DNA of 64,000 bases from Candidatus Fermentibacterota bacterium (GTDB lineage: Bacteria > JAFGKV01), in NCBI GenBank assembly GCA_016928395.1, contig JAFGKV010000238.1, forward strand, positions 11,708 through 75,707. Reading direction: 5' to 3'. Numbering within the stretch: the stretch's first letter is position 1; every line of letters begins with the position of its first letter. The translations under genes were made by a program, and so were the position numbers. The notes under the pieces were generated by a model. That model ran no database searches and was not told the DNA's origin. It saw only the letters and a program-made list of their open reading frames with translations. This document shows, piece after piece, positions 1 to 64,000 of the stretch.

Positions 1-1
1 G

Positions 2-265
2 GGGGGAAGAGTCATGGCGGTTCTGAACGCGGAACTCAAGGTGCCGGTGGTGCCCGAGCAGGTCGCCATCATTGGCTTCTTTGACACGGGGAACGCATGG
101 CGCAGCTTTGATGAGGTCGACTTGGGCGATATGAAGCGCGGAATGGGTGTCGGCATTCGGATCAATACCGGGATCATGGGCATCATTGGGCTTGACTACG
201 GATATGGGTTTGATCGAGAGAGCCCCGGCTGGAAGCCTCATTTCCAGTTCGGCGCATTCATGTGA
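2..265 (+). CDS. bamA: Outer membrane protein assembly factor BamA, C-terminal fragment (5' truncated by window)
   Basis: Frame open from window start (GGRVMAVLNAEL); Omp85-type FFDTGNAW, GMGVGIR, LDYGYGFD and terminal FQFG; followed by skp and lpx genes. Confidence 0.9.
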   Translation, partial: GGRVMAVLNAELKVPVVPEQVAIIGFFDTGNAWRSFDEVDLGDMKRGMGVGIRINTGIMGIIGLDYGYGFDRESPGWKPHFQFGAFM

Positions 266-286
266 CCAGAAGATGGAGGTTGACGA

Positions 287-823
287 ATGAGAGGATTGGC
301 GATTGTCGTTGCTGCCATGGGCATCGTGACTGTGGTAGGTGCGGCTGAACTGAAGATCGGGTACATCAACTCCCAGGAGATCTTCCTAAAGTACCGTGGG
401 ACAGAAGACGCCCAGCAGAAGTTTGATCAGGAGAAGGTGAAGCTGGAACAGGAGTTGGAGCGGAAGAAGCAGGAACTTGACGAACTGGGAGCGACCCTGG
501 AGCGCCAGAGCCTGCTCATGAGCGAGGAGACAAAGAAAGAACGGATGGCTGAGCTGGAACAGAAAGAGAAGGAATTCCAGCAATACTACTTCGAATACTT
601 CGGGGAGAACGGGCGGATCGTGAAACTCAACGCGGAGCTGACGCGCCCGATCATCGAGAAGATGAATGCGATTCTCAATCGTATCGGCGCCGATGAGAAC
701 TTCACGGTCATCTTTGACGTGGCTGCCGGCGGCATTGTTTTCGCTGCAGAGAGCCTCGACCTTACCGACAGGATTCTAGACGAACTCAACGCCACAGTGA
801 AGGACTCATCTGGACCGAAGTGA
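287..823 (+). CDS. skp: OmpH/Skp periplasmic chaperone
   Basis: Signal peptide, KIGYINSQEI motif, coiled coil, C-terminal DLTDRIL; GGAGG RBS; downstream of bamA. Confidence 0.92.
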   Translation: MRGLAIVVAAMGIVTVVGAAELKIGYINSQEIFLKYRGTEDAQQKFDQEKVKLEQELERKKQELDELGATLERQSLLMSEETKKERMAELEQKEKEFQQYYFEYFGENGRIVKLNAELTRPIIEKMNAILNRIGADENFTVIFDVAAGGIVFAAESLDLTDRILDELNATVKDSSGPK

Positions 824-852
824 TCGTCCGGGGGCAATTGCAGGGGTACGGC

Positions 853-883
853 TTGACTGTCGAGCAGACGTCGAGTACATAAT
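853..883 (+). promoter_or_regulatory. Possible sigma70-type internal promoter upstream of lpxC
   Basis: TTGACT at 853-858; TACATA (17-nt spacer) or CATAAT (19-nt spacer) as -10. Confidence 0.35.
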
Positions 884-948
884 AGGGTTTCTTGATTGAC
901 CATTGTGTGGCATGTGCCGGGGAAACTCGCCCCGGAAGGAGCGCATCC

Positions 949-2265
949 ATGAAGCCCAACCAGCGGACCATCGGGGGAGTAGCCGCCGTGGAGGGAGTCG
1001 GCCTGCATACCGGCCTCAGGTCGACTCTGGTGTTCGAGCCGGCTCCGGAGGATTCCGGGGTCGTCTTCGTTCGCGATGATCTGCCCGGGTCTCCCATCAT
1101 ACCTGCCGATATCGCCCATGTCGTTGATACCGCCCGAGGCACCACACTGGGAGTCAACGGTGTGAGGGTGATGACGGTGGAACACGTACTGGCCGCAGTG
1201 GCAGGCTTGGGGATCGACAATCTCAGAGTCAAGGTGAATGAGGTGGAAGCCCCTGTGGGCGACGGCAGTGCGCTTCCCTTTGTCAAAGCACTCAGGGGTG
1301 CAGGCATCGTCGAACAATCGCGGGAGAAACGGCCTTTGGAGATCAAGGAGACCGTCTCCTACGATCGTGACGGAGTGAATATTGTCTTGCTCCCCTATGA
1401 TGGGTTCAAGATCAGCTTTCTCATCGAGTACAATCACAAGGTGCTGGGTACTCAGTATGCATCGTTTGAGATCAGCGATGTGGTGTTCGCGAAGGAGATC
1501 GCTCCGGCGCGCACTTTTACATTCGGATATGAAGTAGAAATGCTCCAGAAGGCAGGACTCATCAAGGGAGGAAGTTTAGAGAACGCGGTGGTCGTGGGGG
1601 ACGACGGCATTCTGAATGAAGGCAGTCTCCGATTTAGCAATGAGTTCGTGCGCCACAAGATCGTAGACCTGATTGGCGACTTCTTCCTCATCGGCGTGCC
1701 GCTCAATGCTCATGTGATCGCCGCCAAGTCGGGGCACGCAGCCAACGTAGAGGTTGTGCGCATTCTCCGAAAGAAGCTGGAAAGCAACGATGGTTCCATC
1801 GGGGCATTGAAGACCCGCACCATTCCCAAGGCGCCCGTCTATGCGGAGGACATCCTGAAGATTATGCCCCATCGCTATCCCTTCCTTCTTGTGGACCGCA
1901 TCCTCGAGATAGAAGGCCGAAAGCGCATCGTGGGTTTGAAGAACGTTACCATCAACGAGCCCTATTTCCAGGGTCATTTCCCCGGAGTTCCCGTGATGCC
2001 GGGCGTCTTGATCATCGAGGCCATGGCACAGGTAGGAGGGCTGCTTCTGCTCAGTTCCCTGGAGGACTACGAGAACAAGATGGTCTTCTTCACAGGCATC
2101 GATAGAGCGCGATTCCGAAAACCAGTGCGCCCTGGCGATCAGATCCGATTCGAAGTGGAAATGCTGCGTTTTGGCGGGAGCACCGCAAAAATGGCGGCGC
2201 GAGGCTTCGTCGAAGGTCGGCTTATTGCCGAGGCGGAGCTGATGTGTTCCGTGACTCCCCGATAA
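949..2265 (+). CDS. lpxC: Bifunctional LpxC (UDP-3-O-acyl-GlcNAc deacetylase) / FabZ (3-hydroxyacyl-ACP dehydratase)
   Basis: [29 protein letters not shown] (LpxC), then [28 protein letters not shown] (FabZ); AAGGAG RBS before ATG 949. Confidence 0.96.
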
Positions 2266-2269
2266 ATTC

Positions 2270-3049
2270 ATGCCACCGGCCTCCATCCATGCCACCGCCG
2301 TCGTGCACCCTGATGTGGTGCTGCACGACGGCGTCATCGTCGAACCCTATGCCGTCATCGGTCCTCGGGTCGTCCTCGGCCCAGGGGCATGGATCGGGCC
2401 TCACGTTGTCATTGATCGCGACGTGACTCTGGGCGCCGGGTGCCGGGTGTTCCACTCGGCATTTCTGGGTGCACCACCCCAGGATTTGAAGTATCGGGAT
2501 GAGGAGACACGTCTTGAAATTGGCGACCGGACCATCATCCGGGAATTTGCCTCCCTTCATCGCGGAACCGTGGCCTCGGGCGTCACTCGGATAGGATCAG
2601 ACGTGCTCCTTATGGCGTATACTCATGTGGCCCATGACTGCAGGATCGGTGACCGCGTCATCATGGCCAATGGTGTGCAGTTGGGTGGTCACGTCGAGAT
2701 CGGTGATTGGGCCATCATCGGCGGCGTCACACCGGTGCATCAGTTCGTCCGGATCGGTGCCCACGCCATGGTTGGCGGCGGGCTTCGCGCCAGCCAGGAT
2801 ATCGCCCCGTTCATGATGGCGGTCGATGAGCCGATGCGTCTGGTCGGCATCAACAGCGTGGGGCTGCGGCGCAGGGGTTTCGCGTCGGAGACCATCACCG
2901 CCCTCAAGCGCGCGCACCGGCTCCTGTGCCGTTCCCGCCTCAATACCGAGCAGGCCCTGGCGGCGATTCGTGAGCAGCTTCCGGCCCTGCCGGAGATTGA
3001 GCTTCTGCTCTCGTTCTTGGACTCGAGCCAGCGTGGATTCGTCAAGTAA
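2270..3049 (+). CDS. lpxA: Acyl-ACP--UDP-N-acetylglucosamine O-acyltransferase
   Basis: Hexapeptide repeats, PQDLKY, HRGT, HVAHDC, GINSVGLRRRGF. Confidence 0.96.
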   Translation: MPPASIHATAVVHPDVVLHDGVIVEPYAVIGPRVVLGPGAWIGPHVVIDRDVTLGAGCRVFHSAFLGAPPQDLKYRDEETRLEIGDRTIIREFASLHRGTVASGVTRIGSDVLLMAYTHVAHDCRIGDRVIMANGVQLGGHVEIGDWAIIGGVTPVHQFVRIGAHAMVGGGLRASQDIAPFMMAVDEPMRLVGINSVGLRRRGFASETITALKRAHRLLCRSRLNTEQALAAIREQLPALPEIELLLSFLDSSQRGFVK

Positions 3050-3992
3050 GGCCAGCCCGTACCCGCGGATAGGCATCGTAGGAGTCGGCCACCTAGGTCG
3101 GCACCATGCGCGCGTAGCGTCTCAATCATCGGCGTCTGTCGGAGGCATCTTCGACATCGACGAACCCAGAGCATACCAGGTTGCGTCGGAGCTGGGAATC
3201 CGGGTCTTTTCCACCCTCGACGAGCTGTTGGATCACAGTGATGCAGTGGTGGTTGCGACACCTGCGGCATCCCATTTCGCTACGGCCCGAATCGCCCTGG
3301 AGGAGCGAAAACACTGTCTCGTGGAGAAGCCCCTGGTGACCGATCCGGTCGCCGCGGATACTCTGGTGAGCCTGGCCCGCCGGCATGACCTGGTGCTTGC
3401 CGTGGGCCACTCTGAGCGATTCAACCCGGCTTTGGAGCATGCGGACCAGTTCATACGCAACCCGCTCTATGTCGAGGTGACGCGGGTGGCCCCGTTTCCA
3501 GGCAGGGGCGCCGATGTCGATGTGGTGAAAGACCTGATGGTCCACGATCTCGAGATCGTGCTCCACTGGATGGGGTCCGATCCTGTAGAGATGCGAGCCG
3601 TGGGTGTCGCGCTGGTGACGGACAAGGTGGACATGGCAAATGTGCGACTCGAGTTCGCACATGGCCAGGTTGCGACCCTCACCGCTTCACGGGCGTCACC
3701 GGCTCCCATGCGGGTCATACGGGTGTTCCAGCGGGGAGGCTATGCATCGGTGGACATGGGTACTCAAAAGATTCGTTTCGTGCGCCAGACCGCCGAGGGC
3801 TTGACCACGGAGGAGACCGTGGTGGAAGGGCCCGAACCGCTCAAGGCGGAGCTGGATGACTTTCTGGAGGCGGTGCGAACCGGCGCGAGGCCTCGGGTGT
3901 CGGGCGAAGATGGTGCTCGCGTGCTTCGCCTCGCCCACGACATTGTGGCCCACATCGACTCACGACTCAGTCGCCTCGGCGCGTCTCGGTGA
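3033..3992 (+). CDS. Gfo/Idh/MocA oxidoreductase, probable GnnA-like UDP-GlcNAc 3-dehydrogenase
   Basis: GVGHLG Rossmann motif, VEKP, VGHSERFNP, DLMVHD; lies between lpxA and lpxB; start estimated (GTG 3033). Confidence 0.85.
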   Translation: MDSSSKASPYPRIGIVGVGHLGRHHARVASQSSASVGGIFDIDEPRAYQVASELGIRVFSTLDELLDHSDAVVVATPAASHFATARIALEERKHCLVEKPLVTDPVAADTLVSLARRHDLVLAVGHSERFNPALEHADQFIRNPLYVEVTRVAPFPGRGADVDVVKDLMVHDLEIVLHWMGSDPVEMRAVGVALVTDKVDMANVRLEFAHGQVATLTASRASPAPMRVIRVFQRGGYASVDMGTQKIRFVRQTAEGLTTEETVVEGPEPLKAELDDFLEAVRTGARPRVSGEDGARVLRLAHDIVAHIDSRLSRLGASR

Positions 3993-4020
3993 CGCCGACA
4001 GGCGCTTCCCATTCGGTCGC

Positions 4021-5124
4021 GTGACCTCTCCCGTCCGTCTTTTCGTATCCGCCGGCGAACGATCCGGGGATTTGCGCGGTGGCGCCATGGTCTCGGCGCT
4101 TAAAGATCATGTCCCTAATCTCCACCTCCGGGGGCTCGGTGGTGAGCATCTGGCCGGGTGCGGACTGATCAGCGAGGTTGCTCTGGACAAGCTGGCCGTC
4201 ATGGGCTTCGCAGAAGTAATCAGGCTGATTCCGTTCTTTTTCCGCCTGCTGGGCCGGCTGACCAGGATCTTTCGCACATGGCAACCGGATCGTGTGCTTC
4301 TGGTCGATTATCCCGGCTTGAACCTTCGCTTGGCACGCAAGGCCAAGCGAATGGGGATCCCGGTTACCTACTATGTCAGCCCGCAAGTCTGGGCGTGGGG
4401 CAGTGGACGGATCCTGACCATCCGGGATACCGTCGATCAGATGCTCGTGCTCTTTGACTTCGAGAAGACCCTGTATGACGAGGCGGGCGTGGACGCAGTG
4501 CATGTGGGTCACCCTTTGGTGGATGAGGTTGCGCCAACCATGACCGCCCACTCCTTCCGCCGCGAGGTCCGTCTTGACGACAGGCCCTTGCTGGCATTGC
4601 TCCCGGGTTCTCGACCTCAGGAGGTGCGCAGACATCTTCCGGTGATGATCCGCGCCGCAGCCATGGTGGAGGGTGTTTCTCCGGTCGTGGGCCTGGCGCC
4701 CGGCATCGATCCGGCAGGCATCCCTGCGCCTGTGCCATGGACGCATCGAGTCTACGACCTGCTAGCGTGCGCTGACGCCGCGGTGGTGGCCTCGGGAACC
4801 GCAACCTTGGAGGCGGCTCTATTGGGAACTCCCTTGGTGGTCGTGTACCGAACCCACGCCCTGAATGCCCTGCTGGCCCGCAGAATACTCACAATTCCCT
4901 ATGTGGCCATGGCCAATGTCGTTGCAGGCAGGCAGATCGTTCCCGAGTGTCTCCAGGGGGAGTTCACCCCGCCTCGTGTTGCAGCGGAGGTCACCCGTAT
5001 TCTACGAAATGACGCCGTTCGGCAACAGATGCGGCGTGACCTCAAGGACGTGGCGCGGCGCCTGGGGCCGCCAGGCGCCAGCATGAGGGCGGCCCAGGTG
5101 CTGGCATCACGGCTTCGACCATGA
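4021..5124 (+). CDS. lpxB: Lipid-A-disaccharide synthase
   Basis: SAGERSGD, VDYPGLN, YYVSPQVWAW, VGHPL, LLPGSR, SGTATLE. Confidence 0.96.
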   Translation: MTSPVRLFVSAGERSGDLRGGAMVSALKDHVPNLHLRGLGGEHLAGCGLISEVALDKLAVMGFAEVIRLIPFFFRLLGRLTRIFRTWQPDRVLLVDYPGLNLRLARKAKRMGIPVTYYVSPQVWAWGSGRILTIRDTVDQMLVLFDFEKTLYDEAGVDAVHVGHPLVDEVAPTMTAHSFRREVRLDDRPLLALLPGSRPQEVRRHLPVMIRAAAMVEGVSPVVGLAPGIDPAGIPAPVPWTHRVYDLLACADAAVVASGTATLEAALLGTPLVVVYRTHALNALLARRILTIPYVAMANVVAGRQIVPECLQGEFTPPRVAAEVTRILRNDAVRQQMRRDLKDVARRLGPPGASMRAAQVLASRLRP

Positions 5125-5768
5125 GTTCATACGGGAGGTGGTTCGACCTTCAGGTCTGTCTTGGTGTGCTGGCTGTCCGAGCCCTAGGTGCGACGCTGCG
5201 CGTACGGTGGTACCATGGTGAGCGAGTCGTCGCCGCCCGGGGAAGTGCACGCGACGGTGTGCTCTATGCCTTCTGGCACCAGAGGCTTCTCCCGTTCTGT
5301 TACACCCATCGGTTTCAGGGGGTCCATGTCATGGTATCGACCCATCGGGACGGGGAGCTCATCACCAGGATCATAGGCCGCCTTGGGTTTGGCGCCGTTC
5401 GCGGTTCCAGCACCAGGCAGGGCATGAAGGCACTATTCGGCATGGCTGCGGAAGGGCGACGGGGCGTGGATCTGGCAGTGACGCCCGACGGTCCTCGCGG
5501 ACCCCGGGAGGTGCTCAAGCCTGGGATGGTCGTACTGGCCCGCCGACTGGGAAAGCCCATTGTTCCCATCGCCAATGCTGCGTGGCCCCGAATCGAGCTC
5601 CGCTCGTGGGATCGGTTCCACGTACCGCTGCCGGGGGCCCGCTGCGCCGTGGTGGTGGGTGAGCCATGGTTGCCGGTGGATACCGCCTCCGTGGAGGATT
5701 CGCGCCGAGACCTGGAGCACCGTCTCCAGATGACCACCGCCGAGGCGGATCGCCTCTGCCGGGCTTAG
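5121..5768 (+). CDS. DUF374 lysophospholipid acyltransferase family protein (LpxJ-like late acyltransferase)
   Basis: FWHQR, STHRDGE, RGSSTR, TPDGPRGP, SWDRF; within lipid A operon. Confidence 0.88.
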   Translation: MSSYGRWFDLQVCLGVLAVRALGATLRVRWYHGERVVAARGSARDGVLYAFWHQRLLPFCYTHRFQGVHVMVSTHRDGELITRIIGRLGFGAVRGSSTRQGMKALFGMAAEGRRGVDLAVTPDGPRGPREVLKPGMVVLARRLGKPIVPIANAAWPRIELRSWDRFHVPLPGARCAVVVGEPWLPVDTASVEDSRRDLEHRLQMTTAEADRLCRA

Positions 5769-5779
5769 GAGGTGCGGCG

Positions 5780-6838
5780 GTGCGTAGACGTGTGGGTACG
5801 TGGATACAAGAGGTCTGGTACGATCGCCGTCGGGCGCCGGCGCCGGTGGCGCTGATGCTTCGCGCGGGGGAACAGGTCTGGAAGGCCGGCCTATGGGTTC
5901 ACGGCCGCATGGGTACCTCAAGGGAGTCGTCGGATCTTCCCACCATTGGCATCACGAGCCCGACTGCCGGGGGTAGCGGCAAGACGCCGGTGGCCAGGTG
6001 GCTCGCAACGGAGATGACTGCTGCGGGATGGGACGCCGCGGTGATCACTCGCGGTCACGGAGGCAGGCTGCCCGGCCCCGTGCGGGTCGACACCGGGATG
6101 CACAGTGCTCGGGACGTCGGTGACGAACCTCTCTGGCTGGCATCCCATCTGGGTGACATCCCTGTGATTGTCAGCAGAGACCGGCAGGCGGGGATTGCCG
6201 CGGCGCAGGAGCAGGGAGCCGTTGTGGCGGTGCTCGATGATGTTACGATGAATCGATCCATCGTTCTGGACGCGGTGGTCATGGTTTTGGGTGCCTCGGG
6301 ATGGATTGGCAATGGGAAATGCCTGCCTGCGGGGCCCCTTCGCATGCCGCTACCCATGATCGCCACACCGGATATAGTCGTGGTGGTCCAAGAATCCTCC
6401 ACACCGCCCGATGGGCGCCACCGGGCTTCACTTCTGAGCCAGGGTGCGCCCGTGGTCTCCGCCACCGCATTCCCCGCGACAGTCGTAGCGCCGGACGGTA
6501 ACACGTCAACACCGGCCAAGATTCGGGGAATGCATGTACTATCATGGGCGGGTATCGCCCGGCCGTGGCGTTTCCGGGAGGTACTTCTCGACATGGGCGT
6601 TGACATCCGTGGTTTTGTATCGTTCCCTGATCACCATGTCTATTCGCGCCGTGACATCGACACCTTGGCGAAAGCGGCGGACAGGCTGGATGCCCTACCG
6701 CTCACAACCGCCAAGGACATGGCTCGGTGGCCGTTGGATGCCCGTTGGAGGCCCCACTTCCTTGAGATGGGATTGAGCATTGATGAACCCGATGCAGTCC
6801 TTCAGATCCTTATCAGGCGACTTGAGACGCGTGCCTGA
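5780..6838 (+). CDS. lpxK: Tetraacyldisaccharide 4'-kinase
   Basis: GGSGKTP, TRGHGG, GDEP, LPAGPLR, FPDHH, TTAKD; AGGAGG RBS before GTG 5780. Confidence 0.92.
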   Translation: MRRRVGTWIQEVWYDRRRAPAPVALMLRAGEQVWKAGLWVHGRMGTSRESSDLPTIGITSPTAGGSGKTPVARWLATEMTAAGWDAAVITRGHGGRLPGPVRVDTGMHSARDVGDEPLWLASHLGDIPVIVSRDRQAGIAAAQEQGAVVAVLDDVTMNRSIVLDAVVMVLGASGWIGNGKCLPAGPLRMPLPMIATPDIVVVVQESSTPPDGRHRASLLSQGAPVVSATAFPATVVAPDGNTSTPAKIRGMHVLSWAGIARPWRFREVLLDMGVDIRGFVSFPDHHVYSRRDIDTLAKAADRLDALPLTTAKDMARWPLDARWRPHFLEMGLSIDEPDAVLQILIRRLETRA

Positions 6839-8435
6839 GACCCCCGTCTCCTCTCCGGACGTGATCATCATCGGCTCCGGCATGGCAGGCCTCGTCAGTG
6901 CCCTGCTGATTGATGAAGCGTGGCGGGTGTTGATCGTCACCAAGAAGGGGAGGGCCGACTCCAATACCAACTTTGCTCAAGGCGGCCTTGCTGCGGCGGT
7001 GGGTGCCGAGGATTGCCCATCGGTCCATCTCGTGGACACGTTGCGCGTCGGTGCCGGCCTCTGTCACTCGGACGTGGTGCGGGGTGTCGTGGAAGATGGC
7101 CCCGCCATGGTCCGGCGGTTGCAAGAGTGGGGTGTGAGGTTCTCAGTGCAGCCTGATGGAGGCTTTGACCTCGGCAAGGAAGGTGGCCACACGCGGCGGC
7201 GCATCGTCCATGCACTGGATCGCACAGGAGAGGAGATCGAGCGGGCCCTGCTGGCCAAAGTGCGCGGCAAGCCAAATGTCCAGGTGATCGAGAACGCTTT
7301 GGCCCTGGACATACTGACCGAGCCATCCCCTGCGGGCTTTCCCAGAGTCTGCGGGATGGAGATTCTTATGGAAGAACCGGATCAGGACGTACGGACGCTG
7401 GTTCGCGCTCGTGCGGTGGTGCTCGCCACGGGTGGAGCGGGCCATGTCTACCAGTTTACCAGCAACCCTGCCATCGCTACGGGGGACGGTGTTGCTATGG
7501 GGTTTCGGTGCGGAGCATCGGTGAGTAATCTGGAATTCATCCAGTTTCATCCTACCACGTTCTACAGCCGGGGGGGGAACTCATTCCTGATTTCCGAGGC
7601 GGTGCGCGGTGAGGGAGGAAAGCTGGTTTTGCCCGACGGCAGCCCATTCATGCATCGCTACGATTCGCGGGCGGAGTTGGCGCCTCGCGACATTGTCGCC
7701 CGCGCCGTGGACCAGGAGATGAAGGCCGCCGGCCTCGAATGTGTCTACCTGGACGTGACCGGTATTGAGGCCGATTTTGCCCGAGGCCGGTTTCCCGCAA
7801 TCTGCCAGAAGTGTCTTGATGCCGGCATTGATTTCACCTCCACGCCCATTCCCGTGGTTCCTGCCGCCCACTACATCTGCGGCGGTGTGACCACCGACAT
7901 TCGGGGTGCCACAGATGTAGTGGGCCTGTTCGCGTGTGGAGAAGTTGCCTGCACCGGGCTTCACGGGGCAAACCGGCTGGCCAGCAACTCCTTGCTGGAG
8001 GCCGTCGTGTTTGCCACAAGGGTCGCGGAATCGGTCTCCGATCTCTGCGCAACGTCTCCCTCTCGTGCCTTGCCCCCGCCGGAGACGGTGGCGGCATATC
8101 GTCGAACCGATGAGGCGTGTGGGTCTGCAGCCACCTTGCGCACGCAGATTCAGGAATGCATGTGGCACGACGTGGGGATCGTCAGATCGGATCGCAGCAT
8201 CTCCCAGGCCACGGCAATGCTGGAGGCGCGGGTCGGTCAGATTCGGCAGTTGATCGATGAGGCGCCTGGCCGGGAAGTCATGGAGGTTCGGAACATAGTG
8301 GATACCGCCAGGCTGATTGCTGGTGCGGCGCAGTGGCGTAAGGAGTCGCGAGGGCTTCATTTCAACACTGATTACCCTCGCCGGGGAGGCGCACGGTGGA
8401 GAAGAGACAGCCGCATAGTTCCGCCCGGTTTATGA
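6831..8435 (+). CDS. nadB: L-aspartate oxidase
   Basis: GSGMAG, AQGG, EGGHTRRRIVH, QFHPT, ELAPRDIVAR, HGANRLASNSLLE, ESRGLH. Confidence 0.95.
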   Translation: MPETPVSSPDVIIIGSGMAGLVSALLIDEAWRVLIVTKKGRADSNTNFAQGGLAAAVGAEDCPSVHLVDTLRVGAGLCHSDVVRGVVEDGPAMVRRLQEWGVRFSVQPDGGFDLGKEGGHTRRRIVHALDRTGEEIERALLAKVRGKPNVQVIENALALDILTEPSPAGFPRVCGMEILMEEPDQDVRTLVRARAVVLATGGAGHVYQFTSNPAIATGDGVAMGFRCGASVSNLEFIQFHPTTFYSRGGNSFLISEAVRGEGGKLVLPDGSPFMHRYDSRAELAPRDIVARAVDQEMKAAGLECVYLDVTGIEADFARGRFPAICQKCLDAGIDFTSTPIPVVPAAHYICGGVTTDIRGATDVVGLFACGEVACTGLHGANRLASNSLLEAVVFATRVAESVSDLCATSPSRALPPPETVAAYRRTDEACGSAATLRTQIQECMWHDVGIVRSDRSISQATAMLEARVGQIRQLIDEAPGREVMEVRNIVDTARLIAGAAQWRKESRGLHFNTDYPRRGGARWRRDSRIVPPGL

Positions 8436-10369
8436 CGACAGCACGGATCGAGCTGGTTGCCGTAGCATCCGGTGCGGTTCTGGTGGCAGGCCTTGCCTCG
8501 CTCACGCCTCCCATGCGGCGGGTCGAACTGATGCTCATGGACATGGCGCAGCGGATGGCACCGCTCTCCGTGCCGGACTCCTCACGGGTCGTAATTGTTG
8601 CCATTGATGACATCTCCTATGGCGCCGATTCGTATCGCCTGGGCAAGTGGCCCTGGCCGAGAAGTGTCTTCCATCCCGTGGTCGACTATCTGGCCCGATC
8701 CGGCGCACAGGTGATTGGCTTCGACCTGTACTTCCCCGTAGAGAGTGCGACTCAGCCCGAGGAAGACCGACGCCTGGTGAACGCCGCGCTACGAGCAGGC
8801 AACACCTGTCACGCGGTCGCTGCCGCCGGTTCTAGGGGAGAGGTGACCCCTGATGATGTTCGGGCTCTCATCTCGGAACGATTCGGTGTGTCCTGCCGGG
8901 AGCGGCACGAAGAGTTCGAGCGACTTCTTACACCGTTTCCCGCTCTTCTGGATGCCTGTGATTGCTTGGGGCACGTTAATGTCCCCCGCGACGTAGACGG
9001 TGTGGCGCGGCGGGTGCCGATGGTGGTGTCAAGCCAGGGCATGACCGTGCCCGCCCTGAGCGCAGCCATGTGGTTGTGGGCCCATGATCTCGGCCCACGG
9101 GACCTCCTCTGTGGCACGAAGCACATTGTCCTGGGAGAGCCGGGCCCTCGAATACCTGTTGACCATCGGGGACGAGCCCTGTTGCGCTTCGGCAGGCACC
9201 CGCGTGTTCCAGTTCCCTTCTCGTCGGTGCTTCATGTGGCGTTGGCCGAGGCCGAGGGTAAAGAGCCCGATTGGCGGGGAGAAACACTGCCACCGGTCTC
9301 ATCTGAGATGTTCCGCGATCGCACGGTGATCATTGCCTTGACCGCCTCGGGGCTTTTCGATCTAGTGTCGACCCCGCTGGGAAGGAGTGTTCCGGGCGTT
9401 GAGATCCAGGCCACAGCACTGGAGAACATCCTTGTGGATGGGTTCGTTCGGGCGGCCTGGCCGGGCATAGCCGTGGCCGTGGCAGTCGTGTTGGCCGTTC
9501 TTCCCGGCGTGGCGCTTCGACGCTGGTCCACCACGGGCGGGCTGGCTCTATCGGGTGTTCTTGGCGGTGTCTATGTGGGCGCGGACGTGGTGATGCTCGG
9601 GCGCGGTACGTGGATGGCATTGTCCATGCCCCTGGCTGCCTTGGCGCTGGGAACGGCGGGTCACGTGGTGGCCCTGTACCTTTCGGAAGGTCGCGAGAAA
9701 CGGCGATACCGCCAGACATTCTCCCGCTATGTGAGCCGGCAGGTCGTGGAAGAGTTGCTGCGTGATCCAAATGAGGTGCGTCTGAAAGGCGAGCAGCGGG
9801 AGATCACCGTACTCTTCTGCGATATCCGCGGGTTCACTACCTTCTCGGAGACCAAGGCGCCCGAGGACGTCGTGGCCATCCTTGATGAGTTCCTTAGTGC
9901 CATGGTCGACGTGGTCTTCGCCCATGGCGGGACACTGGACAAGTTCCTGGGAGACGGCATGATGGTGTTCTACGGGGCGCCGGGGGCGCTGCCCGATCAT
10001 GCAGAGCGAGCGGTGTTGACGGGGCTAGCCATGTTGCACAAGCTTGAGGAGTTGAATGCGCGCTGGATCGTGAGAAATTGGCCCGCGCTACGCCTGGGTG
10101 TCGGTATCAATACGGGGCCTGCCATCGTGGGCAGTATAGGGAGCAAGGAGCGCATGGAGTACACGGCCATTGGGGATACGGTCAATACCGCCAGCAGGGT
10201 TCAGGCGCTGAACAAGGAACTTGAGACGTCAATCCTCGTTACCGGGGCCACGGTCGAGAGCGTTGGCGGGAACCTCTGCTTCACACCGCGCGGCTCATGG
10301 AAGGTCCGCGGGCGGCAGCAGGAGGTCAAGCTGTTCGAGCCGATCTGCACGGAGGATGTCGATGCCTGA
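8432..10369 (+). CDS. CHASE2-domain class III adenylate cyclase (membrane)
   Basis: VIVAIDD..WPWPR..DVDGVARR..PGVEIQA (CHASE2), three TM helices, FCDIRGFT, DKFLGDG, EYTAIGDTVNTASR. Confidence 0.93.
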   Translation: MTTARIELVAVASGAVLVAGLASLTPPMRRVELMLMDMAQRMAPLSVPDSSRVVIVAIDDISYGADSYRLGKWPWPRSVFHPVVDYLARSGAQVIGFDLYFPVESATQPEEDRRLVNAALRAGNTCHAVAAAGSRGEVTPDDVRALISERFGVSCRERHEEFERLLTPFPALLDACDCLGHVNVPRDVDGVARRVPMVVSSQGMTVPALSAAMWLWAHDLGPRDLLCGTKHIVLGEPGPRIPVDHRGRALLRFGRHPRVPVPFSSVLHVALAEAEGKEPDWRGETLPPVSSEMFRDRTVIIALTASGLFDLVSTPLGRSVPGVEIQATALENILVDGFVRAAWPGIAVAVAVVLAVLPGVALRRWSTTGGLALSGVLGGVYVGADVVMLGRGTWMALSMPLAALALGTAGHVVALYLSEGREKRRYRQTFSRYVSRQVVEELLRDPNEVRLKGEQREITVLFCDIRGFTTFSETKAPEDVVAILDEFLSAMVDVVFAHGGTLDKFLGDGMMVFYGAPGALPDHAERAVLTGLAMLHKLEELNARWIVRNWPALRLGVGINTGPAIVGSIGSKERMEYTAIGDTVNTASRVQALNKELETSILVTGATVESVGGNLCFTPRGSWKVRGRQQEVKLFEPICTEDVDA

Positions 10370-11975
10370 GTGGGGCATGCGCCTTGTCATGTCGTTGGGA
10401 TTCGTTCTTGGACTCATGATTGTCCGTGCCATTGTCCACGGCGGGTTTCGGGTTCAGAAGGGGAGGAATCTCTCCGCCTTGGTGGTGTTTACTGCGGGTG
10501 TGCGGGTGATGCTGGGCACCCTCTCTCATGTTGATCTTCTCGGTCCGTTCCACCCATTGACCGGAGCGGAGACCGTCCGTGCCGTCAATGGCGTTCTTGC
10601 ACTCTGGGTGCTCATCCTCGTCATCCAATTCCTCGAGCCATTCCTTTTCGCCTGGATGGTTCCCGCGTCTCGCCGCAAGAGCTTCCCCACCATCCTGCGC
10701 GACATGGTTCGTGTGTTTCTGATGATCATCGTGGTCATGTCGGTACTCAAGACGGGGTTCGGCGTTGGGCTCGGGCATCTTCTTACCACCAGCGCCATCC
10801 TCTCGGCGGTCATCGGTCTTGCACTCCAGAGTACCCTGAACAATATCCTGGCTGGCATCACCATCTTTGTGGAGAAGCCTTTCGAGGTCGGCGATTGGAT
10901 AGGTTTAGGGGACAGAGAGGGCATGGTTGATCAAATGAGCTGGCGGGCTACCCGGATCTGGACCCGCGATAATGACTATGTAGTTGTCCCCAACAGTGTC
11001 CTGGCTGAGGGCCAACTGGTGAACTACACCAAGCCGGCCCAGCTTCACCGGGAACACTTCCCTATCGGCGTGAGCTACTCCGCCCCGCCCAACAAGGTGA
11101 AGAAGGTATTGCTGGAAATTGCCCGCGATGCATCGCGTCATGGGATCATGCCTGACCCTCCCCCTGAGGTGCTCCTAAGATCCTACGATGATTTCTCGAT
11201 CGAGTATGACCTCCGGTTCTGGATCGAAGACTTCCGGAGGCGTGATGTCATTCAAGACGCAGTCCGCTCTAGGGTATGGTACTACTTCCGGAGACACGGT
11301 ATCGAGATTCCGTTTCCCATCCGGGATGTTGTTCTGCGGCCTTTGTCGCGCAAGGACTCGGAAGATCGAGGCCGCCGTCAGCGCACGGAGATACTCGATG
11401 CGCTTCGTCACGTATCAATCCTGCAACCCCTGGCGGATGAGGATCTTGAGCGTCTCGTGCCCGAAGTACTGCTCCAGAGCTACGCCTCGGGTGAAAACCT
11501 GGTCGTCCAGGACGATTCAGGTGACTGCTTCTACATCATCCTTAAAGGCCGTGCCGGGGTGTTCGTTCTCAATGACCGAGGCATTGAGATTGAAGTCGCC
11601 ACCCTCAGTCGGCACGACCACTTTGGCGAGATGAGCCTGCTGACCGGTGAGGCACGTAATGCGACGGTCAGGGCCGCGGAGGATTGCATTGTCGCCGTGG
11701 TCAGTCGGGATGCGTTCAAGCACGTCATCGAATCCAATACCGCCATCCTTGAGGCGTTGACGGAGATCGTACACGCCAGGCTGGAGACCAATCGGCAGCG
11801 CCTGGCGGCCTCAGGCAAGGCGGGCGACGAGCTTCCTCCCGAGCGGGATAAGGGATGGGTTCGATCGACCATGGAGAACCTGCTGGGCGTCGGTCTGCTG
11901 CGTGGCTTGACTCGGAAGGGCTCTGGAGGTAACGTCGAACCGAAAGGTTCACGCTCTAGAGGAGGAGATGGCTAG
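10362..11975 (+). CDS. MscS-family mechanosensitive channel with C-terminal cyclic-nucleotide-binding domain
   Basis: GLALQSTL..PFEVGDWI..GIEIPFP (MscS); QDDSGDCFYII..FGEMSLLTGEARNATV (cNMP domain). Confidence 0.93.
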   Translation: MPEWGMRLVMSLGFVLGLMIVRAIVHGGFRVQKGRNLSALVVFTAGVRVMLGTLSHVDLLGPFHPLTGAETVRAVNGVLALWVLILVIQFLEPFLFAWMVPASRRKSFPTILRDMVRVFLMIIVVMSVLKTGFGVGLGHLLTTSAILSAVIGLALQSTLNNILAGITIFVEKPFEVGDWIGLGDREGMVDQMSWRATRIWTRDNDYVVVPNSVLAEGQLVNYTKPAQLHREHFPIGVSYSAPPNKVKKVLLEIARDASRHGIMPDPPPEVLLRSYDDFSIEYDLRFWIEDFRRRDVIQDAVRSRVWYYFRRHGIEIPFPIRDVVLRPLSRKDSEDRGRRQRTEILDALRHVSILQPLADEDLERLVPEVLLQSYASGENLVVQDDSGDCFYIILKGRAGVFVLNDRGIEIEVATLSRHDHFGEMSLLTGEARNATVRAAEDCIVAVVSRDAFKHVIESNTAILEALTEIVHARLETNRQRLAASGKAGDELPPERDKGWVRSTMENLLGVGLLRGLTRKGSGGNVEPKGSRSRGGDG

Positions 11976-12845
11976 GTGAAGGCTCTTCTTGCCGTCGTAC
12001 TTGTGATGCTCAACCATATTCAGGCAGTTTCGTGGCCGGCTGCCACTTCTGTTCTATTCGCCGGTGACGGGGCTAGTTGTGAGCTGAGGATCTCTGCCAG
12101 CACGTCACCCCGTCCGTTGTGGGAGGGGCGAATTCTGGCAAAGGACTCGCGAGTGAGGGTCATCAATCGCCGCGCAGCGGGCACCATACCGCCCGGTCCT
12201 GAGGAATTGCTCTGGACCGGGAAGGGCATCGTCAGGTTCATGGGCGGTCGTCCCGGCGAGTTCTCGCCCGGCCCGGCTCTCACTCTGGCCGAGGTCTACT
12301 TGCTTGCCGATTTCTTGGTCCCGCTGTGGACACCGTTGTCAACCGAGGATGAGCATAGGCTTCCGCTCGAAAGCGGGTTGGGGCGCGGCTACCTCACCGT
12401 CTTGCAGGATGGCAGACCCGAGTCATTGGTGGTCAACCCATTATCCCGGCCTCTGTGGGATGGCAGCAGCGCGCTGTGCATCACGTTCGAGCACAAAGGT
12501 GAGAGCGCTCCATGGCACGTGGCTAGGCTTACGGGATCTGGCGGAACGTCGCTCATCCTGGAGAGGCTCAGGTTCCGCCGGGACAAGCTTTCTGACGACG
12601 TGTTTGCCGTGGAGAATGAAGGAGGTCTCAGGCTGGCCGACCTTTCCAAGCCGCTGGGCGCGCTTGTCGGTTCGGATGCTGGGGGTTATGCCGAGACGGC
12701 GGGGTCCTCTGCGGCATTCAAGTCATCGAAGACGGTCAGCAGCGGAGGAAAGGGGTCTCTCTACCTGGGTCCAGTGCCGACGCCCGATGAGGTCGATAGA
12801 TTCCTCCACGAGGGGAAATTGGGGAGGTACGCCGATGAGGAGTAG
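11976..12845 (+). CDS. Hypothetical exported protein
   Basis: GGAGG RBS, N-terminal signal peptide, abuts both neighbours; C-terminus PDEVDRFLHEGKLG. Confidence 0.7.
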   Translation: MKALLAVVLVMLNHIQAVSWPAATSVLFAGDGASCELRISASTSPRPLWEGRILAKDSRVRVINRRAAGTIPPGPEELLWTGKGIVRFMGGRPGEFSPGPALTLAEVYLLADFLVPLWTPLSTEDEHRLPLESGLGRGYLTVLQDGRPESLVVNPLSRPLWDGSSALCITFEHKGESAPWHVARLTGSGGTSLILERLRFRRDKLSDDVFAVENEGGLRLADLSKPLGALVGSDAGGYAETAGSSAAFKSSKTVSSGGKGSLYLGPVPTPDEVDRFLHEGKLGRYADEE

Positions 12846-13674
12846 AACCCTGATGAGACTGGTCTGGGCGGTGGCCGTAGTGTTGGTGGTGGCCTCCAGT
12901 GCCTTGGCCCTACCGAGGATCGACATCGGCAAGGTCAAGAAGGCACGGGACACGCTGAAGGAAGTGAAACGGCTTCTCCCGATTTCGACGGAGGAGGAGA
13001 TCGCTATCGGGAAACGTGTGGCGGCCAGGCTGCAGGAGACTTACGGGGTGTACAAGAATCGAGAGGTCGAGCAGTATGTGGCGCTGGTAGGGACCGCAGT
13101 CTCGTGGCGAAGCACCCGGCGTGACGTCGAGTATATCTTCTCGATTCTCGACACCGAAGAGGTCAATGCCTACGCCGCGCCCGGAGGTTTCATCCTCATC
13201 AGCAGAGGCTTGCTAAGCCGCATGCAGAGCGAGGCCGAACTGGCCACGATTCTCGGGCATGAAATCTGGCACGTAGAAGCCCGCCATGAGATGAAGAGGG
13301 TGCAGCAGGCACAGATTGCCGGCACCCTCGTCTCGAAAGCTTTGTCAGCCATGACGGGGGAAGAGATAGATCAGGTGGCGGATCTCTGCTTGGAGGTATT
13401 GCAGAAGGGGAGGTCCAAGGAGGTGGAACTGGAGACGGATGTGCAAGGAGCGCGGCTTGCGTCGGAGGTCGGGTACGCACCGCGCGCGCTCCTCGTCCTC
13501 TTGTCACGCTTGGGGGGAGCATCGTCTGAGAGCGCACTCAAGCAACTTATGTCTACTCACCCGAAGACAACGGAACGTATCGGTGTGTTGCAGAAGAAGT
13601 ACGGCAGCGACCTAAGTGGGTCGCTGGTGGAGAACCGGTTCATGGTGCAGATTCAACCCCTGCACAAGTCCTAG
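12835..13674 (+). CDS. M48 family metallopeptidase (exported)
   Basis: Signal peptide; EEEIAIG, NAYAAPGG, LGHEIWH zinc motif, STHP..ER. Confidence 0.9.
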   Translation: MRSRTLMRLVWAVAVVLVVASSALALPRIDIGKVKKARDTLKEVKRLLPISTEEEIAIGKRVAARLQETYGVYKNREVEQYVALVGTAVSWRSTRRDVEYIFSILDTEEVNAYAAPGGFILISRGLLSRMQSEAELATILGHEIWHVEARHEMKRVQQAQIAGTLVSKALSAMTGEEIDQVADLCLEVLQKGRSKEVELETDVQGARLASEVGYAPRALLVLLSRLGGASSESALKQLMSTHPKTTERIGVLQKKYGSDLSGSLVENRFMVQIQPLHKS

Positions 13675-13706
13675 TCAGTCCACATGAGAGGAGGAAATCT
13701 CTGACC

Positions 13707-13958
13707 ATGCGCAAGAAGATCGCTGGAGTGCTGCTGACCCTCTTGGGTATCGTGGCGGCCATTGGGTGGTCATTTTCGGAAACAGCTCACTTCGAGTCGG
13801 CAGACACTGCGCTCGGCGGTGACCTCGTGGACAAGGGACGCATACTGTGGCAGCCGGAGAGCGGATTTGTCCTGCACGCCGTCTTGTCACAGTTCGTTGC
13901 CATAGCTTTGGGTGTGATGGGGATTGTCCTGGTCGCCCGACGCTCTCTTGCGGACTAG
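13707..13958 (+). CDS. Small two-TM membrane protein
   Basis: GAGGAGG RBS; two hydrophobic helices. Confidence 0.65.
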   Translation: MRKKIAGVLLTLLGIVAAIGWSFSETAHFESADTALGGDLVDKGRILWQPESGFVLHAVLSQFVAIALGVMGIVLVARRSLAD

Positions 13959-13973
13959 GTGAGGAGGAGAATC

Positions 13974-14150
13974 ATGGCAGGTGCCATACTTGGATGGGTC
14001 CTCATTGCACTGGCGGCAGCGATCCCCGGGCTGGCCGCGTTTCTCTTCGGGTGGGACAGGATCGCACTCTCCAAGCAGTACATGTGGCTCGGAATCGCTG
14101 CGGTCCTGCTGTGGTCCGGCCTCAACTCCCTCCGCCGTCGCATGGAATAG
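13974..14150 (+). CDS. Small two-TM membrane protein
   Basis: GAGGAGG RBS before ATG 13974; two hydrophobic helices. Confidence 0.6.
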   Translation: MAGAILGWVLIALAAAIPGLAAFLFGWDRIALSKQYMWLGIAAVLLWSGLNSLRRRME

Positions 14151-14165
14151 CTCAGGTGCATCGCA

Positions 14166-14585
14166 GTGACGCAGGCTCGTGAGGCTGAAGCTGTACTCTC
14201 GGAGGAAGAGATCGCTGAACTCCGTGCCCGCGTTCGCAAGGAATTGGAGGCGGAGGAGGAAGAACGAATCAAGGCCTTGCAGCGGCAACGGGAGTCCCAC
14301 GCATCTCGCACCGCCCGTGTTCGTGAGATAGAACAAGAGGAAGAGGAGCGCTTCTACCAGGAGCGGGGCTATCGGCGTTTCGTGGATCGTTCCGGGAACG
14401 TGCGCTGGCTCAGCCCCGAGCAGGCGTCCCGGTGGGAGGAGGAACGTGCCCTGCACCAACGCCGCCGTCGCGCCATCAGCTATCGGCTGGCGAGCCGGAA
14501 GACGAGACGGCTCATCGTGATTGCCGTTGCTGGAGTCACGCTGGCACTATTCGCTGTGTTTCTCGCCGTGCTCAGGCGGGGTTGA
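14166..14585 (+). CDS. Coiled-coil protein with C-terminal membrane anchor (paralog of 46472..46984)
   Basis: E/R-rich helix, ERFYQERGYRRFVDRSGNVRWLSP motif, C-terminal TM. Confidence 0.75.
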   Translation: MTQAREAEAVLSEEEIAELRARVRKELEAEEEERIKALQRQRESHASRTARVREIEQEEEERFYQERGYRRFVDRSGNVRWLSPEQASRWEEERALHQRRRRAISYRLASRKTRRLIVIAVAGVTLALFAVFLAVLRRG

Positions 14586-14596
14586 AAGGGGATTCG

Positions 14597-15190
14597 ATGG
14601 TGAGAGTCGCTCTCATGGTGCTGCTTGTTCCTTCTCTGGCCATGGCGGGCTTTCTAGAGGCCCGCAACGCGATCGGCATTAATCTCCAGACCTACAGTGG
14701 CCCTCAGCAGGCGTTCTACCGAGACCTGGGCGCGCAGCTCGTCTATGACGGTTATCCTGAATTTGGCTACGGCATAACCGTCAGGAGCTTCGGAACTGAC
14801 CGCGTCGGCGCGGAACTGGTGTTCAACTATGCTGGCAAGTCGGGTTCCATCGATGGGTTGGGTCTCTCCACCATTCAGATCTGTCTCGGTCCCGTCTTCT
14901 CCATTCCGATTCTGGGTCAGAGCGAGTATGCAGTGCCTTTCGGATGCGCAGGGGTAGCGGTGGTACGATCCTCGGTCGACATCGACAGCCAGCTAGATAT
15001 GGGCCTTTACCTCAAACTCGGTCTTCAGGGCATCATCATGGATCATTTCGGCGTTGCCGGTATGATCGCGTACACCCGAGTCAGCGTGAAGTACCATGCC
15101 GACAAGGGGCTTGGGGGTGCCGGGTACATAGAGAAGAACTACCCGTTCGGCGACGGCACCTTCATACTCGAGCTCAGCTATTTTCCCTGA
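14597..15190 (+). CDS. Small outer-membrane beta-barrel protein
   Basis: Signal peptide (SLAMA), alternating amphipathic strands, terminal LELSYFP. Confidence 0.7.
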   Translation: MVRVALMVLLVPSLAMAGFLEARNAIGINLQTYSGPQQAFYRDLGAQLVYDGYPEFGYGITVRSFGTDRVGAELVFNYAGKSGSIDGLGLSTIQICLGPVFSIPILGQSEYAVPFGCAGVAVVRSSVDIDSQLDMGLYLKLGLQGIIMDHFGVAGMIAYTRVSVKYHADKGLGGAGYIEKNYPFGDGTFILELSYFP

Positions 15191-15501
15191 TTGATCCTCG
15201 AGGGGTCACCGAGCTACGACACAACGCGGCACTCCGGAGGCGTCTCGCTTCATTGGTTGGGGATACTCGCCCCCTCGTCGTGGGTGGACCCTGCGCCACG
15301 CATGGCGCCGATCCCTGTGCCGTCAGTCTATTTCCACGTTCGATAGGTCGGTTGTACCGCTACCTTTTTCACCATCTGCTGTATGCCTCAAGTATGGCTT
15401 CAGTGACCGTGTAATCCTCAAGGCCATCGGCCACCCGCCGGACTCGCCGGGTCCTTTTCGCAAAGGCGTATCCGGCCCGCTCGATGTGGCGGCACAAGGG
15501 A

Positions 15502-15533
15502 CGGGGTGCTGCCGCGTTCGCGGCAGCACCCCG
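15502..15533. terminator. Perfect inverted repeat, probable terminator of the minus-strand unit
   Basis: CGGGGTGCTGCCGCG-TT-CGCGGCAGCACCCCG, about 20 nt past the stop at 15553, between convergent genes; no clear U tract. Confidence 0.7.
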
Positions 15534-15552
15534 GATGAGCCCTGCGGATCGT

Positions 15553-18500
15553 CTACCGAAGAAGGACGATCAGATTACTTGCACTCTGCCCGCAGGCAAC
15601 GAGCTGACAGTGATATGTGCCATTGGGAAGTGTCGTTCCATTTTGGTCAACGCCGTGCCAGCGAACTCCGTGTTCTCCCGCATCAAGCACTCCCAAGTCC
15701 ATCCGTGACAGCACGCGGCCGGTCAAATCGCGCACAAGCAACGTTGATCGCGAGGATCGAGGCACCGAGAAGGTAATGGCAACCTCTCCGGCTGCGGGGT
15801 TGGGCACAGGAGGGTGAAGCAGCAGTCGCGAGGGGTTCTCGGCGGGTGCTGCATGAACCCCAGTGCCGAACATGCCGGTATCCCGGTGATCCACCGGTAT
15901 CAGGAATCCCGTGGTATCCCACGCCGCCGCAGCGGCGAAAGAGAGTGTAGTGGCGTAGGCGGTGTCGGCGTCTTGTTCGAGCGAGAACAGGATATTGCAG
16001 ATTGCCCCTGTTCCCACGACCAGCGATGTTGCATTCCGTCGCAGCGTCACGACCACCGAGCAGGCTGCCGCTACTGTCTCATCCACATGATAGCTGAGGA
16101 CAAAGTCCTCGGCCCTACCTGCCAGCTCCACTCCTCCCTCCACAGGCACATGGGCGCCGTGCTCGGCGGAGTAGACCAGCGTGAAGCACAGGGAGTCAAG
16201 GCTGACGGGGTTGTATGTCTCGTTGTCCAACTCGATATCCACGGGATTGCCGGTCGAGCCCGGAGCGCCGGACCCGACGCCCACACAGAGGCGTACCGGG
16301 AGCTGGGCAACGAAGGTCTGGCCAGCAAGGTCACTCATCAGATTGGCGATGGTGATCTCTTGGGGAAAGAAGCCCCAGGACACGCTGTCATCGTATGCCA
16401 GAGATGGCGTGATCTGATAGGCGAGGCCTCCCGGAACTGCTTCAAAGGAATAGGTCCCGACTGAGCTGGTGAAGGTGGAATCGGACCAGCCGCCGCTGAG
16501 GTGGACCGCAACGCCGGGCAGAGCCTCGCCATCTCTGCCGGCTATCGACCCCGTGATGGCATAGCGGGGGCGCACCCCAGTGAAGTCCCGATTGGTCTGT
16601 GGGGCGGTAAGGGGGTCAAACTGGTACGAGGGAGGCGTGAATGTCCACGCCCCTTCGGGAGGATCGTAGGAGGGTGTGACAGTGTAGGTTCTGCCGCCGG
16701 CAAGCGAAGAGAAGGAATACGACCCGTTGGCCGACGTGGTCGTCGTGTCCACGGCTTCCCCGGCGAGTACCACGCGAACACCCTCCATCGACGCATTCGT
16801 TTCGTCTCGCACCGTGCCCGAGATCGTGTAGAAGGGCGGCGTGCCGACAAAGTCTTCGGCCCAGTGGTTGCTGTTCAGCAACTGAACGGTTCTGTTCTGT
16901 GGCTCGAAGGACCACGTGCCTTCTTGAGGAGTGTACGTCGGGGTGATCGTGTAGGTTTCGGCGCCCAGAAGGTTGCTGAACTGGAAGGAGCCTTGGGCAT
17001 TGGTGGTCGTTTGCGCCTGCTGGAAACCGGACAGATTGACCGTGACCCCTTCCATCGGCACGCTCGCATAGCTCGTGATGGTACCACCGATGGTGTAGCG
17101 GGGGATACTGCCCGTGAAGTCCTGTCCCCATTGATCGGCTTGAAGGTTGCTGTAGGTGCGATTCTGGGGGGAGAACGGCCAGGCACCAGCGATGTCCGAA
17201 TAGGTGGGGGTGACGGTGTAGTTCCCTCCCGCGGCCAGATCAGAGAACGCATAGGTTCCGTCTCCTCCAGTCGTCACCTGGCCTGTCGACGACCCGGTGA
17301 GAGACACCACGGCGCCTGATAGAGGCGCGCCAGACTCGGTACGCACTGTTCCGCCGATGGTATAGGCTGCCGCGATGGTCATCTGCCCCTGATAGGGGAA
17401 GAATCCCGGGTGCGTTACGGTCACCTCGATGGCGTCTTGCGTCGAGGGGGTGATCTGGAAGTAGGCGGTGCCGGAACCGTCGGCGTACCCGGCCTCATAG
17501 ACCCCCGCGCCCCGCAGGCAGACCAGTGAACCCGAGACTCCCGTGGACACCGCCACGTTGGAGGTTCCCGTAGGAACCGTGGAGGGATGGCTCACATTCA
17601 TTGTAGAGGGTTCTCTCGTCCACAGGGCCAGCTCCGGGTCTCCCAGGAGATTGTACTGACGCACCGTAACGGTCACCGTATCACTGGGCGGATAGTTGTA
17701 GGTCAGGTAGTACAGGCCCGCGTCGGTGATGGGGCCTATCCTGGTCAAGCCTTGATATGCCAGACCATCATAGATCCCCAAATCCAGGGTGTTGTTTGCA
17801 TAGGTATGGGTGATGTGCGTGGCGCCGAAGAAGGCGATGGCACCACCCGCGGCGCGCATGAAGCTCTCGCCCAAACATTCGCCATACGCACCACCGGTAT
17901 GGGTGAAATCCCCGGTGAGGCAAATGATACTGGTAACCAGGGGTCGCCTGGGGCCGTTCTGCATGAAGTAGCAGTAATCCTGGGTCCAGCCGATTTCGGC
18001 CAAGCGCTCCCTATCGGCGACTCCCCCGCGGTAGTTCAGGATGTTGCGTCCGTCATTGAGCTTCTGGAGAAGCTGCACGGCGGTGCCGCTGGGGGCAAAC
18101 ACCGAATCCACCTCATCGTACCCGAAGTTGAGAAGCCAATCCCGTACTATGCGTTTCGTGCCAGGGTGCGTCGGGTGCTCGGCGCCTGACGATACCGTGC
18201 CGCGTTCCATCCACGGGCCGTCACCTTCCCCCGATTCGTACGAGAGGATCTTGTCGATCATGACCGCCAAGTCAGCGGTCCCCGCGGCAGGAAGCCTTCC
18301 CACGAAAACGTCAGGAAGCTCATCGTTCCCAACGAATGTGCCATAGTAGCGGTCAGATTTGAGGTACCCACCAACAATGGGATTGTAGTAGTCATGGGTC
18401 GGCAACGCGGGATGATCGCCCACCAGGAGCACATATTCCAAGGTTCCCGAAGTATTGTAGATGTCCCGGATGTACTGCCGTATGGCAGAATCCGTGGAGC

Positions 18501-19068
18501 CGGTCTGACTCAAGGTCGCCATCTGCGGCGCCAAGCCCTTGCGTTCCTTCCAGTCGAACAGGGCGCCGATGGAACCGGCCAGTTCGTCGGTGCAGACGAA
18601 GAGATAGCGGATGCCTGGACTGCGGCTCTCCAGCTGGATCTGATCCCAGTTAAGCACATAGGGGCGGATCAGCTCGGCGAATGACTGCGGCAGGTATCCC
18701 CGGAACGGTGGCATACCCTGATGAACGCCATCCAGCCGGAGGTCAATGCGAAGATCGATGACACCGTCAGGAACGTCTGTCGGTACATTGGCAATCAACG
18801 GCACCACCCGAAGCTCGCGGATCATGGCGGGTTCACCGGTCTCGACAATGGTCGTGCCCATGCCCGTGCGCATGGAGGTCGCGACGCTGTGGATCTCGAT
18901 TCCTCCGGGCGCGGCGACGAAACCCAGAGGGATTCGCTGGCCAGGGTGTGCGGTGAGAGATGCCTCCAGCGTCACTGAGTGTGTGGCTGTTGCCACCACG
19001 TTTATGGTATGGGCCTCCGACGCGGCGCCCATTCCCAGAACCCCCACAAGTACGAGAAGAAGAAGCAT
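15553..19068 (-). CDS. C25 (gingipain-like) protein with four Ig-like repeats and C-terminal FlgD/T9SS-like domain
   Basis: Signal peptide; WKERKG, YVLLVGD, VGRLP, YNLLGDP; four ~89-aa YTIxGT..DFxG repeats; tail PVPNP..WHGVDQNG..NGTY; AGGAG RBS. Confidence 0.9.
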   Translation of the reverse strand: MLLLLVLVGVLGMGAASEAHTINVVATATHSVTLEASLTAHPGQRIPLGFVAAPGGIEIHSVATSMRTGMGTTIVETGEPAMIRELRVVPLIANVPTDVPDGVIDLRIDLRLDGVHQGMPPFRGYLPQSFAELIRPYVLNWDQIQLESRSPGIRYLFVCTDELAGSIGALFDWKERKGLAPQMATLSQTGSTDSAIRQYIRDIYNTSGTLEYVLLVGDHPALPTHDYYNPIVGGYLKSDRYYGTFVGNDELPDVFVGRLPAAGTADLAVMIDKILSYESGEGDGPWMERGTVSSGAEHPTHPGTKRIVRDWLLNFGYDEVDSVFAPSGTAVQLLQKLNDGRNILNYRGGVADRERLAEIGWTQDYCYFMQNGPRRPLVTSIICLTGDFTHTGGAYGECLGESFMRAAGGAIAFFGATHITHTYANNTLDLGIYDGLAYQGLTRIGPITDAGLYYLTYNYPPSDTVTVTVRQYNLLGDPELALWTREPSTMNVSHPSTVPTGTSNVAVSTGVSGSLVCLRGAGVYEAGYADGSGTAYFQITPSTQDAIEVTVTHPGFFPYQGQMTIAAAYTIGGTVRTESGAPLSGAVVSLTGSSTGQVTTGGDGTYAFSDLAAGGNYTVTPTYSDIAGAWPFSPQNRTYSNLQADQWGQDFTGSIPRYTIGGTITSYASVPMEGVTVNLSGFQQAQTTTNAQGSFQFSNLLGAETYTITPTYTPQEGTWSFEPQNRTVQLLNSNHWAEDFVGTPPFYTISGTVRDETNASMEGVRVVLAGEAVDTTTTSANGSYSFSSLAGGRTYTVTPSYDPPEGAWTFTPPSYQFDPLTAPQTNRDFTGVRPRYAITGSIAGRDGEALPGVAVHLSGGWSDSTFTSSVGTYSFEAVPGGLAYQITPSLAYDDSVSWGFFPQEITIANLMSDLAGQTFVAQLPVRLCVGVGSGAPGSTGNPVDIELDNETYNPVSLDSLCFTLVYSAEHGAHVPVEGGVELAGRAEDFVLSYHVDETVAAACSVVVTLRRNATSLVVGTGAICNILFSLEQDADTAYATTLSFAAAAAWDTTGFLIPVDHRDTGMFGTGVHAAPAENPSRLLLHPPVPNPAAGEVAITFSVPRSSRSTLLVRDLTGRVLSRMDLGVLDAGEHGVRWHGVDQNGTTLPNGTYHCQLVACGQSASNLIVLLR
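16304..17367 (-). repeat. Four tandem ~89-aa carboxypeptidase-regulatory/Ig-like repeats inside the C25 gene
   Basis: Units begin YTIGGTV, YTIGGTI, YTISGTV, YAITGSI; each has G.Y/F.F..L..G..Y..TP and W.F.P. Confidence 0.85.
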
Positions 19069-19078
19069 TGCTACACTC

Positions 19079-20911
19079 CTATGGGATATCGGCTATCACC
19101 TGGAAGACGGAAACGCGGGCCGATAGATTCGATGCATTGCCGGTCTTGTCGACCGCCAGGACGCGGTAGTAGTCGTATTCGTCATAGAACGATGTCGTGT
19201 CGGTTTGTGCGGTGGACCAAGGGGTCCATCCGGAGTCAACCATGGCGTGCTGTGGATGGATGATGGCGGGGAGCTGCTCCTGCAGGGCCACAGATGGGTA
19301 GCGGTAGCGAAGCGCCCGGTAGAACAGCAGATCCTCGGGGCCGCCGTTGACATCTACCGTCACGGTGTTCCACGACAGGGCCATCAGCGAATCAACAAGA
19401 TCCACCTGGGCCTGAAACCCGGACACGCCCGCGGGAGGCGTGTCATCGGAACCGTAGTTGCTGGGTATGACGTAGATAAGGCCCGCATCATACCCCGCGA
19501 AAGGTGAGCCGTCTACGCCGAGGATGAGATCCGCCAGCCCGTCGCCGTTCACATCACCTCCGGCCACGCTACGGCCAGCCCAGTCTTTGTGGCCAACGCC
19601 TTGCCATCCGCCTTGGGAAGTCTCGATGTCCAACTGGGCAGGCCAATTCGCCGCCGCACGGCCGAAGACGGCGTATGCCTTACCATACCCCGCGCCCCAA
19701 TCCGGCGCGCCGACCGCGAAATCGTCGTAGGAATCGCCGTTGACATCTCCCAACGAACACAGGGCCGCACCGGTGGAGGCATAGGAGCCGACGATCTGCG
19801 TCGTGGCGGCGCTGGGAGGGGTGTCCTGGCCCCAGGCGGCCAGGGAGCTTCCTCTCCACAGATAGACGCTGCCCGTTCCGATGGGCGTCGAAATCAGGAA
19901 GTCGCCCTTATCGTCATTGTCAGTGTCGCCGGCGTCAGAAACGCAGGAACCCATCTCGTCGCCGGTGACTGCTCCAAGGAATGATTTGTCCGCATTGGCC
20001 AGGGATTCATTGATGATCCATCCGGTGGCCCTGCCCAGAACAAGGTAGGCCTTGCCTATGAAAAAGTCGTCCCAATCCGGTGAGTACTTGGGGGCGCCGA
20101 TGAGGATCTCGTCGCGGCCGTCGCTGTTCAAGTCAGGCACCACCGCGACCGTGAAACCGGCACGGCTCATTCCCGTGGCATCCGCCTCGCCAACAAGGGA
20201 CGCATCGGCATTTGCCAAGGATACGGACTGCGCCCACCCCGTTGTCTTGCCCAAAATGAGATAGACCTTGCCGCTGCCTGCCATGGGGGCGCCGATGAGG
20301 AAATCTCCCACGCCGTCACCGTTGACGTCGCCGGCGGAGGCGACAACGTGGCCGGCCCGATGACCGTAATCCTCACCGAGGTATGACGCGTCGGCCGTGG
20401 ACAAGGAGACATCCTGTCCCCAGCCCGACGGCTTGCCGAAGACGACGTACACCTTGCCGGCGTCTTCTTCAGCCTCGCCGTTGGCTGGGGCACCTACCAC
20501 GAGATCGGCATAGGTATCACCGTTGATGCTGGGGACGATGGCAAGGGACCATCCCGGGTGATCACCCACGGTTTCGCCCTTGAAACTGGCGCTCACCGAA
20601 CCAGTGAGAGCCATCTCAGGTTGCCACCCCAGCGCGGATCCGAACACGAGGTATACGGTACCGTATTCGCCCCCGGTGGTATCAAAGGGCGCGGAGAACG
20701 CCAGATCATCAATCCCATCGCCGTTCAGGTCGCCTCCGGAGGAGACGGCGTAACCCACCTGCGCGGCCGGCGCCGGCCCCATCCATGACCACGGTGCCGA
20801 CCATAGTCTCTCATTCTGCTGCCAGGCGGACGCGGACAGGGGGGCGAGGGAGACGAAAATGGGCAGCGCTACGCAAAGGTGTTCCAACCGGTGAGAGAAT
20901 CGTGACATCAT
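19079..20911 (-). CDS. FG-GAP (integrin-alpha-like beta-propeller) repeat protein with C-terminal Fn3-like domain
   Basis: Repeated GD(V/L)NGDG..D...GAP and G.VY..FG motifs; signal peptide; start approximate. Confidence 0.9.
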   Translation of the reverse strand: MMSRFSHRLEHLCVALPIFVSLAPLSASAWQQNERLWSAPWSWMGPAPAAQVGYAVSSGGDLNGDGIDDLAFSAPFDTTGGEYGTVYLVFGSALGWQPEMALTGSVSASFKGETVGDHPGWSLAIVPSINGDTYADLVVGAPANGEAEEDAGKVYVVFGKPSGWGQDVSLSTADASYLGEDYGHRAGHVVASAGDVNGDGVGDFLIGAPMAGSGKVYLILGKTTGWAQSVSLANADASLVGEADATGMSRAGFTVAVVPDLNSDGRDEILIGAPKYSPDWDDFFIGKAYLVLGRATGWIINESLANADKSFLGAVTGDEMGSCVSDAGDTDNDDKGDFLISTPIGTGSVYLWRGSSLAAWGQDTPPSAATTQIVGSYASTGAALCSLGDVNGDSYDDFAVGAPDWGAGYGKAYAVFGRAAANWPAQLDIETSQGGWQGVGHKDWAGRSVAGGDVNGDGLADLILGVDGSPFAGYDAGLIYVIPSNYGSDDTPPAGVSGFQAQVDLVDSLMALSWNTVTVDVNGGPEDLLFYRALRYRYPSVALQEQLPAIIHPQHAMVDSGWTPWSTAQTDTTSFYDEYDYYRVLAVDKTGNASNLSARVSVFQVIADIP

Positions 20912-20928
20912 CAAGGGTCCTCTGTTTC

Positions 20929-21939
20929 CTACCACGAGAGGATGACCAGACCGTTTCTTGTAGTTCCCACGTAGATGTAGTCATCGTCGGCGGCCATGGA
21001 GTACGAGGCGTTCACGACATACTGGCCGATTACGTGGGGCCGGTCGGGCCGGGACACATCCAGGACCAGGACGCCTTCATAGCTATCGGCGACCAGCAGC
21101 CTGTCGCGGTGAAGGATGACTTGCTTCGCGTTCCCCGGGGTACGGTGCCACCCGATCTGGCGGAGGTCCGCGGGATCGGTAGCGTCGATGACCCAGATGC
21201 CTCGGGCATTGTCGGCGACAAATGCCACAACCTGGTTGCCCAAGGAGCCCACGGCGACGTCATTGGCATAATCTTCAGTATCGAGGGAGTCGAGAGGTTC
21301 CATGACGCCGGAGAAATTGTCGGGCCTGTGACGGGCCGTGACCAGGCCGGCCTCACCCTGAGCGACATAGATCACTCCGTCGCGCACGGCAACGCCGCGG
21401 GCGTAACCCGGGAGACGTAGCCGGTTGGCGAAATGCAGGTCGGGAGGCGTGTGGTCGATCTCCTTGATGTCGAAACTGACGAGGCCGCCGGAACGATCGG
21501 CGACGTACAGCATGGTATCTACTGCGGCAACGTCTTCATACGACTCAACATAGGATGGCTGCACTTCAGTCCAGTAGAAGGGCGCAGTGGGGTCGGTTAC
21601 ATCCGCGACGAACATGCCAAGGTAGGATCCGGCCGTCACGCAGGCGAACTTTCTCATCCCCCGGTCAACCACTACCAGAGACTTCGAGTAGCCATTTGGG
21701 GGATCCAATCGGCCGCCCTGAGCGGGCGCCTCAGGATCGCGTACGTCGATGGTGGTGAGACCCAGTTCTCCAGTGGCGAGATAGGCCCACCCGTCGTCCA
21801 CCACCACATCGTACACCTGACCCTCTGTCGGAATCGACGCCACCACCTTGAACGCATCTTTCGGCTCGATGGGGCCTTCCCGCTCAGCGCAGGAGACCAG
21901 CAAAGCCGCCCCCAGCAGCACCAGGGTATTCCTTGTCAT
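20929..21939 (-). CDS. LVIVD-repeat beta-propeller lipoprotein
   Basis: Lipobox LLVSC; repeats such as YLATGELGLTTIDVRDP, VADSYEGVLVLDVSRP; GGAGG RBS. Confidence 0.88.
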   Translation of the reverse strand: MTRNTLVLLGAALLVSCAEREGPIEPKDAFKVVASIPTEGQVYDVVVDDGWAYLATGELGLTTIDVRDPEAPAQGGRLDPPNGYSKSLVVVDRGMRKFACVTAGSYLGMFVADVTDPTAPFYWTEVQPSYVESYEDVAAVDTMLYVADRSGGLVSFDIKEIDHTPPDLHFANRLRLPGYARGVAVRDGVIYVAQGEAGLVTARHRPDNFSGVMEPLDSLDTEDYANDVAVGSLGNQVVAFVADNARGIWVIDATDPADLRQIGWHRTPGNAKQVILHRDRLLVADSYEGVLVLDVSRPDRPHVIGQYVVNASYSMAADDDYIYVGTTRNGLVILSW

Positions 21940-21942
21940 TGT

Positions 21943-23046
21943 CTACCTCCCAGTCTTTCCGACGAGGCCTCGCGTTACCGACATCGAAAGGCCGATGGTA
22001 TTGGCGGTGAAATCCTTCTCTTCCCCGAGGTCGTCCTTGGCGTACGAATCAACTTCGCGCTTCTGCCACTTGTAGTTCAGATTGGCGGACACCCCCGCAC
22101 CCAGGCTGAACCCGATGCCGGTTTCCAGGGCAACCTTATTGTCTTTTCGGCCAGCATGGTAGGGGTCATCGATGAAGTCCTTCTTGGTAGTGCACGCCTT
22201 CAGATTGTAGCTTAGGCCGAAACTCAGTGATGGAGACGAGGCGAGCACCTTGACCGGCAATATATACGAACCGAACACATCATAGTTGTTCTCGTGGTAC
22301 GAACCATCCGTCTCATCCGAGGTCTCCTTCGTCTCACCGGGTTCGTCATAGCCTTTCATGGTGACTCTTCGGTAGTTGGCGCTGACACCTAGCGTGAGGC
22401 GTCTTGTGACACCGTACTTTGCCTCAGCCGTGACGGCGAAACCGTGGAAGTCATACTCCTGGAAGTAGTCAGGGTATTTCTCCCGCTCATACTGCCCGCG
22501 CGCCCGAAGCCCCAACCTTCCGCCCTTAAGGAGCCCCTTGGTGGCCTGCAGAGAGAGGAAATGCTTCGCGTAGTCATACTCCTCATAGTCCATCGTGTCC
22601 TCATCGTAAATCTGACGGATGTAGTACCGAGGAGTGTATCGATACGTGAGATAGGTGTAGAAATAACTGCCGATCCTTCTGCGAAGATCGAGCGAATAGT
22701 TGTGAAAGCTCTTCATCGTGTTGCGGTAGTTGCTGTTCTGCTTGACGGTGAGGGTAACCCTGGTGTCACCCTTGTACGCCTGAAGCCCCAGAGACTGCGC
22801 GATGATCAGATCGTCGGTAGTCTCCACCGTGGAGTACTGATCAGTCTGCGGCAGGTTTTTTATCAGGTCGATCTCATCCTCTGAGTACCGGAAGACGTTG
22901 TCGTCATAAGTAAACGACAGCCCCGTGACCAGGTCCAACTGGATGGAGGGAGGCGTCTTCTTCTTCGGCTTCGGCTTGGGGGTGGCCGCGGTTGCGGGCA
23001 TGACAAACCCTACCATCACCGCGATCAGCATCAGCTTCTTAGTCAA
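21943..23046 (-). CDS. Outer-membrane beta-barrel protein, candidate polymer export pore
   Basis: AAGGAGG RBS before TTG 23046; signal peptide; SFTYDDNVF first strand; many Tyr-rich amphipathic strands. Confidence 0.75.
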   Translation of the reverse strand: MTKKLMLIAVMVGFVMPATAATPKPKPKKKTPPSIQLDLVTGLSFTYDDNVFRYSEDEIDLIKNLPQTDQYSTVETTDDLIIAQSLGLQAYKGDTRVTLTVKQNSNYRNTMKSFHNYSLDLRRRIGSYFYTYLTYRYTPRYYIRQIYDEDTMDYEEYDYAKHFLSLQATKGLLKGGRLGLRARGQYEREKYPDYFQEYDFHGFAVTAEAKYGVTRRLTLGVSANYRRVTMKGYDEPGETKETSDETDGSYHENNYDVFGSYILPVKVLASSPSLSFGLSYNLKACTTKKDFIDDPYHAGRKDNKVALETGIGFSLGAGVSANLNYKWQKREVDSYAKDDLGEEKDFTANTIGLSMSVTRGLVGKTGR

Positions 23047-23115
23047 ACCGTATCCTCCTTCAAGTGGGGCCGCGCTTCGCAGTGAAGGATGTGGCAGAAG
23101 CACGGCGGTCGTGGA

Positions 23116-23982
23116 TCAGATATCCTTCTGAGGAATCAAGAACCGGAGCAAAACGCTGTCCAGGGCACTGCCTGGCTTGAAGCTCCAGTGGTGGACACCC
23201 GGCGGGACCGGAATGACTGCACGTTTGCCTGGCGCCGGTACCAGGTCATCCCGGTCAAGATATCTGGTCACATCGGAGCGTCGTGAGCTCCACGTGAACG
23301 AGTGGATCACCTGACTGCTCTCTAGTATTTGTACCTGGTAGTTCTGAATTCCTTTCATGTCGTAAGTGAACTCAAGGCGAGAGTAGATCACCAGCGTGGT
23401 CGGGCCGATGATCTCCAACTCCACCGGAGTCTGAGCTGTCGCGCGGTAGTATTTGACCTCGCGTTCCGCCCGTTCCAGGCGCACCACATCGGCATACCGT
23501 TCCGGGGACATGGCCGAGAGCTTGCCGAGGGAGGAGGGCTTGGCCGAGAAGAGCACCTTGACAGAGACGTTCTTGTCAGGGCACGTGATGGCGATCTGCC
23601 TCGTCCTCGGCGGGATGACTGCATACGAAGTGCGGCTCTCACCGACCCATAGCTTCCGGCCCGGTACGCCCGCTATCCCCGACTTCCTTGTAGAGTACGT
23701 CTTGGCGACCTTCCTGGTTCCTCCCACTATGGTTAACGAATAGGAAGTGTCCCGTTGCGTGGGGCGGGGGCCGATCCACCGAGAGACCACCCTAAGGCCA
23801 CCTGGTCCCGTCACGTTCAACCGCAACCCGTTCGCCCGATAGTACGTGGTCGACCTCCCTTTGATCACCACCGGTTGCTCCACGGTAGTTCCATATATGG
23901 GAGTCAGGGTCTTCCACTGACTCGACTCCGCTCCCGTAGCAGCAACCACCCACGCAACGACCAGAAGGCATCGACACATCAT
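23116..23982 (-). CDS. Hypothetical secreted basic protein with internal two-fold repeat
   Basis: Signal peptide; TYYR..LNVTGP..LRVVSR resembles KYYR..LEIIGP..LVIYSR; GGAGG RBS. Confidence 0.78.
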   Translation of the reverse strand: MMCRCLLVVAWVVAATGAESSQWKTLTPIYGTTVEQPVVIKGRSTTYYRANGLRLNVTGPGGLRVVSRWIGPRPTQRDTSYSLTIVGGTRKVAKTYSTRKSGIAGVPGRKLWVGESRTSYAVIPPRTRQIAITCPDKNVSVKVLFSAKPSSLGKLSAMSPERYADVVRLERAEREVKYYRATAQTPVELEIIGPTTLVIYSRLEFTYDMKGIQNYQVQILESSQVIHSFTWSSRRSDVTRYLDRDDLVPAPGKRAVIPVPPGVHHWSFKPGSALDSVLLRFLIPQKDI

Positions 23983-23993
23983 GGCAGGCCTCC

Positions 23994-25106
23994 CTAAGGG
24001 GATGGTGCTCTTGAAGTCTTGCGCAGCAGGCTGTGCGCGAGATCCACCCGGATTGTGATCAATAGCACCAGACTCAGAAGGAACAAGAGGAAAGCGGCGA
24101 TCCCGGTGTTGAGCCGCTCCGTGAAGTAGATTGTCCCGACGCCGATCTCAGGATCAGGACCTGGGGGAACAGGCAAGCCGTACTGCCGTGCCAGGCGCTC
24201 CACCTGGAGTATGTGAATCACGGGGATTCCTCGCTGGGCCAGGAGAAGGGTGGCGCCTTTGGTAGGGAAGTTGCGGCGGGCCAATGTCATGGAGAGCCCC
24301 GAGCGAATGAGCCGGCCATTGATGCTTGCCCCCAATGAGGCAACACCCCCGCCGACATTGACCGCGGCCTGGATCGGGCGATCGCCGGTTGCCCGGGAAT
24401 AGAGTTCCATCCGTCGGCGAATGGAGGCTTCCAGGGTTCTCTCATTTATGAACTCAACGCCGTTTCGAGTGATTGCCTGTTCGATGAGCAGGCGGCCTCG
24501 CCGGCTGAGGCCTCTCCCCCGATCTTCGCCGCCTCCGACCGACGCGGCGATGGACTTGGTGCGGATGATTCCCTTCCTTACCAGCAACTCCTCCATGTCA
24601 AGCCAGGTAAACTCGGGGTCGTTGGCGCCCCATGTGGATGACCCTACACTGGCGATGACGATGGGGCGGAGTTCCATGGTCTCCGCAGCAACAAGCAGAG
24701 CGATGTTGAGGCACGGGAGGGAGCCAGTCAAGGACACAGCGATCGCATCGCCGGGCTTGAGCCCCGCGTGACCAAGCATATCCACGAACACCGCGGCGAA
24801 GTTGGGATTGGTCGAGGTGAGCTTGGCCCGCAGTACGCCGCGATCGGTGGTAACGAGCGTGTATTCCTGACCGATCAGGCCCGTGGCGTGAGGGTCGTTC
24901 ACCAAGTCGATGACCAGCCCTTTGGGCAGGCGGTAGTCGCGGATGGCCTGCTGAGCCAGCATGGCGGTTCGCGAGGCCCTAAGCTTTTCGGTGTAGAACG
25001 GGCTGTGATGAATCACCTTCGACCGCTGCACCACCACCATGCACAGCACGGCGGCCGCAGAGACCGCGACCAGCACCACGCCGGAAACAGTGCGATAGCC
25101 ACCCAT
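23994..25106 (-). CDS. pgsW: Poly-gamma-glutamate system protein (PgsW-like)
   Basis: DPHATGLIG, TTDRGVLRAKLTSTNPNFAA, GSSTWGANDP, VNVGGG; N- and C-terminal TM; overlaps pgsC stop. Confidence 0.88.
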   Translation of the reverse strand: MGGYRTVSGVVLVAVSAAAVLCMVVVQRSKVIHHSPFYTEKLRASRTAMLAQQAIRDYRLPKGLVIDLVNDPHATGLIGQEYTLVTTDRGVLRAKLTSTNPNFAAVFVDMLGHAGLKPGDAIAVSLTGSLPCLNIALLVAAETMELRPIVIASVGSSTWGANDPEFTWLDMEELLVRKGIIRTKSIAASVGGGEDRGRGLSRRGRLLIEQAITRNGVEFINERTLEASIRRRMELYSRATGDRPIQAAVNVGGGVASLGASINGRLIRSGLSMTLARRNFPTKGATLLLAQRGIPVIHILQVERLARQYGLPVPPGPDPEIGVGTIYFTERLNTGIAAFLLFLLSLVLLITIRVDLAHSLLRKTSRAPSP

Positions 25107-25570
25107 TACATCGCCTCCGGCATACCGAAGAACGCACCACCGGACACCAGAATTAGAACAAGCCGCACCAGCACCGATGCGATGAGCAGCGTGGTCAGGG
25201 TGTGGAGTATTCCCTGCTTGTCCATATGCATACTGACCAAGCCTGGAATGATGTAGCCGACCGGCGCCAAATCCAACGGCAGATTGGCTATCTGGGGCCC
25301 CGGAAACGATCGAAGCGCCCATCCCGTGAGGAAACCGATGATGATGGTCAGCACCATACGTCGCCGGCCAAAAATGAACATGAAATAGGATAGGAACTTG
25401 ATCACGCCCAGCGTTACAAAGCTGGCGACGGCCGTCGACACGAGGGCAAGCGGCCGGTCCAGATAGAGGGCTACATACCCCGGCACGACCAAGCCGCCTG
25501 CGACAAGGCCGAAGAGCTCGGAGAAGACAAGGCTAACTACAAGACCGAGACCCAGAGACTCCAGTACCAA
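25106..25570 (-). CDS. pgsC: Poly-gamma-glutamate biosynthesis protein PgsC/CapC
   Basis: FSELFGLVAGGLVVPGYVAL, FGRRR, GYIIPGL..MDKQG; start TTG 25570 estimated. Confidence 0.93.
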   Translation of the reverse strand: MVLESLGLGLVVSLVFSELFGLVAGGLVVPGYVALYLDRPLALVSTAVASFVTLGVIKFLSYFMFIFGRRRMVLTIIIGFLTGWALRSFPGPQIANLPLDLAPVGYIIPGLVSMHMDKQGILHTLTTLLIASVLVRLVLILVSGGAFFGMPEAM

Positions 25571-26765
25571 GAGCCTTACCTCTGTTTTGAAAGTATGATG
25601 CCACTTCTTCGCCCAAGCCGACAATGTTGCCGACCGCCACCACCAACGCCGTCGATGGCGTGAGGGCGAGCACCTTCTCAAACACTTCCGCTGGCGACGC
25701 GTCGCCCAGGTTTGTGATCCTCTCTGCGTCAAGACCCTCGCGGATGGCCTGATCCTCGACCGCCTTGGTGAGTTGACCGATGAGCACGCAGTGGTCTGAC
25801 GGCCATCGTGTGGCGATGAACTTCCCGAACTGCTGCGCGCGGGACAGCCGATCGCCGCGGTTGTTGAATAGCACGATAGTCTTGTCCGTGGATGGCACGG
25901 AGTGCCTGGCCCGTTCGCACGCCAGCAAGGTCGACTCAGGGTCATTGGCCGCCAACGCATTCACAAAGAAGAGCCGCTTCTCGAAGAATGCAATCTCCCA
26001 GGCCTGGAGCGCACCGATATCAGGCCGTGCTTCCCACATGCCGTGGAGCGCAGTCTCGCGATCAATCCCCAGCGATTGGCAGACGGCCAAAGCCAGCGCG
26101 ATGTTCTCAGGGTGTTCGAGATACGAGAAGCCCTTGGCTGCTTCGACGTCAGCCTCGGCGGGCTGCGTGACCGTCAAGGTTGTTTCCCTGGCGGCAGCAG
26201 TCTGCTGGAACGGATGGATCATCTTATGCTCGGCTGTGAATGCTTTTGCCCGCTTCGGCATGGTGTTGGAGAGAGCCCACGCGACATCTTCAACCGTGGG
26301 ACCCATGACGTCAAGATGATCCTCCCGTGCATTGGTGATCACCCCATGGGTCGCCTTGACTACCAGGTGTTCCGTGAAGCGCTGATACTCGGGCTGCACC
26401 GCCATGCATTCCAGCACCAATGCCTGGACATCCCGGGTTGCCGCACGAATGATGACCTTAATCTGCTCCCGTACAGACGGTGGCCCGTGACGAACCACGG
26501 GAGTCTCCCGACCATTCTCCCAGATGAGGCGCGCCGCCGATCCAGTCGTCTTTGCGATAGTACGGATGCCACCCGCCCGGAGTCCGGCTGCAATAAGGCG
26601 GGTTACACTGGACTTTCCCCGGGTGCCATTTACATGGATCCGGATGGGGATTCTCGCCAGGGCCTGCCGATGGCGACGGTGTTCGATGATCCCGGCTATC
26701 ACGAGGAAAGCCAGCAGGGCCGGGAGTATTAGAAGTGAGGGCCCCGTCAGGGTGTCAATGACCAC
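25533..26765 (-). CDS. pgsB: Poly-gamma-glutamate synthase PgsB/CapB
   Basis: IPIRIHVNGTRGKSSVTRLI, KTTGS, LECMAVQP, ITNAREDHLDVMGP, AANDPEST, GNIVG; start approximate. Confidence 0.95.
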   Translation of the reverse strand: MVIDTLTGPSLLILPALLAFLVIAGIIEHRRHRQALARIPIRIHVNGTRGKSSVTRLIAAGLRAGGIRTIAKTTGSAARLIWENGRETPVVRHGPPSVREQIKVIIRAATRDVQALVLECMAVQPEYQRFTEHLVVKATHGVITNAREDHLDVMGPTVEDVAWALSNTMPKRAKAFTAEHKMIHPFQQTAAARETTLTVTQPAEADVEAAKGFSYLEHPENIALALAVCQSLGIDRETALHGMWEARPDIGALQAWEIAFFEKRLFFVNALAANDPESTLLACERARHSVPSTDKTIVLFNNRGDRLSRAQQFGKFIATRWPSDHCVLIGQLTKAVEDQAIREGLDAERITNLGDASPAEVFEKVLALTPSTALVVAVGNIVGLGEEVASYFQNRGKALGTGVSGSRSCS

Positions 26766-27358
26766 CGGGTCCACTCCTCTCGAACCACATCCGGCACATC
26801 GACAACCATGGCCTCGGCCAGGGCGATTGCCCTTTCCCGGCCTGTGAGGCAAGAGACCATGGTGAGACCACAGAGCAGGGCCGTGCCGGGCCCTCTGCTG
26901 GTAACGAAAGGCGCATCCACCACAACCGGGGATTCGCAATAGTGAGAGTCCACCAACTCCGCCCTGCACGAGGGATGTGATGTGACCCGTCGGCCGCGGA
27001 GTAGCCCCATGCGGTGAAGCACGGTGGGTGCGGCGCAGATTGCAGCGATGAGCATGCCTCGACGTCGCACTTCATCGATGGCCACCATCACCGCCTCGGA
27101 TTCCGCGAGACGGTTCGTGCCTGGCATACCGCCGGGAAGGAAAATGCCCATGGCAGCTTCCATATCGACCGTTTCCAGGGATACCTCTGCCTGAAGCCTG
27201 AAGCCATGGCTTCCTGGGACCATGCTCGGGGCTCCCGGCAGCCGGGCCACTACCGGGAGGATGCCTGCCCTGGAGAGCACATCGGCGACAGCCACCGCCT
27301 CCGTTTCTTCGTAGCCTACAGCCAGTGGAATCACCACAAAAGGGCGCGGTCGGGGCAT
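26747..27358 (-). CDS. DJ-1/PfpI (ThiJ/YajL) family protein
   Basis: GYEETE, LPGGMPG, AAICAAP nucleophile elbow, TSRGPGTA. Confidence 0.92.
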   Translation of the reverse strand: MPRPRPFVVIPLAVGYEETEAVAVADVLSRAGILPVVARLPGAPSMVPGSHGFRLQAEVSLETVDMEAAMGIFLPGGMPGTNRLAESEAVMVAIDEVRRRGMLIAAICAAPTVLHRMGLLRGRRVTSHPSCRAELVDSHYCESPVVVDAPFVTSRGPGTALLCGLTMVSCLTGRERAIALAEAMVVDVPDVVREEWTRWSLTP

Positions 27359-27811
27359 TCAGAAGCCTTCGCGCTCCAGCAGGTGCAGTGGCCAGCAGGA
27401 CTCGATGAGCGACTCGCCTGTGGCTGCCAGGCCCAGAACCCTCACCAGGCCGTCGGCTATCTCCAGGCCCCGAAGGTTGCCGGGCGCCCCCGGTCCAACG
27501 GCCGGGCCAGATGGCCCGCGCTCGTGGCCAAGGGCGGGCCGAGCCGAAGGTTGATGCGCCATACCAATGGTTAGATCGCCCAATCGGTGCACCCGGGAGA
27601 TGGGCGTGGTGCCATCACCATAGTCGGGGTGGTGCAGGCCGGGGACCACAACGGTCTCTTCTCCTTCATTCACGAAACCCTGGATATCGGTGTGTTCATC
27701 ACCCAGATGAACCACGGTATCCACCCTCACCCTTGCCCTGGCCAGGGCAAGGGCCTCTCCCAGCAACCGCCTGTTGCCGTGGGTGTCGCTGACCACCACG
27801 CACCTATGCAA
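27359..27811 (-). CDS. YfcE-like metallophosphoesterase, C-terminal motifs degenerate
   Basis: VSDTHGN and HLGD present; GN and GHTH motifs not recognisable. Confidence 0.7.
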   Translation of the reverse strand: MHRCVVVSDTHGNRRLLGEALALARARVRVDTVVHLGDEHTDIQGFVNEGEETVVVPGLHHPDYGDGTTPISRVHRLGDLTIGMAHQPSARPALGHERGPSGPAVGPGAPGNLRGLEIADGLVRVLGLAATGESLIESCWPLHLLEREGF

Positions 27812-27815
27812 GCGG

Positions 27816-30800
27816 CTACTCCTGCACTACGTAATCCTGCTCACCTACGGTCGGCGAGGCGACTGATTCGTTGGCCGCCGCATCCACTGCGGTGACTGCA
27901 TAGAAGTAGTTCAGATTCGGATCTCCGATGCCTTCCGTCACGGGAAAGGTCGTGCCGGATGTCGTCGCCAGCGGCGTGAGCCCGACGACGTCGAAGTAGG
28001 CAGTTGCGCTGCGGTAGATACGATATCCGGTTACGCCCACATTGTCGGTGGCGGGTGCCCATGAAAGGGTGCCCGCGGCATCTAGGCCGGTCCACGCAGG
28101 GGCGGTGGGCGCCTGGAGGTCTCCGCTGCCACCCCTCAGCCATGCCAGCGACTGTGCAATGACGCCACCGATAGTATTGTCGCCCGCACCCGTCGTGCTG
28201 AACGCCTCTAAGGCCGTGGCGAAGAAGATGACGCGGTAGGTAGCATCCCCGGTTGCCGGGTACCGAATCACCGTAGACTTCCCATTGTTGGCCATGCGAA
28301 ACACCGTTGCCGCGGACGGGTCGGGGCCTACCGTGTCGGGGTAATCTGAGAGGTCGCTAGGGCAGGTGATTGTGACCTGGAGCCCATCGCTGATGGGATC
28401 TCCCGGCACACCCTGTACGCTGGTTAAACCGCTTACATTCGTCTGGAATGATGCCACATGAAGATGCTGGGAGGTGAATGAGTCTCCCGCATACGACGAG
28501 AGGTAGTTCTCGGCAGAGAACAGCAGCGCGCCTCCATTGTCCAGATAGGCAGCCAGGTCGGTGCGGTCTTGCCCATTGCAGGAGCTTTGGTTCTGATCAC
28601 CAGCAGCCCAGAGGACGACCTGATACTGCATGAGATTGAGGAGCCCCGGCGATCCTGCCGAGTACCATAGCCATTGATCGTACGTCTCACCAAGTCCATT
28701 CAGCGCCTGCACGATGCGTCCCTCGTGGGCTTCATCGTCGGTGTCGACGAAGAGGAGAGGCTTCTGGCCCACGCACACGGTGAGCGACGCGGTCGCTACA
28801 TAGTCTCCCGCTGCGGACAGATCCAACGTGAATGTTACCAGGTGCGCCAGTGGTGTTGACGGGGAGAGCTCAACCTCGAAGGGGACCGTGGGGCCAGCGG
28901 CCGACGAGGGCGCGAGGTCGGGGTACCCTGCGTTGGGGTTCATGATGGTGGTGAACCCGTCAGCCTCGGACAGAGTGGCACTGACATTCCAGGCAGTGCC
29001 ATTACCATTGTTCTTGACGGACGGGATGATCTGTACGGTCTCACCGGCATCCGGCTTGCCATTGCCGTTACCGGAGACCTCGACCACGGAGAATCCGTCG
29101 AGGTCAAGTACCGGTGCATTCACCAAGAACGAGCGATACGAATCCCATGCGTTCGCCCCGGACGTAGCATGGATCAGAACGGAAACACCCTGGCGATCAG
29201 GGCAGTTGCCTCCCACGGAGAAGACATAGTCGCCCGGCGACCAGACTTCCGCGCCTGCTGCCATGTCACCGAAGCTCTGTGTGCTCTGCGTGAACTGGAC
29301 ATAGGGCGACGCGGTACTGGCGACGGCGGCTACCCCGGGCGCAGGATCGACTCCCACGTTCTTGAGCTGCACACCAAACTCGATGGTCTCACCGAGTTCT
29401 ATCACACCATCACCGTTGCCAAAACTGGCGCCAGCCATGTCATCATCCACGGAATGCGCGATGGCGACCACATACGGGCCCGAGGGCGAGATGACTTCGA
29501 CGGTGCCGTGGTGTTCCAGGTAGTCGTGGGCACTTACGTAGAGGTCCATCGGTCCTGGAGTCTGAGGTGGCGTGTCGAACTCGACAATGGCGGTTCCCGA
29601 GCCGTCGGTGATGGCACTGCCGAGAAGCACGCCATCGCGGGAGAAGGCGACGCGGGCTCCCGCAACACCGGGCACCGAGACCGTGAAGGTCGCCTCCCCG
29701 ATTACGTAGGCTGCCGCATGATTGACGACCATGGTGGTAGGCTGCGCGGTCCAAATATCGAGGAGCGGATCGCCTAACACGTTCAGTTCGTAGTAGCACC
29801 AGCGATTCTGCTCGAACCCAATGTAAGGAATATTGTCTTCCTTTGAATCCTGGTTGGCCTCGGCGATGTTGGTGATGCCTTCACCGAACAGCGCATCGAA
29901 GAACTGCCGGTCATAGTACTGGCTGGAACCATTGGTGCTGCTGTGGGCGCCCCACCCGTAGCGGGAGCAGGAGATGTTGGCCACCGCACCGTGGGCGAGC
30001 TCGAACGCGATACGCTCATTGATGCAGTCGGATGTGTAGCCGCCCGAGGTGGTCCGGTTGTCGAACGAGCCGCAGTAGCAGCCCTGACTGTAGGTGATGT
30101 AGAACGAGTGGTTCACGCCATTGTTCGTGAAGTTCGCGTCGGTCAGGTCGGAGTTGTAGAGCCTCATGTAGTACGTGACATCGGCGTGACCGAGATGGTT
30201 CACGAGGTGGACACCGTTGTTGAGCAGCGGCCTGAGCTGGCTCATGGCATTCCACGTACCGAGGTCACGGTCATACAAGGTCGCCACGTCGAAATTCGGG
30301 GGGAACCCGACCGTGGTATACCCATGGGTCGAGGCGCCGAACTTGATCTCGTCCTTGTAGTCGCCGCCGTAGGTCGGGTCGCTCCACAGGAGTTCGCCGA
30401 CCATGAGTGCTTCGGTGCATTCGGAAACGATGGGGTTGGTTTGATAGGCAACCGTCTTGTTGTAGAAGTTGGTGAACTCGGTGGCATTGTCCCCGCACAC
30501 ACGCGCCACGTAGACTTCGGCCACCAGGTCTGATTCGAGGCTGTTCTCGCCCCAGAGCCCGTCGCCATCGGTGTTCCAGTTCCCGTCAAGCCCGGCGAAG
30601 TAGAGGTCGGCGGCAATGTCGTCGTCCTCGTAGCCCCATCCCGGATCGTTGTAGAGACCTCGGTGCGGAACGTTCTCGTTATCGCCGCCCAACATCACAT
30701 ACTGGATGCCGTTGTTCGTGTAGTAATCGATGATGCAGTTGCGGATCTTATCGGGGTTGTCCACACCGGTGTAGGCCGCATAGATGGACTCCACCGTCTC

Positions 30801-31547
30801 CACGGCGATGCGCCAGCCGCGGACGGTCTTGTAGTTGACATAGGAATTCAGGTTGGCCTGTTGGGCATTGTTCGTTACGATCAAGAGGTCGTAGGGTACG
30901 TCGCGGAGGGAACGCGCAGCCGGATAGGTCATCATCGCGGTAGGGTTGATCACCGCTCGCTCCACCCTGGCTCTGTCACGCTCCGTCCCGCGGTACATCG
31001 CGGCGAGCGCGTCGGCGGCTCTTGGGGTTGCCTCGGTGATGACCTGCACGGTCAGCCGTGGATAATACTGGAGTTCTCCCGTGGCCGGAGTATAGCTCAC
31101 GGGATGCAGGGTGAACACGCCAAGGCTGCATCCCATTTTGAATTCAGTTGAGGAGTTGGCCACCCGGTACGAGGGGAATGCGTCGCGGCTTCCGAGAAGG
31201 TCCGGTACCAGGGGCGTCGTTTCCCACGGGCCTTGATAGGAGAATGGATACTGCCGTTGAACGACCTCCACGGTATAGGCGGCGGGCAGGGAGATGGGCT
31301 CGGCTGATTCCACGTGCACGGACACGATCTCATGACCTGGCGGAAGCAGCGCCGTAATTCCCTGCACCGGAAGCCGGGGTTCGCCCGTCTGACCGATGCT
31401 CAGGCATCCTTGAATCTCAACGCGGTAGGCATCGCCGATCGGGGTGACCGTCGGTTCCTCGTAGTCAAACGAGAAGGTGAGCATGTCGGCATGGGAGATC
31501 GCCACCGAGGCGATGACCATGACAGCTGCGACCGTGAATCTGAACAT
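27816..31547 (-). CDS. C25 cysteine peptidase with propeptide, Ig-like domains and C-terminal Fn3-like domain
   Basis: Signal peptide; GEPRLP propeptide; YVMLGGD; catalytic NHLGH and SQGC; LNVLGDP; GNGDG..GE repeats; GGAGG RBS. Confidence 0.92.
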   Translation of the reverse strand: MFRFTVAAVMVIASVAISHADMLTFSFDYEEPTVTPIGDAYRVEIQGCLSIGQTGEPRLPVQGITALLPPGHEIVSVHVESAEPISLPAAYTVEVVQRQYPFSYQGPWETTPLVPDLLGSRDAFPSYRVANSSTEFKMGCSLGVFTLHPVSYTPATGELQYYPRLTVQVITEATPRAADALAAMYRGTERDRARVERAVINPTAMMTYPAARSLRDVPYDLLIVTNNAQQANLNSYVNYKTVRGWRIAVETVESIYAAYTGVDNPDKIRNCIIDYYTNNGIQYVMLGGDNENVPHRGLYNDPGWGYEDDDIAADLYFAGLDGNWNTDGDGLWGENSLESDLVAEVYVARVCGDNATEFTNFYNKTVAYQTNPIVSECTEALMVGELLWSDPTYGGDYKDEIKFGASTHGYTTVGFPPNFDVATLYDRDLGTWNAMSQLRPLLNNGVHLVNHLGHADVTYYMRLYNSDLTDANFTNNGVNHSFYITYSQGCYCGSFDNRTTSGGYTSDCINERIAFELAHGAVANISCSRYGWGAHSSTNGSSQYYDRQFFDALFGEGITNIAEANQDSKEDNIPYIGFEQNRWCYYELNVLGDPLLDIWTAQPTTMVVNHAAAYVIGEATFTVSVPGVAGARVAFSRDGVLLGSAITDGSGTAIVEFDTPPQTPGPMDLYVSAHDYLEHHGTVEVISPSGPYVVAIAHSVDDDMAGASFGNGDGVIELGETIEFGVQLKNVGVDPAPGVAAVASTASPYVQFTQSTQSFGDMAAGAEVWSPGDYVFSVGGNCPDRQGVSVLIHATSGANAWDSYRSFLVNAPVLDLDGFSVVEVSGNGNGKPDAGETVQIIPSVKNNGNGTAWNVSATLSEADGFTTIMNPNAGYPDLAPSSAAGPTVPFEVELSPSTPLAHLVTFTLDLSAAGDYVATASLTVCVGQKPLLFVDTDDEAHEGRIVQALNGLGETYDQWLWYSAGSPGLLNLMQYQVVLWAAGDQNQSSCNGQDRTDLAAYLDNGGALLFSAENYLSSYAGDSFTSQHLHVASFQTNVSGLTSVQGVPGDPISDGLQVTITCPSDLSDYPDTVGPDPSAATVFRMANNGKSTVIRYPATGDATYRVIFFATALEAFSTTGAGDNTIGGVIAQSLAWLRGGSGDLQAPTAPAWTGLDAAGTLSWAPATDNVGVTGYRIYRSATAYFDVVGLTPLATTSGTTFPVTEGIGDPNLNYFYAVTAVDAAANESVASPTVGEQDYVVQE

Positions 31548-31559
31548 TGGCTTTCCTCC

Positions 31560-33902
31560 CTATTCGGGTTGTGGAAGGGTGGCAGCGGGGGAACCGGAGG
31601 GAACGACCAGTTGATAGTCGTGTTCGCCCACCGTGGGCGAGGGCGCTGATTCGTTGATCGCAGCGTCGATGGCGGTGACACGGAATGAGTAGTTCGCCAA
31701 GGGATCACCGAGCGAGCCCGACACGTCGAATGAGGTCGACGGCGTGGTCGCCATGAGCAGAGACGGAGTGGGAGCGAAGTATGCTGCCGAGGATCGGTAG
31801 ACCCGATAGCCGGTTACACCCACATTGTCGGTGGCCGGCGACCAGGTGAGAAGGCCCGTCGTGCCCAGCGCGATGGAGGCCGGTGCGGACGGCGGTTCGG
31901 AATCGCCACCGCCGATGGTGATGGCACCCATGAAGGCTACTCCATTGTAGGCGGTGACCGTGACATTCAAGGCCCCGGCCGTGGCGGAGGGAATGGGAAG
32001 AGTCGCGTGGCCGACTCCGTCGGTGTACGCGACTGCATGCACCTCGCCGGCTTTGTACAAGCAGACAAGGGCGTCGGGGCATGGAGAGCCGCCCCTGGTC
32101 ACGGTACACGGCACCGACTGAGGCGTCCCAGCGGGGATTTCCGCGGGGAAGCTCGCCGCCAGCGGGGAGGGCGCCAATGTGTACATGAGTAGCGAAGGAT
32201 CACCGAGGATGTTGTACTGCTCGAAGTAACCCTTGGTGGCGTTGTTCGTCCCATACCCCTGCTTGTAGCGGAGTTTGCCCTCGAGAATGAACCCGCCAGT
32301 CCAGTTGTAGCCATCGTCAAACAGGGCATCCCACATGCGGCGCTGCAGATAGTCATCGTTCGGCCAGAAGGAGCTTACCGACGAGCCATATGCCACGACT
32401 GCGCCCTTACCCGGCCTTCGGATCCATCGTTCCATGTAGCAATCCTGGTCGCTGGTCCAGGCAAAGTTGCCGGTGAGGCAGGCGAAGCTCAGCACGATGG
32501 GGTACCTATCGAGGTTGTTGAGCTGGTCCACGTTCCAGCGGCTGAACGTCGGCCCTTGCCATCCCGTTTCCACGCCATGGCCTGAGTAGGTCACCATGGC
32601 GCGCCCGGTAGCTACTGCTGTAGCGATAGGTGTTCCTGTACCGTAGAACCCCCACAGCGAGTCACAGACCACGCCGTGGGCGCGGGCCTTGGCCATGCAG
32701 TAGGCGTGGGTGCCTTCGGTGACTCCGTGATAGTTCCAGTCATCGGAAGAGATGAAGTACTCCCGGCCAGTCCACAGGGAGTCGACGGCCCACGCTGTCT
32801 GCTCGTAGTCAACGGTCTTCTCGACCAGCCCCTGGATGTCGGCGATCGTCCTGAGTGAGAATCGGCCAAGGTAGAGATCCGGCACCCAGTCTGTTCCATC
32901 CACGCAGCTGTAGTTGAGATCGGTAGGGGGGTTCTGGTTGCCGGTGCCGTTCCATGCGGGAATCGTGTTGGAATCGCCGACCAGGAGCACGAACTCCGGG
33001 GGCGGATCCCATGTCCCATATGCGTTCTGAATGTAGTTCTTGATGGTGGTGGCAGTGGCGCCGCCCGGGATTTCGCTCAACCTGGTCAGCGTGGTGGGGT
33101 AGCCCTTGCGGGTCTTCCATTCGGCCAGAGGAACTACGGCATCATAGAGGGAGTCCACGACGATCGCAAGGTACCCTGCCGGGAGGGCAACCGTCTCCCG
33201 CGGGGGGGGATTCAGCAGAAGGCCGGCCGCGTGCTGCGCGAAGACGCTGTGCTGCAAGCGGTCTTCAGGCTGTTCCAAGGAAGCATCGAAGGAGATCCGG
33301 ACAACCGCCGACTCAATGGTTTCCAGGGTTGCATTGGTGGGATCGTAGCACACCGGGGAAAGCTCGATCATGGCCAATTGCATGCCTCGCATGCGTCCTA
33401 GCTGAGCAATCCGCGCGGTCCCCGGAGGCGCGGTCGGGGTGGCGTACGAGGCTTCGTCGAGAACCCACCCGTCATCCGGGGATGCTCCCGGAATCTTCGG
33501 CACCGGCCGCATCACCGGGGCCAGACGTTCGGCGCCCCATGCCCGCAGGTCGTGAGATCGACGCCCAGAAAACTCCACCGCGACCGTCACCGATCCGTCG
33601 GCGGGGATTCGAATGAACGCCCGGGCGACCGGAACCTCGGGCCCGCCCCATGTCTCGGGCTTCCCCATGTCCTCCATGACAAGGTGCGCATATCGTATGC
33701 CTTCTCTCGCGACAACCTGAGCTTTCAATGCGGGGGAGTCCCACCGAAATTCGAGATCCGTCACGCCGGAGCGGAGAAGATGCCACCCCGGCATTGTCGT
33801 CCCTTCTCGCACCAGGTAGACCTGAGCCGGCGCCACGGCCACGGTCGATGCAACGAAGAGCAGGCACAGGAACACCACCACTGAGAATGAACAACGTAGC
33901 AC
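31560..33902 (-). CDS. C25 cysteine peptidase with propeptide and C-terminal Fn3-like domain
   Basis: Signal peptide; WKTRKG, FVLLVGD, LGRFS; catalytic TYSGHG and SFAC; YNILGDP; GGAGGA RBS. Confidence 0.93.
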   Translation of the reverse strand: MLRCSFSVVVFLCLLFVASTVAVAPAQVYLVREGTTMPGWHLLRSGVTDLEFRWDSPALKAQVVAREGIRYAHLVMEDMGKPETWGGPEVPVARAFIRIPADGSVTVAVEFSGRRSHDLRAWGAERLAPVMRPVPKIPGASPDDGWVLDEASYATPTAPPGTARIAQLGRMRGMQLAMIELSPVCYDPTNATLETIESAVVRISFDASLEQPEDRLQHSVFAQHAAGLLLNPPPRETVALPAGYLAIVVDSLYDAVVPLAEWKTRKGYPTTLTRLSEIPGGATATTIKNYIQNAYGTWDPPPEFVLLVGDSNTIPAWNGTGNQNPPTDLNYSCVDGTDWVPDLYLGRFSLRTIADIQGLVEKTVDYEQTAWAVDSLWTGREYFISSDDWNYHGVTEGTHAYCMAKARAHGVVCDSLWGFYGTGTPIATAVATGRAMVTYSGHGVETGWQGPTFSRWNVDQLNNLDRYPIVLSFACLTGNFAWTSDQDCYMERWIRRPGKGAVVAYGSSVSSFWPNDDYLQRRMWDALFDDGYNWTGGFILEGKLRYKQGYGTNNATKGYFEQYNILGDPSLLMYTLAPSPLAASFPAEIPAGTPQSVPCTVTRGGSPCPDALVCLYKAGEVHAVAYTDGVGHATLPIPSATAGALNVTVTAYNGVAFMGAITIGGGDSEPPSAPASIALGTTGLLTWSPATDNVGVTGYRVYRSSAAYFAPTPSLLMATTPSTSFDVSGSLGDPLANYSFRVTAIDAAINESAPSPTVGEHDYQLVVPSGSPAATLPQPE

Positions 33903-34030
33903 GAAGGGGATCCTCCGATGGGGCTGCCTAGGTTCGCCCAGACAGGATGAAAGGGACTCCCGGGGTGCCGTCGGTGAGGCGGCAAAGGCGAGGTCCGGCG
34001 TTGCCGAGAGGTGGACCGGGAAACAGAAGA

Positions 34031-34059
34031 AACGTATCTTGGCCCTCGTAGGCTGTCAA
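34031..34059 (-). promoter_or_regulatory. Sigma70-type promoter for the C25/pgs unit
   Basis: Minus strand TTGACA-N17-TACGTT, about 130 nt upstream of start 33902. Confidence 0.6.
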
Positions 34060-34321
34060 GCACCCAGAGAATGATGCACAGGAGAGGCGAGACCCCGTTC
34101 GCACGAGGGTTGGATGCTACTCCTGAGTGGCTTCGCTACTGGGGGTAATGGGATCTGGCAGTAGCCCATGTCCAGCGAGCATGTTCTACTTGTGGTGAGG
34201 AAGAGACCACACGGTCGCAGGATCGTCAAGTCGTTGAGGATTCTGATGGGATAGAGATGGAGAGGGTATTCCGTGGAGCGATTGTCCAGAGAAGGGTCTG
34301 AGAGGCGGGCTTGCACGACAC

Positions 34322-35857
34322 ATGAGAACTAGAAGGATGCTCCGGAGTCGTATCCTCTACGCATTGATGACATTGGCCGTCGTGATAGTCGTTGTCGTGC
34401 TTTTCAGGGTGCGTCCAAGGGAAACCTCATGGCCTCCCGAACCCGAGGAGGAGGCAATACCGACTCCCCCGCTTCAGCCGCTCTCTCAGCTTCCTCATGT
34501 CTCCGTATGGTTTAACTCCGGGCGTTCCGCGGTCTACCGAGAGCCCTACAGGGGTACGTGGCGATTGGGGGACAACCTGGAGGAGTTGATCATCGAGGCC
34601 ATCGAAGACGCGCAGGTTTCTGTCAATGTCGCGGTGCAGGAGCTGAACCTCCCCGGAGTTGCCCAGGCGCTGTGCCGAAAGCACCGGGACGGAGTCCGGG
34701 TTCGAATCATTCTTGAGAACGCTTACAATCGTGTGTTCAGCATGATGAGCCCGCCGGAGGTTCGGCGCTTGTCAAGCCATGCTCGCGCCAAGTACGACGA
34801 GTTTCTCCGCCTCGCCGACCTGGATGGCGACGGGCACATATCCTTGGAAGAGGCCGTGGAGCGCGATGCGATCACTATCCTGCGAGCATGTGGGGTTCCC
34901 ATTGTCGATGACACCGAGGATGGTAGCAAGGGAAGCGGCATCATGCACCACAAGTTCATGGTCCTCGACGGCGCCACGGTGGTGTTCGGCTCCGCCAACT
35001 TCACCATGAGCGGCGTGCACGGAGATTTCGCCAACCCGGCGACCAGGGGCAATGCGAATCATCTGCTGCGGTTCGAAAGCCCTGATCTCGCTGCGCATTT
35101 CGAGGACGAGTTTGCTGTCATGTGGGGAGATGGCCCCGGCGGTGAGAAAGACAGCAGGTTTGGAAAGCAGAAACCGCATCGGGGCGAGCGAATGGTGGTG
35201 ATCGATGGATGTCCCGTCATGGTGAAGTTCTCCCCGACACCGGGCATTCTCCCGTACGAGCAGACGACAAATGCCTTGATCGCCAGCATCGTGCGCAAGG
35301 CATCTCGTTCCGTGGATATGGCGCTGTTCGTATTCAGTGCCCAGGAAATCGTCGACGCGCTGGCTGAGGCATGCGTGCGGCATCCCGCCCTCACGGTTCG
35401 AGGGGTGTTTGATGCAAGTTTTGCGTCGCGCTACTACAGCGAGACTCTGGACATGTGGCGGATGGCGTTGCAGGAGAAGGACAGGTACGAGACGAGTTCG
35501 GAGACCGGGATGCCCAACCGGCCATGGGATTTCGACCGGGGTAACATTGGTATCGCCATTCTCCCTGAAGGAGACAAGCTCCACCACAAATTTGCTGTAG
35601 TCGATTCAGAGTTGGTGATTACCGGGAGCCATAACTGGAGCGCCGCCGCAAACACCAACAATGACGAAGCCATCGTAGTGTTCCACAGTGAGGCTGTCGC
35701 GGCTCACTTCCTCCGGGAGATGGATCGACTCACCGCCTCCATGCATGTGGGGCCGACCCGCAGGCTCGTAGAGCGCGTCGGCGAGCGCGGAGGTTATCTC
35801 CCTCCACACCACGATTCGCACGAGCCGAAAGGGCGGCCTTGGCCCGCCGAAGACTAA
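34322..35857 (+). CDS. Membrane-anchored phospholipase D-superfamily protein (two HKD motifs), resembling cyanobacterial ComA
   Basis: N-terminal TM; MHHKFMVLD..GSANFT and LHHKFAVVD..GSHNWS; DLDGDGHIS loop; DDTEDGSKGSG. Confidence 0.85.
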   Translation: MRTRRMLRSRILYALMTLAVVIVVVVLFRVRPRETSWPPEPEEEAIPTPPLQPLSQLPHVSVWFNSGRSAVYREPYRGTWRLGDNLEELIIEAIEDAQVSVNVAVQELNLPGVAQALCRKHRDGVRVRIILENAYNRVFSMMSPPEVRRLSSHARAKYDEFLRLADLDGDGHISLEEAVERDAITILRACGVPIVDDTEDGSKGSGIMHHKFMVLDGATVVFGSANFTMSGVHGDFANPATRGNANHLLRFESPDLAAHFEDEFAVMWGDGPGGEKDSRFGKQKPHRGERMVVIDGCPVMVKFSPTPGILPYEQTTNALIASIVRKASRSVDMALFVFSAQEIVDALAEACVRHPALTVRGVFDASFASRYYSETLDMWRMALQEKDRYETSSETGMPNRPWDFDRGNIGIAILPEGDKLHHKFAVVDSELVITGSHNWSAAANTNNDEAIVVFHSEAVAAHFLREMDRLTASMHVGPTRRLVERVGERGGYLPPHHDSHEPKGRPWPAED

Positions 35858-36142
35858 CTACCCATCACGACGATGGCCTCTGGAAGCGCGTTTTGAAGAA
35901 GCAGGATATAGACAACGCGCTGTGGCGAAGGCGCCGGCCACGTTGCCCGCCTTCGGGCGGATCGTGGTGCGGATATAGCTGACAGGCTACCGTCATTTCT
36001 GCAGCGGGAGCATCTGTGAACCTTCAATGGCACGCCCGGCAGGAGCAGAAGACAACGCGTGCACGATGCCAGTCCACCAAACTCCATAGGGCGCACTCCA
36101 CACGCGAATCTGCGGTTCTCGTGAAGATAGACGACTTCTTTG

Positions 36143-36193
36143 TTGACATTATTTTCGGGGCAGCGTAAATTGGTAGGAGTTCCGAAAAATAAT
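36143..36193 (+). promoter_or_regulatory. Promoter with overlapping inverted repeat (probable DtxR/MntR operator)
   Basis: TTGACA(36143)-N17-TAAATT(36166); ATTATTTTCGG (36148-36158) nearly complementary to CCGAAAAATAAT (36182-36193). Confidence 0.7.
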
Positions 36194-36217
36194 ACGCCCG
36201 CAATCCGAGGGTTTCTC

Positions 36218-36763
36218 GTGGAAGCAGTGAGTCTGAGCGCCAGCCTGGAGGACTATTTGGAAGCCATCTACCAGATAGTGGAAGCCCAGAGGGTGGCCAG
36301 GCCTCGTGATATTACTCGACGACTCCGTGTGGGGAGTTCATCGGTGACCGGAGCGCTTCATGCGCTGGCAGAGAGGGGCATGATCGACTACGCTCCCCAC
36401 GATTTGGTGACTCTCACGCCGCAGGGTGAGCAGGTGGCGAAGGACATTGTGCGGAGGCATGAGTCATTGCGGGAATTCCTCGTGAAGGTCCTGGGCGTCG
36501 AGCCCGGCATCGCCGATGAGAGCGCTTGCAAGATGGAACATGCGCTTTCTCGCTCGGTGTCTGATCGTTTCACGGAGTTCGTGCGATTCGTGGAACGTTG
36601 CCCTTGGTGGGGCGACGGATGGATTGAACGATTCCGGCGTTGTACGCTCGATATGCCTTCAGCCGTTCAATGCACGGCATGTATCGAATCATGTCTCCGT
36701 GGGATGCAAGCTCACGGAAATGGTAAAGGTGGTTCCGAGATCAGCACTCGTCCTCATGAATGA
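36218..36763 (+). CDS. DtxR/MntR family metal-dependent transcriptional regulator
   Basis: SLEDYLEAIY, HTH SVTGAL, RRHE..FL, ACKMEH; Cys-rich tail. Confidence 0.93.
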   Translation: MEAVSLSASLEDYLEAIYQIVEAQRVARPRDITRRLRVGSSSVTGALHALAERGMIDYAPHDLVTLTPQGEQVAKDIVRRHESLREFLVKVLGVEPGIADESACKMEHALSRSVSDRFTEFVRFVERCPWWGDGWIERFRRCTLDMPSAVQCTACIESCLRGMQAHGNGKGGSEISTRPHE

Positions 36764-36847
36764 CGCATGGTGTATGATGGTGATCGGCCGTGATCGCCAT
36801 CGGCGCCATCCGCTGAGGGAAAGAGGCGACCGATACTGTAGAGAGGA

Positions 36848-37075
36848 ATGCGTGGAACTATGTCACTGGGGATGGCGAAGTCGGGTCAAACCGTCCGGGT
36901 AGTGCGAATCAGCGCCGGCCGTGGCCTTCAATCGCGCCTGTCGGCATTAGGCATCATGCCTGGCGTTGAGCTTACTGTGGTGGCGGGGAGTCGGCGGGGG
37001 CCAATTGTTGTGGCCGTGAAGGACAGCCGTGTTGTCCTCGGCCGGGGAATGGCCCAGCGGATCGACGTGGTGTGA
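36848..37075 (+). CDS. feoA: Ferrous iron transport protein A
   Basis: RLSALGIMPG, GP...V...R..LGRGMA. Confidence 0.92.
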   Translation: MRGTMSLGMAKSGQTVRVVRISAGRGLQSRLSALGIMPGVELTVVAGSRRGPIVVAVKDSRVVLGRGMAQRIDVV

Positions 37076-37127
37076 AGCCCCCAGCCGGGCTGGCTCTTCA
37101 CGCGGGCCGGGAAACGGTATGCCTCGT

Positions 37128-39623
37128 ATGGCGATGACGCGCTCCATTACTGTCGCACTGGCCGGCAACCCCAATTCCGGCAAGAGCACCATCTTCAACA
37201 ATCTCACGGGTCACCGGCAGCATGTCGGAAACTACCCCGGCGTCACGGTGGAGACGAAACAGGGCGTCTGCCGGTGGGGCGACCAGCAAATCCACATCAT
37301 CGATCTCCCAGGTACCTATAGCCTTACTGCCTATTCGCCGGAGGAGCTCGAAGCGCGAACCTTCATCGTAAAGCAGCAACCCGATGTGGTGGTGGATGTG
37401 GTCGACGCGTCGAATATTGAGCGCAATCTGTATCTGACCACACAGCTTCTCGATCTTGGCAGGCCGGTGATCATCGCGCTGAACATGACCGACGTGGCCC
37501 ACGTGCGAGGGATCGAGTTTGATCTAAAGCAGCTCTCGCTTCTCCTTGGCACTCCCATCGTACCCATGGTGGGATCGCGGAACGAGGGCACGCGCGAGCT
37601 CATTGCCGCCATTGCACAGGTGGCCACCGATGGTTCTCCCTACCGATCGCGGCATGTCTACTACGGTCGTGAGATCGAGGAAGAGGTCGCGAGGGTCGAG
37701 GATGCGCTGACTTCAGATGGGGGCGCGCAGGCTTCTGTCCCGCAGCGTTGGGTGGCACTGCAACTTCTGGAAGGCGACCCTGAGGTGGCAGAGACCGCCC
37801 CCTCCGCCGCCAAGGCTGTCGCCGCGTCGAGCATTCAGCATCTCGAGCGGGTATTTGGGGGGGCATTGGATACCGTCATGGCGGATCGAAGGTATGGATT
37901 CGTATCGGGTGCGTGCCAGGAGGCGGTGCGCTCCACCGCCGAGACACGACACAGCCTCTCTGACGCAATAGACGCGGTGGTGACCAGCAGCCTGTTCGGA
38001 CTGCCGCTGTTCCTAGCGTTGATGTACGTGGTCTTCCTTGTCATTTTCCGACTGGGCGGGCCGGCTACCGATCTCCTCTCGGCCGGGTTCGGGCACCTTG
38101 GTTCACTGATCATCGACTGGTGGCCACCGGGGATGGATACCACAGTCCGCGACCTGCTCGTCGAAGGCGTGATCGGGGGAGTCGGGGGTGTACTCGCTCT
38201 GCTGCCCAACGTGCTGTTCTTGTTCATGGCCATCGCCATACTCGAGGATACGGGGTACATGGCCAGGGCCGCGTTTATCACCGATCGTCTCATGCATCAT
38301 ATCGGGCTGCATGGGAAGAGCTTCATTCCCCTGGTGCTCGGCTTCGGATGCACGGTTCCCGCCGTGATGGCAACCCGCATCCTGGAAAACCGACGCGACA
38401 GGCTGACCACCATGCTCGTGGCGCCTCTCATGAGTTGCGGCGCCAAGTTTGCCGTCTACTCCATGCTGATCGCCGCCTTCTTTCCTCAGGCGTGGCGGGC
38501 GCCCGTATTATGGTCGGTCTATCTCATCGGTGTAATGCTGGCCATGGCCGGGGCCAGACTCCTTCGCAGCACCCTGCTTCGGGGGGAGTCGGTCCCGCTG
38601 GTCATGGAGCTTCCCCCTTACCGTATGCCCACGGTTCGAGGCATTCTCATTCATATGTGGGAGCGCGGCGGCGAGTTCGTGAAGAAGGCTGGCACGGTCA
38701 TTCTGGCCCTTTCCATCGTCCTGTGGGCGATGACGGCCTATCCGAGGCTACCGGACGACGGCAGGTATGACGCACGGCGTGACGAGGCCGCTGCCCGATA
38801 CGAGGAAGGACTTCATTCGCTCAGGGCTCTGTTGGGCCTTCCGGAAAGCTCAGCCGTTCCAGGGAATCTGCTCTTGGATGATAGGGTCGGGCTAGAAGAA
38901 AACGCGGCGGAAGGCTCAGTCGATGACCATAAACGGGAGGCCACAGGCGAAGGCGCCACGATGGAGCGGTTTCTTTCGCTTCTCAGAGATGTCAGAGCCA
39001 TACGGGAGCGCATGGCGGACGCAGAGCGTGTCCGATTCGAGGATAGCGGCAGTTCCGCAAAGCAATTGCTCCAGGAGGCGGCCGTGGCACGGCTCTCTCA
39101 GCTTGAGTATCGGGAACCCAGCCTCTTCTCAGCGGCCGTTCGCTATCTGGATGAGGTTGAGGGCCCCTATCGCGTTGCCCTGGAATCCATAGACGGCGAG
39201 GAGCATGCCGCGCGGCTGGGCAACTCAGCGGCCGGCCGGATCGGCCATTTCATGGAACCGGCCTTGGTCCCGCTGGGATTCGACTGGAGAATCGGCACTG
39301 CGTTGATCGGCGCGATGGCGGCACGGGAAGCGTTCATCGCCCAACTGGGAATCCTGTTCGCCGCGGATGGCCGGCAGTCATCCCGCGAGCTGCAGCACAG
39401 GCTGGGGGCAACCTACCCGCCTCTCACCGGGTTCACTATCATGCTCTTCATTCTTATCGGAAGTCCCTGTCTCCCCACGCTGGCTGTGACCTATCGGGAG
39501 AGTCGCTCGTGGAAATGGCCGCTACTGCAGATCATAGCCTTCACCTTTGCTGCGTATGCGATCGTGTTCGTGGTCTATTCTCTGGGCATGATCCTTGGCG
39601 TGGGCACCACCATCATCGGGTAG
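37128..39623 (+). CDS. feoB: Ferrous iron transport protein B
   Basis: GNPNSGKS, VGNYPGVTVE, DLPGTYSL, NMTD, GFGCTVPA, MELPPY; start approximate. Confidence 0.96.
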   Translation: MAMTRSITVALAGNPNSGKSTIFNNLTGHRQHVGNYPGVTVETKQGVCRWGDQQIHIIDLPGTYSLTAYSPEELEARTFIVKQQPDVVVDVVDASNIERNLYLTTQLLDLGRPVIIALNMTDVAHVRGIEFDLKQLSLLLGTPIVPMVGSRNEGTRELIAAIAQVATDGSPYRSRHVYYGREIEEEVARVEDALTSDGGAQASVPQRWVALQLLEGDPEVAETAPSAAKAVAASSIQHLERVFGGALDTVMADRRYGFVSGACQEAVRSTAETRHSLSDAIDAVVTSSLFGLPLFLALMYVVFLVIFRLGGPATDLLSAGFGHLGSLIIDWWPPGMDTTVRDLLVEGVIGGVGGVLALLPNVLFLFMAIAILEDTGYMARAAFITDRLMHHIGLHGKSFIPLVLGFGCTVPAVMATRILENRRDRLTTMLVAPLMSCGAKFAVYSMLIAAFFPQAWRAPVLWSVYLIGVMLAMAGARLLRSTLLRGESVPLVMELPPYRMPTVRGILIHMWERGGEFVKKAGTVILALSIVLWAMTAYPRLPDDGRYDARRDEAAARYEEGLHSLRALLGLPESSAVPGNLLLDDRVGLEENAAEGSVDDHKREATGEGATMERFLSLLRDVRAIRERMADAERVRFEDSGSSAKQLLQEAAVARLSQLEYREPSLFSAAVRYLDEVEGPYRVALESIDGEEHAARLGNSAAGRIGHFMEPALVPLGFDWRIGTALIGAMAAREAFIAQLGILFAADGRQSSRELQHRLGATYPPLTGFTIMLFILIGSPCLPTLAVTYRESRSWKWPLLQIIAFTFAAYAIVFVVYSLGMILGVGTTIIG

Positions 39624-39626
39624 CGC

Positions 39627-39869
39627 ATGAGCACCCTTATCGTTGTTGCTGCGGTGATGGTCTCGGTTGTCGTGGTGGTTCGGCATGCCCGCCGCAGCCT
39701 TCGTGGGCACCCCTCGTCCTGTGCCGGGTGTCCCTGCCGCTGTAGCCCCCGCAACCCCTGCGAACGGCCAGAGGAGTCCGGGGCACGGCGGCGGATGCCA
39801 CTGGGAGATGACCAGGGAGACTCGCGCAGAGCTGCGGGACGCGGACCAGAGACCGAGGCAGGACTGTAG
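39627..39869 (+). CDS. FeoB-associated Cys-rich small membrane protein
   Basis: N-terminal TM then SCAGCPCRC; 3 nt after feoB stop. Confidence 0.75.
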   Translation: MSTLIVVAAVMVSVVVVVRHARRSLRGHPSSCAGCPCRCSPRNPCERPEESGARRRMPLGDDQGDSRRAAGRGPETEAGL

Positions 39870-40398
39870 GAGATGGGGTGGCGCCCGCCCTATCCGGTGA
39901 AGCGGGCAGCGAATGGAGGGATGTGAGGAGGATGAGATCGACGACTACTATGCTCACGAGCAACTATCTGAACATCGCAGCTTCCCACGGGGGGGCGTTG
40001 AGCTTCGGCATGGTCGTTGCGTGCCCGATATCGCAAGCCTTAGGCACTGGGTTCCTCTGACCAACCAGACAGCAGGATTCAGGAGGGGGAAAGCGAGACC
40101 CTGTCTCTGATACAATAGACCCAACGACCCAACCGTTGCCTCAATTGCCCTTGTCTCACGATCCTCCTGACATCGCGAGCGATCACAAAGCCTTTTTGCT
40201 CGTGCCGGGACCATGCCCTCGGAACAAGGCCGATCCCTCATCCCTGTCTCCCCCGGAGCGGCTACATCAGCCTCTTTCACTGTGGGTGACATGCCGCCGG
40301 CTGCCCACTCACTTGACATCTGACCGCTGAGACGGCATCTGGCGTGGCAACCCGGATCCATCGCCTAGGAGGCAGCCAGTCCCGCCTGGGAGCAGCAC

Positions 40399-41970
40399 AT
40401 GCATTCTGACAAGCAGATCCTCTTGAACGCCGCCACTGAGTTGCTTCTCCTGCAGAGAAGGCCTGCCATTACCCGAACCATCCTGCAGTATGCGAGGAGG
40501 ATCTCTGGAGTCGAAGACATCACCCTTGCAGCTGTTGGCCGGACGGCGAGTCGGCGGGATCGTCGCGGCGACCGAAGCGTCTTCACGAGAATCCCCTTGG
40601 CCTACGGACGAAGGACGTGGGGATGCCTCGAGCTTGGTGTGGCACCGAAGGACCTCCAGGGGTGCCGCGATGACCTGGAGGTGTTGGCAAGGTGGGCTGC
40701 CCGGGCCCTTCGCAATGCCCATGTCTATTCAAGACTGAGGCAGAGGGTGAAGGGTGTCACCGCCCTCTACCGGGTTGGCACCACCATCACATCAACATTG
40801 AACCTGCGGTATCTGCTGGATCTCATTCTATCATCACTGCGCGAGGTTATCTCCTACGATGCCGCCGGAATCTACCTTCTGGAGGAGGACGGTGTCCGGC
40901 TCCGAGGCGTCGCCATGCGAGGATACCGACCCGAAGAGGAGAAGGCTGCCATGGCAAAATTGGGGCAGGGTGTGATTGGGTGGGCAGCAACGCAAGGGAC
41001 TGATCTGCTGGTTGGTGATGTTTCCAGGAACACCCACTATCTTTGTGCGAGGGACCAGACCGTTACGGAGATGGTAGCATTGCTGCGCCGGGGTACTCGT
41101 CTGCTGGGCGCGTTCAACGTGGAAAGCGACCGGCCTCATGCGTATGGAGGGACTGATTTGGTGCTCCTCCGGGCCTTCGCCAGCCAGGCCGCAGTGGCAG
41201 TGGACAATGCGGTACTGTACCGGGATGCAGTCGAGAAACGCAGGCTTGACTCTGAGCTTTCCGTAGCCAGCGAGATTCAGCAGCGGCTGCTGCCGTTGGG
41301 TGCGCCGAGTCTTGCCGGATGGGAGATGGCCGGATTGAGTGTACCCGCGACGCGAATCGGCGGCGACTACTACGATTTCGTCGGCGTGAGCCCCGGGGTG
41401 ATAGGCATAGCCATAGCCGACGTGGCCGGCAAGGGAGTGCCTGCGGCGCTGGTCATGGCAACCTTCCGCGCCTGTCTGCTGGCCGAAATAGTGAACGAGT
41501 ACTCCATCGAGATGATCTTTCGCAAAGTCAATGAGATCCTCCTGCGCAGTACGGAGCCTTCCGTGTTCGTGACTGCCATCTACGGTGCCCTGGAGGCCGG
41601 CAGCGGTGTGTTCACCTACTGCAACGCCGGGCATATCGAGCCGCTGGTCGTACCCCAGCACGGGGCCCCTCGGATACTGAACGGCAGTGACCTGATCCTA
41701 GGAGCGTTCGGCCATGCCTCGTATCACCAGCGACGGATTGAGCTGCGACCAGGCGAGGTGCTGGTCTTGGCCACCGATGGTATCATAGAGGCCAGCGCGG
41801 GTGACGAAGAGTTCGGTCTCGAACGGGTCTGCCGCGTGGTACAGGCTCACCAGCATGCATCAGCGGTGGAGATCCGAGACCACATTCACGCTGAGGTTCT
41901 GCGATTCGCGGTTGATCAACAGCAACGTGACGATATGACTGCCGTGGTGGTGAAGAGGCTTCCAGGCTGA
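40399..41970 (+). CDS. GAF-domain SpoIIE/RsbU-type (PP2C) serine phosphatase
   Basis: GAF (GQGVIGW..AVAVDNA); IQQRLLP, IGGDYYD, ADVAGKG, NAGH, TDGIIEA, DDMT. Confidence 0.93.
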   Translation: MHSDKQILLNAATELLLLQRRPAITRTILQYARRISGVEDITLAAVGRTASRRDRRGDRSVFTRIPLAYGRRTWGCLELGVAPKDLQGCRDDLEVLARWAARALRNAHVYSRLRQRVKGVTALYRVGTTITSTLNLRYLLDLILSSLREVISYDAAGIYLLEEDGVRLRGVAMRGYRPEEEKAAMAKLGQGVIGWAATQGTDLLVGDVSRNTHYLCARDQTVTEMVALLRRGTRLLGAFNVESDRPHAYGGTDLVLLRAFASQAAVAVDNAVLYRDAVEKRRLDSELSVASEIQQRLLPLGAPSLAGWEMAGLSVPATRIGGDYYDFVGVSPGVIGIAIADVAGKGVPAALVMATFRACLLAEIVNEYSIEMIFRKVNEILLRSTEPSVFVTAIYGALEAGSGVFTYCNAGHIEPLVVPQHGAPRILNGSDLILGAFGHASYHQRRIELRPGEVLVLATDGIIEASAGDEEFGLERVCRVVQAHQHASAVEIRDHIHAEVLRFAVDQQQRDDMTAVVVKRLPG

Positions 41971-42167
41971 TTCGGGAGGGGTACTGAGTTCTCCCCCCTG
42001 GACGACTTGCCCACACGTACCGGATCGTATAGCCAGGGCCGAGCCGGGTCAGGCATCTGTCTGTGAAGTTCGGACCCGGCCGGGAAAGCGCAGGTGTTCG
42101 TGGGAGATCTGATGATCGTGGAATTTCCCGGTGCCGGTTCACGCAATGGCTGCAACTCGGGGCATAC

Positions 42168-43232
42168 ATGGTAGACACTCCGGTCAAATCTCTGTTTGGA
42201 TGGGAGGGGCGTTATCGAAGCGTTCTGCAGGCGATTCCCGCACGTTCGCGGTTGCGCGAAGGAGTGACTGTTATCATTCCCTCCTGGAACGCGGTGGAGC
42301 TGCTTGCTGCGTGTCTGCGGTGCGTGGAGGCTCAGGACCTGAGCCCCACGCGGATCTTGGTGGTCGACAATGCTTCCACCGATGGTACGCGTGAGCTCGT
42401 GTCACGCAGTCGGAAAGTTGAGGTCGTACGACTCCCGCGCAATGTCGGCTACAGTGGGGCTCTTTCCCTCGCCTTTCCATTGGTGGACACGAGCTTCGTC
42501 GCGATTCTCAATAACGATGCCAGGCCAGACCGTGAATGGCTTTTGCGGCTTGTGGGTCACCTCCGCGAGTACCCCCACTTGGGTTGCGCCTATCCATTGG
42601 CCATTCGCACTGACGGGACCATTGATACGGCGGGCGATGTCCTTACGATTGCCGGGTTCGCCTACAAGCGCCTCCATCGTCGTGGTCGTTTGGTCAGGCC
42701 TCGGGATGGCCTGTTCGTCTCCCCTCCGGGGGTTGCCCCGGTGTACCGTACCGTGGCCGTTGCCTCGGCTGGCGGTTGGGACGGAATGCTGCACTCGCAG
42801 TGGGACGACGTGGATCTGGGTATCCGCCTGTGGAATGCAGGGTGGGATGCTGTCTTGGATACCAAGGTGCGCGTGGTGCATGAGCAGGGATCGTCTTCAT
42901 CACGGCGTGCCCGGTCCCGCGAATTCCTTGCCGCACGAAATGAGGCGGTCGTCCTGCTGAAAACCATGTCGCCGTTCCTTCTCGTGCTGATGGCGCCACA
43001 CCATGCTCTGTTTCTCATACTCTCGTTCTGTTCGCATCTCTTCCGGGGGACCGCGCCTGCCTTTCTGGCCGGGAAGGCCGCGGCCTTGGCAAGCCTGGGC
43101 GCCATCGCCGAGTCCCGGGGCCGTCTGCACCCGGTACGCTGGGTGCACATCCGCTCTCTGGATTGGCGGTGGCTGTCAGTCTGGTATGGCCTTTCCCGCT
43201 TTGGAGGTCGGCGGGCGCCTACTGCGTCTTGA
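42168..43232 (+). CDS. Glycosyltransferase family 2
   Basis: VIIPSWN, VVDNASTDGT, LNND, DDVDLGIR; start approximate. Confidence 0.9.
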   Translation: MVDTPVKSLFGWEGRYRSVLQAIPARSRLREGVTVIIPSWNAVELLAACLRCVEAQDLSPTRILVVDNASTDGTRELVSRSRKVEVVRLPRNVGYSGALSLAFPLVDTSFVAILNNDARPDREWLLRLVGHLREYPHLGCAYPLAIRTDGTIDTAGDVLTIAGFAYKRLHRRGRLVRPRDGLFVSPPGVAPVYRTVAVASAGGWDGMLHSQWDDVDLGIRLWNAGWDAVLDTKVRVVHEQGSSSSRRARSREFLAARNEAVVLLKTMSPFLLVLMAPHHALFLILSFCSHLFRGTAPAFLAGKAAALASLGAIAESRGRLHPVRWVHIRSLDWRWLSVWYGLSRFGGRRAPTAS

Positions 43233-43299
43233 CCAGCGAGGCGGGAAGGCACATACTGAGACGTTTGGCCATTTGTGGCTTCACTCCCATTGAGACAAA

Positions 43300-44034
43300 A
43301 TGAACCGCACCATCGTCATTGTACCTACCTACAACGAACGTGAGAACATCGAACCGCTTGCCACCATGGTCTTGGGGCAGGACGAAGCGCTCCATCTTCT
43401 CGTGGTCGACGACTCCTCGCCTGATGGAACGGCGGAAGCCGTGCGCCGGCTCCAGCGTGCCAGCGATCGCCTTCACCTCATCGTGCGCCCCGGCAAGGCC
43501 GGGCTGGGCACAGCCTACGTGCAGGCCTTTCGAACCGCTCTCGCAGACGGGTTCGACCGGGTTGTCACCATGGACGGCGATCTTTCCCATGATCCGGCAC
43601 ATCTTCCCGACCTACTCCGGAGACTGGAGTCCTACGACATGGTGATTGGTTCCCGTTATGTCTCCGGCGGGAAGACCTACAATTGGAGCTTTGGTCGAAG
43701 GCTTTTGAGTGCCTGCGGCAACCTCTATGCGCGCTCTGTCCTGCGTGTTCCCATCCGTGACTGCTCGGCCGGGTTCATAGGCTATCGGCGTCGTGTGCTC
43801 GAGGCCATTCCCCTGGATGGGGTCCATTCCGAGGGGTACTCCTTCCTCATGGAGATGAAGTACTGGACCCACAACCTGGGATTTACCATAGACGAGATGC
43901 CCATACTGTTCGTCGAGCGCTCGCGCGGCCGATCAAAGATCTCCCGCGCCATTCTTTTTGAGGCCCTCTGGCTCGTCTGGCGCCTTCGCCTCACCGTTCC
44001 GAGGGTCGCTGCCAGGATGAAGGGCGCGTCGTGA
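43300..44034 (+). CDS. Polyprenol monophosphomannose synthase (DPM1-like GT2)
   Basis: VPTYNERENI, VDDSSPDGT, GLGTAY, MDGDLSHDP, GSRYV, SKIS. Confidence 0.92.
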   Translation: MNRTIVIVPTYNERENIEPLATMVLGQDEALHLLVVDDSSPDGTAEAVRRLQRASDRLHLIVRPGKAGLGTAYVQAFRTALADGFDRVVTMDGDLSHDPAHLPDLLRRLESYDMVIGSRYVSGGKTYNWSFGRRLLSACGNLYARSVLRVPIRDCSAGFIGYRRRVLEAIPLDGVHSEGYSFLMEMKYWTHNLGFTIDEMPILFVERSRGRSKISRAILFEALWLVWRLRLTVPRVAARMKGAS

Positions 44035-46460
44035 TTTCCAGCCGACGCCCTCCTCTGACGTTCGTGTGCGCCATGGGTTTGATCTCTGGTGGGCTGATGC
44101 TCCTCGAGCTGTCGCTCACCCGGGTGTTCAGCGTCACGATGTGGTATCACTTTGCCTTTATGGCCATATCCATCGCGATGTTGGGCCTTTCGGGCGGCGC
44201 CGTGTTGGTGCATCGCCTCGGATCCCGTTGTGGTGAGAAGGCTCTGGAGCGCGCGCTCCCGATGCTCTGCGTGCTGTCTGCCGCCTTATCGATGGCCGGT
44301 GTCTCCGTTGTCCTTCGCCTCCGGTTCAGCCAGACACTCTCGATCCAGGGGGTGGCTCAGCTTGCGCTGATCTACGTGCTCACCACCATGCCCTTCGTGG
44401 TCGGCGGTGCGGTGATGGCGATCATTGTAAGGCGTTTTGCTTCGGGCATGAGTGTCTTGTACTTCGGCGATCTGGTGGGTGCGGCCGGCGCATGTTTGCT
44501 AGTGATACCGCTGTTGCGGATGCTGAACGGGCCACCCACGGTGTATGTCACGTGCACCCTGCTCTGCGCGGCGGGTCTTTTGCTCTCGGGTCGGCGTTTG
44601 CTGGTACCCGCGGTCTCTTTGGCCGTAGCCCTGGGGCTGTGGACCACCAACGACCACAGTGGGTTGCTACGGGTGGTGTGGGCAAAACAACGTCATGAGC
44701 GTGACTTGGTTCATGAGGCATGGAATTCGTACTCGCGAGTCACCGTATTCCCCACAGAGGAGGCCTGGAGCACGCAGTTCTTTGCGTGGGGCATGAGCCC
44801 GGCATACGACGGCGGAGTTCCGCGTCAGCTGGGCATGCACATTGACTCATACGCAGGCACTCCCATCACGGCTTTTGACGGCAACTGGGATGACCTCGAT
44901 CACCTTGCCTATGATGTGACTGCATTCGCCTATCACCTACGGCCATACGGGAAGCACCTCATCATCGGCCCCGGGGGCGGTCGTGACATCTTGGCGGCAC
45001 TCTCTCTGGGCGCGGACTCGGTGGTGGCGGTGGAGATGAACCCGGAGGTGGTCGAAGCGGTGAATGAGGTATTCGGCGAGTTCTCGGGGCGGCCTTACAG
45101 CCTCCCCCGGGTCGAGCCGATCATCGCCGAGGCCCGTTCGCACCTGCGCCGCGAGACGCGTCGATTCAACCTCATCCAAGCGTCGTTGGTTGATACATGG
45201 GCGGCCACCGCCGCCGGCGCCTACACTCTGACCGAGAATACGCTCTATACCGTGGAGGCCATGGAGGACTATCTGCGCTGTCTGCAGAGGAACGGCCTGG
45301 TGTCGATTTCCCGCTTTCTCACCGAACCGCCCGGCGAAGCTTTGCGGCTTGTGGCGGTGGCCTTGGAGGCTCTGGCCAGGATGGGAGCCCCGGACCCCGC
45401 GGCCCATGTGGCCGTGGTCGGCTGCCGCAACATTGCGACTCTCATAGTGGGCGCAGAGCCGCTGAGTGAGGAGGACCTTGGCCGGATCCGATCCTTGGCC
45501 GAGAGGTTCATGTTCCGGCTCGTTGCCATGCCCGGCGAGTGCCATCATCCGCTTTTCGCTGAGCTATCAACGAGGTTTCGAGACCCCGGCTTCTATGATG
45601 CATACGTCTTCGACGTTCGTCCGACCACCGATGACCGTCCGTTCTTCTTCAATATGGTCAAGCCCATCGACTTCCTCAAGGTGTTCAGCCTGAACGACTT
45701 GCCGACCCAGACTCACGCCAACGATGCGGTCTTCATTCTTGTGGCCGTGTTTTTCATCTCGTTTCTCATGACGGGCCTCATCGTCTTGTGGCCCCTGCGC
45801 CGGATCGCCAGAGAGGGGGGTCCCCGTGGCATGATGTTCAGCGGGTACTTTGCACTGCTCGGGCTCGCCTTCATGCTGGCTGAGGTGACCTTACTCCAGC
45901 GTTTCGTGCTCTTCCTTGGTCATCCAGTCTACTCGCTCTCCGTGGTGCTGCTGTCCCTCTTGCTCTTCGGCAGTGCGGGGAGCTTTGCGACTGCCCGGAT
46001 ACGGCCTGGGAGGGAACACCGCTGGGTAGCGCCTATCGGGCTTGGTTTGTGCGGGATGCTGTTTCTGGCACGAGTGGGCCTGGACTACCCGCTTACCCAA
46101 TGGCTAGGACTGGGCAAAGCATCTCGCATTCTCCTCACGTTCTTGCTTCTGTTTCCCTTGGGCTTCTGCATGGGAACGATGTTGCCGCTGGGTATGCGTC
46201 GGGCATCGGCCTGGCGGGCGGATTCGACACCCTGGCTGTGGGGCGTGAATGGGGCGGCATCGGTACTTGGCTCAGTTACGGCTTTTGTGCTGGCAATGAA
46301 CCTTGGATTCCGCTCAACTCTCATGGTGGCGGCAGTCTGCTACGGTGCAGCCGCGCTTATGCTCCCTCTGGCAGCCCGAGGCCAGGCCTTGCCTGAACGT
46401 CCCCGAGGTCGTAACATCTCTCTGTTTCCTGATTCCGAGGAGCACGACAGACCGGCTTGA
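44031..46460 (+). CDS. Multi-TM membrane protein with central spermidine-synthase-like SAM-binding domain
   Basis: LELSLTRVFS N-terminal TM block, LIIGPGGGRD, AVEMNP, TDDRPFF, WGVNG..SVLG. Confidence 0.85.
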   Translation: MISSRRPPLTFVCAMGLISGGLMLLELSLTRVFSVTMWYHFAFMAISIAMLGLSGGAVLVHRLGSRCGEKALERALPMLCVLSAALSMAGVSVVLRLRFSQTLSIQGVAQLALIYVLTTMPFVVGGAVMAIIVRRFASGMSVLYFGDLVGAAGACLLVIPLLRMLNGPPTVYVTCTLLCAAGLLLSGRRLLVPAVSLAVALGLWTTNDHSGLLRVVWAKQRHERDLVHEAWNSYSRVTVFPTEEAWSTQFFAWGMSPAYDGGVPRQLGMHIDSYAGTPITAFDGNWDDLDHLAYDVTAFAYHLRPYGKHLIIGPGGGRDILAALSLGADSVVAVEMNPEVVEAVNEVFGEFSGRPYSLPRVEPIIAEARSHLRRETRRFNLIQASLVDTWAATAAGAYTLTENTLYTVEAMEDYLRCLQRNGLVSISRFLTEPPGEALRLVAVALEALARMGAPDPAAHVAVVGCRNIATLIVGAEPLSEEDLGRIRSLAERFMFRLVAMPGECHHPLFAELSTRFRDPGFYDAYVFDVRPTTDDRPFFFNMVKPIDFLKVFSLNDLPTQTHANDAVFILVAVFFISFLMTGLIVLWPLRRIAREGGPRGMMFSGYFALLGLAFMLAEVTLLQRFVLFLGHPVYSLSVVLLSLLLFGSAGSFATARIRPGREHRWVAPIGLGLCGMLFLARVGLDYPLTQWLGLGKASRILLTFLLLFPLGFCMGTMLPLGMRRASAWRADSTPWLWGVNGAASVLGSVTAFVLAMNLGFRSTLMVAAVCYGAAALMLPLAARGQALPERPRGRNISLFPDSEEHDRPA

Positions 46461-46471
46461 CAGGCGAGACC

Positions 46472-46984
46472 ATGACTGAGATGCCCACTGTGCCACGGAA
46501 TGATGAGCAAGGCTTTGCCCCGCTGCGGGATCCGCCGGAGGTCGAGAGCCCTTTCGTCGCGGATGGCGGTCTTAGCGCGGCCGAAGAGGAGGCGATCCGC
46601 CAACGGGCCCGCGCGCGTTTGCGGGCGCAAGAAGAGGCGGATCGTGCGCGGGAGCGGGCGCGCCAGGAAGAACGATTGCTCCGATTGGAGGCCGAGCGGC
46701 TTCGCTGGCAGATAGTGGAAGACGAGACGGAGCGATTCCACCGTGAGCGCGGCAGGGTTCGCTACGTGTCATCCGGTGGTCAGGTCTTGTGGCTTTCGCC
46801 TGACGATATCAGCACGAGGCGCGCTCATCGGGTCCGCGGCAGACGCAAGGGCCGTTCCCATCGCACCAGGCGAACCGGTTCCGTCATCGCCATCACTCTG
46901 AGGGTTGCGGGCGTATCTCTCGCCATCGCCTTCGGGCTCATACTCGTGCTTGGCGCGGCGATCTATATTGTGGAGTATGCCTGA
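46472..46984 (+). CDS. Coiled-coil protein with C-terminal membrane anchor (paralog of 14166..14585)
   Basis: ERFHRERGRVRYVSSGGQVLWLSP motif, basic linker, C-terminal TM. Confidence 0.75.
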   Translation: MTEMPTVPRNDEQGFAPLRDPPEVESPFVADGGLSAAEEEAIRQRARARLRAQEEADRARERARQEERLLRLEAERLRWQIVEDETERFHRERGRVRYVSSGGQVLWLSPDDISTRRAHRVRGRRKGRSHRTRRTGSVIAITLRVAGVSLAIAFGLILVLGAAIYIVEYA

Positions 46985-48518
46985 GTTGTCCACCATGGGT
47001 GATGGTGTTCCGCGCGATGCCCTGCAGGATCCGCTCAGCAGGGCACAGGACGAACGCGTGGGTGCGGTGACGGTGCCCCAAGGCAGCCGGCGGGAGCGCC
47101 GTTTCCGGGCCTTCGTCGTACCCTCGCTCCTGATGCTTCACGCCGTCACCGTCATGACGGCGATGGTCTCCTCCTACTGGCTTCGTTTTCATGTCGCGCC
47201 GGCGTTGGGCCTCCTGGCACACATTCATCCGCCCGGCATTGGACTCTACTTGCCGGGGTTTGTCGGCGGTGCGGCGATTGTGGTCGCAGTGCTCTCGTAT
47301 CTAGGTTGCTACGGAAGTAGAAGACGCCTGGTGCGGGACGGTGATTACACCATGGCTCTGAAGGCCTGTACTATCGGTACGGTTCTCCAACTCGCTCTCT
47401 CGTATTTCACCAAGTCCACCTACTTCTCGAGACTTATCTTCCTAATGTCGTGGGTCAACGGGGCTGTGCTCTTCTACCTGGTGCTCATGATTCTCGCCCG
47501 AGTCCAGCGTCTCCTTGTCCGCCGCGGCCTCGCTCGGTCGCGGTTCTTGATTGTCGGAGACGGGGAGAGTGCCCGGGCTCTGCGGAGACGACTCCAGGTG
47601 GACGCTGATCTGGGCAAGGAGTTCGTAGGCTTCATATCCTCGCATTCGTTGAATCAGCCCCGGATTCACGCGCCAGAGGTAGTGGGCTCGGTGGACGATG
47701 TCGGTGCGGCCATAGGTCAGTTCAATGTTGACCATGTCTACATCACCTCCCGTGACCTTAGTCATGCGGCCATTCTGCGAATACTAGACGACTGTAGCAC
47801 GCATCACGCCCAGGTGGATATGCTGTCCGATCTCTACGAAATTCTTCATGGGGGCGCGACGGTACAGCAGGTTGCCGGGTTCCCCATGGTGAGCCTACGC
47901 CAGGTGGCCTTGCGGCAGCGGCAGGAGACGATCAAGCGATGGATGGACGTGATGGTGGCACTGGCGCTTATGGTTTTCGCGGTACCTCTGGCCTGCGTGA
48001 TCGCCGCCGCCATCCGTCTCGACTCGCCTGGTCCCGTATTCTACTCTCAGGTTCGGATAGGCAAGGGGGGAAGACGGTTTCGCATGTACAAGTTCCGCTC
48101 CATGGCCCTGGACGCAGACGAGCGCCTGGATCAAGTGAAGCGGCTGAACGAAGCGGCCGGTCCGCTCTTCAAGATCCGCGAAGACCCTCGGGTGACCCGA
48201 ATTGGACGTCTGCTTCGACGCACCAGCCTCGACGAGCTTCCGCAGATCTTCAATGTGCTCAATGGTGATATGAGTCTTGTCGGTCCCCGGCCTCCATTGC
48301 CTTCAGAAGTCGAATCGTACGCCGACTGGCATCATCGGAGGCTGACAGTCAGGCAGGGTATGACCGGGTTATGGCAAGTCAGCGGCAGAAGCCTGCTGGC
48401 CTTCGATGAGATGGTCAACCTCGACATATACTATATCGAGAATTGGTCAATCTGGCTCGATCTTCTCATCTTGCTGCGAACTATCCCCATCGTGCTGCAG
48501 GCCCGGGGCGCCTACTGA
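46977..48518 (+). CDS. Polyprenyl-phosphate sugar phosphotransferase (WcaJ/CpsE-like initiating transferase)
   Basis: TM block, CoA-binding-like domain, [40 protein letters not shown]. Confidence 0.93.
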
Positions 48519-48686
48519 AGTCCTCCTCCCGAACCCCGAACCCTGCCGCCTTTTGGGTTGCCACAAGGTCATGGTCTCGTCATCGAACCGTGCGGAGTGG
48601 CCGATGGCGTCTTGCACCGCCGCGCTTGGCGTCGCGAGACGCATGACGTGAGAAGGTAACGGGCTGTTGGTGTGCCTTCGTTTGCT

Positions 48687-49577
48687 TCAGACCGCGATGG
48701 TCTCCCAATGAAGGCTGCCAAAGCCAAGGGAGGCAGCATGAATGATGTGGGGCACATCGCTGCCCTTGAGCGCCCGGCCATCCCAACGAGCCAGCGTGCA
48801 CGCGTAGGAGTCAATGGCTACAGGGTCCTCGGCAGCGGCGACGATTCCCGGCTGGACGATGATGCCCGGCCCCTGGGGACCACGGGAGGTCAAAACCGTG
48901 GTGGCGTCGAGCACAGTGATGTCCGGCTTGACCACGTGGAATAGCTCTGCGATAGCTTTCTGAAGATCCGCCTCACGGTGAAACACTTGACGGTCCTGCA
49001 CACACCCCATCAGGTTCTTGGCTCCGAATGATACCGCCGTGGCGGAGTGGGCTTTCGCCTTCGGCACATTGATGACACAGGTCGCCCTAAGGAGTTCCCT
49101 CGCTCGTTCCACCCGAGCCAATTGGCTCCCCACGGGTAGAGAAAGGGGCACGAAGTCCCTTGGCCGTGTCGGCACAACGAGGCGGGTATTGAGCAGATCC
49201 TTGAGGGCTTCTACGGCGCCTGTTCGCTCAATGCAGCGCGTCGCCTCACCCAAAGGGTTGTCCAGCACCACCACTGAGGAGGCGCCCTTGTCCACGCAAT
49301 ACCGCGCCACTGCAGTCAGCACATCCGGGCTGGTGGTCGTCGCCCAGGCCGGCGGATTTGGCCACGAAATATTCGGTTTGATCACTACCCGTGCCCCTTC
49401 TCGTATGAGCCTGCGTGCAGCAGGTATGGCATCAAGAAGACGAGGCACTCCTTCCGACGGTGCCGCGCCAGATGTCCACACGGGCGACTGCAACAGCTCC
49501 TCGCTTTGGAGCAAGTGCGGTGCGACCAGGGCGCCGGCCATGGCACCGAGAAAGCTGCGGCGATTTGTCTGTCTCAG
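48687..49577 (-). CDS. DUF362 protein with Tat signal; probable CTG start (first ATG at 49541)
   Basis: VIKPNI, TTTSP, INVPKAKAH, KNLMG, DPVAID; in-frame RRSFLG upstream of the ATG. Confidence 0.85.
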   Translation of the reverse strand: MRQTNRRSFLGAMAGALVAPHLLQSEELLQSPVWTSGAAPSEGVPRLLDAIPAARRLIREGARVVIKPNISWPNPPAWATTTSPDVLTAVARYCVDKGASSVVVLDNPLGEATRCIERTGAVEALKDLLNTRLVVPTRPRDFVPLSLPVGSQLARVERARELLRATCVINVPKAKAHSATAVSFGAKNLMGCVQDRQVFHREADLQKAIAELFHVVKPDITVLDATTVLTSRGPQGPGIIVQPGIVAAAEDPVAIDSYACTLARWDGRALKGSDVPHIIHAASLGFGSLHWETIAV

Positions 49578-49579
49578 TG

Positions 49580-50134
49580 TCAGCCTCCGTAGATGGTGAG
49601 GCTCACGTTCTCGGCGAACTGCACGACCGTCTGACGGGCGAGATCCGGTGCCACCTGCCGGTTGTCCAACGTGGCCTGCACGTAGAACCTGTCGTGCCAG
49701 AAATCGAGCACCACAGTGTCAAGACCAGTGGCTTCGTCGATCCGAGCTTCGTTGGCCGCGCCTATGAGGATCTCTTGCGCGAAGGGCAGGCGGTCGGCCC
49801 TTCGGTCAAAGATGCTCTTGGCATTAGAGGATGACCCCTGGTCTGCGATAAACAACTCCAGGGTCGACGTGGTGGTGGAAAGCGTTCCTCGGTAGTGATG
49901 GAGTACGCCCGACACAAAACCCCTCTCGGTAAACTCGGCCGCACCGCCGTCAATCAAATCGTACAGCGTAGCCCCGTCGGTGGCCTCGGCAGGTATCCCG
50001 TCCCATTGCCAGCCGGATATCTCGCCATCTGCGGGAAGAAGGTCTATCGGCTCCAGCAGTGACGAGCCCCCATTCTCATCACAGCACACGGCTACTGCCA
50101 CGACGCACAACAGAAAAGTCCTCAGGTCGCGCAT
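49580..50134 (-). CDS. Putative lipoprotein (DUF6599-like)
   Basis: AAGGAG RBS; signal ending VAVCC; LYDLIDGGA motif; 2 nt upstream of the DUF362 gene. Confidence 0.7.
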   Translation of the reverse strand: MRDLRTFLLCVVAVAVCCDENGGSSLLEPIDLLPADGEISGWQWDGIPAEATDGATLYDLIDGGAAEFTERGFVSGVLHHYRGTLSTTTSTLELFIADQGSSSNAKSIFDRRADRLPFAQEILIGAANEARIDEATGLDTVVLDFWHDRFYVQATLDNRQVAPDLARQTVVQFAENVSLTIYGG

Positions 50135-50292
50135 GAGATGACTCCTTTCTTTCGACCCAATGTGGATCGCATTCCCAGGGGCGTCAAGCCGGGATTCGGT
50201 TGACTGAGCCTCCCTCCACAGGGACATTGGCAGCGTCGAGGATCATATTGATCCTCCAACGCCGGGATCGATCCCGGGCGGAGGTATTCCGA

Positions 50293-51438
50293 ATGCCCAG
50301 AGCTTCTGCACTGGAGCCGGCATCAAGCCAGTCACCGGACGCACAGTCCCAGGTCTCCGGGTGGGCGGAGCACCGGCACACGGTGGCCGAGATTCTGTCG
50401 GCATTGACCCAACCCGAAACCTATGCACTTTCGCGGAACCTGTACCTCCTGGTGGGTTTGCTGTGGGGATTGGCCGTCACCTCGGCGGCGTGGCTGCTGG
50501 CCGCGAGCCACCAGGGCTTCGGCGCGTCACCCCGAGGTGTGTACCACATGGTGGGGAGCCAACCTACGGCGCTGCTCATGCTGGTGTTTCCGGTGGCGTT
50601 CACTGTGTTTCTGGGAGCTTTGGGCTATCTGAAGCATCGTCGTGACCGGTACATAGCGGCATTGCTCCAGGAGCTGAACGTCAACGTGCAGCGTCTGGCC
50701 TCGGCGAATGAGGAACTGCGGGAGTTGGACCGCCTGAAGGAGGAGTTCACCAGCAATATCACCCACGAGCTCAGGACACCCCTAGTGACAATCAAGGGAT
50801 ACACAGAACTCCTGCTTGGCGGAGATCTGGGCGCTCTGGACGAAACGCAACAGCGTTCGCTCAGGGTGATAGCCAAGAATGTCGCCCGTCTCATCGAGCT
50901 GATCGATCAGATTCTTCTGTTCCGTCAGCATGGCGCCACACCGCTACCCAGACAGCTTCGACCTTTCTCTCTTGGCGACCTGCTCAACGAGGTGGGCGAG
51001 AACTTCCGGCCTCAGATCATGGAGAAGAGATTGGACTTTCGCGTGCAGTTACCAGATCAACCTGTCACGGTCGTCGCCGATCGCTCCAGGATCGAGCGGG
51101 TGTTCACGAATCTGTTGTCGAATGCCACGAAGTTCACTCCGAGAGAGGGGATGGTGGTTATAGCGGTGACGTCCCCACGGAATGGGCGAGTCGGCGTATC
51201 GGTGGTAGACAATGGTTGCGGGATACCCAAGGACGCGCAGAAGTATATCTTTGACCGCTACCGCCAGGCAAATGGATCCGTCCGCAGAAGGTTTGGAGGA
51301 ACTGGGCTCGGCCTGGCCATCGTCAAGCGAATCCTCCAGGCCCATGGCGTGGACATACGCGTTGAGAGTGACGTAGGCAAAGGGTCAACGTTCACCTTCG
51401 AGCTTCCCGTTCTGAGGTCCTCCAAGGGGCGGCACTGA
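50293..51438 (+). CDS. Membrane sensor histidine kinase
   Basis: Two TMs; THELRTPL H-box, NLLSNATKFT, DNGCGI, GTGLGL. Confidence 0.94.
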   Translation: MPRASALEPASSQSPDAQSQVSGWAEHRHTVAEILSALTQPETYALSRNLYLLVGLLWGLAVTSAAWLLAASHQGFGASPRGVYHMVGSQPTALLMLVFPVAFTVFLGALGYLKHRRDRYIAALLQELNVNVQRLASANEELRELDRLKEEFTSNITHELRTPLVTIKGYTELLLGGDLGALDETQQRSLRVIAKNVARLIELIDQILLFRQHGATPLPRQLRPFSLGDLLNEVGENFRPQIMEKRLDFRVQLPDQPVTVVADRSRIERVFTNLLSNATKFTPREGMVVIAVTSPRNGRVGVSVVDNGCGIPKDAQKYIFDRYRQANGSVRRRFGGTGLGLAIVKRILQAHGVDIRVESDVGKGSTFTFELPVLRSSKGRH

Positions 51439-51503
51439 CGAGGCGCCCCGGAGGGGGTTCGTATGCAGGCAATCATCCGCAATTCACAAAGGAGAATCTC
51501 AAC

Positions 51504-52253
51504 ATGAGCCCCATGAACGCATCAGTCACACCGACGATTCTGGCCATTGATGATGAAGAGGACATACTCGGCTTCCTGACTACTCTGTTCGGGACCAGAG
51601 GTTTCCGGGTGCTCACCGCTCTTGACGGAGAGCGTGGCTTCGAGTTGGCGCAGCGCGAGCATCCCAGCGTCGTGCTGTTGGACATAATGATGCCCGAGGT
51701 TGACGGCCATGAAGTCTGCAGGCGGCTCAAGGCCGATCCCGTCACTTCGCGCATCCCCGTGCTTATGCTGACCGCGATGAATCGGATCAAGGACATCGCT
51801 CAAGCGATAGATGAAGGTGCGGATGGTTTCATGGCCAAGCCATTCGAGAATCGGAGCCTCGTTGAGGTCGTGAGCCTGATGGTGACTCCAGGCGGCCAAC
51901 TCCCAGAGTTCTACATTGCGAAGAAGCCTGGTGCAGTCCCGCTTCGGAGGATCGAGGATGTCGAGAAGGGGCATCTTGTGGTCTGGCTCAACGTCACTGA
52001 GGCGGGCCCCGACTCCATCCTGGATGATGGCTCGATTCTGGAAGGTGCCTACTTGCTTACCATCTTCACCGAGGCCAGCGATCCCCGGCAGACGAGCACG
52101 ACAGCTCTGCTGGAGGTGGCAACCCCCGAGGCGCTGGGGGATGTGGTCAACCGCCTTGCCGCGCGGGGGGGCCAGGTGGTCAGTGCTCGCGTTTTTCGCG
52201 ACATCCTGGAAGTCCCCTTCTCAGCGCTGCCCCGGTCTGAACACAACGAGTAG
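51504..52253 (+). CDS. Response regulator (receiver plus unrecognised C-terminal domain)
   Basis: ILAIDDE, LLDIMMP, LTA, KPF. Confidence 0.92.
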   Translation: MSPMNASVTPTILAIDDEEDILGFLTTLFGTRGFRVLTALDGERGFELAQREHPSVVLLDIMMPEVDGHEVCRRLKADPVTSRIPVLMLTAMNRIKDIAQAIDEGADGFMAKPFENRSLVEVVSLMVTPGGQLPEFYIAKKPGAVPLRRIEDVEKGHLVVWLNVTEAGPDSILDDGSILEGAYLLTIFTEASDPRQTSTTALLEVATPEALGDVVNRLAARGGQVVSARVFRDILEVPFSALPRSEHNE

Positions 52254-52259
52254 GATGCC

Positions 52260-52697
52260 ATGCAATGGCGGCGGCACACGAGAGCGGAGACGAGAGACCT
52301 CAGGCAGCTTCGACCGCGGGATCCTCCGGCCTTCGATGGCGGTGAGTTCATCGCCGTAGACGGGCCGCACTGCGGTCTCAGGGCGCGACTGGGCAACGGT
52401 GCCACCAGCCTCGGGAGGAGCGATGACAACGGGATTGCCCTCACTCTGGATGCCGGCGTGTCCCGACGTCATGCGTTGGTGGAATGGGTCGGGCAGCGTC
52501 TCTATCTTCGCGATTTGAGCTCCACCAACGGCACCCGGGTCAACGGTGTTCTGGTGCAGGGGAAAGTTGGTCTCTCCCATCTGGACGTCGTGTCGCTGGG
52601 GGGAACCTCATTACAGATCGTATTCGATGATCCCGGCGTGGTGCCTGTGTACGAGCTGCCCGATTCCGACGAAACCCCGACCGAGCCTCCCGTGTAG
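52260..52697 (+). CDS. FHA domain protein
   Basis: LGRS, VSRRHA, DLSSTNGTRVNG. Confidence 0.92.
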   Translation: MQWRRHTRAETRDLRQLRPRDPPAFDGGEFIAVDGPHCGLRARLGNGATSLGRSDDNGIALTLDAGVSRRHALVEWVGQRLYLRDLSSTNGTRVNGVLVQGKVGLSHLDVVSLGGTSLQIVFDDPGVVPVYELPDSDETPTEPPV

Positions 52698-52768
52698 CTT
52701 AGGTCAGCACGCGTAACCGGGTCGTAACGCCCCATTCTCCTCCACTTTTGGTGAGGCCGCTCCGCGCC

Positions 52769-55700
52769 ATGAATCATTGGCGGATACTACATCTGTTCAT
52801 AGCCCTTTGTGGCGTTGCGTCTCCCCGCGGGGCAGCCGTCGGCGTGGGGACGCTGTGGCTGGGATCACCTGCCGGGCCTGCCCACCTGGCCTCGCCGCAC
52901 CCGCCGCATCTTGTTCTCGGTGCCGATTCCTTGGCCTTGCTTCGTATGGATAAGGCCGTATGGAAGAAGTATGCGACTGCTCTTGAGTTGCCATGGCTGG
53001 ATGCAGAGGCACCCACGCTCTTTCGCCTGAATTCCGACCAACTCTCCTCCCATGCCACGGCAATGGCCCGCAGGGATGTCAGTCGCCTGTGGCACGAGGC
53101 GGTTGTGCGCAAGAAGACCGCTTCCGAGAGAGAAGGGGGTGGTTTGCTCAAGGATATCGAGTTGCCCGTGAAGCTGCCAGGCCTTCTTGGGCATGTGGTG
53201 TCGGGCAAGGCGGGGTTGAGGGTTTCGGGGCGGCAGAGGCTTGAGCTTGGCGGCAGATCTTCCTACCAGGTGGGAGGGCTTGCCGATCCAAATCGGAGCA
53301 ATTCGAAATTCCCCCAGCTTCACATGGAGCAGCAGTTGCGGGTGAGCCTCAAGGGGAATGTGGGCGACAAGATCAGTGTGCTTGTGGATCACGACAGTGG
53401 CCAGCGATCCAGCGACAAGAACAAGATCCGGATACGATACGAGGGTACCGAAGACGAGATCCTCCGTGAGGTCGAGGCGGGCAACACAAGCCTGTCTCTC
53501 GGCAGCGGGCCGGAATTCATTACCCCCAGCTTCAGCCACCAGGGACTCTTCGGCATTCGGGCCGGAGGCCAGGTGGGGCCTGCGACGCTCACAGTCATTG
53601 CCTCCAAGGAGGAGAGCCAGAAGCAGACCACCAGCTTCACCGGCCAAGCCAAGCTCGATACGATCCAGATAAACGACACGCAATACGTCCATAATCAGTT
53701 CTACTCCGTCATGATGATGCCGGGCGCCTCGTCTCTTGTGATCGACCCCACCGACAGCGTGACCAGTATTACGGTGTACCTCGACAACCAGGTCGACAAT
53801 GCGGAGCGCATTCAATCCGGCACGAAGGCTATATGCTATCTGGACCCGCGGGCTCCCTCCGAAGAAGAGACGTATCGCGGCGTTTTCACTGTGCTGCGGG
53901 AGGCTGGCGACTACGATTTTTCCTCGTCCACGGGCATCCTCGAATTGAAGCAGCCGCTGATGGAGAACAGCGTGCTCGCCGTGGCGTACACCAGCCGGAA
54001 TCAGGGCGTGGTAGGGGGAGCTGCTATTGGGGATTCGGTGAGCCTGAAGTTGGTGAAACCGCCCAACATGAATCCCGAGTCGAAGACGTGGGCCTATGAG
54101 TTGCGCAATGTGTACTACCTGGGCTCCCGATCCATTGACACCAGCAAGTTCAGACTCACCATCAAGCGGCGGGTAGCTTCGGGAACAGATCTGGAGATCT
54201 ACAACGGGAACACCTACCTGAATCTTCTGGGTCTAGACAACGACCGAAACGGCATGGTTGATCTCGACCGATCCGTTTTGGATCCTGATCGTGGCATTCT
54301 GGTGTTTCCCAATCCCGAACCGTTCAATCAGCCAGCCGTGCTGGACACGGTGAATCCCACGATTTACCGCGAGCAGTACAGCAGACTCAAGCCCGAACAC
54401 AACCTCTACTACCTCGAAGCCAGCTATGAACTGCTGCAGTCGACGTATGCGCTCAGCCCTTTCATGATCGAGAATTCCGCGGTCGTCAGGGTTAACGGGC
54501 GGACCATGGTTCGCGGGCAGGATTATGACATCGAGTTCTTCGAGTTGCGCTTCCGGGCGGGAGTCATCACCGGACCGGACGACAATGTTGTCATTTCGTA
54601 CGAGGTGAAGCCCCTGTTCGCCTCGGGCCAGAAGACGCTGGTGGGTGCCCGCTTCGAACTCCCGACCTCCCGGGTCACCAAGGTGGGCGCCACCTGGATG
54701 TACCAGAGCGAGGGCGGACCGCGCACGACTCTGCTGCCCAGGTTCGGCGAGGAGCCGAGGCGTTCGATGGTGGCCGGGTTGGATGGGCGTGTGGAGTTCA
54801 AGCCGCAGTGGCTGACAGATGCGGCCAACTTCCTGCCCTTCGTGGCGACAGATGCTCCGTCGACTATTACGCTCAGTGCCGAACTGGCCTACAGCATGCC
54901 CAACCCCAATATCCGGGGGGGCGCCACGGTGGACGATATGGAGGGCAATCGCGAGGCTACCCCCCTGCCATTGGCATTTCGCCGGTGGTCTCTGGGCAGC
55001 CTGCCCTTCGGAGTCAACGCCGCAGGGCAGGATACACTGTTCTACTGGCACAATTTCGGCTATAGCGATCCATCCAAGCTGTCCAAGGGCGACATCTATC
55101 CCGACAGCGTGCTCACCGACGATCGGGAGCGGGATGAGCTGGTGGAGGTCTTGAACCTGCGGGTTCACCCCTCGGCTGATGCTCCCGGTGGGACATGGGC
55201 GGCCATCCAGACTCTGGTACAAGCGGGAGGTGCGGATTTGACCGAGCGGGAGTACCTTGAGGTCTTGGTCCGGGGCGACACGGGGAGGCTGCACATCGAT
55301 CTCGGGGCGGTCTCCGAGGACCAGGCCAGGAAGGGGACTGGAGGCAACGGGGTATTGGACACCGAGGATCAGAATCCCCGAGACGGAGAGTTCTTTGCTC
55401 TCGAGGAGGACACCGGATTCGATGGCCTGCGCAATGCCGATGAACCCGGGGAGGGGCATGACCCCGCAGGAGACGATTACGCCTACGATTCGGCGCGTCC
55501 TCAGGACTACACCAAGGTCAACGGGGAAGAAGGCAACGATGTGTGGGACACCGAGGACCTCAATAGGAACGGCCAGATAGACGTGCGAGAGGCCTTCTTC
55601 TCATTCGATCTTCCCCTGGATTCCTACAGCGAACTCATCGAGGCAGAGTACCAGAACGGGTGGCGCTTGTTCCGGATTCCGCTGGGAAGCGACCAGGTGG

Positions 55701-58381
55701 CAAAGGTCGGCAATGCCACGTGGTCCAGTGTGGAGTACTGCCGGGTCTGGGCGGAAGGCCTCGGCCAGGAAGACGAGTCATGGATCCAGATCGCGAATCT
55801 GGAGGTCGTGGGGAGTACATGGCGGTCCACCGGCGTCGAAGCGCCGGACGGGCGGATCGACGATTCGGAGGTATTCCGGGTCAAGACCAGGAACAACAAA
55901 GACGATGCTCTGTATGTGCCGCCCTTTGACCCGGGCGAAGACGAGCGAACTGGGTATGTGCGGCGGGAGCAGTCGCTGGTGCTTTCGTTCGAGAGTATCG
56001 CCCCGGGGCATTGGGGCAGCGCATATCAGTCATTCTACCGCGACCAAGACTACTCGGGCTATCGCGGCATCGCAGTCTGGATTCGACCCCATGAGGTTCG
56101 GGATCAGGCGGGTATGGTACTGGATCCCTTGGTCTGGCTGCGGCTGGGCGCCAATGAGACCGACTACTACGAGATTCGGCTGCGGGCCGAGGCGGATCAA
56201 TGGCGCAAGGTCGAGATTGACATGGATCAGCTCACCCGGACGAAGGTCGATGGCGTCATCGAAACGCCCGAGGGCTATCTGCTCAGAGTAGTGGGGGCTC
56301 CCTCGATTACTCGCATTCGTCGGGGTGTAGTGGGGGTTGAGAACCCGTCAGGACGGCAGATGACAGGTGAGGTCTGGATCGATGAGCTCCATTTGGTCAG
56401 GGTCAAACGCGAGCAAGGAGCTGCGAGGCGGACCTCTGCCAAGGTGCAGATCGCCAATTTGGCTACCGTGGATGTGGACTACCGCAATCTGGACGCGACC
56501 TTCACCCGCCTGGACCAGCGGGGAAGCACGGGCGCGACCAGCAGCAGTACCACGGGCCAGGTTTCCGGCACTCTCTCGTTGGACCAGTTCTTTCCTGCCC
56601 GCTGGGGGATCCGGCTCCCTGTCGCGGCATCGCAATCCTCCCGTCGCTCAACGCCTCGATTGGCCACGGGAAGCGACGTGACGCTCACCAGCGACGAGCG
56701 GCGACGGGAGCGGACCGTTGATCAGAGCCGGAGGATCAGCATGAATCTGAGCAAGGCGAATCCCTCCAGGCATGCCATCATGCGGGCCACGCTGGACAAG
56801 ATCCGAGTCTCCGCCTCGTCCAGCAGGACGAACAATGCCGGCCCTGCCCGGGCCGACAGCAGCACCTCACATCGATTCTCCGTGGATTGGGGGTGGACAG
56901 CTTCTGCGAAGCAGCCGTTGCGGATTCCCTTGCTGGGGCTTGGGATCAACTACCTGCCCACGTCGGTGTCTCTTGGAGTGACCGGACAACAGACCGACCC
57001 CCGCGTGTGGGTCGTCAGCGGGGATTCACTGGTCTCTTCGCCCACGCGCTTCAGCCGCGATGTGGGCGAGAAGGCATCGGTGGGCTTTCAGCCGGTGAGG
57101 GCACTGGATGCGACCTACTCCTTCAACGCTACGCGCGATTTAACCTACATGTCGTCTAGCAGGGGAGAGCATCTGCTGGACGAGCAGCTACGGTACACTG
57201 ACCGGGTGCTGCCCTTTTGGCGAATCCTGGAGGCGCGCGAGACCAGGAGAAACCAACAATTGGGCCTTCGGCTGACCCAGCGGATCGCGGCATGGCTTGA
57301 CCCGAGCCTGACCTACGATGCGACATACAGCGAGAACCATGATCCCGGGCTCGCCGCGGCGCAGCCAGATTCCCAGGATGTGCGGGACGCGTCCACCAAC
57401 ACCAGCGCCAAGGCTCGGGCTACCTTCTCGCCTTCCCAGTTTCTCTCGTGGGTTTCCCGGATGCTGGGCAAGACGAAGTGGATGGAGGATGTCGCACGCA
57501 TCGGCGGGAAACTGCAGGCTATCCAGGGCAGCGTCGGTACCACCGTCTCGTCCAGCTACCGTGAACTCACCGAAAGACCCCCGCTGGGATACCAGTTTGG
57601 AGTGTGGCAGTCGCTGGAGGGGTCCGTACCTCATGACCTTTCCCGGCGGAACTCGTGGGATCTCAGCGGCGGAATCCAGATTCTGAAGGACCTGCGCGCC
57701 ACTGCACGAACAAGCTCCGAACGCACCCGGCGGGCATACAGCGGTGCCGAGACCGGGACGACCAGTTCCACGTTCCCGGATGTTGACGTCAGCTGGACGG
57801 GTCTCCACACAGTGGGCCCGCTCAAGGGAAGGGTGGCCAGCTCCACCGTTCGGTCAGCCCTGCGGATCACCACCGGCACCAGCGGCAAGTATGAGGGTGG
57901 AATCTTCAGTAAAGACGCAACTACCCGCCGGGAGGACTACTCGCCGCTTCTGAGCGTGAGCCTGACCCTCAAGAACCGGCTGACCTTCACGCTGGGAGAT
58001 ACGTATTCCAAGGATGAACGCGTGGATCTGCTACAGGCCATTCCCTCCACACGCACCTCTACGTCTCACCGCAGCAATGCCGCGGTGCAGTACGCCTTCA
58101 GCGCACCCCAGGGTTTGACCCTGCCCGTAGTGGGACAAATGAAGTTCAATTCGGATCTTAGATTGTCACTGGATATATCGCGGGATCGCCGTCTGGACAG
58201 AATAGGGGGGGCAGCACCCACCACCGACACGTCGACCTGGTCGGTGCGCCCAGGGGCCTCCTATGATTTCGGGGTGGTGGACTCCGGCGTGGAGATCGAA
58301 GTCGGCCAGACGAGCAACAGCAAACTCAACCAGACGAGGCGTGAGATTGGGCTGAGAGTATGGGTGAACTTTCCTTTCTGA
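52769..58381 (+). CDS. sprA: SprA-like type IX secretion outer-membrane translocon
   Basis: GNVGDKI..DHDS, YEGTEDEIL..EAGNTSL, GLFGI, LRNVYYLG, DTEDLNRNG, GEVWIDEL, beta-rich C-terminus ending in F; about 1870 aa. Confidence 0.9.
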   Translation: MNHWRILHLFIALCGVASPRGAAVGVGTLWLGSPAGPAHLASPHPPHLVLGADSLALLRMDKAVWKKYATALELPWLDAEAPTLFRLNSDQLSSHATAMARRDVSRLWHEAVVRKKTASEREGGGLLKDIELPVKLPGLLGHVVSGKAGLRVSGRQRLELGGRSSYQVGGLADPNRSNSKFPQLHMEQQLRVSLKGNVGDKISVLVDHDSGQRSSDKNKIRIRYEGTEDEILREVEAGNTSLSLGSGPEFITPSFSHQGLFGIRAGGQVGPATLTVIASKEESQKQTTSFTGQAKLDTIQINDTQYVHNQFYSVMMMPGASSLVIDPTDSVTSITVYLDNQVDNAERIQSGTKAICYLDPRAPSEEETYRGVFTVLREAGDYDFSSSTGILELKQPLMENSVLAVAYTSRNQGVVGGAAIGDSVSLKLVKPPNMNPESKTWAYELRNVYYLGSRSIDTSKFRLTIKRRVASGTDLEIYNGNTYLNLLGLDNDRNGMVDLDRSVLDPDRGILVFPNPEPFNQPAVLDTVNPTIYREQYSRLKPEHNLYYLEASYELLQSTYALSPFMIENSAVVRVNGRTMVRGQDYDIEFFELRFRAGVITGPDDNVVISYEVKPLFASGQKTLVGARFELPTSRVTKVGATWMYQSEGGPRTTLLPRFGEEPRRSMVAGLDGRVEFKPQWLTDAANFLPFVATDAPSTITLSAELAYSMPNPNIRGGATVDDMEGNREATPLPLAFRRWSLGSLPFGVNAAGQDTLFYWHNFGYSDPSKLSKGDIYPDSVLTDDRERDELVEVLNLRVHPSADAPGGTWAAIQTLVQAGGADLTEREYLEVLVRGDTGRLHIDLGAVSEDQARKGTGGNGVLDTEDQNPRDGEFFALEEDTGFDGLRNADEPGEGHDPAGDDYAYDSARPQDYTKVNGEEGNDVWDTEDLNRNGQIDVREAFFSFDLPLDSYSELIEAEYQNGWRLFRIPLGSDQVAKVGNATWSSVEYCRVWAEGLGQEDESWIQIANLEVVGSTWRSTGVEAPDGRIDDSEVFRVKTRNNKDDALYVPPFDPGEDERTGYVRREQSLVLSFESIAPGHWGSAYQSFYRDQDYSGYRGIAVWIRPHEVRDQAGMVLDPLVWLRLGANETDYYEIRLRAEADQWRKVEIDMDQLTRTKVDGVIETPEGYLLRVVGAPSITRIRRGVVGVENPSGRQMTGEVWIDELHLVRVKREQGAARRTSAKVQIANLATVDVDYRNLDATFTRLDQRGSTGATSSSTTGQVSGTLSLDQFFPARWGIRLPVAASQSSRRSTPRLATGSDVTLTSDERRRERTVDQSRRISMNLSKANPSRHAIMRATLDKIRVSASSSRTNNAGPARADSSTSHRFSVDWGWTASAKQPLRIPLLGLGINYLPTSVSLGVTGQQTDPRVWVVSGDSLVSSPTRFSRDVGEKASVGFQPVRALDATYSFNATRDLTYMSSSRGEHLLDEQLRYTDRVLPFWRILEARETRRNQQLGLRLTQRIAAWLDPSLTYDATYSENHDPGLAAAQPDSQDVRDASTNTSAKARATFSPSQFLSWVSRMLGKTKWMEDVARIGGKLQAIQGSVGTTVSSSYRELTERPPLGYQFGVWQSLEGSVPHDLSRRNSWDLSGGIQILKDLRATARTSSERTRRAYSGAETGTTSSTFPDVDVSWTGLHTVGPLKGRVASSTVRSALRITTGTSGKYEGGIFSKDATTRREDYSPLLSVSLTLKNRLTFTLGDTYSKDERVDLLQAIPSTRTSTSHRSNAAVQYAFSAPQGLTLPVVGQMKFNSDLRLSLDISRDRRLDRIGGAAPTTDTSTWSVRPGASYDFGVVDSGVEIEVGQTSNSKLNQTRREIGLRVWVNFPF

Positions 58382-61266
58382 GCAGACCCCTCGTGGGCTG
58401 TTTCTTCGCGGTATTGCCGGTTTTCTCAGGGATGACGCCCGCCGCAGCGCAGCCGGCGTCCGTCTCGTTCGCCGGGTTGGACAGCCTGCGCATCTGGCCA
58501 GGGCAAGACATTACGATCAGCGTTGAAGTCGGCGGCGCGTCCGAGGGAACCTGCACCGTCTCCAATCTTTCCAGCGGCGATTCGGTTACTCGCGGCTTCA
58601 GTACGGCCGATTCGGTGGCGCTCATCGTATTGCCGTTTGGTCCAGGATGGACGGTGGGATCGGGTGTGTCTGCAGATACGCTGCTGCAGGCTTCGTACGG
58701 ACACTTGATCGCGGCCTCCGTGGAAGGGGTCTCCGATACTGCCAGAATCGGTATCGAGGCCGCTCGAATCGTCGTGGCGCCGGAGGATGCGGCAGTGGGT
58801 GCCGTACTCACGATTTCTCTGGAGGATCGTGATCAGGATCTGGATACGACGCTGCCCGACACGATCAGTGTCACGTGGTCGAGCCTGCTGGCCCAGCGGG
58901 AAGGGCAGATCATTCTCGAGGAGTCAGGCCCGAGCACAGGCGTGTTCTCGGCATCCGTGTCTGTGGCATGTGTTCTCGACGAAGATCCTCCCGGTGATGC
59001 AGTACTAGTGATTGACGCCGACACTCTATCATTCATGTTCCGGGACTCCCTGGCGGCGTGGGTTGGATGGGATCCTCCCTACGGCCTCGACATCGCCCGT
59101 TTCCAGCCAGTGACGACCCGCACGGCCACGCTGTCCGTGATTCATCCTGACTACGGAGATGTCGTCTTCTTGCCTTTGGACGGCGATTCCCTTGAGGTGT
59201 GCGTGGCCGAGCCTGACCTCGCCGGAGTGGGCGAGCTCGACGCCCGGGCGTTCATCCGCACCCCAGAGGGGATCATGGCGGACTCTACGCAGCTGGAGCT
59301 AGTCGAGACCTCAGATGGTACGTTTTCCGGCAGTGTCTTGCTTGGCGCCATAGGTGGGGGTCTTGACGCCCTGAGCGGCGATTCACTCCTCGTTACCTAC
59401 CTTGATCGGGCCAATGATCTGGGGCTGTCCGGGGCCGAAACCGTGTCGGCTCTGGTTGGCGCCGTGGTCGTATCCGGGGCCATTCTGGACACGCTGTGGC
59501 TTCCCGGTGTGCCCCTGGTATTGGCCGACACGGTCACGGTGGAATCCGGTCATCATCTGCGGGTCGCACCAGGCTGCATCGTCGGCGCACTGCCGAACCG
59601 ATCTGTTGTCTGGCACGTGGACGGGACGCTGGAGTTGGGGGAAGCAGAGGAGGACTCCGTGTGGGTGAAAAGCGCGGCCCGGGAACGCAGACGCGGCGAC
59701 TGGCTTGGGTTTGCGATTGCGGGAACTCTGGAGGCCCGCGTCGCATCCATTGCGGATGCCGTGACCGGCACTGCCGTAATGCCGGGGGCATCGGTTGACC
59801 TGGAGGGCGTGAGGTTCAGCAACTGCGGCCTTGCATCGGGGGGTGAGCTGGCCGTGTGGAAGCAGGCCAGGAGGGGCGATCAGGATATCGCGCATTTCGC
59901 ACGTCAGGCACGGTCGGTACCCGGCGCGATTTCGGCTACAGATGCGCATGTCGAAGTCAGGCAGGGGGTGATTGAGGAGAATGGTGGATTCGGCGTGTTC
60001 ACTGATGGAGGTGACTGCGCACTGTCGAATTCCACAATCAGGGCCAATGCAATGGATGGTCTTCTGGCCATCGGGGGGACTTGCCGGGTGGATAGTGGGC
60101 GTATCACCGGCAACGGAGAAGGCGGCATCTACGTCGTCCAGGGCGATCTCGCCATGATGAACGCATCCGCCTCCTGGAATGATCTTCAGGGAGTCTATGC
60201 CGTGGGCGGAATCATGGAGTTGTCTGGCGCGGAGCTGCTTGGGAATAGGGGGGGCGGCCTGATGGTGCGCGATGCCAATCAGTCCATGGTGGTTGCCACC
60301 TTGATCTCGAAGAACCATGGATCTGGCATCGACGAGGCGTGGGACTGTCGCCTCGGCATGGAGTCCAGCACGGTAGCGGGCAATGGGGGGGACGGACTGG
60401 CGGTGAACTACCACAGCGGATTCACCATCTCGGCATCAACGCTGGCCTTTAATAGGCGGTACTCGGTCAATGTCGGCCCGTGGTGCACAGTTAGTGACAC
60501 TCTCGACGCCCGCCAGTGCTGGTGGGGCGTCGCCATACCCCCGTTGGACAGCACAGGGGTGAACAACGGGCTCATCTATGACGGGGTGGATAGCCCAGGA
60601 CGGGCCGTCGTTGACTTTTCTTCCTGGCGTACCACGCCACCGCCCCCCCCCGCGCCCGGCGAATTGGTTCCAGCCGGCGGTGAAGTGCTCACCTTCGTCG
60701 GGGGTGGCGGAGGGCCAGGCGACACCTTGGCGCTCGAGCTCTCGCCGTCTGGTGAAGCTCCGGCGCGATATGCCGCAGTCGCCGTCGCAAGCAGCCTCGA
60801 CACTCTGGTATGCCTTCTCCTATCGACCGAATCAGTCGGCGGCGGCCCTCTTCGAGGACAGATCGTCCTGAGTGCGACGGCGGACCTGACCGCACCGGAC
60901 CAGTTGGCTGCGGCCACTGCCGACCAGATTCGCGCCTGGTGGGTTGCTGATTCGACAGTCACTGCAGATCTGACCCTGCCCGCCGTGCACCCTGAAGAGA
61001 TACCATCCGATATGCGACTGGAGGTCTACCCTAATCCTTTCTCGACCTCTCTGGAGCTTGCCTGGCGCGCCCCCTCGCCGGGCGTGGAGGTAGCCGTTCT
61101 TGACATGGCCGGCCGCCGACTCTGGCATCGGCGGAATCTTGAGTCAATCGGTAGGATAACCCTGGGCGGTGAGTGCACTCGCCCCTGGCCGCAGGGCGTC
61201 TATGTCGTGGTGGTGCGAAACGTCGACCGTCGGCAGTGTGCGCGGGTCATCCTCATTCGAGGGTAG
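58360..61266 (+). CDS. Secreted protein with right-handed beta-helix and T9SS type A-like C-terminal domain
   Basis: Repeated I..N...G(I/L) beta-helix units, CWWG; tail VYPNPF..DMAGR..GVYVV; start approximate. Confidence 0.82.
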   Translation: MGELSFLSRPLVGCFFAVLPVFSGMTPAAAQPASVSFAGLDSLRIWPGQDITISVEVGGASEGTCTVSNLSSGDSVTRGFSTADSVALIVLPFGPGWTVGSGVSADTLLQASYGHLIAASVEGVSDTARIGIEAARIVVAPEDAAVGAVLTISLEDRDQDLDTTLPDTISVTWSSLLAQREGQIILEESGPSTGVFSASVSVACVLDEDPPGDAVLVIDADTLSFMFRDSLAAWVGWDPPYGLDIARFQPVTTRTATLSVIHPDYGDVVFLPLDGDSLEVCVAEPDLAGVGELDARAFIRTPEGIMADSTQLELVETSDGTFSGSVLLGAIGGGLDALSGDSLLVTYLDRANDLGLSGAETVSALVGAVVVSGAILDTLWLPGVPLVLADTVTVESGHHLRVAPGCIVGALPNRSVVWHVDGTLELGEAEEDSVWVKSAARERRRGDWLGFAIAGTLEARVASIADAVTGTAVMPGASVDLEGVRFSNCGLASGGELAVWKQARRGDQDIAHFARQARSVPGAISATDAHVEVRQGVIEENGGFGVFTDGGDCALSNSTIRANAMDGLLAIGGTCRVDSGRITGNGEGGIYVVQGDLAMMNASASWNDLQGVYAVGGIMELSGAELLGNRGGGLMVRDANQSMVVATLISKNHGSGIDEAWDCRLGMESSTVAGNGGDGLAVNYHSGFTISASTLAFNRRYSVNVGPWCTVSDTLDARQCWWGVAIPPLDSTGVNNGLIYDGVDSPGRAVVDFSSWRTTPPPPPAPGELVPAGGEVLTFVGGGGGPGDTLALELSPSGEAPARYAAVAVASSLDTLVCLLLSTESVGGGPLRGQIVLSATADLTAPDQLAAATADQIRAWWVADSTVTADLTLPAVHPEEIPSDMRLEVYPNPFSTSLELAWRAPSPGVEVAVLDMAGRRLWHRRNLESIGRITLGGECTRPWPQGVYVVVVRNVDRRQCARVILIRG

Positions 61267-61302
61267 GGGAAAGAACTGGCGCGGCGTGCGGGCATTCGTG
61301 AG

Positions 61303-61488
61303 GTGAGTGCGCTGCAAGTGTTCACGAGGCGCGAGCGGACAGTGCTCTGGGCGATGGCAGTCGTGATTGTCGTTCTTTCGGTGGTCAGATTGCTTCACGA
61401 CGCCCGTTTGTTGGGCATGTTCCAAAGGGGGGAGATCCTCCGTACGATCGAGGGCGAACCTCGCCATGACAGGACGCATATTCCCTAG
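61303..61488 (+). CDS. Small single-TM protein (resembles ComEA-type N-terminal anchor)
   Basis: FTRRER followed by a hydrophobic helix. Confidence 0.4.
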   Translation: MSALQVFTRRERTVLWAMAVVIVVLSVVRLLHDARLLGMFQRGEILRTIEGEPRHDRTHIP

Positions 61489-61576
61489 TTGACAGGCCTT
61501 GTCCCACGGTGCATCTTCGTGGTTTGTCATTCGACCCTGCTCACGCGATGTTTGGATCCATTGAAAGGAGAGCGCG

Positions 61577-62251
61577 ATGATGGTGAAGAGGAACGGTGGT
61601 ATCTCTCTCATTGATGTTATGATCGTGCTCGCGGTGATAGCCGTGATAGCCGTGTTGCTTGTGCCCAAGTACAATGAGAAGAAAGCACGGGAACTCAGAG
61701 CCGAGATGATCACGGAAGCTCGGGAAGCCATGCTCGAGGCAAAGCTCGCCCAAGAACTCCATTTTGAGCGGCATGGCCGGTTCACCGACGATCTCAATGA
61801 GCTGGCTGTCTTCAACCCCGCATTGCGTGATCTGAGGTGTCCTTTCGACAAGGCACCGTACGCCATCGCCTACGACTCCACACGGTTTGCGATCTCCTGT
61901 TCCGTGCCGGATCCAGGCGCCATCGAGGGCGGCGTTCCATCGTGGCTGGCGGAGCCGGGCGCCGAGGGACTCCGCGCCTCATTGATCATGCGATCCAGGG
62001 ATCGCATGGCGAAGGTGGCCGCCGCGCTGGATTCATTCAAGGCAATCACCGGATCGTATACCGCCGATCTGGATACTCTGGAATCCCAGACGCCGGGTGT
62101 TAAGAACCTCTTGTGCCCCCTCATGATGAAGCGGTTCTCCATTATCCTGTCTGACTCGCTTGGATACGAAGTGACATCCCATCTGGACGAGGTTGGACGG
62201 ATCGTGGATGGCACGCCGGATTACCCACCCCTACCGACCCCCAAGACCTGA
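61577..62251 (+). CDS. Type IV pilin-like protein with duplicated head domain
   Basis: AAGGAG RBS; KRNGG|ISLIDVMIVLAVIAVIAVLLVP prepilin leader; next to pilD; upstream TTGACA-N17-CATCTT. Confidence 0.82.
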   Translation: MMVKRNGGISLIDVMIVLAVIAVIAVLLVPKYNEKKARELRAEMITEAREAMLEAKLAQELHFERHGRFTDDLNELAVFNPALRDLRCPFDKAPYAIAYDSTRFAISCSVPDPGAIEGGVPSWLAEPGAEGLRASLIMRSRDRMAKVAAALDSFKAITGSYTADLDTLESQTPGVKNLLCPLMMKRFSIILSDSLGYEVTSHLDEVGRIVDGTPDYPPLPTPKT

Positions 62252-62353
62252 CGGCCGGGGGAGTCCATCGCCGGGGGGTCTGTCTGGAGAGGATTGCCTC
62301 GCATCCGGCTCACGGCCCTGGCTTTGTGTCTGGTGGCTAAGGTAGTGTGATCC

Positions 62354-63130
62354 TTGTGCTTCACGGCTAGTCTCACGCTGCCCGTGTTCGCGCTAGGAGC
62401 GTGCATCGGCAGTTTTCTGAACGTGGTGGTCTACCGGTTGCCGCGGGGCGAGTCAGTGGCATGGCCGGGTTCGCGATGCCCCTGGTGCACGGCGCCGCTG
62501 GCGGCGTTGGACAACATACCGCTCTTCAGCTTCCTGCTGCTTTCCGCCCGGTGCAGGTACTGTGGCGCGCCCATAGCCTTGCGCTACCCGGTGGTGGAAG
62601 GCATTGGCGGTCTGCTGGCAGTGTGTACATGTATCCTGTGGGGTTTTACACCATCAGGCCTCATGTGGGCGGTGTTTCTTGCCACTTTGGTGGCGGTGGC
62701 GCTGATCGACCTCGACACTTTCGTGATTCCAGATTCTCTGTGCCTCCTTCTTGTTGGCTGCGGGCTCGTGCTGGCCCATGTGTCTCCCGATGAGGGATCA
62801 TTGTCTTCTCGGCTTCTCGCGGGGGCGCTGAGTGCGGGGGGTGTGTGGGCGTTGAGTGTGATGACTCGTGGAGGCATGGGCATGGGCGATGCGAAGCTCC
62901 TTGGCGCCATGGGAATCGCACTGGGGCCGCGCGGAGTGGCGTTCGCATTCGGTCTCGCCGTGCTGTTGGGGGCCATCTCAGGTGTATGGCTGCTGGCTCT
63001 CAAACGTAAGCGGAGCGGAGATCCCGTTCCGTTTGGGCCATTTCTCGTCCTGGGCGCACTGGTGGCTGCACTGGGCGGGAACCAGATAGCTGAATGGTAT
63101 TCGAGGGCACTCCTCGGTATCTTGGATTGA
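62354..63130 (+). CDS. pilD: Prepilin peptidase (A24)
   Basis: GSFLNVVVYRLP, SRCPWC..RCRYC, IDLD, MGMGDAKL, PFGPFL. Confidence 0.95.
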   Translation: MCFTASLTLPVFALGACIGSFLNVVVYRLPRGESVAWPGSRCPWCTAPLAALDNIPLFSFLLLSARCRYCGAPIALRYPVVEGIGGLLAVCTCILWGFTPSGLMWAVFLATLVAVALIDLDTFVIPDSLCLLLVGCGLVLAHVSPDEGSLSSRLLAGALSAGGVWALSVMTRGGMGMGDAKLLGAMGIALGPRGVAFAFGLAVLLGAISGVWLLALKRKRSGDPVPFGPFLVLGALVAALGGNQIAEWYSRALLGILD

Positions 63131-63231
63131 TGCCGTGCGTATCGGAAGGCAGCTTGACGGATGCGCAAGGTCGAGTTACTCTATGACTAACGAGCCAAAC
63201 CGTGTATAGACGCCCCTGCCGGGAGTGATCA

Positions 63232-64000
63232 ATGCCTGGGAAACAGCCGAATGCCTTTGTTGATATTCTGGTTGCCGAAGGCCTGCTTTCCAAGAAGCGA
63301 GCCCGGGACATCATCAAGTCTTCCTCACGGGTGGGGAAGTCATCCATCGAACTAGCGATCGAGGAAGGCGCCGTTGCCCTTGATGCCGTGGATCGGGTTG
63401 CAGAGAACATGGGTCTTAGCTGCCCTGATCTTGATACCTCGATGGTTGACTGGCTCGCAGTGAATCGGGTCACTCTGGCCGAGGCCCAGAGGATTCCTAT
63501 GGCGCCGCTGGTGGGCGACGGGAAAGAGCTGCGAGTCGCTGTCGTCGACCCATTCGATGCGGACCTTGTCGGTCTGCTCCGGGATCAGTTTGGCTGTCCC
63601 GTAACCCTCATGTTTGCACATCCCGCCCGAATCCGGGCCGTTCTTGCACAAGGCCCTCCCGCCGAAGGCGAGGGAGATCTGGCTGCTGTTGCTTCCTTCG
63701 CCGACTTCGTGGTGGATGAAGGCCAACGCCGTGTCGTTGAGGAAGTGCAAAACTTCATTCGCACCGATACGGAATGGCGACGTCCTGTGCTGCTGGTAGG
63801 TCCAGGTTGCGTGGGCAAGACCCATTTGCTCAACGCTGCTCGGCAGGAGTTGGGCAGCCTGCACCCGAGTCGCACCGTGCTTTTCATTGAAGGCCGGCAT
63901 GCTAAAGATAAAACCGCTCCCTTTGGCACCCATCTCTCTCCTGGTGGGTTGATCCTGGATGATCTGGATTCCCTCGCCGGAGATGCGCGGCTGGAAGAGG
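63232..64000 (+). CDS. GspE/PilB N-terminal (MshEN-like) domain fused to DnaA/Hda-like AAA+ ATPase (3' truncated)
   Basis: Translated by hand, absent from ORF track: DILVAEGLLS..LRVAVVDPFD, then SFADFVV..PVLLVGPGCVGKTHLLNA..LILDDLDSLAG; upstream TTGACG-N17-TACTCT. Confidence 0.8.
   Translation, partial: MPGKQPNAFVDILVAEGLLSKKRARDIIKSSSRVGKSSIELAIEEGAVALDAVDRVAENMGLSCPDLDTSMVDWLAVNRVTLAEAQRIPMAPLVGDGKELRVAVVDPFDADLVGLLRDQFGCPVTLMFAHPARIRAVLAQGPPAEGEGDLAAVASFADFVVDEGQRRVVEEVQNFIRTDTEWRRPVLLVGPGCVGKTHLLNAARQELGSLHPSRTVLFIEGRHAKDKTAPFGTHLSPGGLILDDLDSLAGDARLEE

Follow-up and report, generated by a model that had tools for sequence, protein, structure and literature searches.

An Fn3-type domain of ~100 aa stands at the extreme C-terminus of dozens of otherwise unrelated secreted proteins of an uncultured Candidatus Fermentibacterota bacterium, in a single copy per protein, and it excludes the type A tails that other cargo of the same families carries in this genome. 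The domain probably serves these proteins in common as a tag for sorting or retention. We tentatively read it as a C-terminal sorting/anchoring tag specific to this lineage, with an alternative T9SS signal as its most likely form, inferring function from sequence and predicted structure. A sequence-only reading of the window, i.e., the 64,000-nucleotide stretch of contig JAFGKV010000238.1 analysed here, had suggested that a terminal domain on unrelated cargo could be a lineage-specific export or anchoring domain; the signatures that it predicted appear within the lineage, and export or anchoring itself is what we infer from them.

That reading started from two divergent C25 proteins with nearly alike tails, and the coordinates and sequences bore it out. 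Both genes lie on the minus strand, and both products were assigned to Peptidase_C25 by translation and Pfam. P0001 (27816..31547, 1243 aa) consists of a signal peptide, Propeptide_C25, Peptidase_C25, a C25 Ig-like domain, DUF11-like repeats, a ~300-aa pre-tail module that is also found in M14 and other C25 members, and the Fn3 tail (27816..28121, minus strand, residues ~1143-1243), which terminates in ...VGEQDYVVQE-stop. P0002 (31560..33902, 780 aa) has a signal peptide, Propeptide_C25, Peptidase_C25, an Ig-like domain and the Fn3 tail (31608..31904, minus strand, residues ~667-765); an extension of 15 aa (31563-31607) separates this tail from the stop codon. The two tails scored 94.9 and 103.6 bits to an iterated profile, with matches that stop 2 and 15 aa short of the stop codon, respectively. 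BLAST aligned them without gaps at 57/100 identities (57%, E 1e-37); identity between the cargo parts is only ~20%. The FG-GAP repeat protein P0003 (19079..20935, minus strand; six FG-GAP stretches by Pfam and a signal-peptide-like N-terminus) had been credited with a more distant version of the domain. Its tail (19091..19447, minus strand; terminus ...VFQVIADIP-stop) showed no pairwise BLAST similarity to the C25 tails (E = 10), but the iterated profile covers residues 512-630 of the 633-aa frame at 39.6 bits, 3 aa from the stop codon; it is thus a distant member that is visible to the profile only, and the tail of M077 is its close paralogue.

Other large secreted proteins of the window end in FlgD-type or type A tails, as had been observed before. 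P0004 (15553..19068, minus strand), a C25 peptidase with CarboxypepD_reg repeats (Pfam), terminates not in an Fn3 tail but in a FlgD_ig/T9SS-type tail (~15595-15786; Pfam FlgD_ig, 43.9 bits), which maps to C299:27302-27493 in the genome search. A beta-helix protein (58345..61263, plus strand; Pfam Beta_helix) ends in a T9SS type A tail (~61024-61230; TIGR04183 match at C299:72731-72937), and its gene lies directly downstream of a SprA-like T9SS translocon gene (52703..58378, plus strand), an open frame whose start codon is not fixed and which matches TIGR04189 (463 bits summed across the frame) and Pfam SprA_N. A prepilin peptidase gene is also present in the window.

The tail domain recurs in the genome far beyond chance. 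An HMM built from the two C25 tails alone matched 51 ORFs across the whole genome (E ≤ 1e-3), and in 50 of the 51 the domain lies ≤30 aa from the frame end. The iterated profile matched 102 ORFs; the 79 copies that scored at least 45 bits reside in 79 different ORFs, one per protein, with no more than 30 aa between the copy and the stop codon in 77 cases (no more than 5 aa in 56 of those). The sequence-only reading had set many, strictly C-terminal matches against mostly internal generic Fn3 modules or co-occurrence with a canonical T9SS tail; the former were found, and neither of the latter was seen. Members share a conserved last strand and end of the tail, ...SN-x-VGE-[FH]-D-[FY]-x(2-5)-[ILV]-P, and their C-terminal residue is proline in 38/77 cases (49%) versus 11% of background ORFs; the last residue of the type A tails in the genome is arginine in 67 of 117. 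Many members terminate in [ILV]-P-stop, others carry an extension of 8-29 aa that often ends in arginine, and seven end right after the F strand (...FYRVTA). Family members, at 95-104 bits, are cleanly set apart by score from generic terminal Fn3 domains, which reach ≤52 bits. Tail-bearing genes amount to ~2% of the genes of this little-known lineage.

The tail is predicted to adopt a canonical Fn3 fold. The AF2 model of the P0001 tail is a beta-sandwich (pLDDT 92.1), and the top Foldseek matches as well as all 50 VIA matches listed are Fn3 domains (Z 9.5-11.7). The closest structure is the Fn3 domain of Bacillus circulans chitinase A1 (PDB 1k85, 37-42% identity; Foldseek E 2.9e-6 at 37% identity, VIA Z 10.9), a type of domain for which we know of no sorting role. 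Pfam fn3 (PF00041) matched 13 of 74 tails at E ≤ 1 (best 2.8e-5), and the P0002 tail scored 17.7 bits, the gathering cut-off being 25. At the superfamily level the tail profile is unspecific, matching 157,740 library proteins at E ≤ 1e-3, mostly multi-Fn3 proteins. When the 74 tails were compared with the whole NCBIfam library at E ≤ 1, 15 other families were returned and no T9SS sorting-domain model matched (TIGR04183, 0/74); Por_Secre_tail (PF18962), CHU_C and FlgD_ig in Pfam likewise matched 0/74 tails at E ≤ 1. The TIGR04183 and Por_Secre_tail/FlgD_ig models recover 91 and 77 other tails in the genome, respectively. A sortase B signal was matched by one of the 74 tails (NCBIfam, E 0.026), a weak, chance-level match. 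LPXTG/sortase, PEP-CTERM/exosortase and GlyGly-CTERM signals were rejected, as the sequences end 0-29 aa past the last beta-strand and have no hydrophobic segment.

The cargo is classic secreted material, with C25, S8, M14, C10, PPAD-like (PAD_porph), GH18 and FG-GAP families among the tail-bearing proteins; many are zymogen-type peptidases with propeptides. Non-enzymes (FG-GAP, RCC1 and tiny proteins) bear the tail too, and the smallest cargos are ~55-aa domains within proteins of ~190-230 aa. An effector table in PMC10202324 lists C25, C10, M14, S8, PAD_porph and GH18 as experimentally known T9SS effector classes. By a crude heuristic applied to six-frame ORFs, signal-peptide-like N-termini occur in 48/72 members, 63/98 type A-tailed controls and 187/583 background ORFs, in line with the expectation that the tail marks signal-peptide proteins. 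A homologue among the type A/FlgD-tailed cargos was found for 26 of 66 cargos (E ≤ 1e-10, identity up to 51%). Among 138 member pairs whose tails are at least 40% identical across at least 80 aa, cargo similarity is absent in 109; the tag therefore moves independently of its genes.

TIGR04183/FlgD_ig searches placed 119 T9SS type A/FlgD_ig tails in the genome, and none of them shares an ORF with an Fn3 tail (0/91 tail-bearing ORFs). In the second genus (G002), a type A tail occurs in the same frame as 1/63 matches, a low-scoring internal generic Fn3. A family-type copy upstream of a type A tail was found in neither genome; generic internal Fn3 domains occupy that position in two ORFs of this genome and one of G002. 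The mutual exclusivity with type A tails that had been predicted thus holds for family-type tails in both genomes.

All three genomes of the phylum, which are related and not independent, bear the tail in 55-87 copies each, and in the second genus 39 of the top 40 matches end ≤24 aa from the stop codon with the same end motif. The terminal multi-copy tag is absent from all 398 other genomes sampled, 90 of which encode SprA (over the cut-off), and the searches showed no wide spread of it in Chloroflexota or several candidate phyla; G219 has this Fn3 subtype in an internal position, with ~330 aa after it. SprA, PorU-like proteins and 6-8 PorV-like paralogues are encoded in 3/3 tail-bearing genomes, so that the link between tail and T9SS is drawn from three related genomes. 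The predicted co-distribution with sprA holds in one direction: the three tail-bearing genomes encode SprA, but the 90 SprA-encoding genomes outside the phylum have no tag, so T9SS does not need it. No PorP/SprF- or PorV-like gene was found as a conserved neighbour of the tail-bearing genes. The only conserved neighbour family comprises 10 ORFs with Gly-rich repeats, beside the small-protein subset alone. The genome is rich in C25 peptidases, encodes several giant PorU-like proteins and has lipid A genes; the organism is diderm.

Type A CTDs are ~70-100-aa seven-stranded beta-sandwiches, and those that have been solved (RgpB, PorZ, Hbp35) are Ig-like; they require T9SS for secretion, PorU cleaves off the tail and the cargo becomes attached to anionic LPS. 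The modelled Fn3 tail is a beta-sandwich, and all its listed structure matches are Fn3. It is like type A CTDs in its extreme C-terminal position, one copy each, on Sec-exported proteins spanning dozens to hundreds of unrelated cargos, in host genomes that encode SprA, PorV and PorU, and in identical cargo families (C25, C10, M14, S8, PPAD-like, chitinase). It is unlike them in that the tails have no detectable sequence similarity to TIGR04183/PF18962 or the FlgD_ig-like variants (0/74 at E ≤ 1), in its canonical Fn3 topology and sequence with the end ...VGE[FH]D[FY]..[IL]P, and in being confined to one tiny lineage. There is precedent for such a departure: the CTDs that T9SS takes as signals fall into several unrelated classes (A, B and C) with specialised shuttles (PMC10202324, PMC12618676), the PorP/SprF-dependent type B and the ChiA-type C each having its own. 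By analogy, the 6-8 PorV-family paralogues of this lineage could fill such shuttle roles. Unlike type B and C CTDs, however, the tails are matched by no NCBIfam or Pfam model of those classes (TIGR04131 and NF033708, which we take to be the type B and type C models), and unlike many type B genes, the Fn3-tail genes have no conserved adjoining shuttle gene.

Under our preferred reading, the Fn3 tag, which ~80-90 Sec-exported proteins per genome have in common, would be a sorting/anchoring module in place of the type A CTD. Cargo would be exported by Sec and folded in the periplasm; the tail, probably through its conserved last strand and C-terminal end, would then be recognised by T9SS, with the SprA translocon and one of eight PorV-family barrels as shuttle. 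The cargo would cross the outer membrane and be released or held at the surface, and the tail might be cleaved. A fourth class of T9SS signal, based on Fn3, lying outside Bacteroidota and served by a PorV-family shuttle of its own, is a possibility that we raise with reserve: against a T9SS signal speak the missing sequence relation to curated T9SS tails, the plain Fn3 character, the lack of a linked shuttle gene, the unspecific profile, the 90 SprA-encoding genomes that have no tag and the internal position of the subtype in G219.

Several of these points would suit a T9SS-independent docking or retention module, a less probable explanation but the strongest competitor, in which the terminal Fn3 binds a surface receptor, a scaffold protein or a glycan and displays the enzymes, in a dockerin- or SLH-like manner, after they have crossed the outer membrane by another route such as type II secretion. 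The plain Fn3 fold is a common protein- and glycan-binding module, the tails resemble no T9SS tail model in NCBIfam or Pfam, very small cargos carry the tag, the window encodes a prepilin peptidase, and the metagenomic relative P0338 joins a precomputed Cohesin-domain annotation to the same tail. As in dockerin/cohesin and SLH-type display, many unrelated secreted enzymes of a single organism share one terminal module; the fold, however, differs, and receptor repeats were not recognised. Most known display systems of that type come from monoderm bacteria, whereas the organism here is diderm. No candidate receptor or scaffold was found, the Gly-rich neighbour family accompanying the small-protein subset only. 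Moreover, if the module served retention alone, it could occur alongside a type A export tail, but it does so in 0/91 cases; that type A cargo is already surface-anchored accounts for this exclusivity only where both tags are alternatives at a single step of one pathway.

It is unlikely that the tail is an ordinary accessory Fn3, a spacer or substrate-binding domain spread by gene duplication and last by happenstance, with no sorting role. Secreted hydrolases commonly carry Fn3 modules, the nearest solved structure (1k85) is one and shares the fold and the signatures W, Y-x-V-Y-R and Y-x-V-x-A-x-D-x-x-G-N-E-S, 34/40 proteins with a terminal match outside the lineage present it as the last repeat of a multi-Fn3 protein, and the subtype is internal in G219. 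Hydrolase Fn3 modules, however, are internal and often tandem rather than a proteome-wide terminal tag, whereas the tail is single and terminal (77/79 copies), has a distinctive last strand with a conserved peptide past it and a frequent C-terminal proline (49% vs. 11%), never stands upstream of a type A tail, sits on non-enzymes, is shared by 109/138 similar-tail pairs with unrelated cargo and is separated from generic terminal Fn3 domains by the score gap. Less probable still is a handle for C-terminal processing or maturation by a C25/PorU-like peptidase or a tail-specific protease, serving activation or turnover and not location. The conserved extreme C-terminus ([ILV]-P-stop, or the extension often ending in arginine), the many C25 peptidases and giant PorU-like proteins, and the zymogen-type cargos would fit it; but a folded domain of ~100 aa far exceeds what a protease handle needs, non-enzymatic cargos bear the tag too, and no dedicated protease gene is linked to the tail-bearing genes.

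Annotation of exported proteins relies on C-terminal sorting domains, by which the secretome and surface proteome of entire phyla are defined. The tag described here has no name among the sorting-domain models of Pfam or NCBIfam, and current annotation therefore does not recognise the peptidases, glycosidases and adhesin-like proteins as the single class that they form. Should T9SS read the tail, its signal repertoire would grow past types A, B and C and past Bacteroidota, and the lineage would offer a natural system for how one translocon sorts two cargo classes, ~119 type A-tailed and ~80 Fn3-tailed proteins, with different fates, for example, covalent LPS anchoring versus release or non-covalent display. 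If it does not, the tail would point to a docking system, so far undescribed, by which a diderm cell displays an entire secretome on its surface. Either way, the tail profile is a ready metagenome marker for the secretome of this lineage.

Two C25 peptidases of the window, P0001 (27816-31547, minus strand) and P0002 (31560-33902, minus strand), each with a Peptidase_C25 domain, a C25 propeptide and a C25 Ig-like domain (Pfam), end in a closely similar Fn3-type domain, hereafter the tail. The sequence-only reading had singled out this domain, a more distant version of it on an FG-GAP protein, and FlgD-type or type A tails (type A being the usual T9SS C-terminal domain) on other large secreted proteins, and all three observations stood. 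The last ~100 residues of P0001 and P0002 align without gaps at 57/100 identities (BLAST, E 1e-37), against just ~20% identity between their cargo parts, that is, the rest of each protein. Pairwise comparison shows no similarity between the C25 tails and that of the FG-GAP protein P0003 (19079-20935, minus; E = 10); the P0003 tail was matched by an iterated profile with 39.6 bits, the match ending 3 aa from the stop. By contrast, the C25 protein P0004 (15553-19068, minus) carries a FlgD_ig-type tail in place of the Fn3 tail, and the beta-helix protein that follows SprA (~52703-58378) carries a type A tail.

The four genes lie in a minus-strand gene train of ~18.5 kb (15553-34055), all on the same strand, in which P0002 and P0001 are followed by a gene for a Mur-ligase-middle-domain protein (25536-27071), three ORFs without a Pfam family (23997-25532, 23119-24147, and 21946-23115), a gene for an LVIVD-repeat protein (20932-21942), P0003, and P0004. 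Elsewhere, at 886-6835, lies a cluster for lipid A biosynthesis that is preceded by OmpH/Skp and encodes an LpxC-FabZ fusion, LpxA, an oxidoreductase, LpxB, DUF374, and LpxK; it confirms a diderm envelope with LPS. Directly before the tail, P0001 has a ~300-aa module (residues ~830-1130, window ~28160-29060) that is also found in members M007, M009, and M016 of the tail-bearing set; it is common to C25 and M14 peptidases (43-50% identity) whose catalytic parts differ, and it precedes the tail also in an Eisenbacteria-labelled MAG contig.

If the tail were a sorting domain, as the sequence-only reading proposed, it should recur in many strictly C-terminal copies on signal-peptide proteins, apart from type A tails and alongside sprA. 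We split the genome under study (4.79 Mb in 343 contigs, 94% complete, 3% contaminated), in which the window is C299:11708-75707, into 29,692 six-frame stop-to-stop ORFs of at least 80 aa, from which gene models were chosen by a crude greedy selection, so that some members are 5'-truncated or possibly fragments. A two-tail HMM built from P0001 and P0002 matched 51 ORFs (E ≤ 1e-3), with the domain at most 30 aa from the frame end in 50 of them. Four iterations at E ≤ 1e-4 gave 102 ORFs, 91 of them with a terminal match; the iterated profile drifts to generic Fn3, and weak cases occur among these lower-scoring matches. At 45 bits or more there were 79 copies, each in a different ORF, and 77 ended at most 30 aa from the stop (56 at 5 aa or fewer, 21 at 8-29 aa); of the two internal copies, one has its frame truncated where the contig ends.

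The tails end in the pattern ...S-N-x-V-G-E-[FH]-D-[FY], followed by 2-5 residues, often [ILV]-P-stop. Proline is the last residue in 38/77 members, compared with 11% of 3,803 background ORFs, and arginine in 17/77, compared with 15% of background ORFs; the type A tails of the same genome differ, with arginine last in 67/117. An AlphaFold2 model from an alignment of 74 tails was confident (pLDDT 92.1, pTM 0.82), and in it the conserved VGE-x-D-[FY] is predicted to be the last (G) strand of the Fn3 fold. Seven members (M071, M072, M081, M083, M085, M089, and C8:1583-2083; e.g., C239:10152-11384, C193:14956-16599, and C178:45419-47068) end right after the F strand (...FYRVTA), without that last strand. 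The idea that such tails dock by a donor strand was dropped: a search of the proteome for orphan last-strand peptides with a 'VGEFDF'-type motif found none elsewhere (8 non-member matches, against 8 in a shuffled proteome).

The relatives of this fold were Fn3 domains throughout. The best Foldseek match in the PDB was the Fn3 domain of Bacillus circulans chitinase A1 (37% identity, E 2.9e-6), and further Fn3 domains came next; the top 50 matches of an all-against-representatives structural search were all Fn3 (Z 9.5-11.7), and in the ESM Atlas (scores at most 0.83) the structural neighbours were of Fn3 type only. Neither the listed Foldseek matches nor the 50 best structural matches include a solved T9SS CTD, which does not by itself exclude similarity. 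At E ≤ 1, 19/74 tails matched an NCBIfam exoglucanase model in its Fn3 part and 13/74 matched fn3 in Pfam, while none of the 74 matched a T9SS sorting domain (NCBIfam) or Por_Secre_tail, CHU_C, or FlgD_ig (Pfam). The 74-tail profile matched 157,740 proteins in a library of 1.84 billion, led by giant multi-Fn3 proteins (the 150 matches listed all had 10-52 matched stretches); this profile search shows only membership of the Fn3 superfamily. The tail is therefore a diverged Fn3, and what sets it apart is where it sits, how many copies there are, and its last strand, not its fold.

A Pfam scan of 78 members gave no family name for the tail and a wide range of cargo, comprising peptidases (C25, S8, M14, C10, C1, M23, and trypsin-like), PAD_porph, other enzymes (GH18, alpha-amylase, GHL15, PLD, and PETase-like), beta-helix, FG-GAP, RCC1, LTD, and DUF362 proteins, and many proteins without a family. 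Tails at least 40% identical over at least 80 aa formed 138 pairs among 64 members, and 109 of these pairs had no detectable cargo similarity; for example, the tails of an S8 peptidase (M001) and a C25 peptidase (M002) are 67% identical. By a crude heuristic with a background rate of 32% (187/583 ORFs), signal peptides were called in 48/72 members and 63/98 type A-tailed ORFs. Counted at E ≤ 0.01, and thus including matches below curated cut-offs, TIGR04183 found 91 and PF13860 (FlgD_ig) 77 T9SS tails, which merged to 119; these were absent from all 91 ORFs whose Fn3 match is terminal, whereas 2 of the 11 ORFs in which Fn3 was matched just internally and with low scores did hold one. Yet 26 of 66 cargos of at least 150 aa are homologous to type A- or FlgD-tailed cargos (E ≤ 1e-10, with identity as high as 51% over 400 aa). 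A second tag-bearing genome, from another genus in the family, had 63 Fn3-tail (E ≤ 1e-8) and 89 TIGR04183 matches, and the single pair sharing a frame involved an internal Fn3 match (47.6 bits) that stops at profile position 96; among its best 40 tail matches, 39 ended at most 24 aa from the stop, with proline last in 17 and arginine in 9. Strict terminality, signal peptides, and exclusivity thus turned out as expected.

Co-distribution with sprA was borne out in one direction only. The tag is present in all three species genomes of the phylum in the collection (81, 87, and 55 matches at E ≤ 1e-12), which are related and not independent observations, and all three encode SprA; SprA exceeded its cut-off in 93 genomes of a 401-genome sample, and the 90 outside the phylum lack a terminal tag, so the tag does not belong to T9SS in general. 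When 398 genomes of ~270 other families were searched with a 49-column profile of the C-terminal half, only 17 candidates being scored per genome, strong matches came from a single genome outside the phylum (two at 55 bits, the remaining matches at most 37 bits), where the domain is internal with ~330 aa after it; for five other genomes, the best matches were to Fn3 domains in internal or tandem positions. That genome (G219) is unrelated, low-GC, and SprA-encoding, and its two paralogues (C47:15116-20364) hold the same Fn3 subtype as the tail (...GDPSVNYFYRIVAV...SNITGEFDY), with two ~80-aa repeats and then another C-terminal region behind it. Close public proteins carry the name Candidatus Eisenbacteria bacterium, and a locus search with a single tail found one such MAG contig as a lineage relative, its tail terminal; the 48 other loci matched only about residues 2-93, mostly the generic 'TDNVGV' Fn3 of Actinomycetota, Bacillota, and others. 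Of 119 proteins found with the P0002 tail, six, query included, had a single terminal motif-bearing copy (95-104 bits), and the next-best terminal match (52 bits) was the final repeat in a protein with multiple Fn3 domains; a homologue search with a 'YWVYGA' subtype tail returned nothing beyond the query. Among the genomes searched, in which Chloroflexota may be sparse, the tag is confined to the lineage, and a full-text literature search found no description of an Fn3-type C-terminal sorting domain or of a T9SS in the lineage.

Some tail-bearing genes form a paralogous family whose products are small secreted proteins of ~190-230 aa. Each consists of a signal peptide, a Gly-rich domain of ~55 aa (...GGG.RMTGG.Y.V.GT.GQ..P.G......Y....GFWHA), and the Fn3 tail, which is extended by 8-20 further residues, usually with arginine last. 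They occur at eight loci (C102:12694-13314, C46:2112-2792, C162:20017-20586, C158:730-1302, C157:19908-20540, C44:7436-8053, C186:1150-1713, and C332:1084-2124) and have 65 relatives of 106-297 aa in public metagenomes, one named Candidatus Eisenbacteria. A family of ten ORFs (~340-790 aa; C157:17883-19895, C102:13304-15082, C102:15209-16417, C235:2111-4066, C80:2-1657, C333:5582-6607, C186:2-1150, C332:3-1016, C15:3447-5804, and C193:11934-14084) shares, besides a signal peptide, numerous Gly-rich repeats of the form '..YGV.G...S..G.GV.G'. Of the ten, eight adjoin Fn3-tailed genes, mostly the small ones and mostly directly upstream, and the remaining two are no more than two genes away. The pair may form a two-gene surface-structure cassette. 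This family, beside the small-protein subset, was the sole conserved neighbour of the tail genes, the neighbour search finding no PorP/SprF- or PorV-like partner.

The T9SS genes of the lineage comprise SprA, several PorU-like proteins, and 6-8 PorV-family paralogues. In the genome under study, eight PorV-family paralogues (C97:3931-5001, C110:7320-8747, and on C55, C151, C240, C135, C159, and C293) all score under the curated PorV cut-off (best 124 bits vs 250), as do five large C25 proteins that resemble PorU (1394-2273 aa) under theirs (best 218 bits vs 420; C87:32039-36220, C59:19863-25559, C327:2878-13887, and C262:19565-25990). Three PorV-like genes directly adjoin a type A-tailed gene, and several others adjoin ORFs of ~1000-1300 aa. 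When the tail was modelled together with the top-scoring PorV-like protein (C97, alignment A3), the complex scored 0.00 without controls, a result that speaks neither for nor against binding.

As judged from sequence, the tail behaves like a sorting or anchoring module rather than an accessory domain, because it is always last and single, is shuffled among unrelated Sec-exported cargo, is conserved to its very last residues, and never occurs with the main C-terminal export signal of the organism, though related cargo has that signal. An ordinary accessory Fn3, which the fold itself would suit, is improbable in the face of these same properties. Still less probable is a processing handle, which we rank last. 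A docking module independent of the T9SS is a possible but rather unlikely reading, ranked second. To our knowledge, the T9SS is the only outer-membrane system that reads a folded C-terminal beta-sandwich. It is also known to accept CTD classes that are unrelated to one another, by way of specialised shuttles (PMC10202324; PMC12618676). Given both points and the SprA, PorU-like, and PorV-family proteins of the lineage, we tentatively favour the Fn3 tail as a candidate alternative T9SS signal, in which case the T9SS of these bacteria would read it as a second kind of secretion signal.

Follow-up and report, generated by a model that had tools for sequence, protein, structure and literature searches.

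The open reading frame that starts at position 63232 and runs off the end of the window (by which we mean the whole stretch of 64,000 nucleotides analyzed here, G000:C299:11708-75707) is the first of four neighboring genes, X1 to X4, which fuse the head domain of the pilus ATPase PilB with the ATP-binding core of the replication initiator DnaA. We put the probability at roughly 50% that the four products are pilus-associated AAA+ switch or scaffold subunits, part of which sense c-di-GMP, and the target of the family is most likely the pilus machine rather than replication. The features of the locus are the following, in window coordinates where they lie within the window.

61577..62251, + strand: pilin-like gene, 224 aa, with a hydrophobic N-terminal segment after a Gly and an equally placed ortholog in the sister genome G002
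62354..63130, + strand: pilD, prepilin peptidase (A24_N_bact 105.8 bits, Peptidase_A24 59.4 bits)
63232..64000, + strand: 5' part of X1 (256 of 983 codons), a gene with the layout MshEN / DnaA(III) / helical / DnaA(III) (ORF and Pfam)
63232..63651, + strand: decayed MshEN (PilB/MshE N-terminal) domain of X1, aa 1-140 (Pfam match at aa 61-140)
63694..64000, + strand: X1a, start of the first DnaA-domain-III-type AAA+ module of X1 (module aa ~155-350; Bac_DnaA and hhalign)
63799..63822, + strand: Walker A of X1 module 1, GPGCVGKT (translation and ortholog alignment)
63949..63966, + strand: Walker B of X1 module 1, LILDDL (translation and alignment)
Beyond the window, same strand as X1: X2, 422 aa (Pfam: MshEN alone)
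Beyond the window, same strand as X1: X3, 423 aa (Pfam: MshEN and Bac_DnaA)
Beyond the window, same strand: X4, at least 1308 aa, the contig ending inside the gene (MshEN, Bac_DnaA with 227 bits, and a long helical region)

The frame of X1 opens with the ATG at 63232, meets no stop codon by 64000 and closes at 983 aa once the contig, which extends 8.6 kb further, is followed past the window; by extrapolation the gene ends at window coordinate 66183 (63232-66183; L002 940-3891). In the translated 256-aa fragment, Pfam recovered MshEN at aa 61-140 (E 1.7e-7, 31.5 bits against a cut-off of 23.1), and the top P-loop family was Bac_DnaA with 22.1 bits, slightly below its cut-off of 23. The full-length protein likewise passed the MshEN cut-off (30.7 bits) and matched Bac_DnaA with 142.3 bits summed over two stretches, the stronger one at aa 739-896, as well as DUF4398 at aa 395-457. 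The first module matched Bac_DnaA positions 6-155 in the genome-wide family search (42.7 bits, E 2e-10), and its profile, built from seven orthologs, aligned with a DnaA domain III alignment over 195 columns (hhalign probability 99.5%, E 6.9e-23). X1 consists, from its N-terminus onward, of a decayed MshEN domain, a decayed DnaA(III) module (X1a), a helical middle that is conserved, and an intact second DnaA(III) module (X1b). Pfam matches to T2SSE, Bac_DnaA_C and DnaA_N were not found in X1. A sequence-only reading of the window had proposed such an open frame, reaching the window end and joining a PilB/MshE-type N-terminal region to a DnaA-type AAA+ domain of the initiator clade instead of a PilB ATPase, and these proposals, including its placement of both Walker motifs, agree with the scores and alignments obtained here. 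An ATPase of the PilB/T2SSE type is ruled out by the Bac_DnaA match and the lack of T2SSE in X1-X4, and an assembly chimera by the presence of the same junction in orthologs from independent assemblies. The second module of X1 and the three paralogs lie beyond the window and were invisible to that first reading.

X2, X3 and X4 follow X1 downstream as paralogous genes on the same strand. They are translationally coupled, with overlaps of 16 nt between X1 and X2 and of 1 nt between X2 and X3, and the start of X4 is the codon after the X3 stop. Pfam detected neither DnaA domain I nor domain IV in any of the four products, and T2SSE was likewise absent. The whole locus is also carried by the sister genome, which belongs to the same family and is 98% complete; here the products measure 983 aa (X1), 436 aa (X2), 409 aa (X3) and 1993 aa (X4), and X4 contains a second Bac_DnaA module close to its C-terminus. 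X1 and X4 each contain two modules, linked by 400-1300 aa of helical repeats. The gene order in G002 is beta-helix protein, pilin-like, pilD, X1, X2, X3, X4 and TonB_C protein, followed by PilB, an unknown gene, PilT, PilC, PilS, a PilT-like gene and PilR, and the PilB of this cluster comprises MshEN and T2SSE (478 bits). A short contig of the genome under study (C155) carries TonB_C followed by PilB, matching G002, and we infer across the contig break that the order pilD, X1-X4, tonB-like gene, pilB is the same in both genomes. The location of X1-X4 inside a type IV pilus cluster bears out the pilus context that had been suggested from the window. Of the two neighbors named at that time, pilD is confirmed by both peptidase families, whereas the “pilin” is a gene with a pilin-like hydrophobic N-terminus and no Pfam match. 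The upstream part of the window encodes a histidine kinase, a receiver protein, an FHA protein, the T9SS translocon protein SprA and a beta-helix protein, and none of the upstream genes in the window belong to pilMNOPQ. Competence genes were not seen in the pilus cluster, either in the G002 locus or in the window.

A separate canonical dnaA and a separate pilB, for which the first reading had suggested a search, are both present elsewhere in the genome. Among 14 Bac_DnaA matches, a strong Bac_DnaA_C match occurs in one frame only, which encodes the 470-aa canonical DnaA (C126) and adjoins a GGDEF gene. Three T2SSE loci were found, all outside X1-X4, and the PilB of the cluster is one of the three. 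The genome also contains a fifth MshEN-DnaA(III) gene (C108), which has no adjoining pilus genes.

At E ≤ 1e-3, the search for X1 homologs returned eight proteins, including the query and one weak match. Five full-length orthologs (50-69% identity, ~980 aa, identical Pfam set) and a partial one originate from other assemblies, and the full-length orthologs share extended stretches of invariant residues across the helical middle and module 2. Judged by these alignments, X1 is clearly under purifying selection. X3 has 14 homologs with both MshEN and Bac_DnaA. A search of 1.84 billion representatives added one more distant X1-like protein (P0253; 921 aa, MshEN and two modules) and returned two X4-like proteins, namely the one of G002 itself (P0254) and P0255. 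When genome contigs were scanned with X3, the G002 contig was found and the remaining loci matched the AAA+ part alone. Scanning of metagenome contigs with residues 1-420 of X4 left 80 loci, all of them AAA+-only matches with none starting before residue 95; this is as expected of canonical DnaAs matching through shared motifs.

The MshEN domains of the four proteins differ in the state of their two c-di-GMP motifs, which we scored at 11 positions of the 24-residue motif given in the accessible text of Wang et al. 2016 (PMC5013675) and with the NCBIfam model NF053729 (cut-off 38 bits). X4 retains 9/11 + 9/11 positions (10/11 + 9/11 in the G002 ortholog) and reaches 62.1 bits, X3 retains 9/11 + 6/11 (10/11 + 6/11 in G002; 46.8 bits), and X2 retains 4/11 + 7/11 (5/11 + 7/11 in G002; 38.5 bits). 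The motifs of X1, located within aa 8-60, are degenerate (5/11 + 3/11) and gave no match to the model, as the earlier reading had noted for the RLG residues; among the four sensor domains, that of X1 is the most decayed. The distant X1-like protein P0253 keeps 10/11 + 10/11 positions, pointing to a secondary loss in X1. From these motif states, the MshEN domains of X4 and X3 are predicted to bind c-di-GMP.

The states of the ATPase motifs were read from a MAFFT alignment to the genome's own DnaA. Walker A, Walker B, the box VII arginine and the sensor II arginine are all kept in X1b and in the two modules of X4 (X4a and X4b, the latter from G002). X3 and C108 keep the ATP site and have Gly and Gln, respectively, at the finger position. 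In X1a, Walker A is intact, with its lysine K196 invariant in 7/7 orthologs, the finger position is Ala, and the DD of Walker B is replaced by DG in most orthologs; this module probably binds ATP without hydrolyzing it. X2 lacks Walker A and Walker B, whereas all other modules keep both. An arginine finger is present in X4a, X4b, X1b and one receiver-DnaA(III) protein (REC_C20) and in no other module. The C-terminal half of X2 gave a probability of 10% (P 0.003, 85 columns) against the DnaA(III) profile compared with P 0.32 for the reversed control, and the MAFFT alignment suggests that this half descended from a DnaA module.

In Bacillus subtilis DnaA, the residues E183, N187, I190, I193, R202, K222 and E228 contact single-stranded DNA (ISM, DnaA-trio), according to the available text of Pelliciari et al. 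2023 (PMC10721633). We mapped the contacts from B. subtilis through the ungapped alignment. The genome's own DnaA keeps the set except for the conservative changes I190V and E223D. X4a keeps 7/8 contact positions and X4b 5/8, the remaining three being conservatively changed, and the independent X4 ortholog P0255 keeps 7/8 and 6/8 in its two modules. The finger position is basic in all six X4-type modules from three of three orthologs (R in five, K in the second module of P0255). The essential contact Lys222 is lost in X1a, X1b, X2, X3, C108, all six receiver forms and the form from the distant genome G038 described below. Several other contacts besides Lys222 are gone in the non-X4 forms, and X1a and X1b lack most of the contact residues.

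An AF2 model of X1, based on a seven-row alignment, had a mean pLDDT of 74.8 and a pTM of 0.31, with the domains predicted confidently and their arrangement not. The pLDDT was ~85 in MshEN, ~80 in module 1, ~90 in the helical middle and mostly 80-88 in module 2, dropping to 55-67 at both ends of the latter. With the whole model, both modules included, as query, the best PDB matches in Foldseek were structures of DnaA domain III (8btg, 8bv3, 2z4r and 1l8q; E 1e-13 to 1e-10), ahead of Hda. By sequence, the N-terminal 150 aa of X4 matched PilB (5tsg, E 8e-30) and MshE (5htl, E 6e-19). The closest known c-di-GMP receptors are the MshEN domains of MshE, PilB and PilF (5htl, 5tsg, 5zfr), with which X4 shares the two 24-residue motifs. 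In contrast to these receptors, MshEN of the X proteins precedes a DnaA-type AAA+ module and not a T2SSE ATPase, and the motifs of X1 and X2 are degenerate. MshEN partners named in the accessible main text of Wang et al. 2016 (PMC5013675) are ATPases, glycosyltransferases and others, and the term “DnaA” occurs zero times in this text.

The architecture recurs not only in independent assemblies of this lineage but also in a second phylum. In the distant genome G038, a 711-aa protein with MshEN and Bac_DnaA is encoded immediately before PilB. This protein has 215 homologs at E ≤ 1e-3, and 120/120 among the matches listed carry both Pfam domains; among the matches listed, the source names are mostly Candidatus Hydrogenedentes, and the second phylum is probably Hydrogenedentota. 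For 61 genomes from 13 families of this phylum, the coordinates of the fusion were matched to those of the one ortholog of the G038 PilB per genome, which was detected in 58/61 genomes at E ≤ 1e-190. The fusion is located directly upstream of this ortholog on the same strand in 51 of the 61 genomes. The locus is broken by a contig edge in four genomes, two are without a listed fusion match, one has an MshEN gene alone before PilB, and three have no PilB match at E ≤ 1e-190. Gene by gene, a fusion followed by PilB is seen in 20 of 21 fetched loci, 19 of the 21 having been selected for adjacency, and a PilT-like gene comes next in 19 of these 20. The gap between fusion and PilB in the fetched loci is 15-280 nt. 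An order retained across 13 families would be hard to keep otherwise and points to selection for co-expression. The earlier suggestions of tethering to the pilus platform and of a regulatory role draw their support from synteny, that is, from the G002 cluster and from the 51/61 genomes of the other phylum.

The pilB operon, the shared MshEN head, the lack of DNA-reading parts and the disappearance of the ssDNA contacts from most members together favor an ATP-dependent pilus switch or scaffold. In such a system, MshEN would stand in for DnaA domains I-II and act as a tether in each X protein, and as a c-di-GMP sensor where the motifs are intact (X4 and X3), while the DnaA(III) modules would self-associate in an ATP-dependent manner. 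Fingers and ATP sites that lack one are distributed in a complementary way, and this pattern and the translational coupling suggest a hetero-oligomer, in which the finger-bearing modules X4a, X4b and X1b may complete the ATP sites of the finger-less X3 and X1a. X1 would be a decayed and mainly structural member, contributing a highly conserved helical middle and, at the C-terminal end, one complete module. Through contact with PilB or the platform, the assembly could control the timing or the site of PilB, PilT or platform activity and thereby influence piliation. A complex prediction for X3 (409 aa) and PilB (residues 8-597), both from G002, returned a score of 0.00 without controls and is neutral. 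Counting against a role at the pilus, X1-X4 were not found in G001, a genome of the same genus that is 82% complete. In addition, X4 keeps its ssDNA-contact set and a basic finger position in both modules in all three orthologs, which would be needless for a pure scaffold.

The DnaA(III) module could instead be a lineage-specific effector that serves as a general signaling output under MshEN, REC and TPR sensors, with its adjacency to pilB a trace of the origin of MshEN. Six receiver-DnaA(III) proteins are encoded in the genome, and 3/6 adjoin histidine kinases. In a quick IQ-TREE analysis of the modules (LG+G4; 92 of 96 rows, with four decayed X1a modules left out), X3 groups with C108 and all six REC modules in a single clade (SH-aLRT 97), which indicates that the sensor domain was exchanged within one AAA+ lineage. 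C108 lies away from pilus genes, and the modules most closely related to it belong to response regulators that pair with histidine kinases and not with pili, so the module may have such a general use; TPR- and zinc-ribbon-bearing DnaA(III) forms exist in other genomes. The pilB adjacency could also partly be a relic of MshEN acquisition by duplication of the 5' end of pilB. However, a general signaling output fits poorly with the fusion-pilB order retained in 51/61 genomes of the second phylum and seen also in this lineage, and with the pilT-like gene that follows in nearly all fetched loci, and we consider it unlikely as an account of X1-X4. In the same tree, the second-phylum fusions form one group (SH-aLRT 99), and X1b, X4a and the second-phylum clade meet in one fork without branching order.

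A role in replication control, in which DnaA(III) modules of the X proteins assemble together with the genuine DnaA and either cap or poison its ATP-dependent oligomer or stimulate ATP hydrolysis like Hda, is distinctly unlikely. Under this scenario, initiation would respond to c-di-GMP or to a pilus-sensed surface state, and the GGDEF gene beside the canonical dnaA would fit such a link. X4a in particular is strikingly DnaA-like: it matches B. subtilis DnaA domain III (8bv3) with E 1.3e-81 and scores 232 bits on Bac_DnaA, above the 223 bits of the genome's own DnaA, and the arginine finger is present in both X4 modules, as are the ISM contact residues. Finger-less modules with intact ATP sites could, moreover, act as natural chain terminators. 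Yet the linkage of the X genes is to pilB and not to dnaA, dnaN or an origin, the ISM contacts are lost in X1, and all paralog modules fall outside the group formed by the canonical DnaAs in the tree (SH-aLRT 95). The X modules resemble DnaA in sequence and fold, with Walker A/B, box VII and sensor II equally placed, but the proteins are without domains I, II and IV, keep ssDNA contacts only in X4, have two modules per chain in X1 and X4, belong to a pilus cluster and coexist with a separate canonical dnaA. None of them reaches the cut-off of the DnaA equivalog model TIGR00362 (343.9), the scores being 243.4 for X1, 244.9 for X3 and 341.1 for residues 1-420 of X4 compared with 464.4 for the genome's own DnaA. 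With Hda/HdaA the X proteins share a DnaA-like AAA+ domain without domain IV; they differ in being large and multi-domain, and the match of X4a to Hda (5x06, E 4e-6) is far weaker than that to DnaA. The best X-protein score on the Hda equivalog model TIGR03420 is 129 against a cut-off of 194.8, so that an identity as Hda is rejected. A search with a presumed pattern of the Hda-type N-terminal clamp-binding motif gave no match in the X proteins. The replication or DNA-uptake link suggested by the sequence-only reading is not supported for X1, which has no domain I or IV, scores below both equivalog cut-offs and has lost ssDNA-contact residues in both modules; such a link would be conceivable for X4 only.

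Quite improbable is that X4, helped by the other proteins, binds ssDNA at the pilus, for example DNA taken up through type IV pili. The retained contact positions of X4a, X4b and both P0255 modules, the basic finger position in 6/6 modules and the location inside a pilus cluster speak for this possibility, but X4 alone keeps the contact residues, which the widespread single-gene form represented by G038 does not, and the cluster showed no competence genes. The ISM residues matter to both protomer contacts and DNA binding according to the available text of PMC10721633, and their retention may serve protomer contacts. It is highly improbable that X1 is a decaying, functionless duplicate, as the lost c-di-GMP motif and module 1 finger and the altered Walker B might suggest, given its intact 983-aa frame, five full-length orthologs with long invariant stretches, translational coupling to X2 and a second module with all motifs.

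X4, and through it the whole set, might conceivably form a c-di-GMP-gated, DnaA-like filament at the pilus motor that still engages ssDNA or DnaA, although we regard this as a long shot. If true, this would constitute the first machine in which the activity of type IV pili, be it surface sensing or DNA uptake, is directly coupled to an initiator-type nucleoprotein assembly. In X4, two initiator modules with complete equipment are separated by ~1300 residues of helical repeats.

Under the pilus switch or scaffold reading, the type IV pili of these lineages would have an unstudied ATP- and c-di-GMP-dependent accessory, and the gating of PilB could be tested with few defined proteins. The X proteins as proposed are analogous to accessory proteins through which a signal reaches the pilus extension motor, among which the accessible texts describe as c-di-GMP-dependent or polar regulators of PilB FimX (PMC5595344), MglA-SgmX-FrzS-SopA (PMC7519303, PMC11580455) and the PATAN response regulators (bioRxiv 10.1101/2021.06.11.447907). 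As far as these texts go, none of these regulators has sequence or domain kinship to the X proteins or contains an initiator-clade AAA+ domain.

One class of DnaA(III) is locked to the gene of the pilus extension motor across whole phyla of uncultured bacteria, and the DnaA AAA+ core has been redeployed, minus the domains that read DNA, under at least three kinds of sensor (c-di-GMP/MshEN, phospho-receiver and TPR repeats). To our knowledge, this core is regarded as replication-only, with Hda as its single known offshoot. In the searchable literature, outside which lie most subscription journals and supplements, we found no published description of an MshEN-DnaA(III) fusion, and the four-gene array, the two-module forms and the parallel receiver-DnaA(III) response regulators are new here. 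Homologs of the G038 protein are labeled “DnaA/Hda family protein”, “ATP-binding protein” or “chromosomal replication initiator protein DnaA”, and the last of these names, which public annotations give to many of the fusions, can lead to errors when origins are predicted or dnaA copies counted in metagenome-assembled genomes.

Four of the receiver forms are ~600 aa long and have an extra C-terminal domain (prediction with pLDDT 89.7 and pTM 0.86), whose structural matches were solely small GTPases, including MglA (TM 0.45-0.57). A language-model lead also pointed toward small GTPases, and inspection of the domain by eye showed no P-loop. Proteins of 585-693 aa from the “DnaA/Hda family”, several of them labeled Gemmatimonadota, contain two tandem DnaA(III) modules in 14/14 tested cases. 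In one 21.5-kb Gemmatimonadaceae locus, the tandem-module gene is found among genes for TPR+Roadblock, Arf-like GTPase, DUF4388+TPR and further TPR proteins. The MglA/MglB polarity module steers pili in Myxococcus, and the gene set of this one locus is presumably reminiscent of that module.

A DnaA-domain-III module without domain IV serves as the output of six response regulators encoded in the same genome, as determined by Pfam:

L006:1048-2850, plus strand, contig C20, receiver-DnaA(III) gene
L007:619-2436, minus strand, contig C218, receiver-DnaA(III) gene
L008:556-2415, minus strand, contig C78, receiver-DnaA(III) gene
L010:613-2418, minus strand, contig C126, receiver-DnaA(III) gene
L009:1006-2223, plus strand, contig C150, receiver-DnaA(III) gene
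L012:1015-2526, plus strand, contig C311, receiver-DnaA(III) gene

Histidine kinase genes adjoin three of the six (C218, C78 and C126), and eight full-length homologs of these proteins were found in the congeneric genome and in the sister genome of the same family (G002). The regulators of approximately 600 aa end in a C-terminal domain of approximately 217 aa (e.g. L006:2200-2850, plus strand), for which a Pfam search returned no match. Its fold was predicted confidently (pLDDT 89.7, pTM 0.86), and the structural matches to this prediction were exclusively small GTPases (EngB/YsxC, Ras/Rab and MglA; TM 0.45-0.57, E from 3e-4). Because the predicted GTPase-like fold lacks a GxxxxGK[ST] loop on inspection by eye, the domain may represent a pseudo-GTPase.

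The canonical dnaA of this genome is located on contig C126 (8181-9590, minus strand, within L201 = C126:7186-12402), with a gene for a GGDEF diguanylate cyclase on one flank and yidD, yidC and jag on the opposite flank; the four neighbouring genes scanned did not include dnaN. In addition, three weak matches to DnaA domain IV (Bac_DnaA_C, 36-40 bits) were obtained in frames of 177-452 aa (C84:274-471, C79:181-381 and C119:2643-2828), and no Bac_DnaA (domain III) match was reported on these three contigs.

DnaA domain III also occurs in other architectures in other organisms. A single Bac_DnaA module, unaccompanied by Bac_DnaA_C, is joined to numerous TPR repeats or to zinc ribbons in a number of giant proteins (L036:1-5445 in genome G032, and P0283, P0267, P0269 and P0284). 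Proteins annotated as “DnaA/Hda family” with lengths of 585-693 aa (among P0020-P0131) contained two tandem domain III modules in all 14 cases tested. At the single locus examined, in a Gemmatimonadaceae record, the two-module gene (L099:9998-11785) is preceded by an Arf-like GTPase with a TPR and Roadblock protein and followed by a DUF4388 and TPR protein.

Within the pilus cluster, X4 and pilB are separated by a conserved gene in both the studied genome (L205:1-1377 on C155, the order being deduced across a contig break) and G002 (L033:15978-17432); its product, 460-484 aa long, ends in a TonB_C domain. In the helical spacer of the G002 X4 (L033:9942-15923; spacer at aa ~430-1690), a short “GAxxYA”-type motif recurs with six matches spaced by near 80 aa or multiples thereof. 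X1 has one copy, which lies beyond its Pfam DUF4398 match (aa 395-457); X4 showed no DUF4398 match in the studied genome (E ≤ 0.01) or in G002 (E ≤ 1e-4).

Upstream of X1, the window encodes type IX secretion (T9SS) and signalling proteins:

50200-52694, consecutive histidine kinase, stand-alone receiver and FHA protein genes, immediately upstream of SprA
52748-58378 and 27819-33902, regions of the SprA-like, beta-helix and C25 peptidase genes

The SprA-like T9SS translocon (1877 aa; SprA_N, 72 bits) immediately precedes a beta-helix protein with, as judged by eye, a T9SS-type C-terminus, and two C25 (gingipain-family) peptidases are encoded farther upstream.
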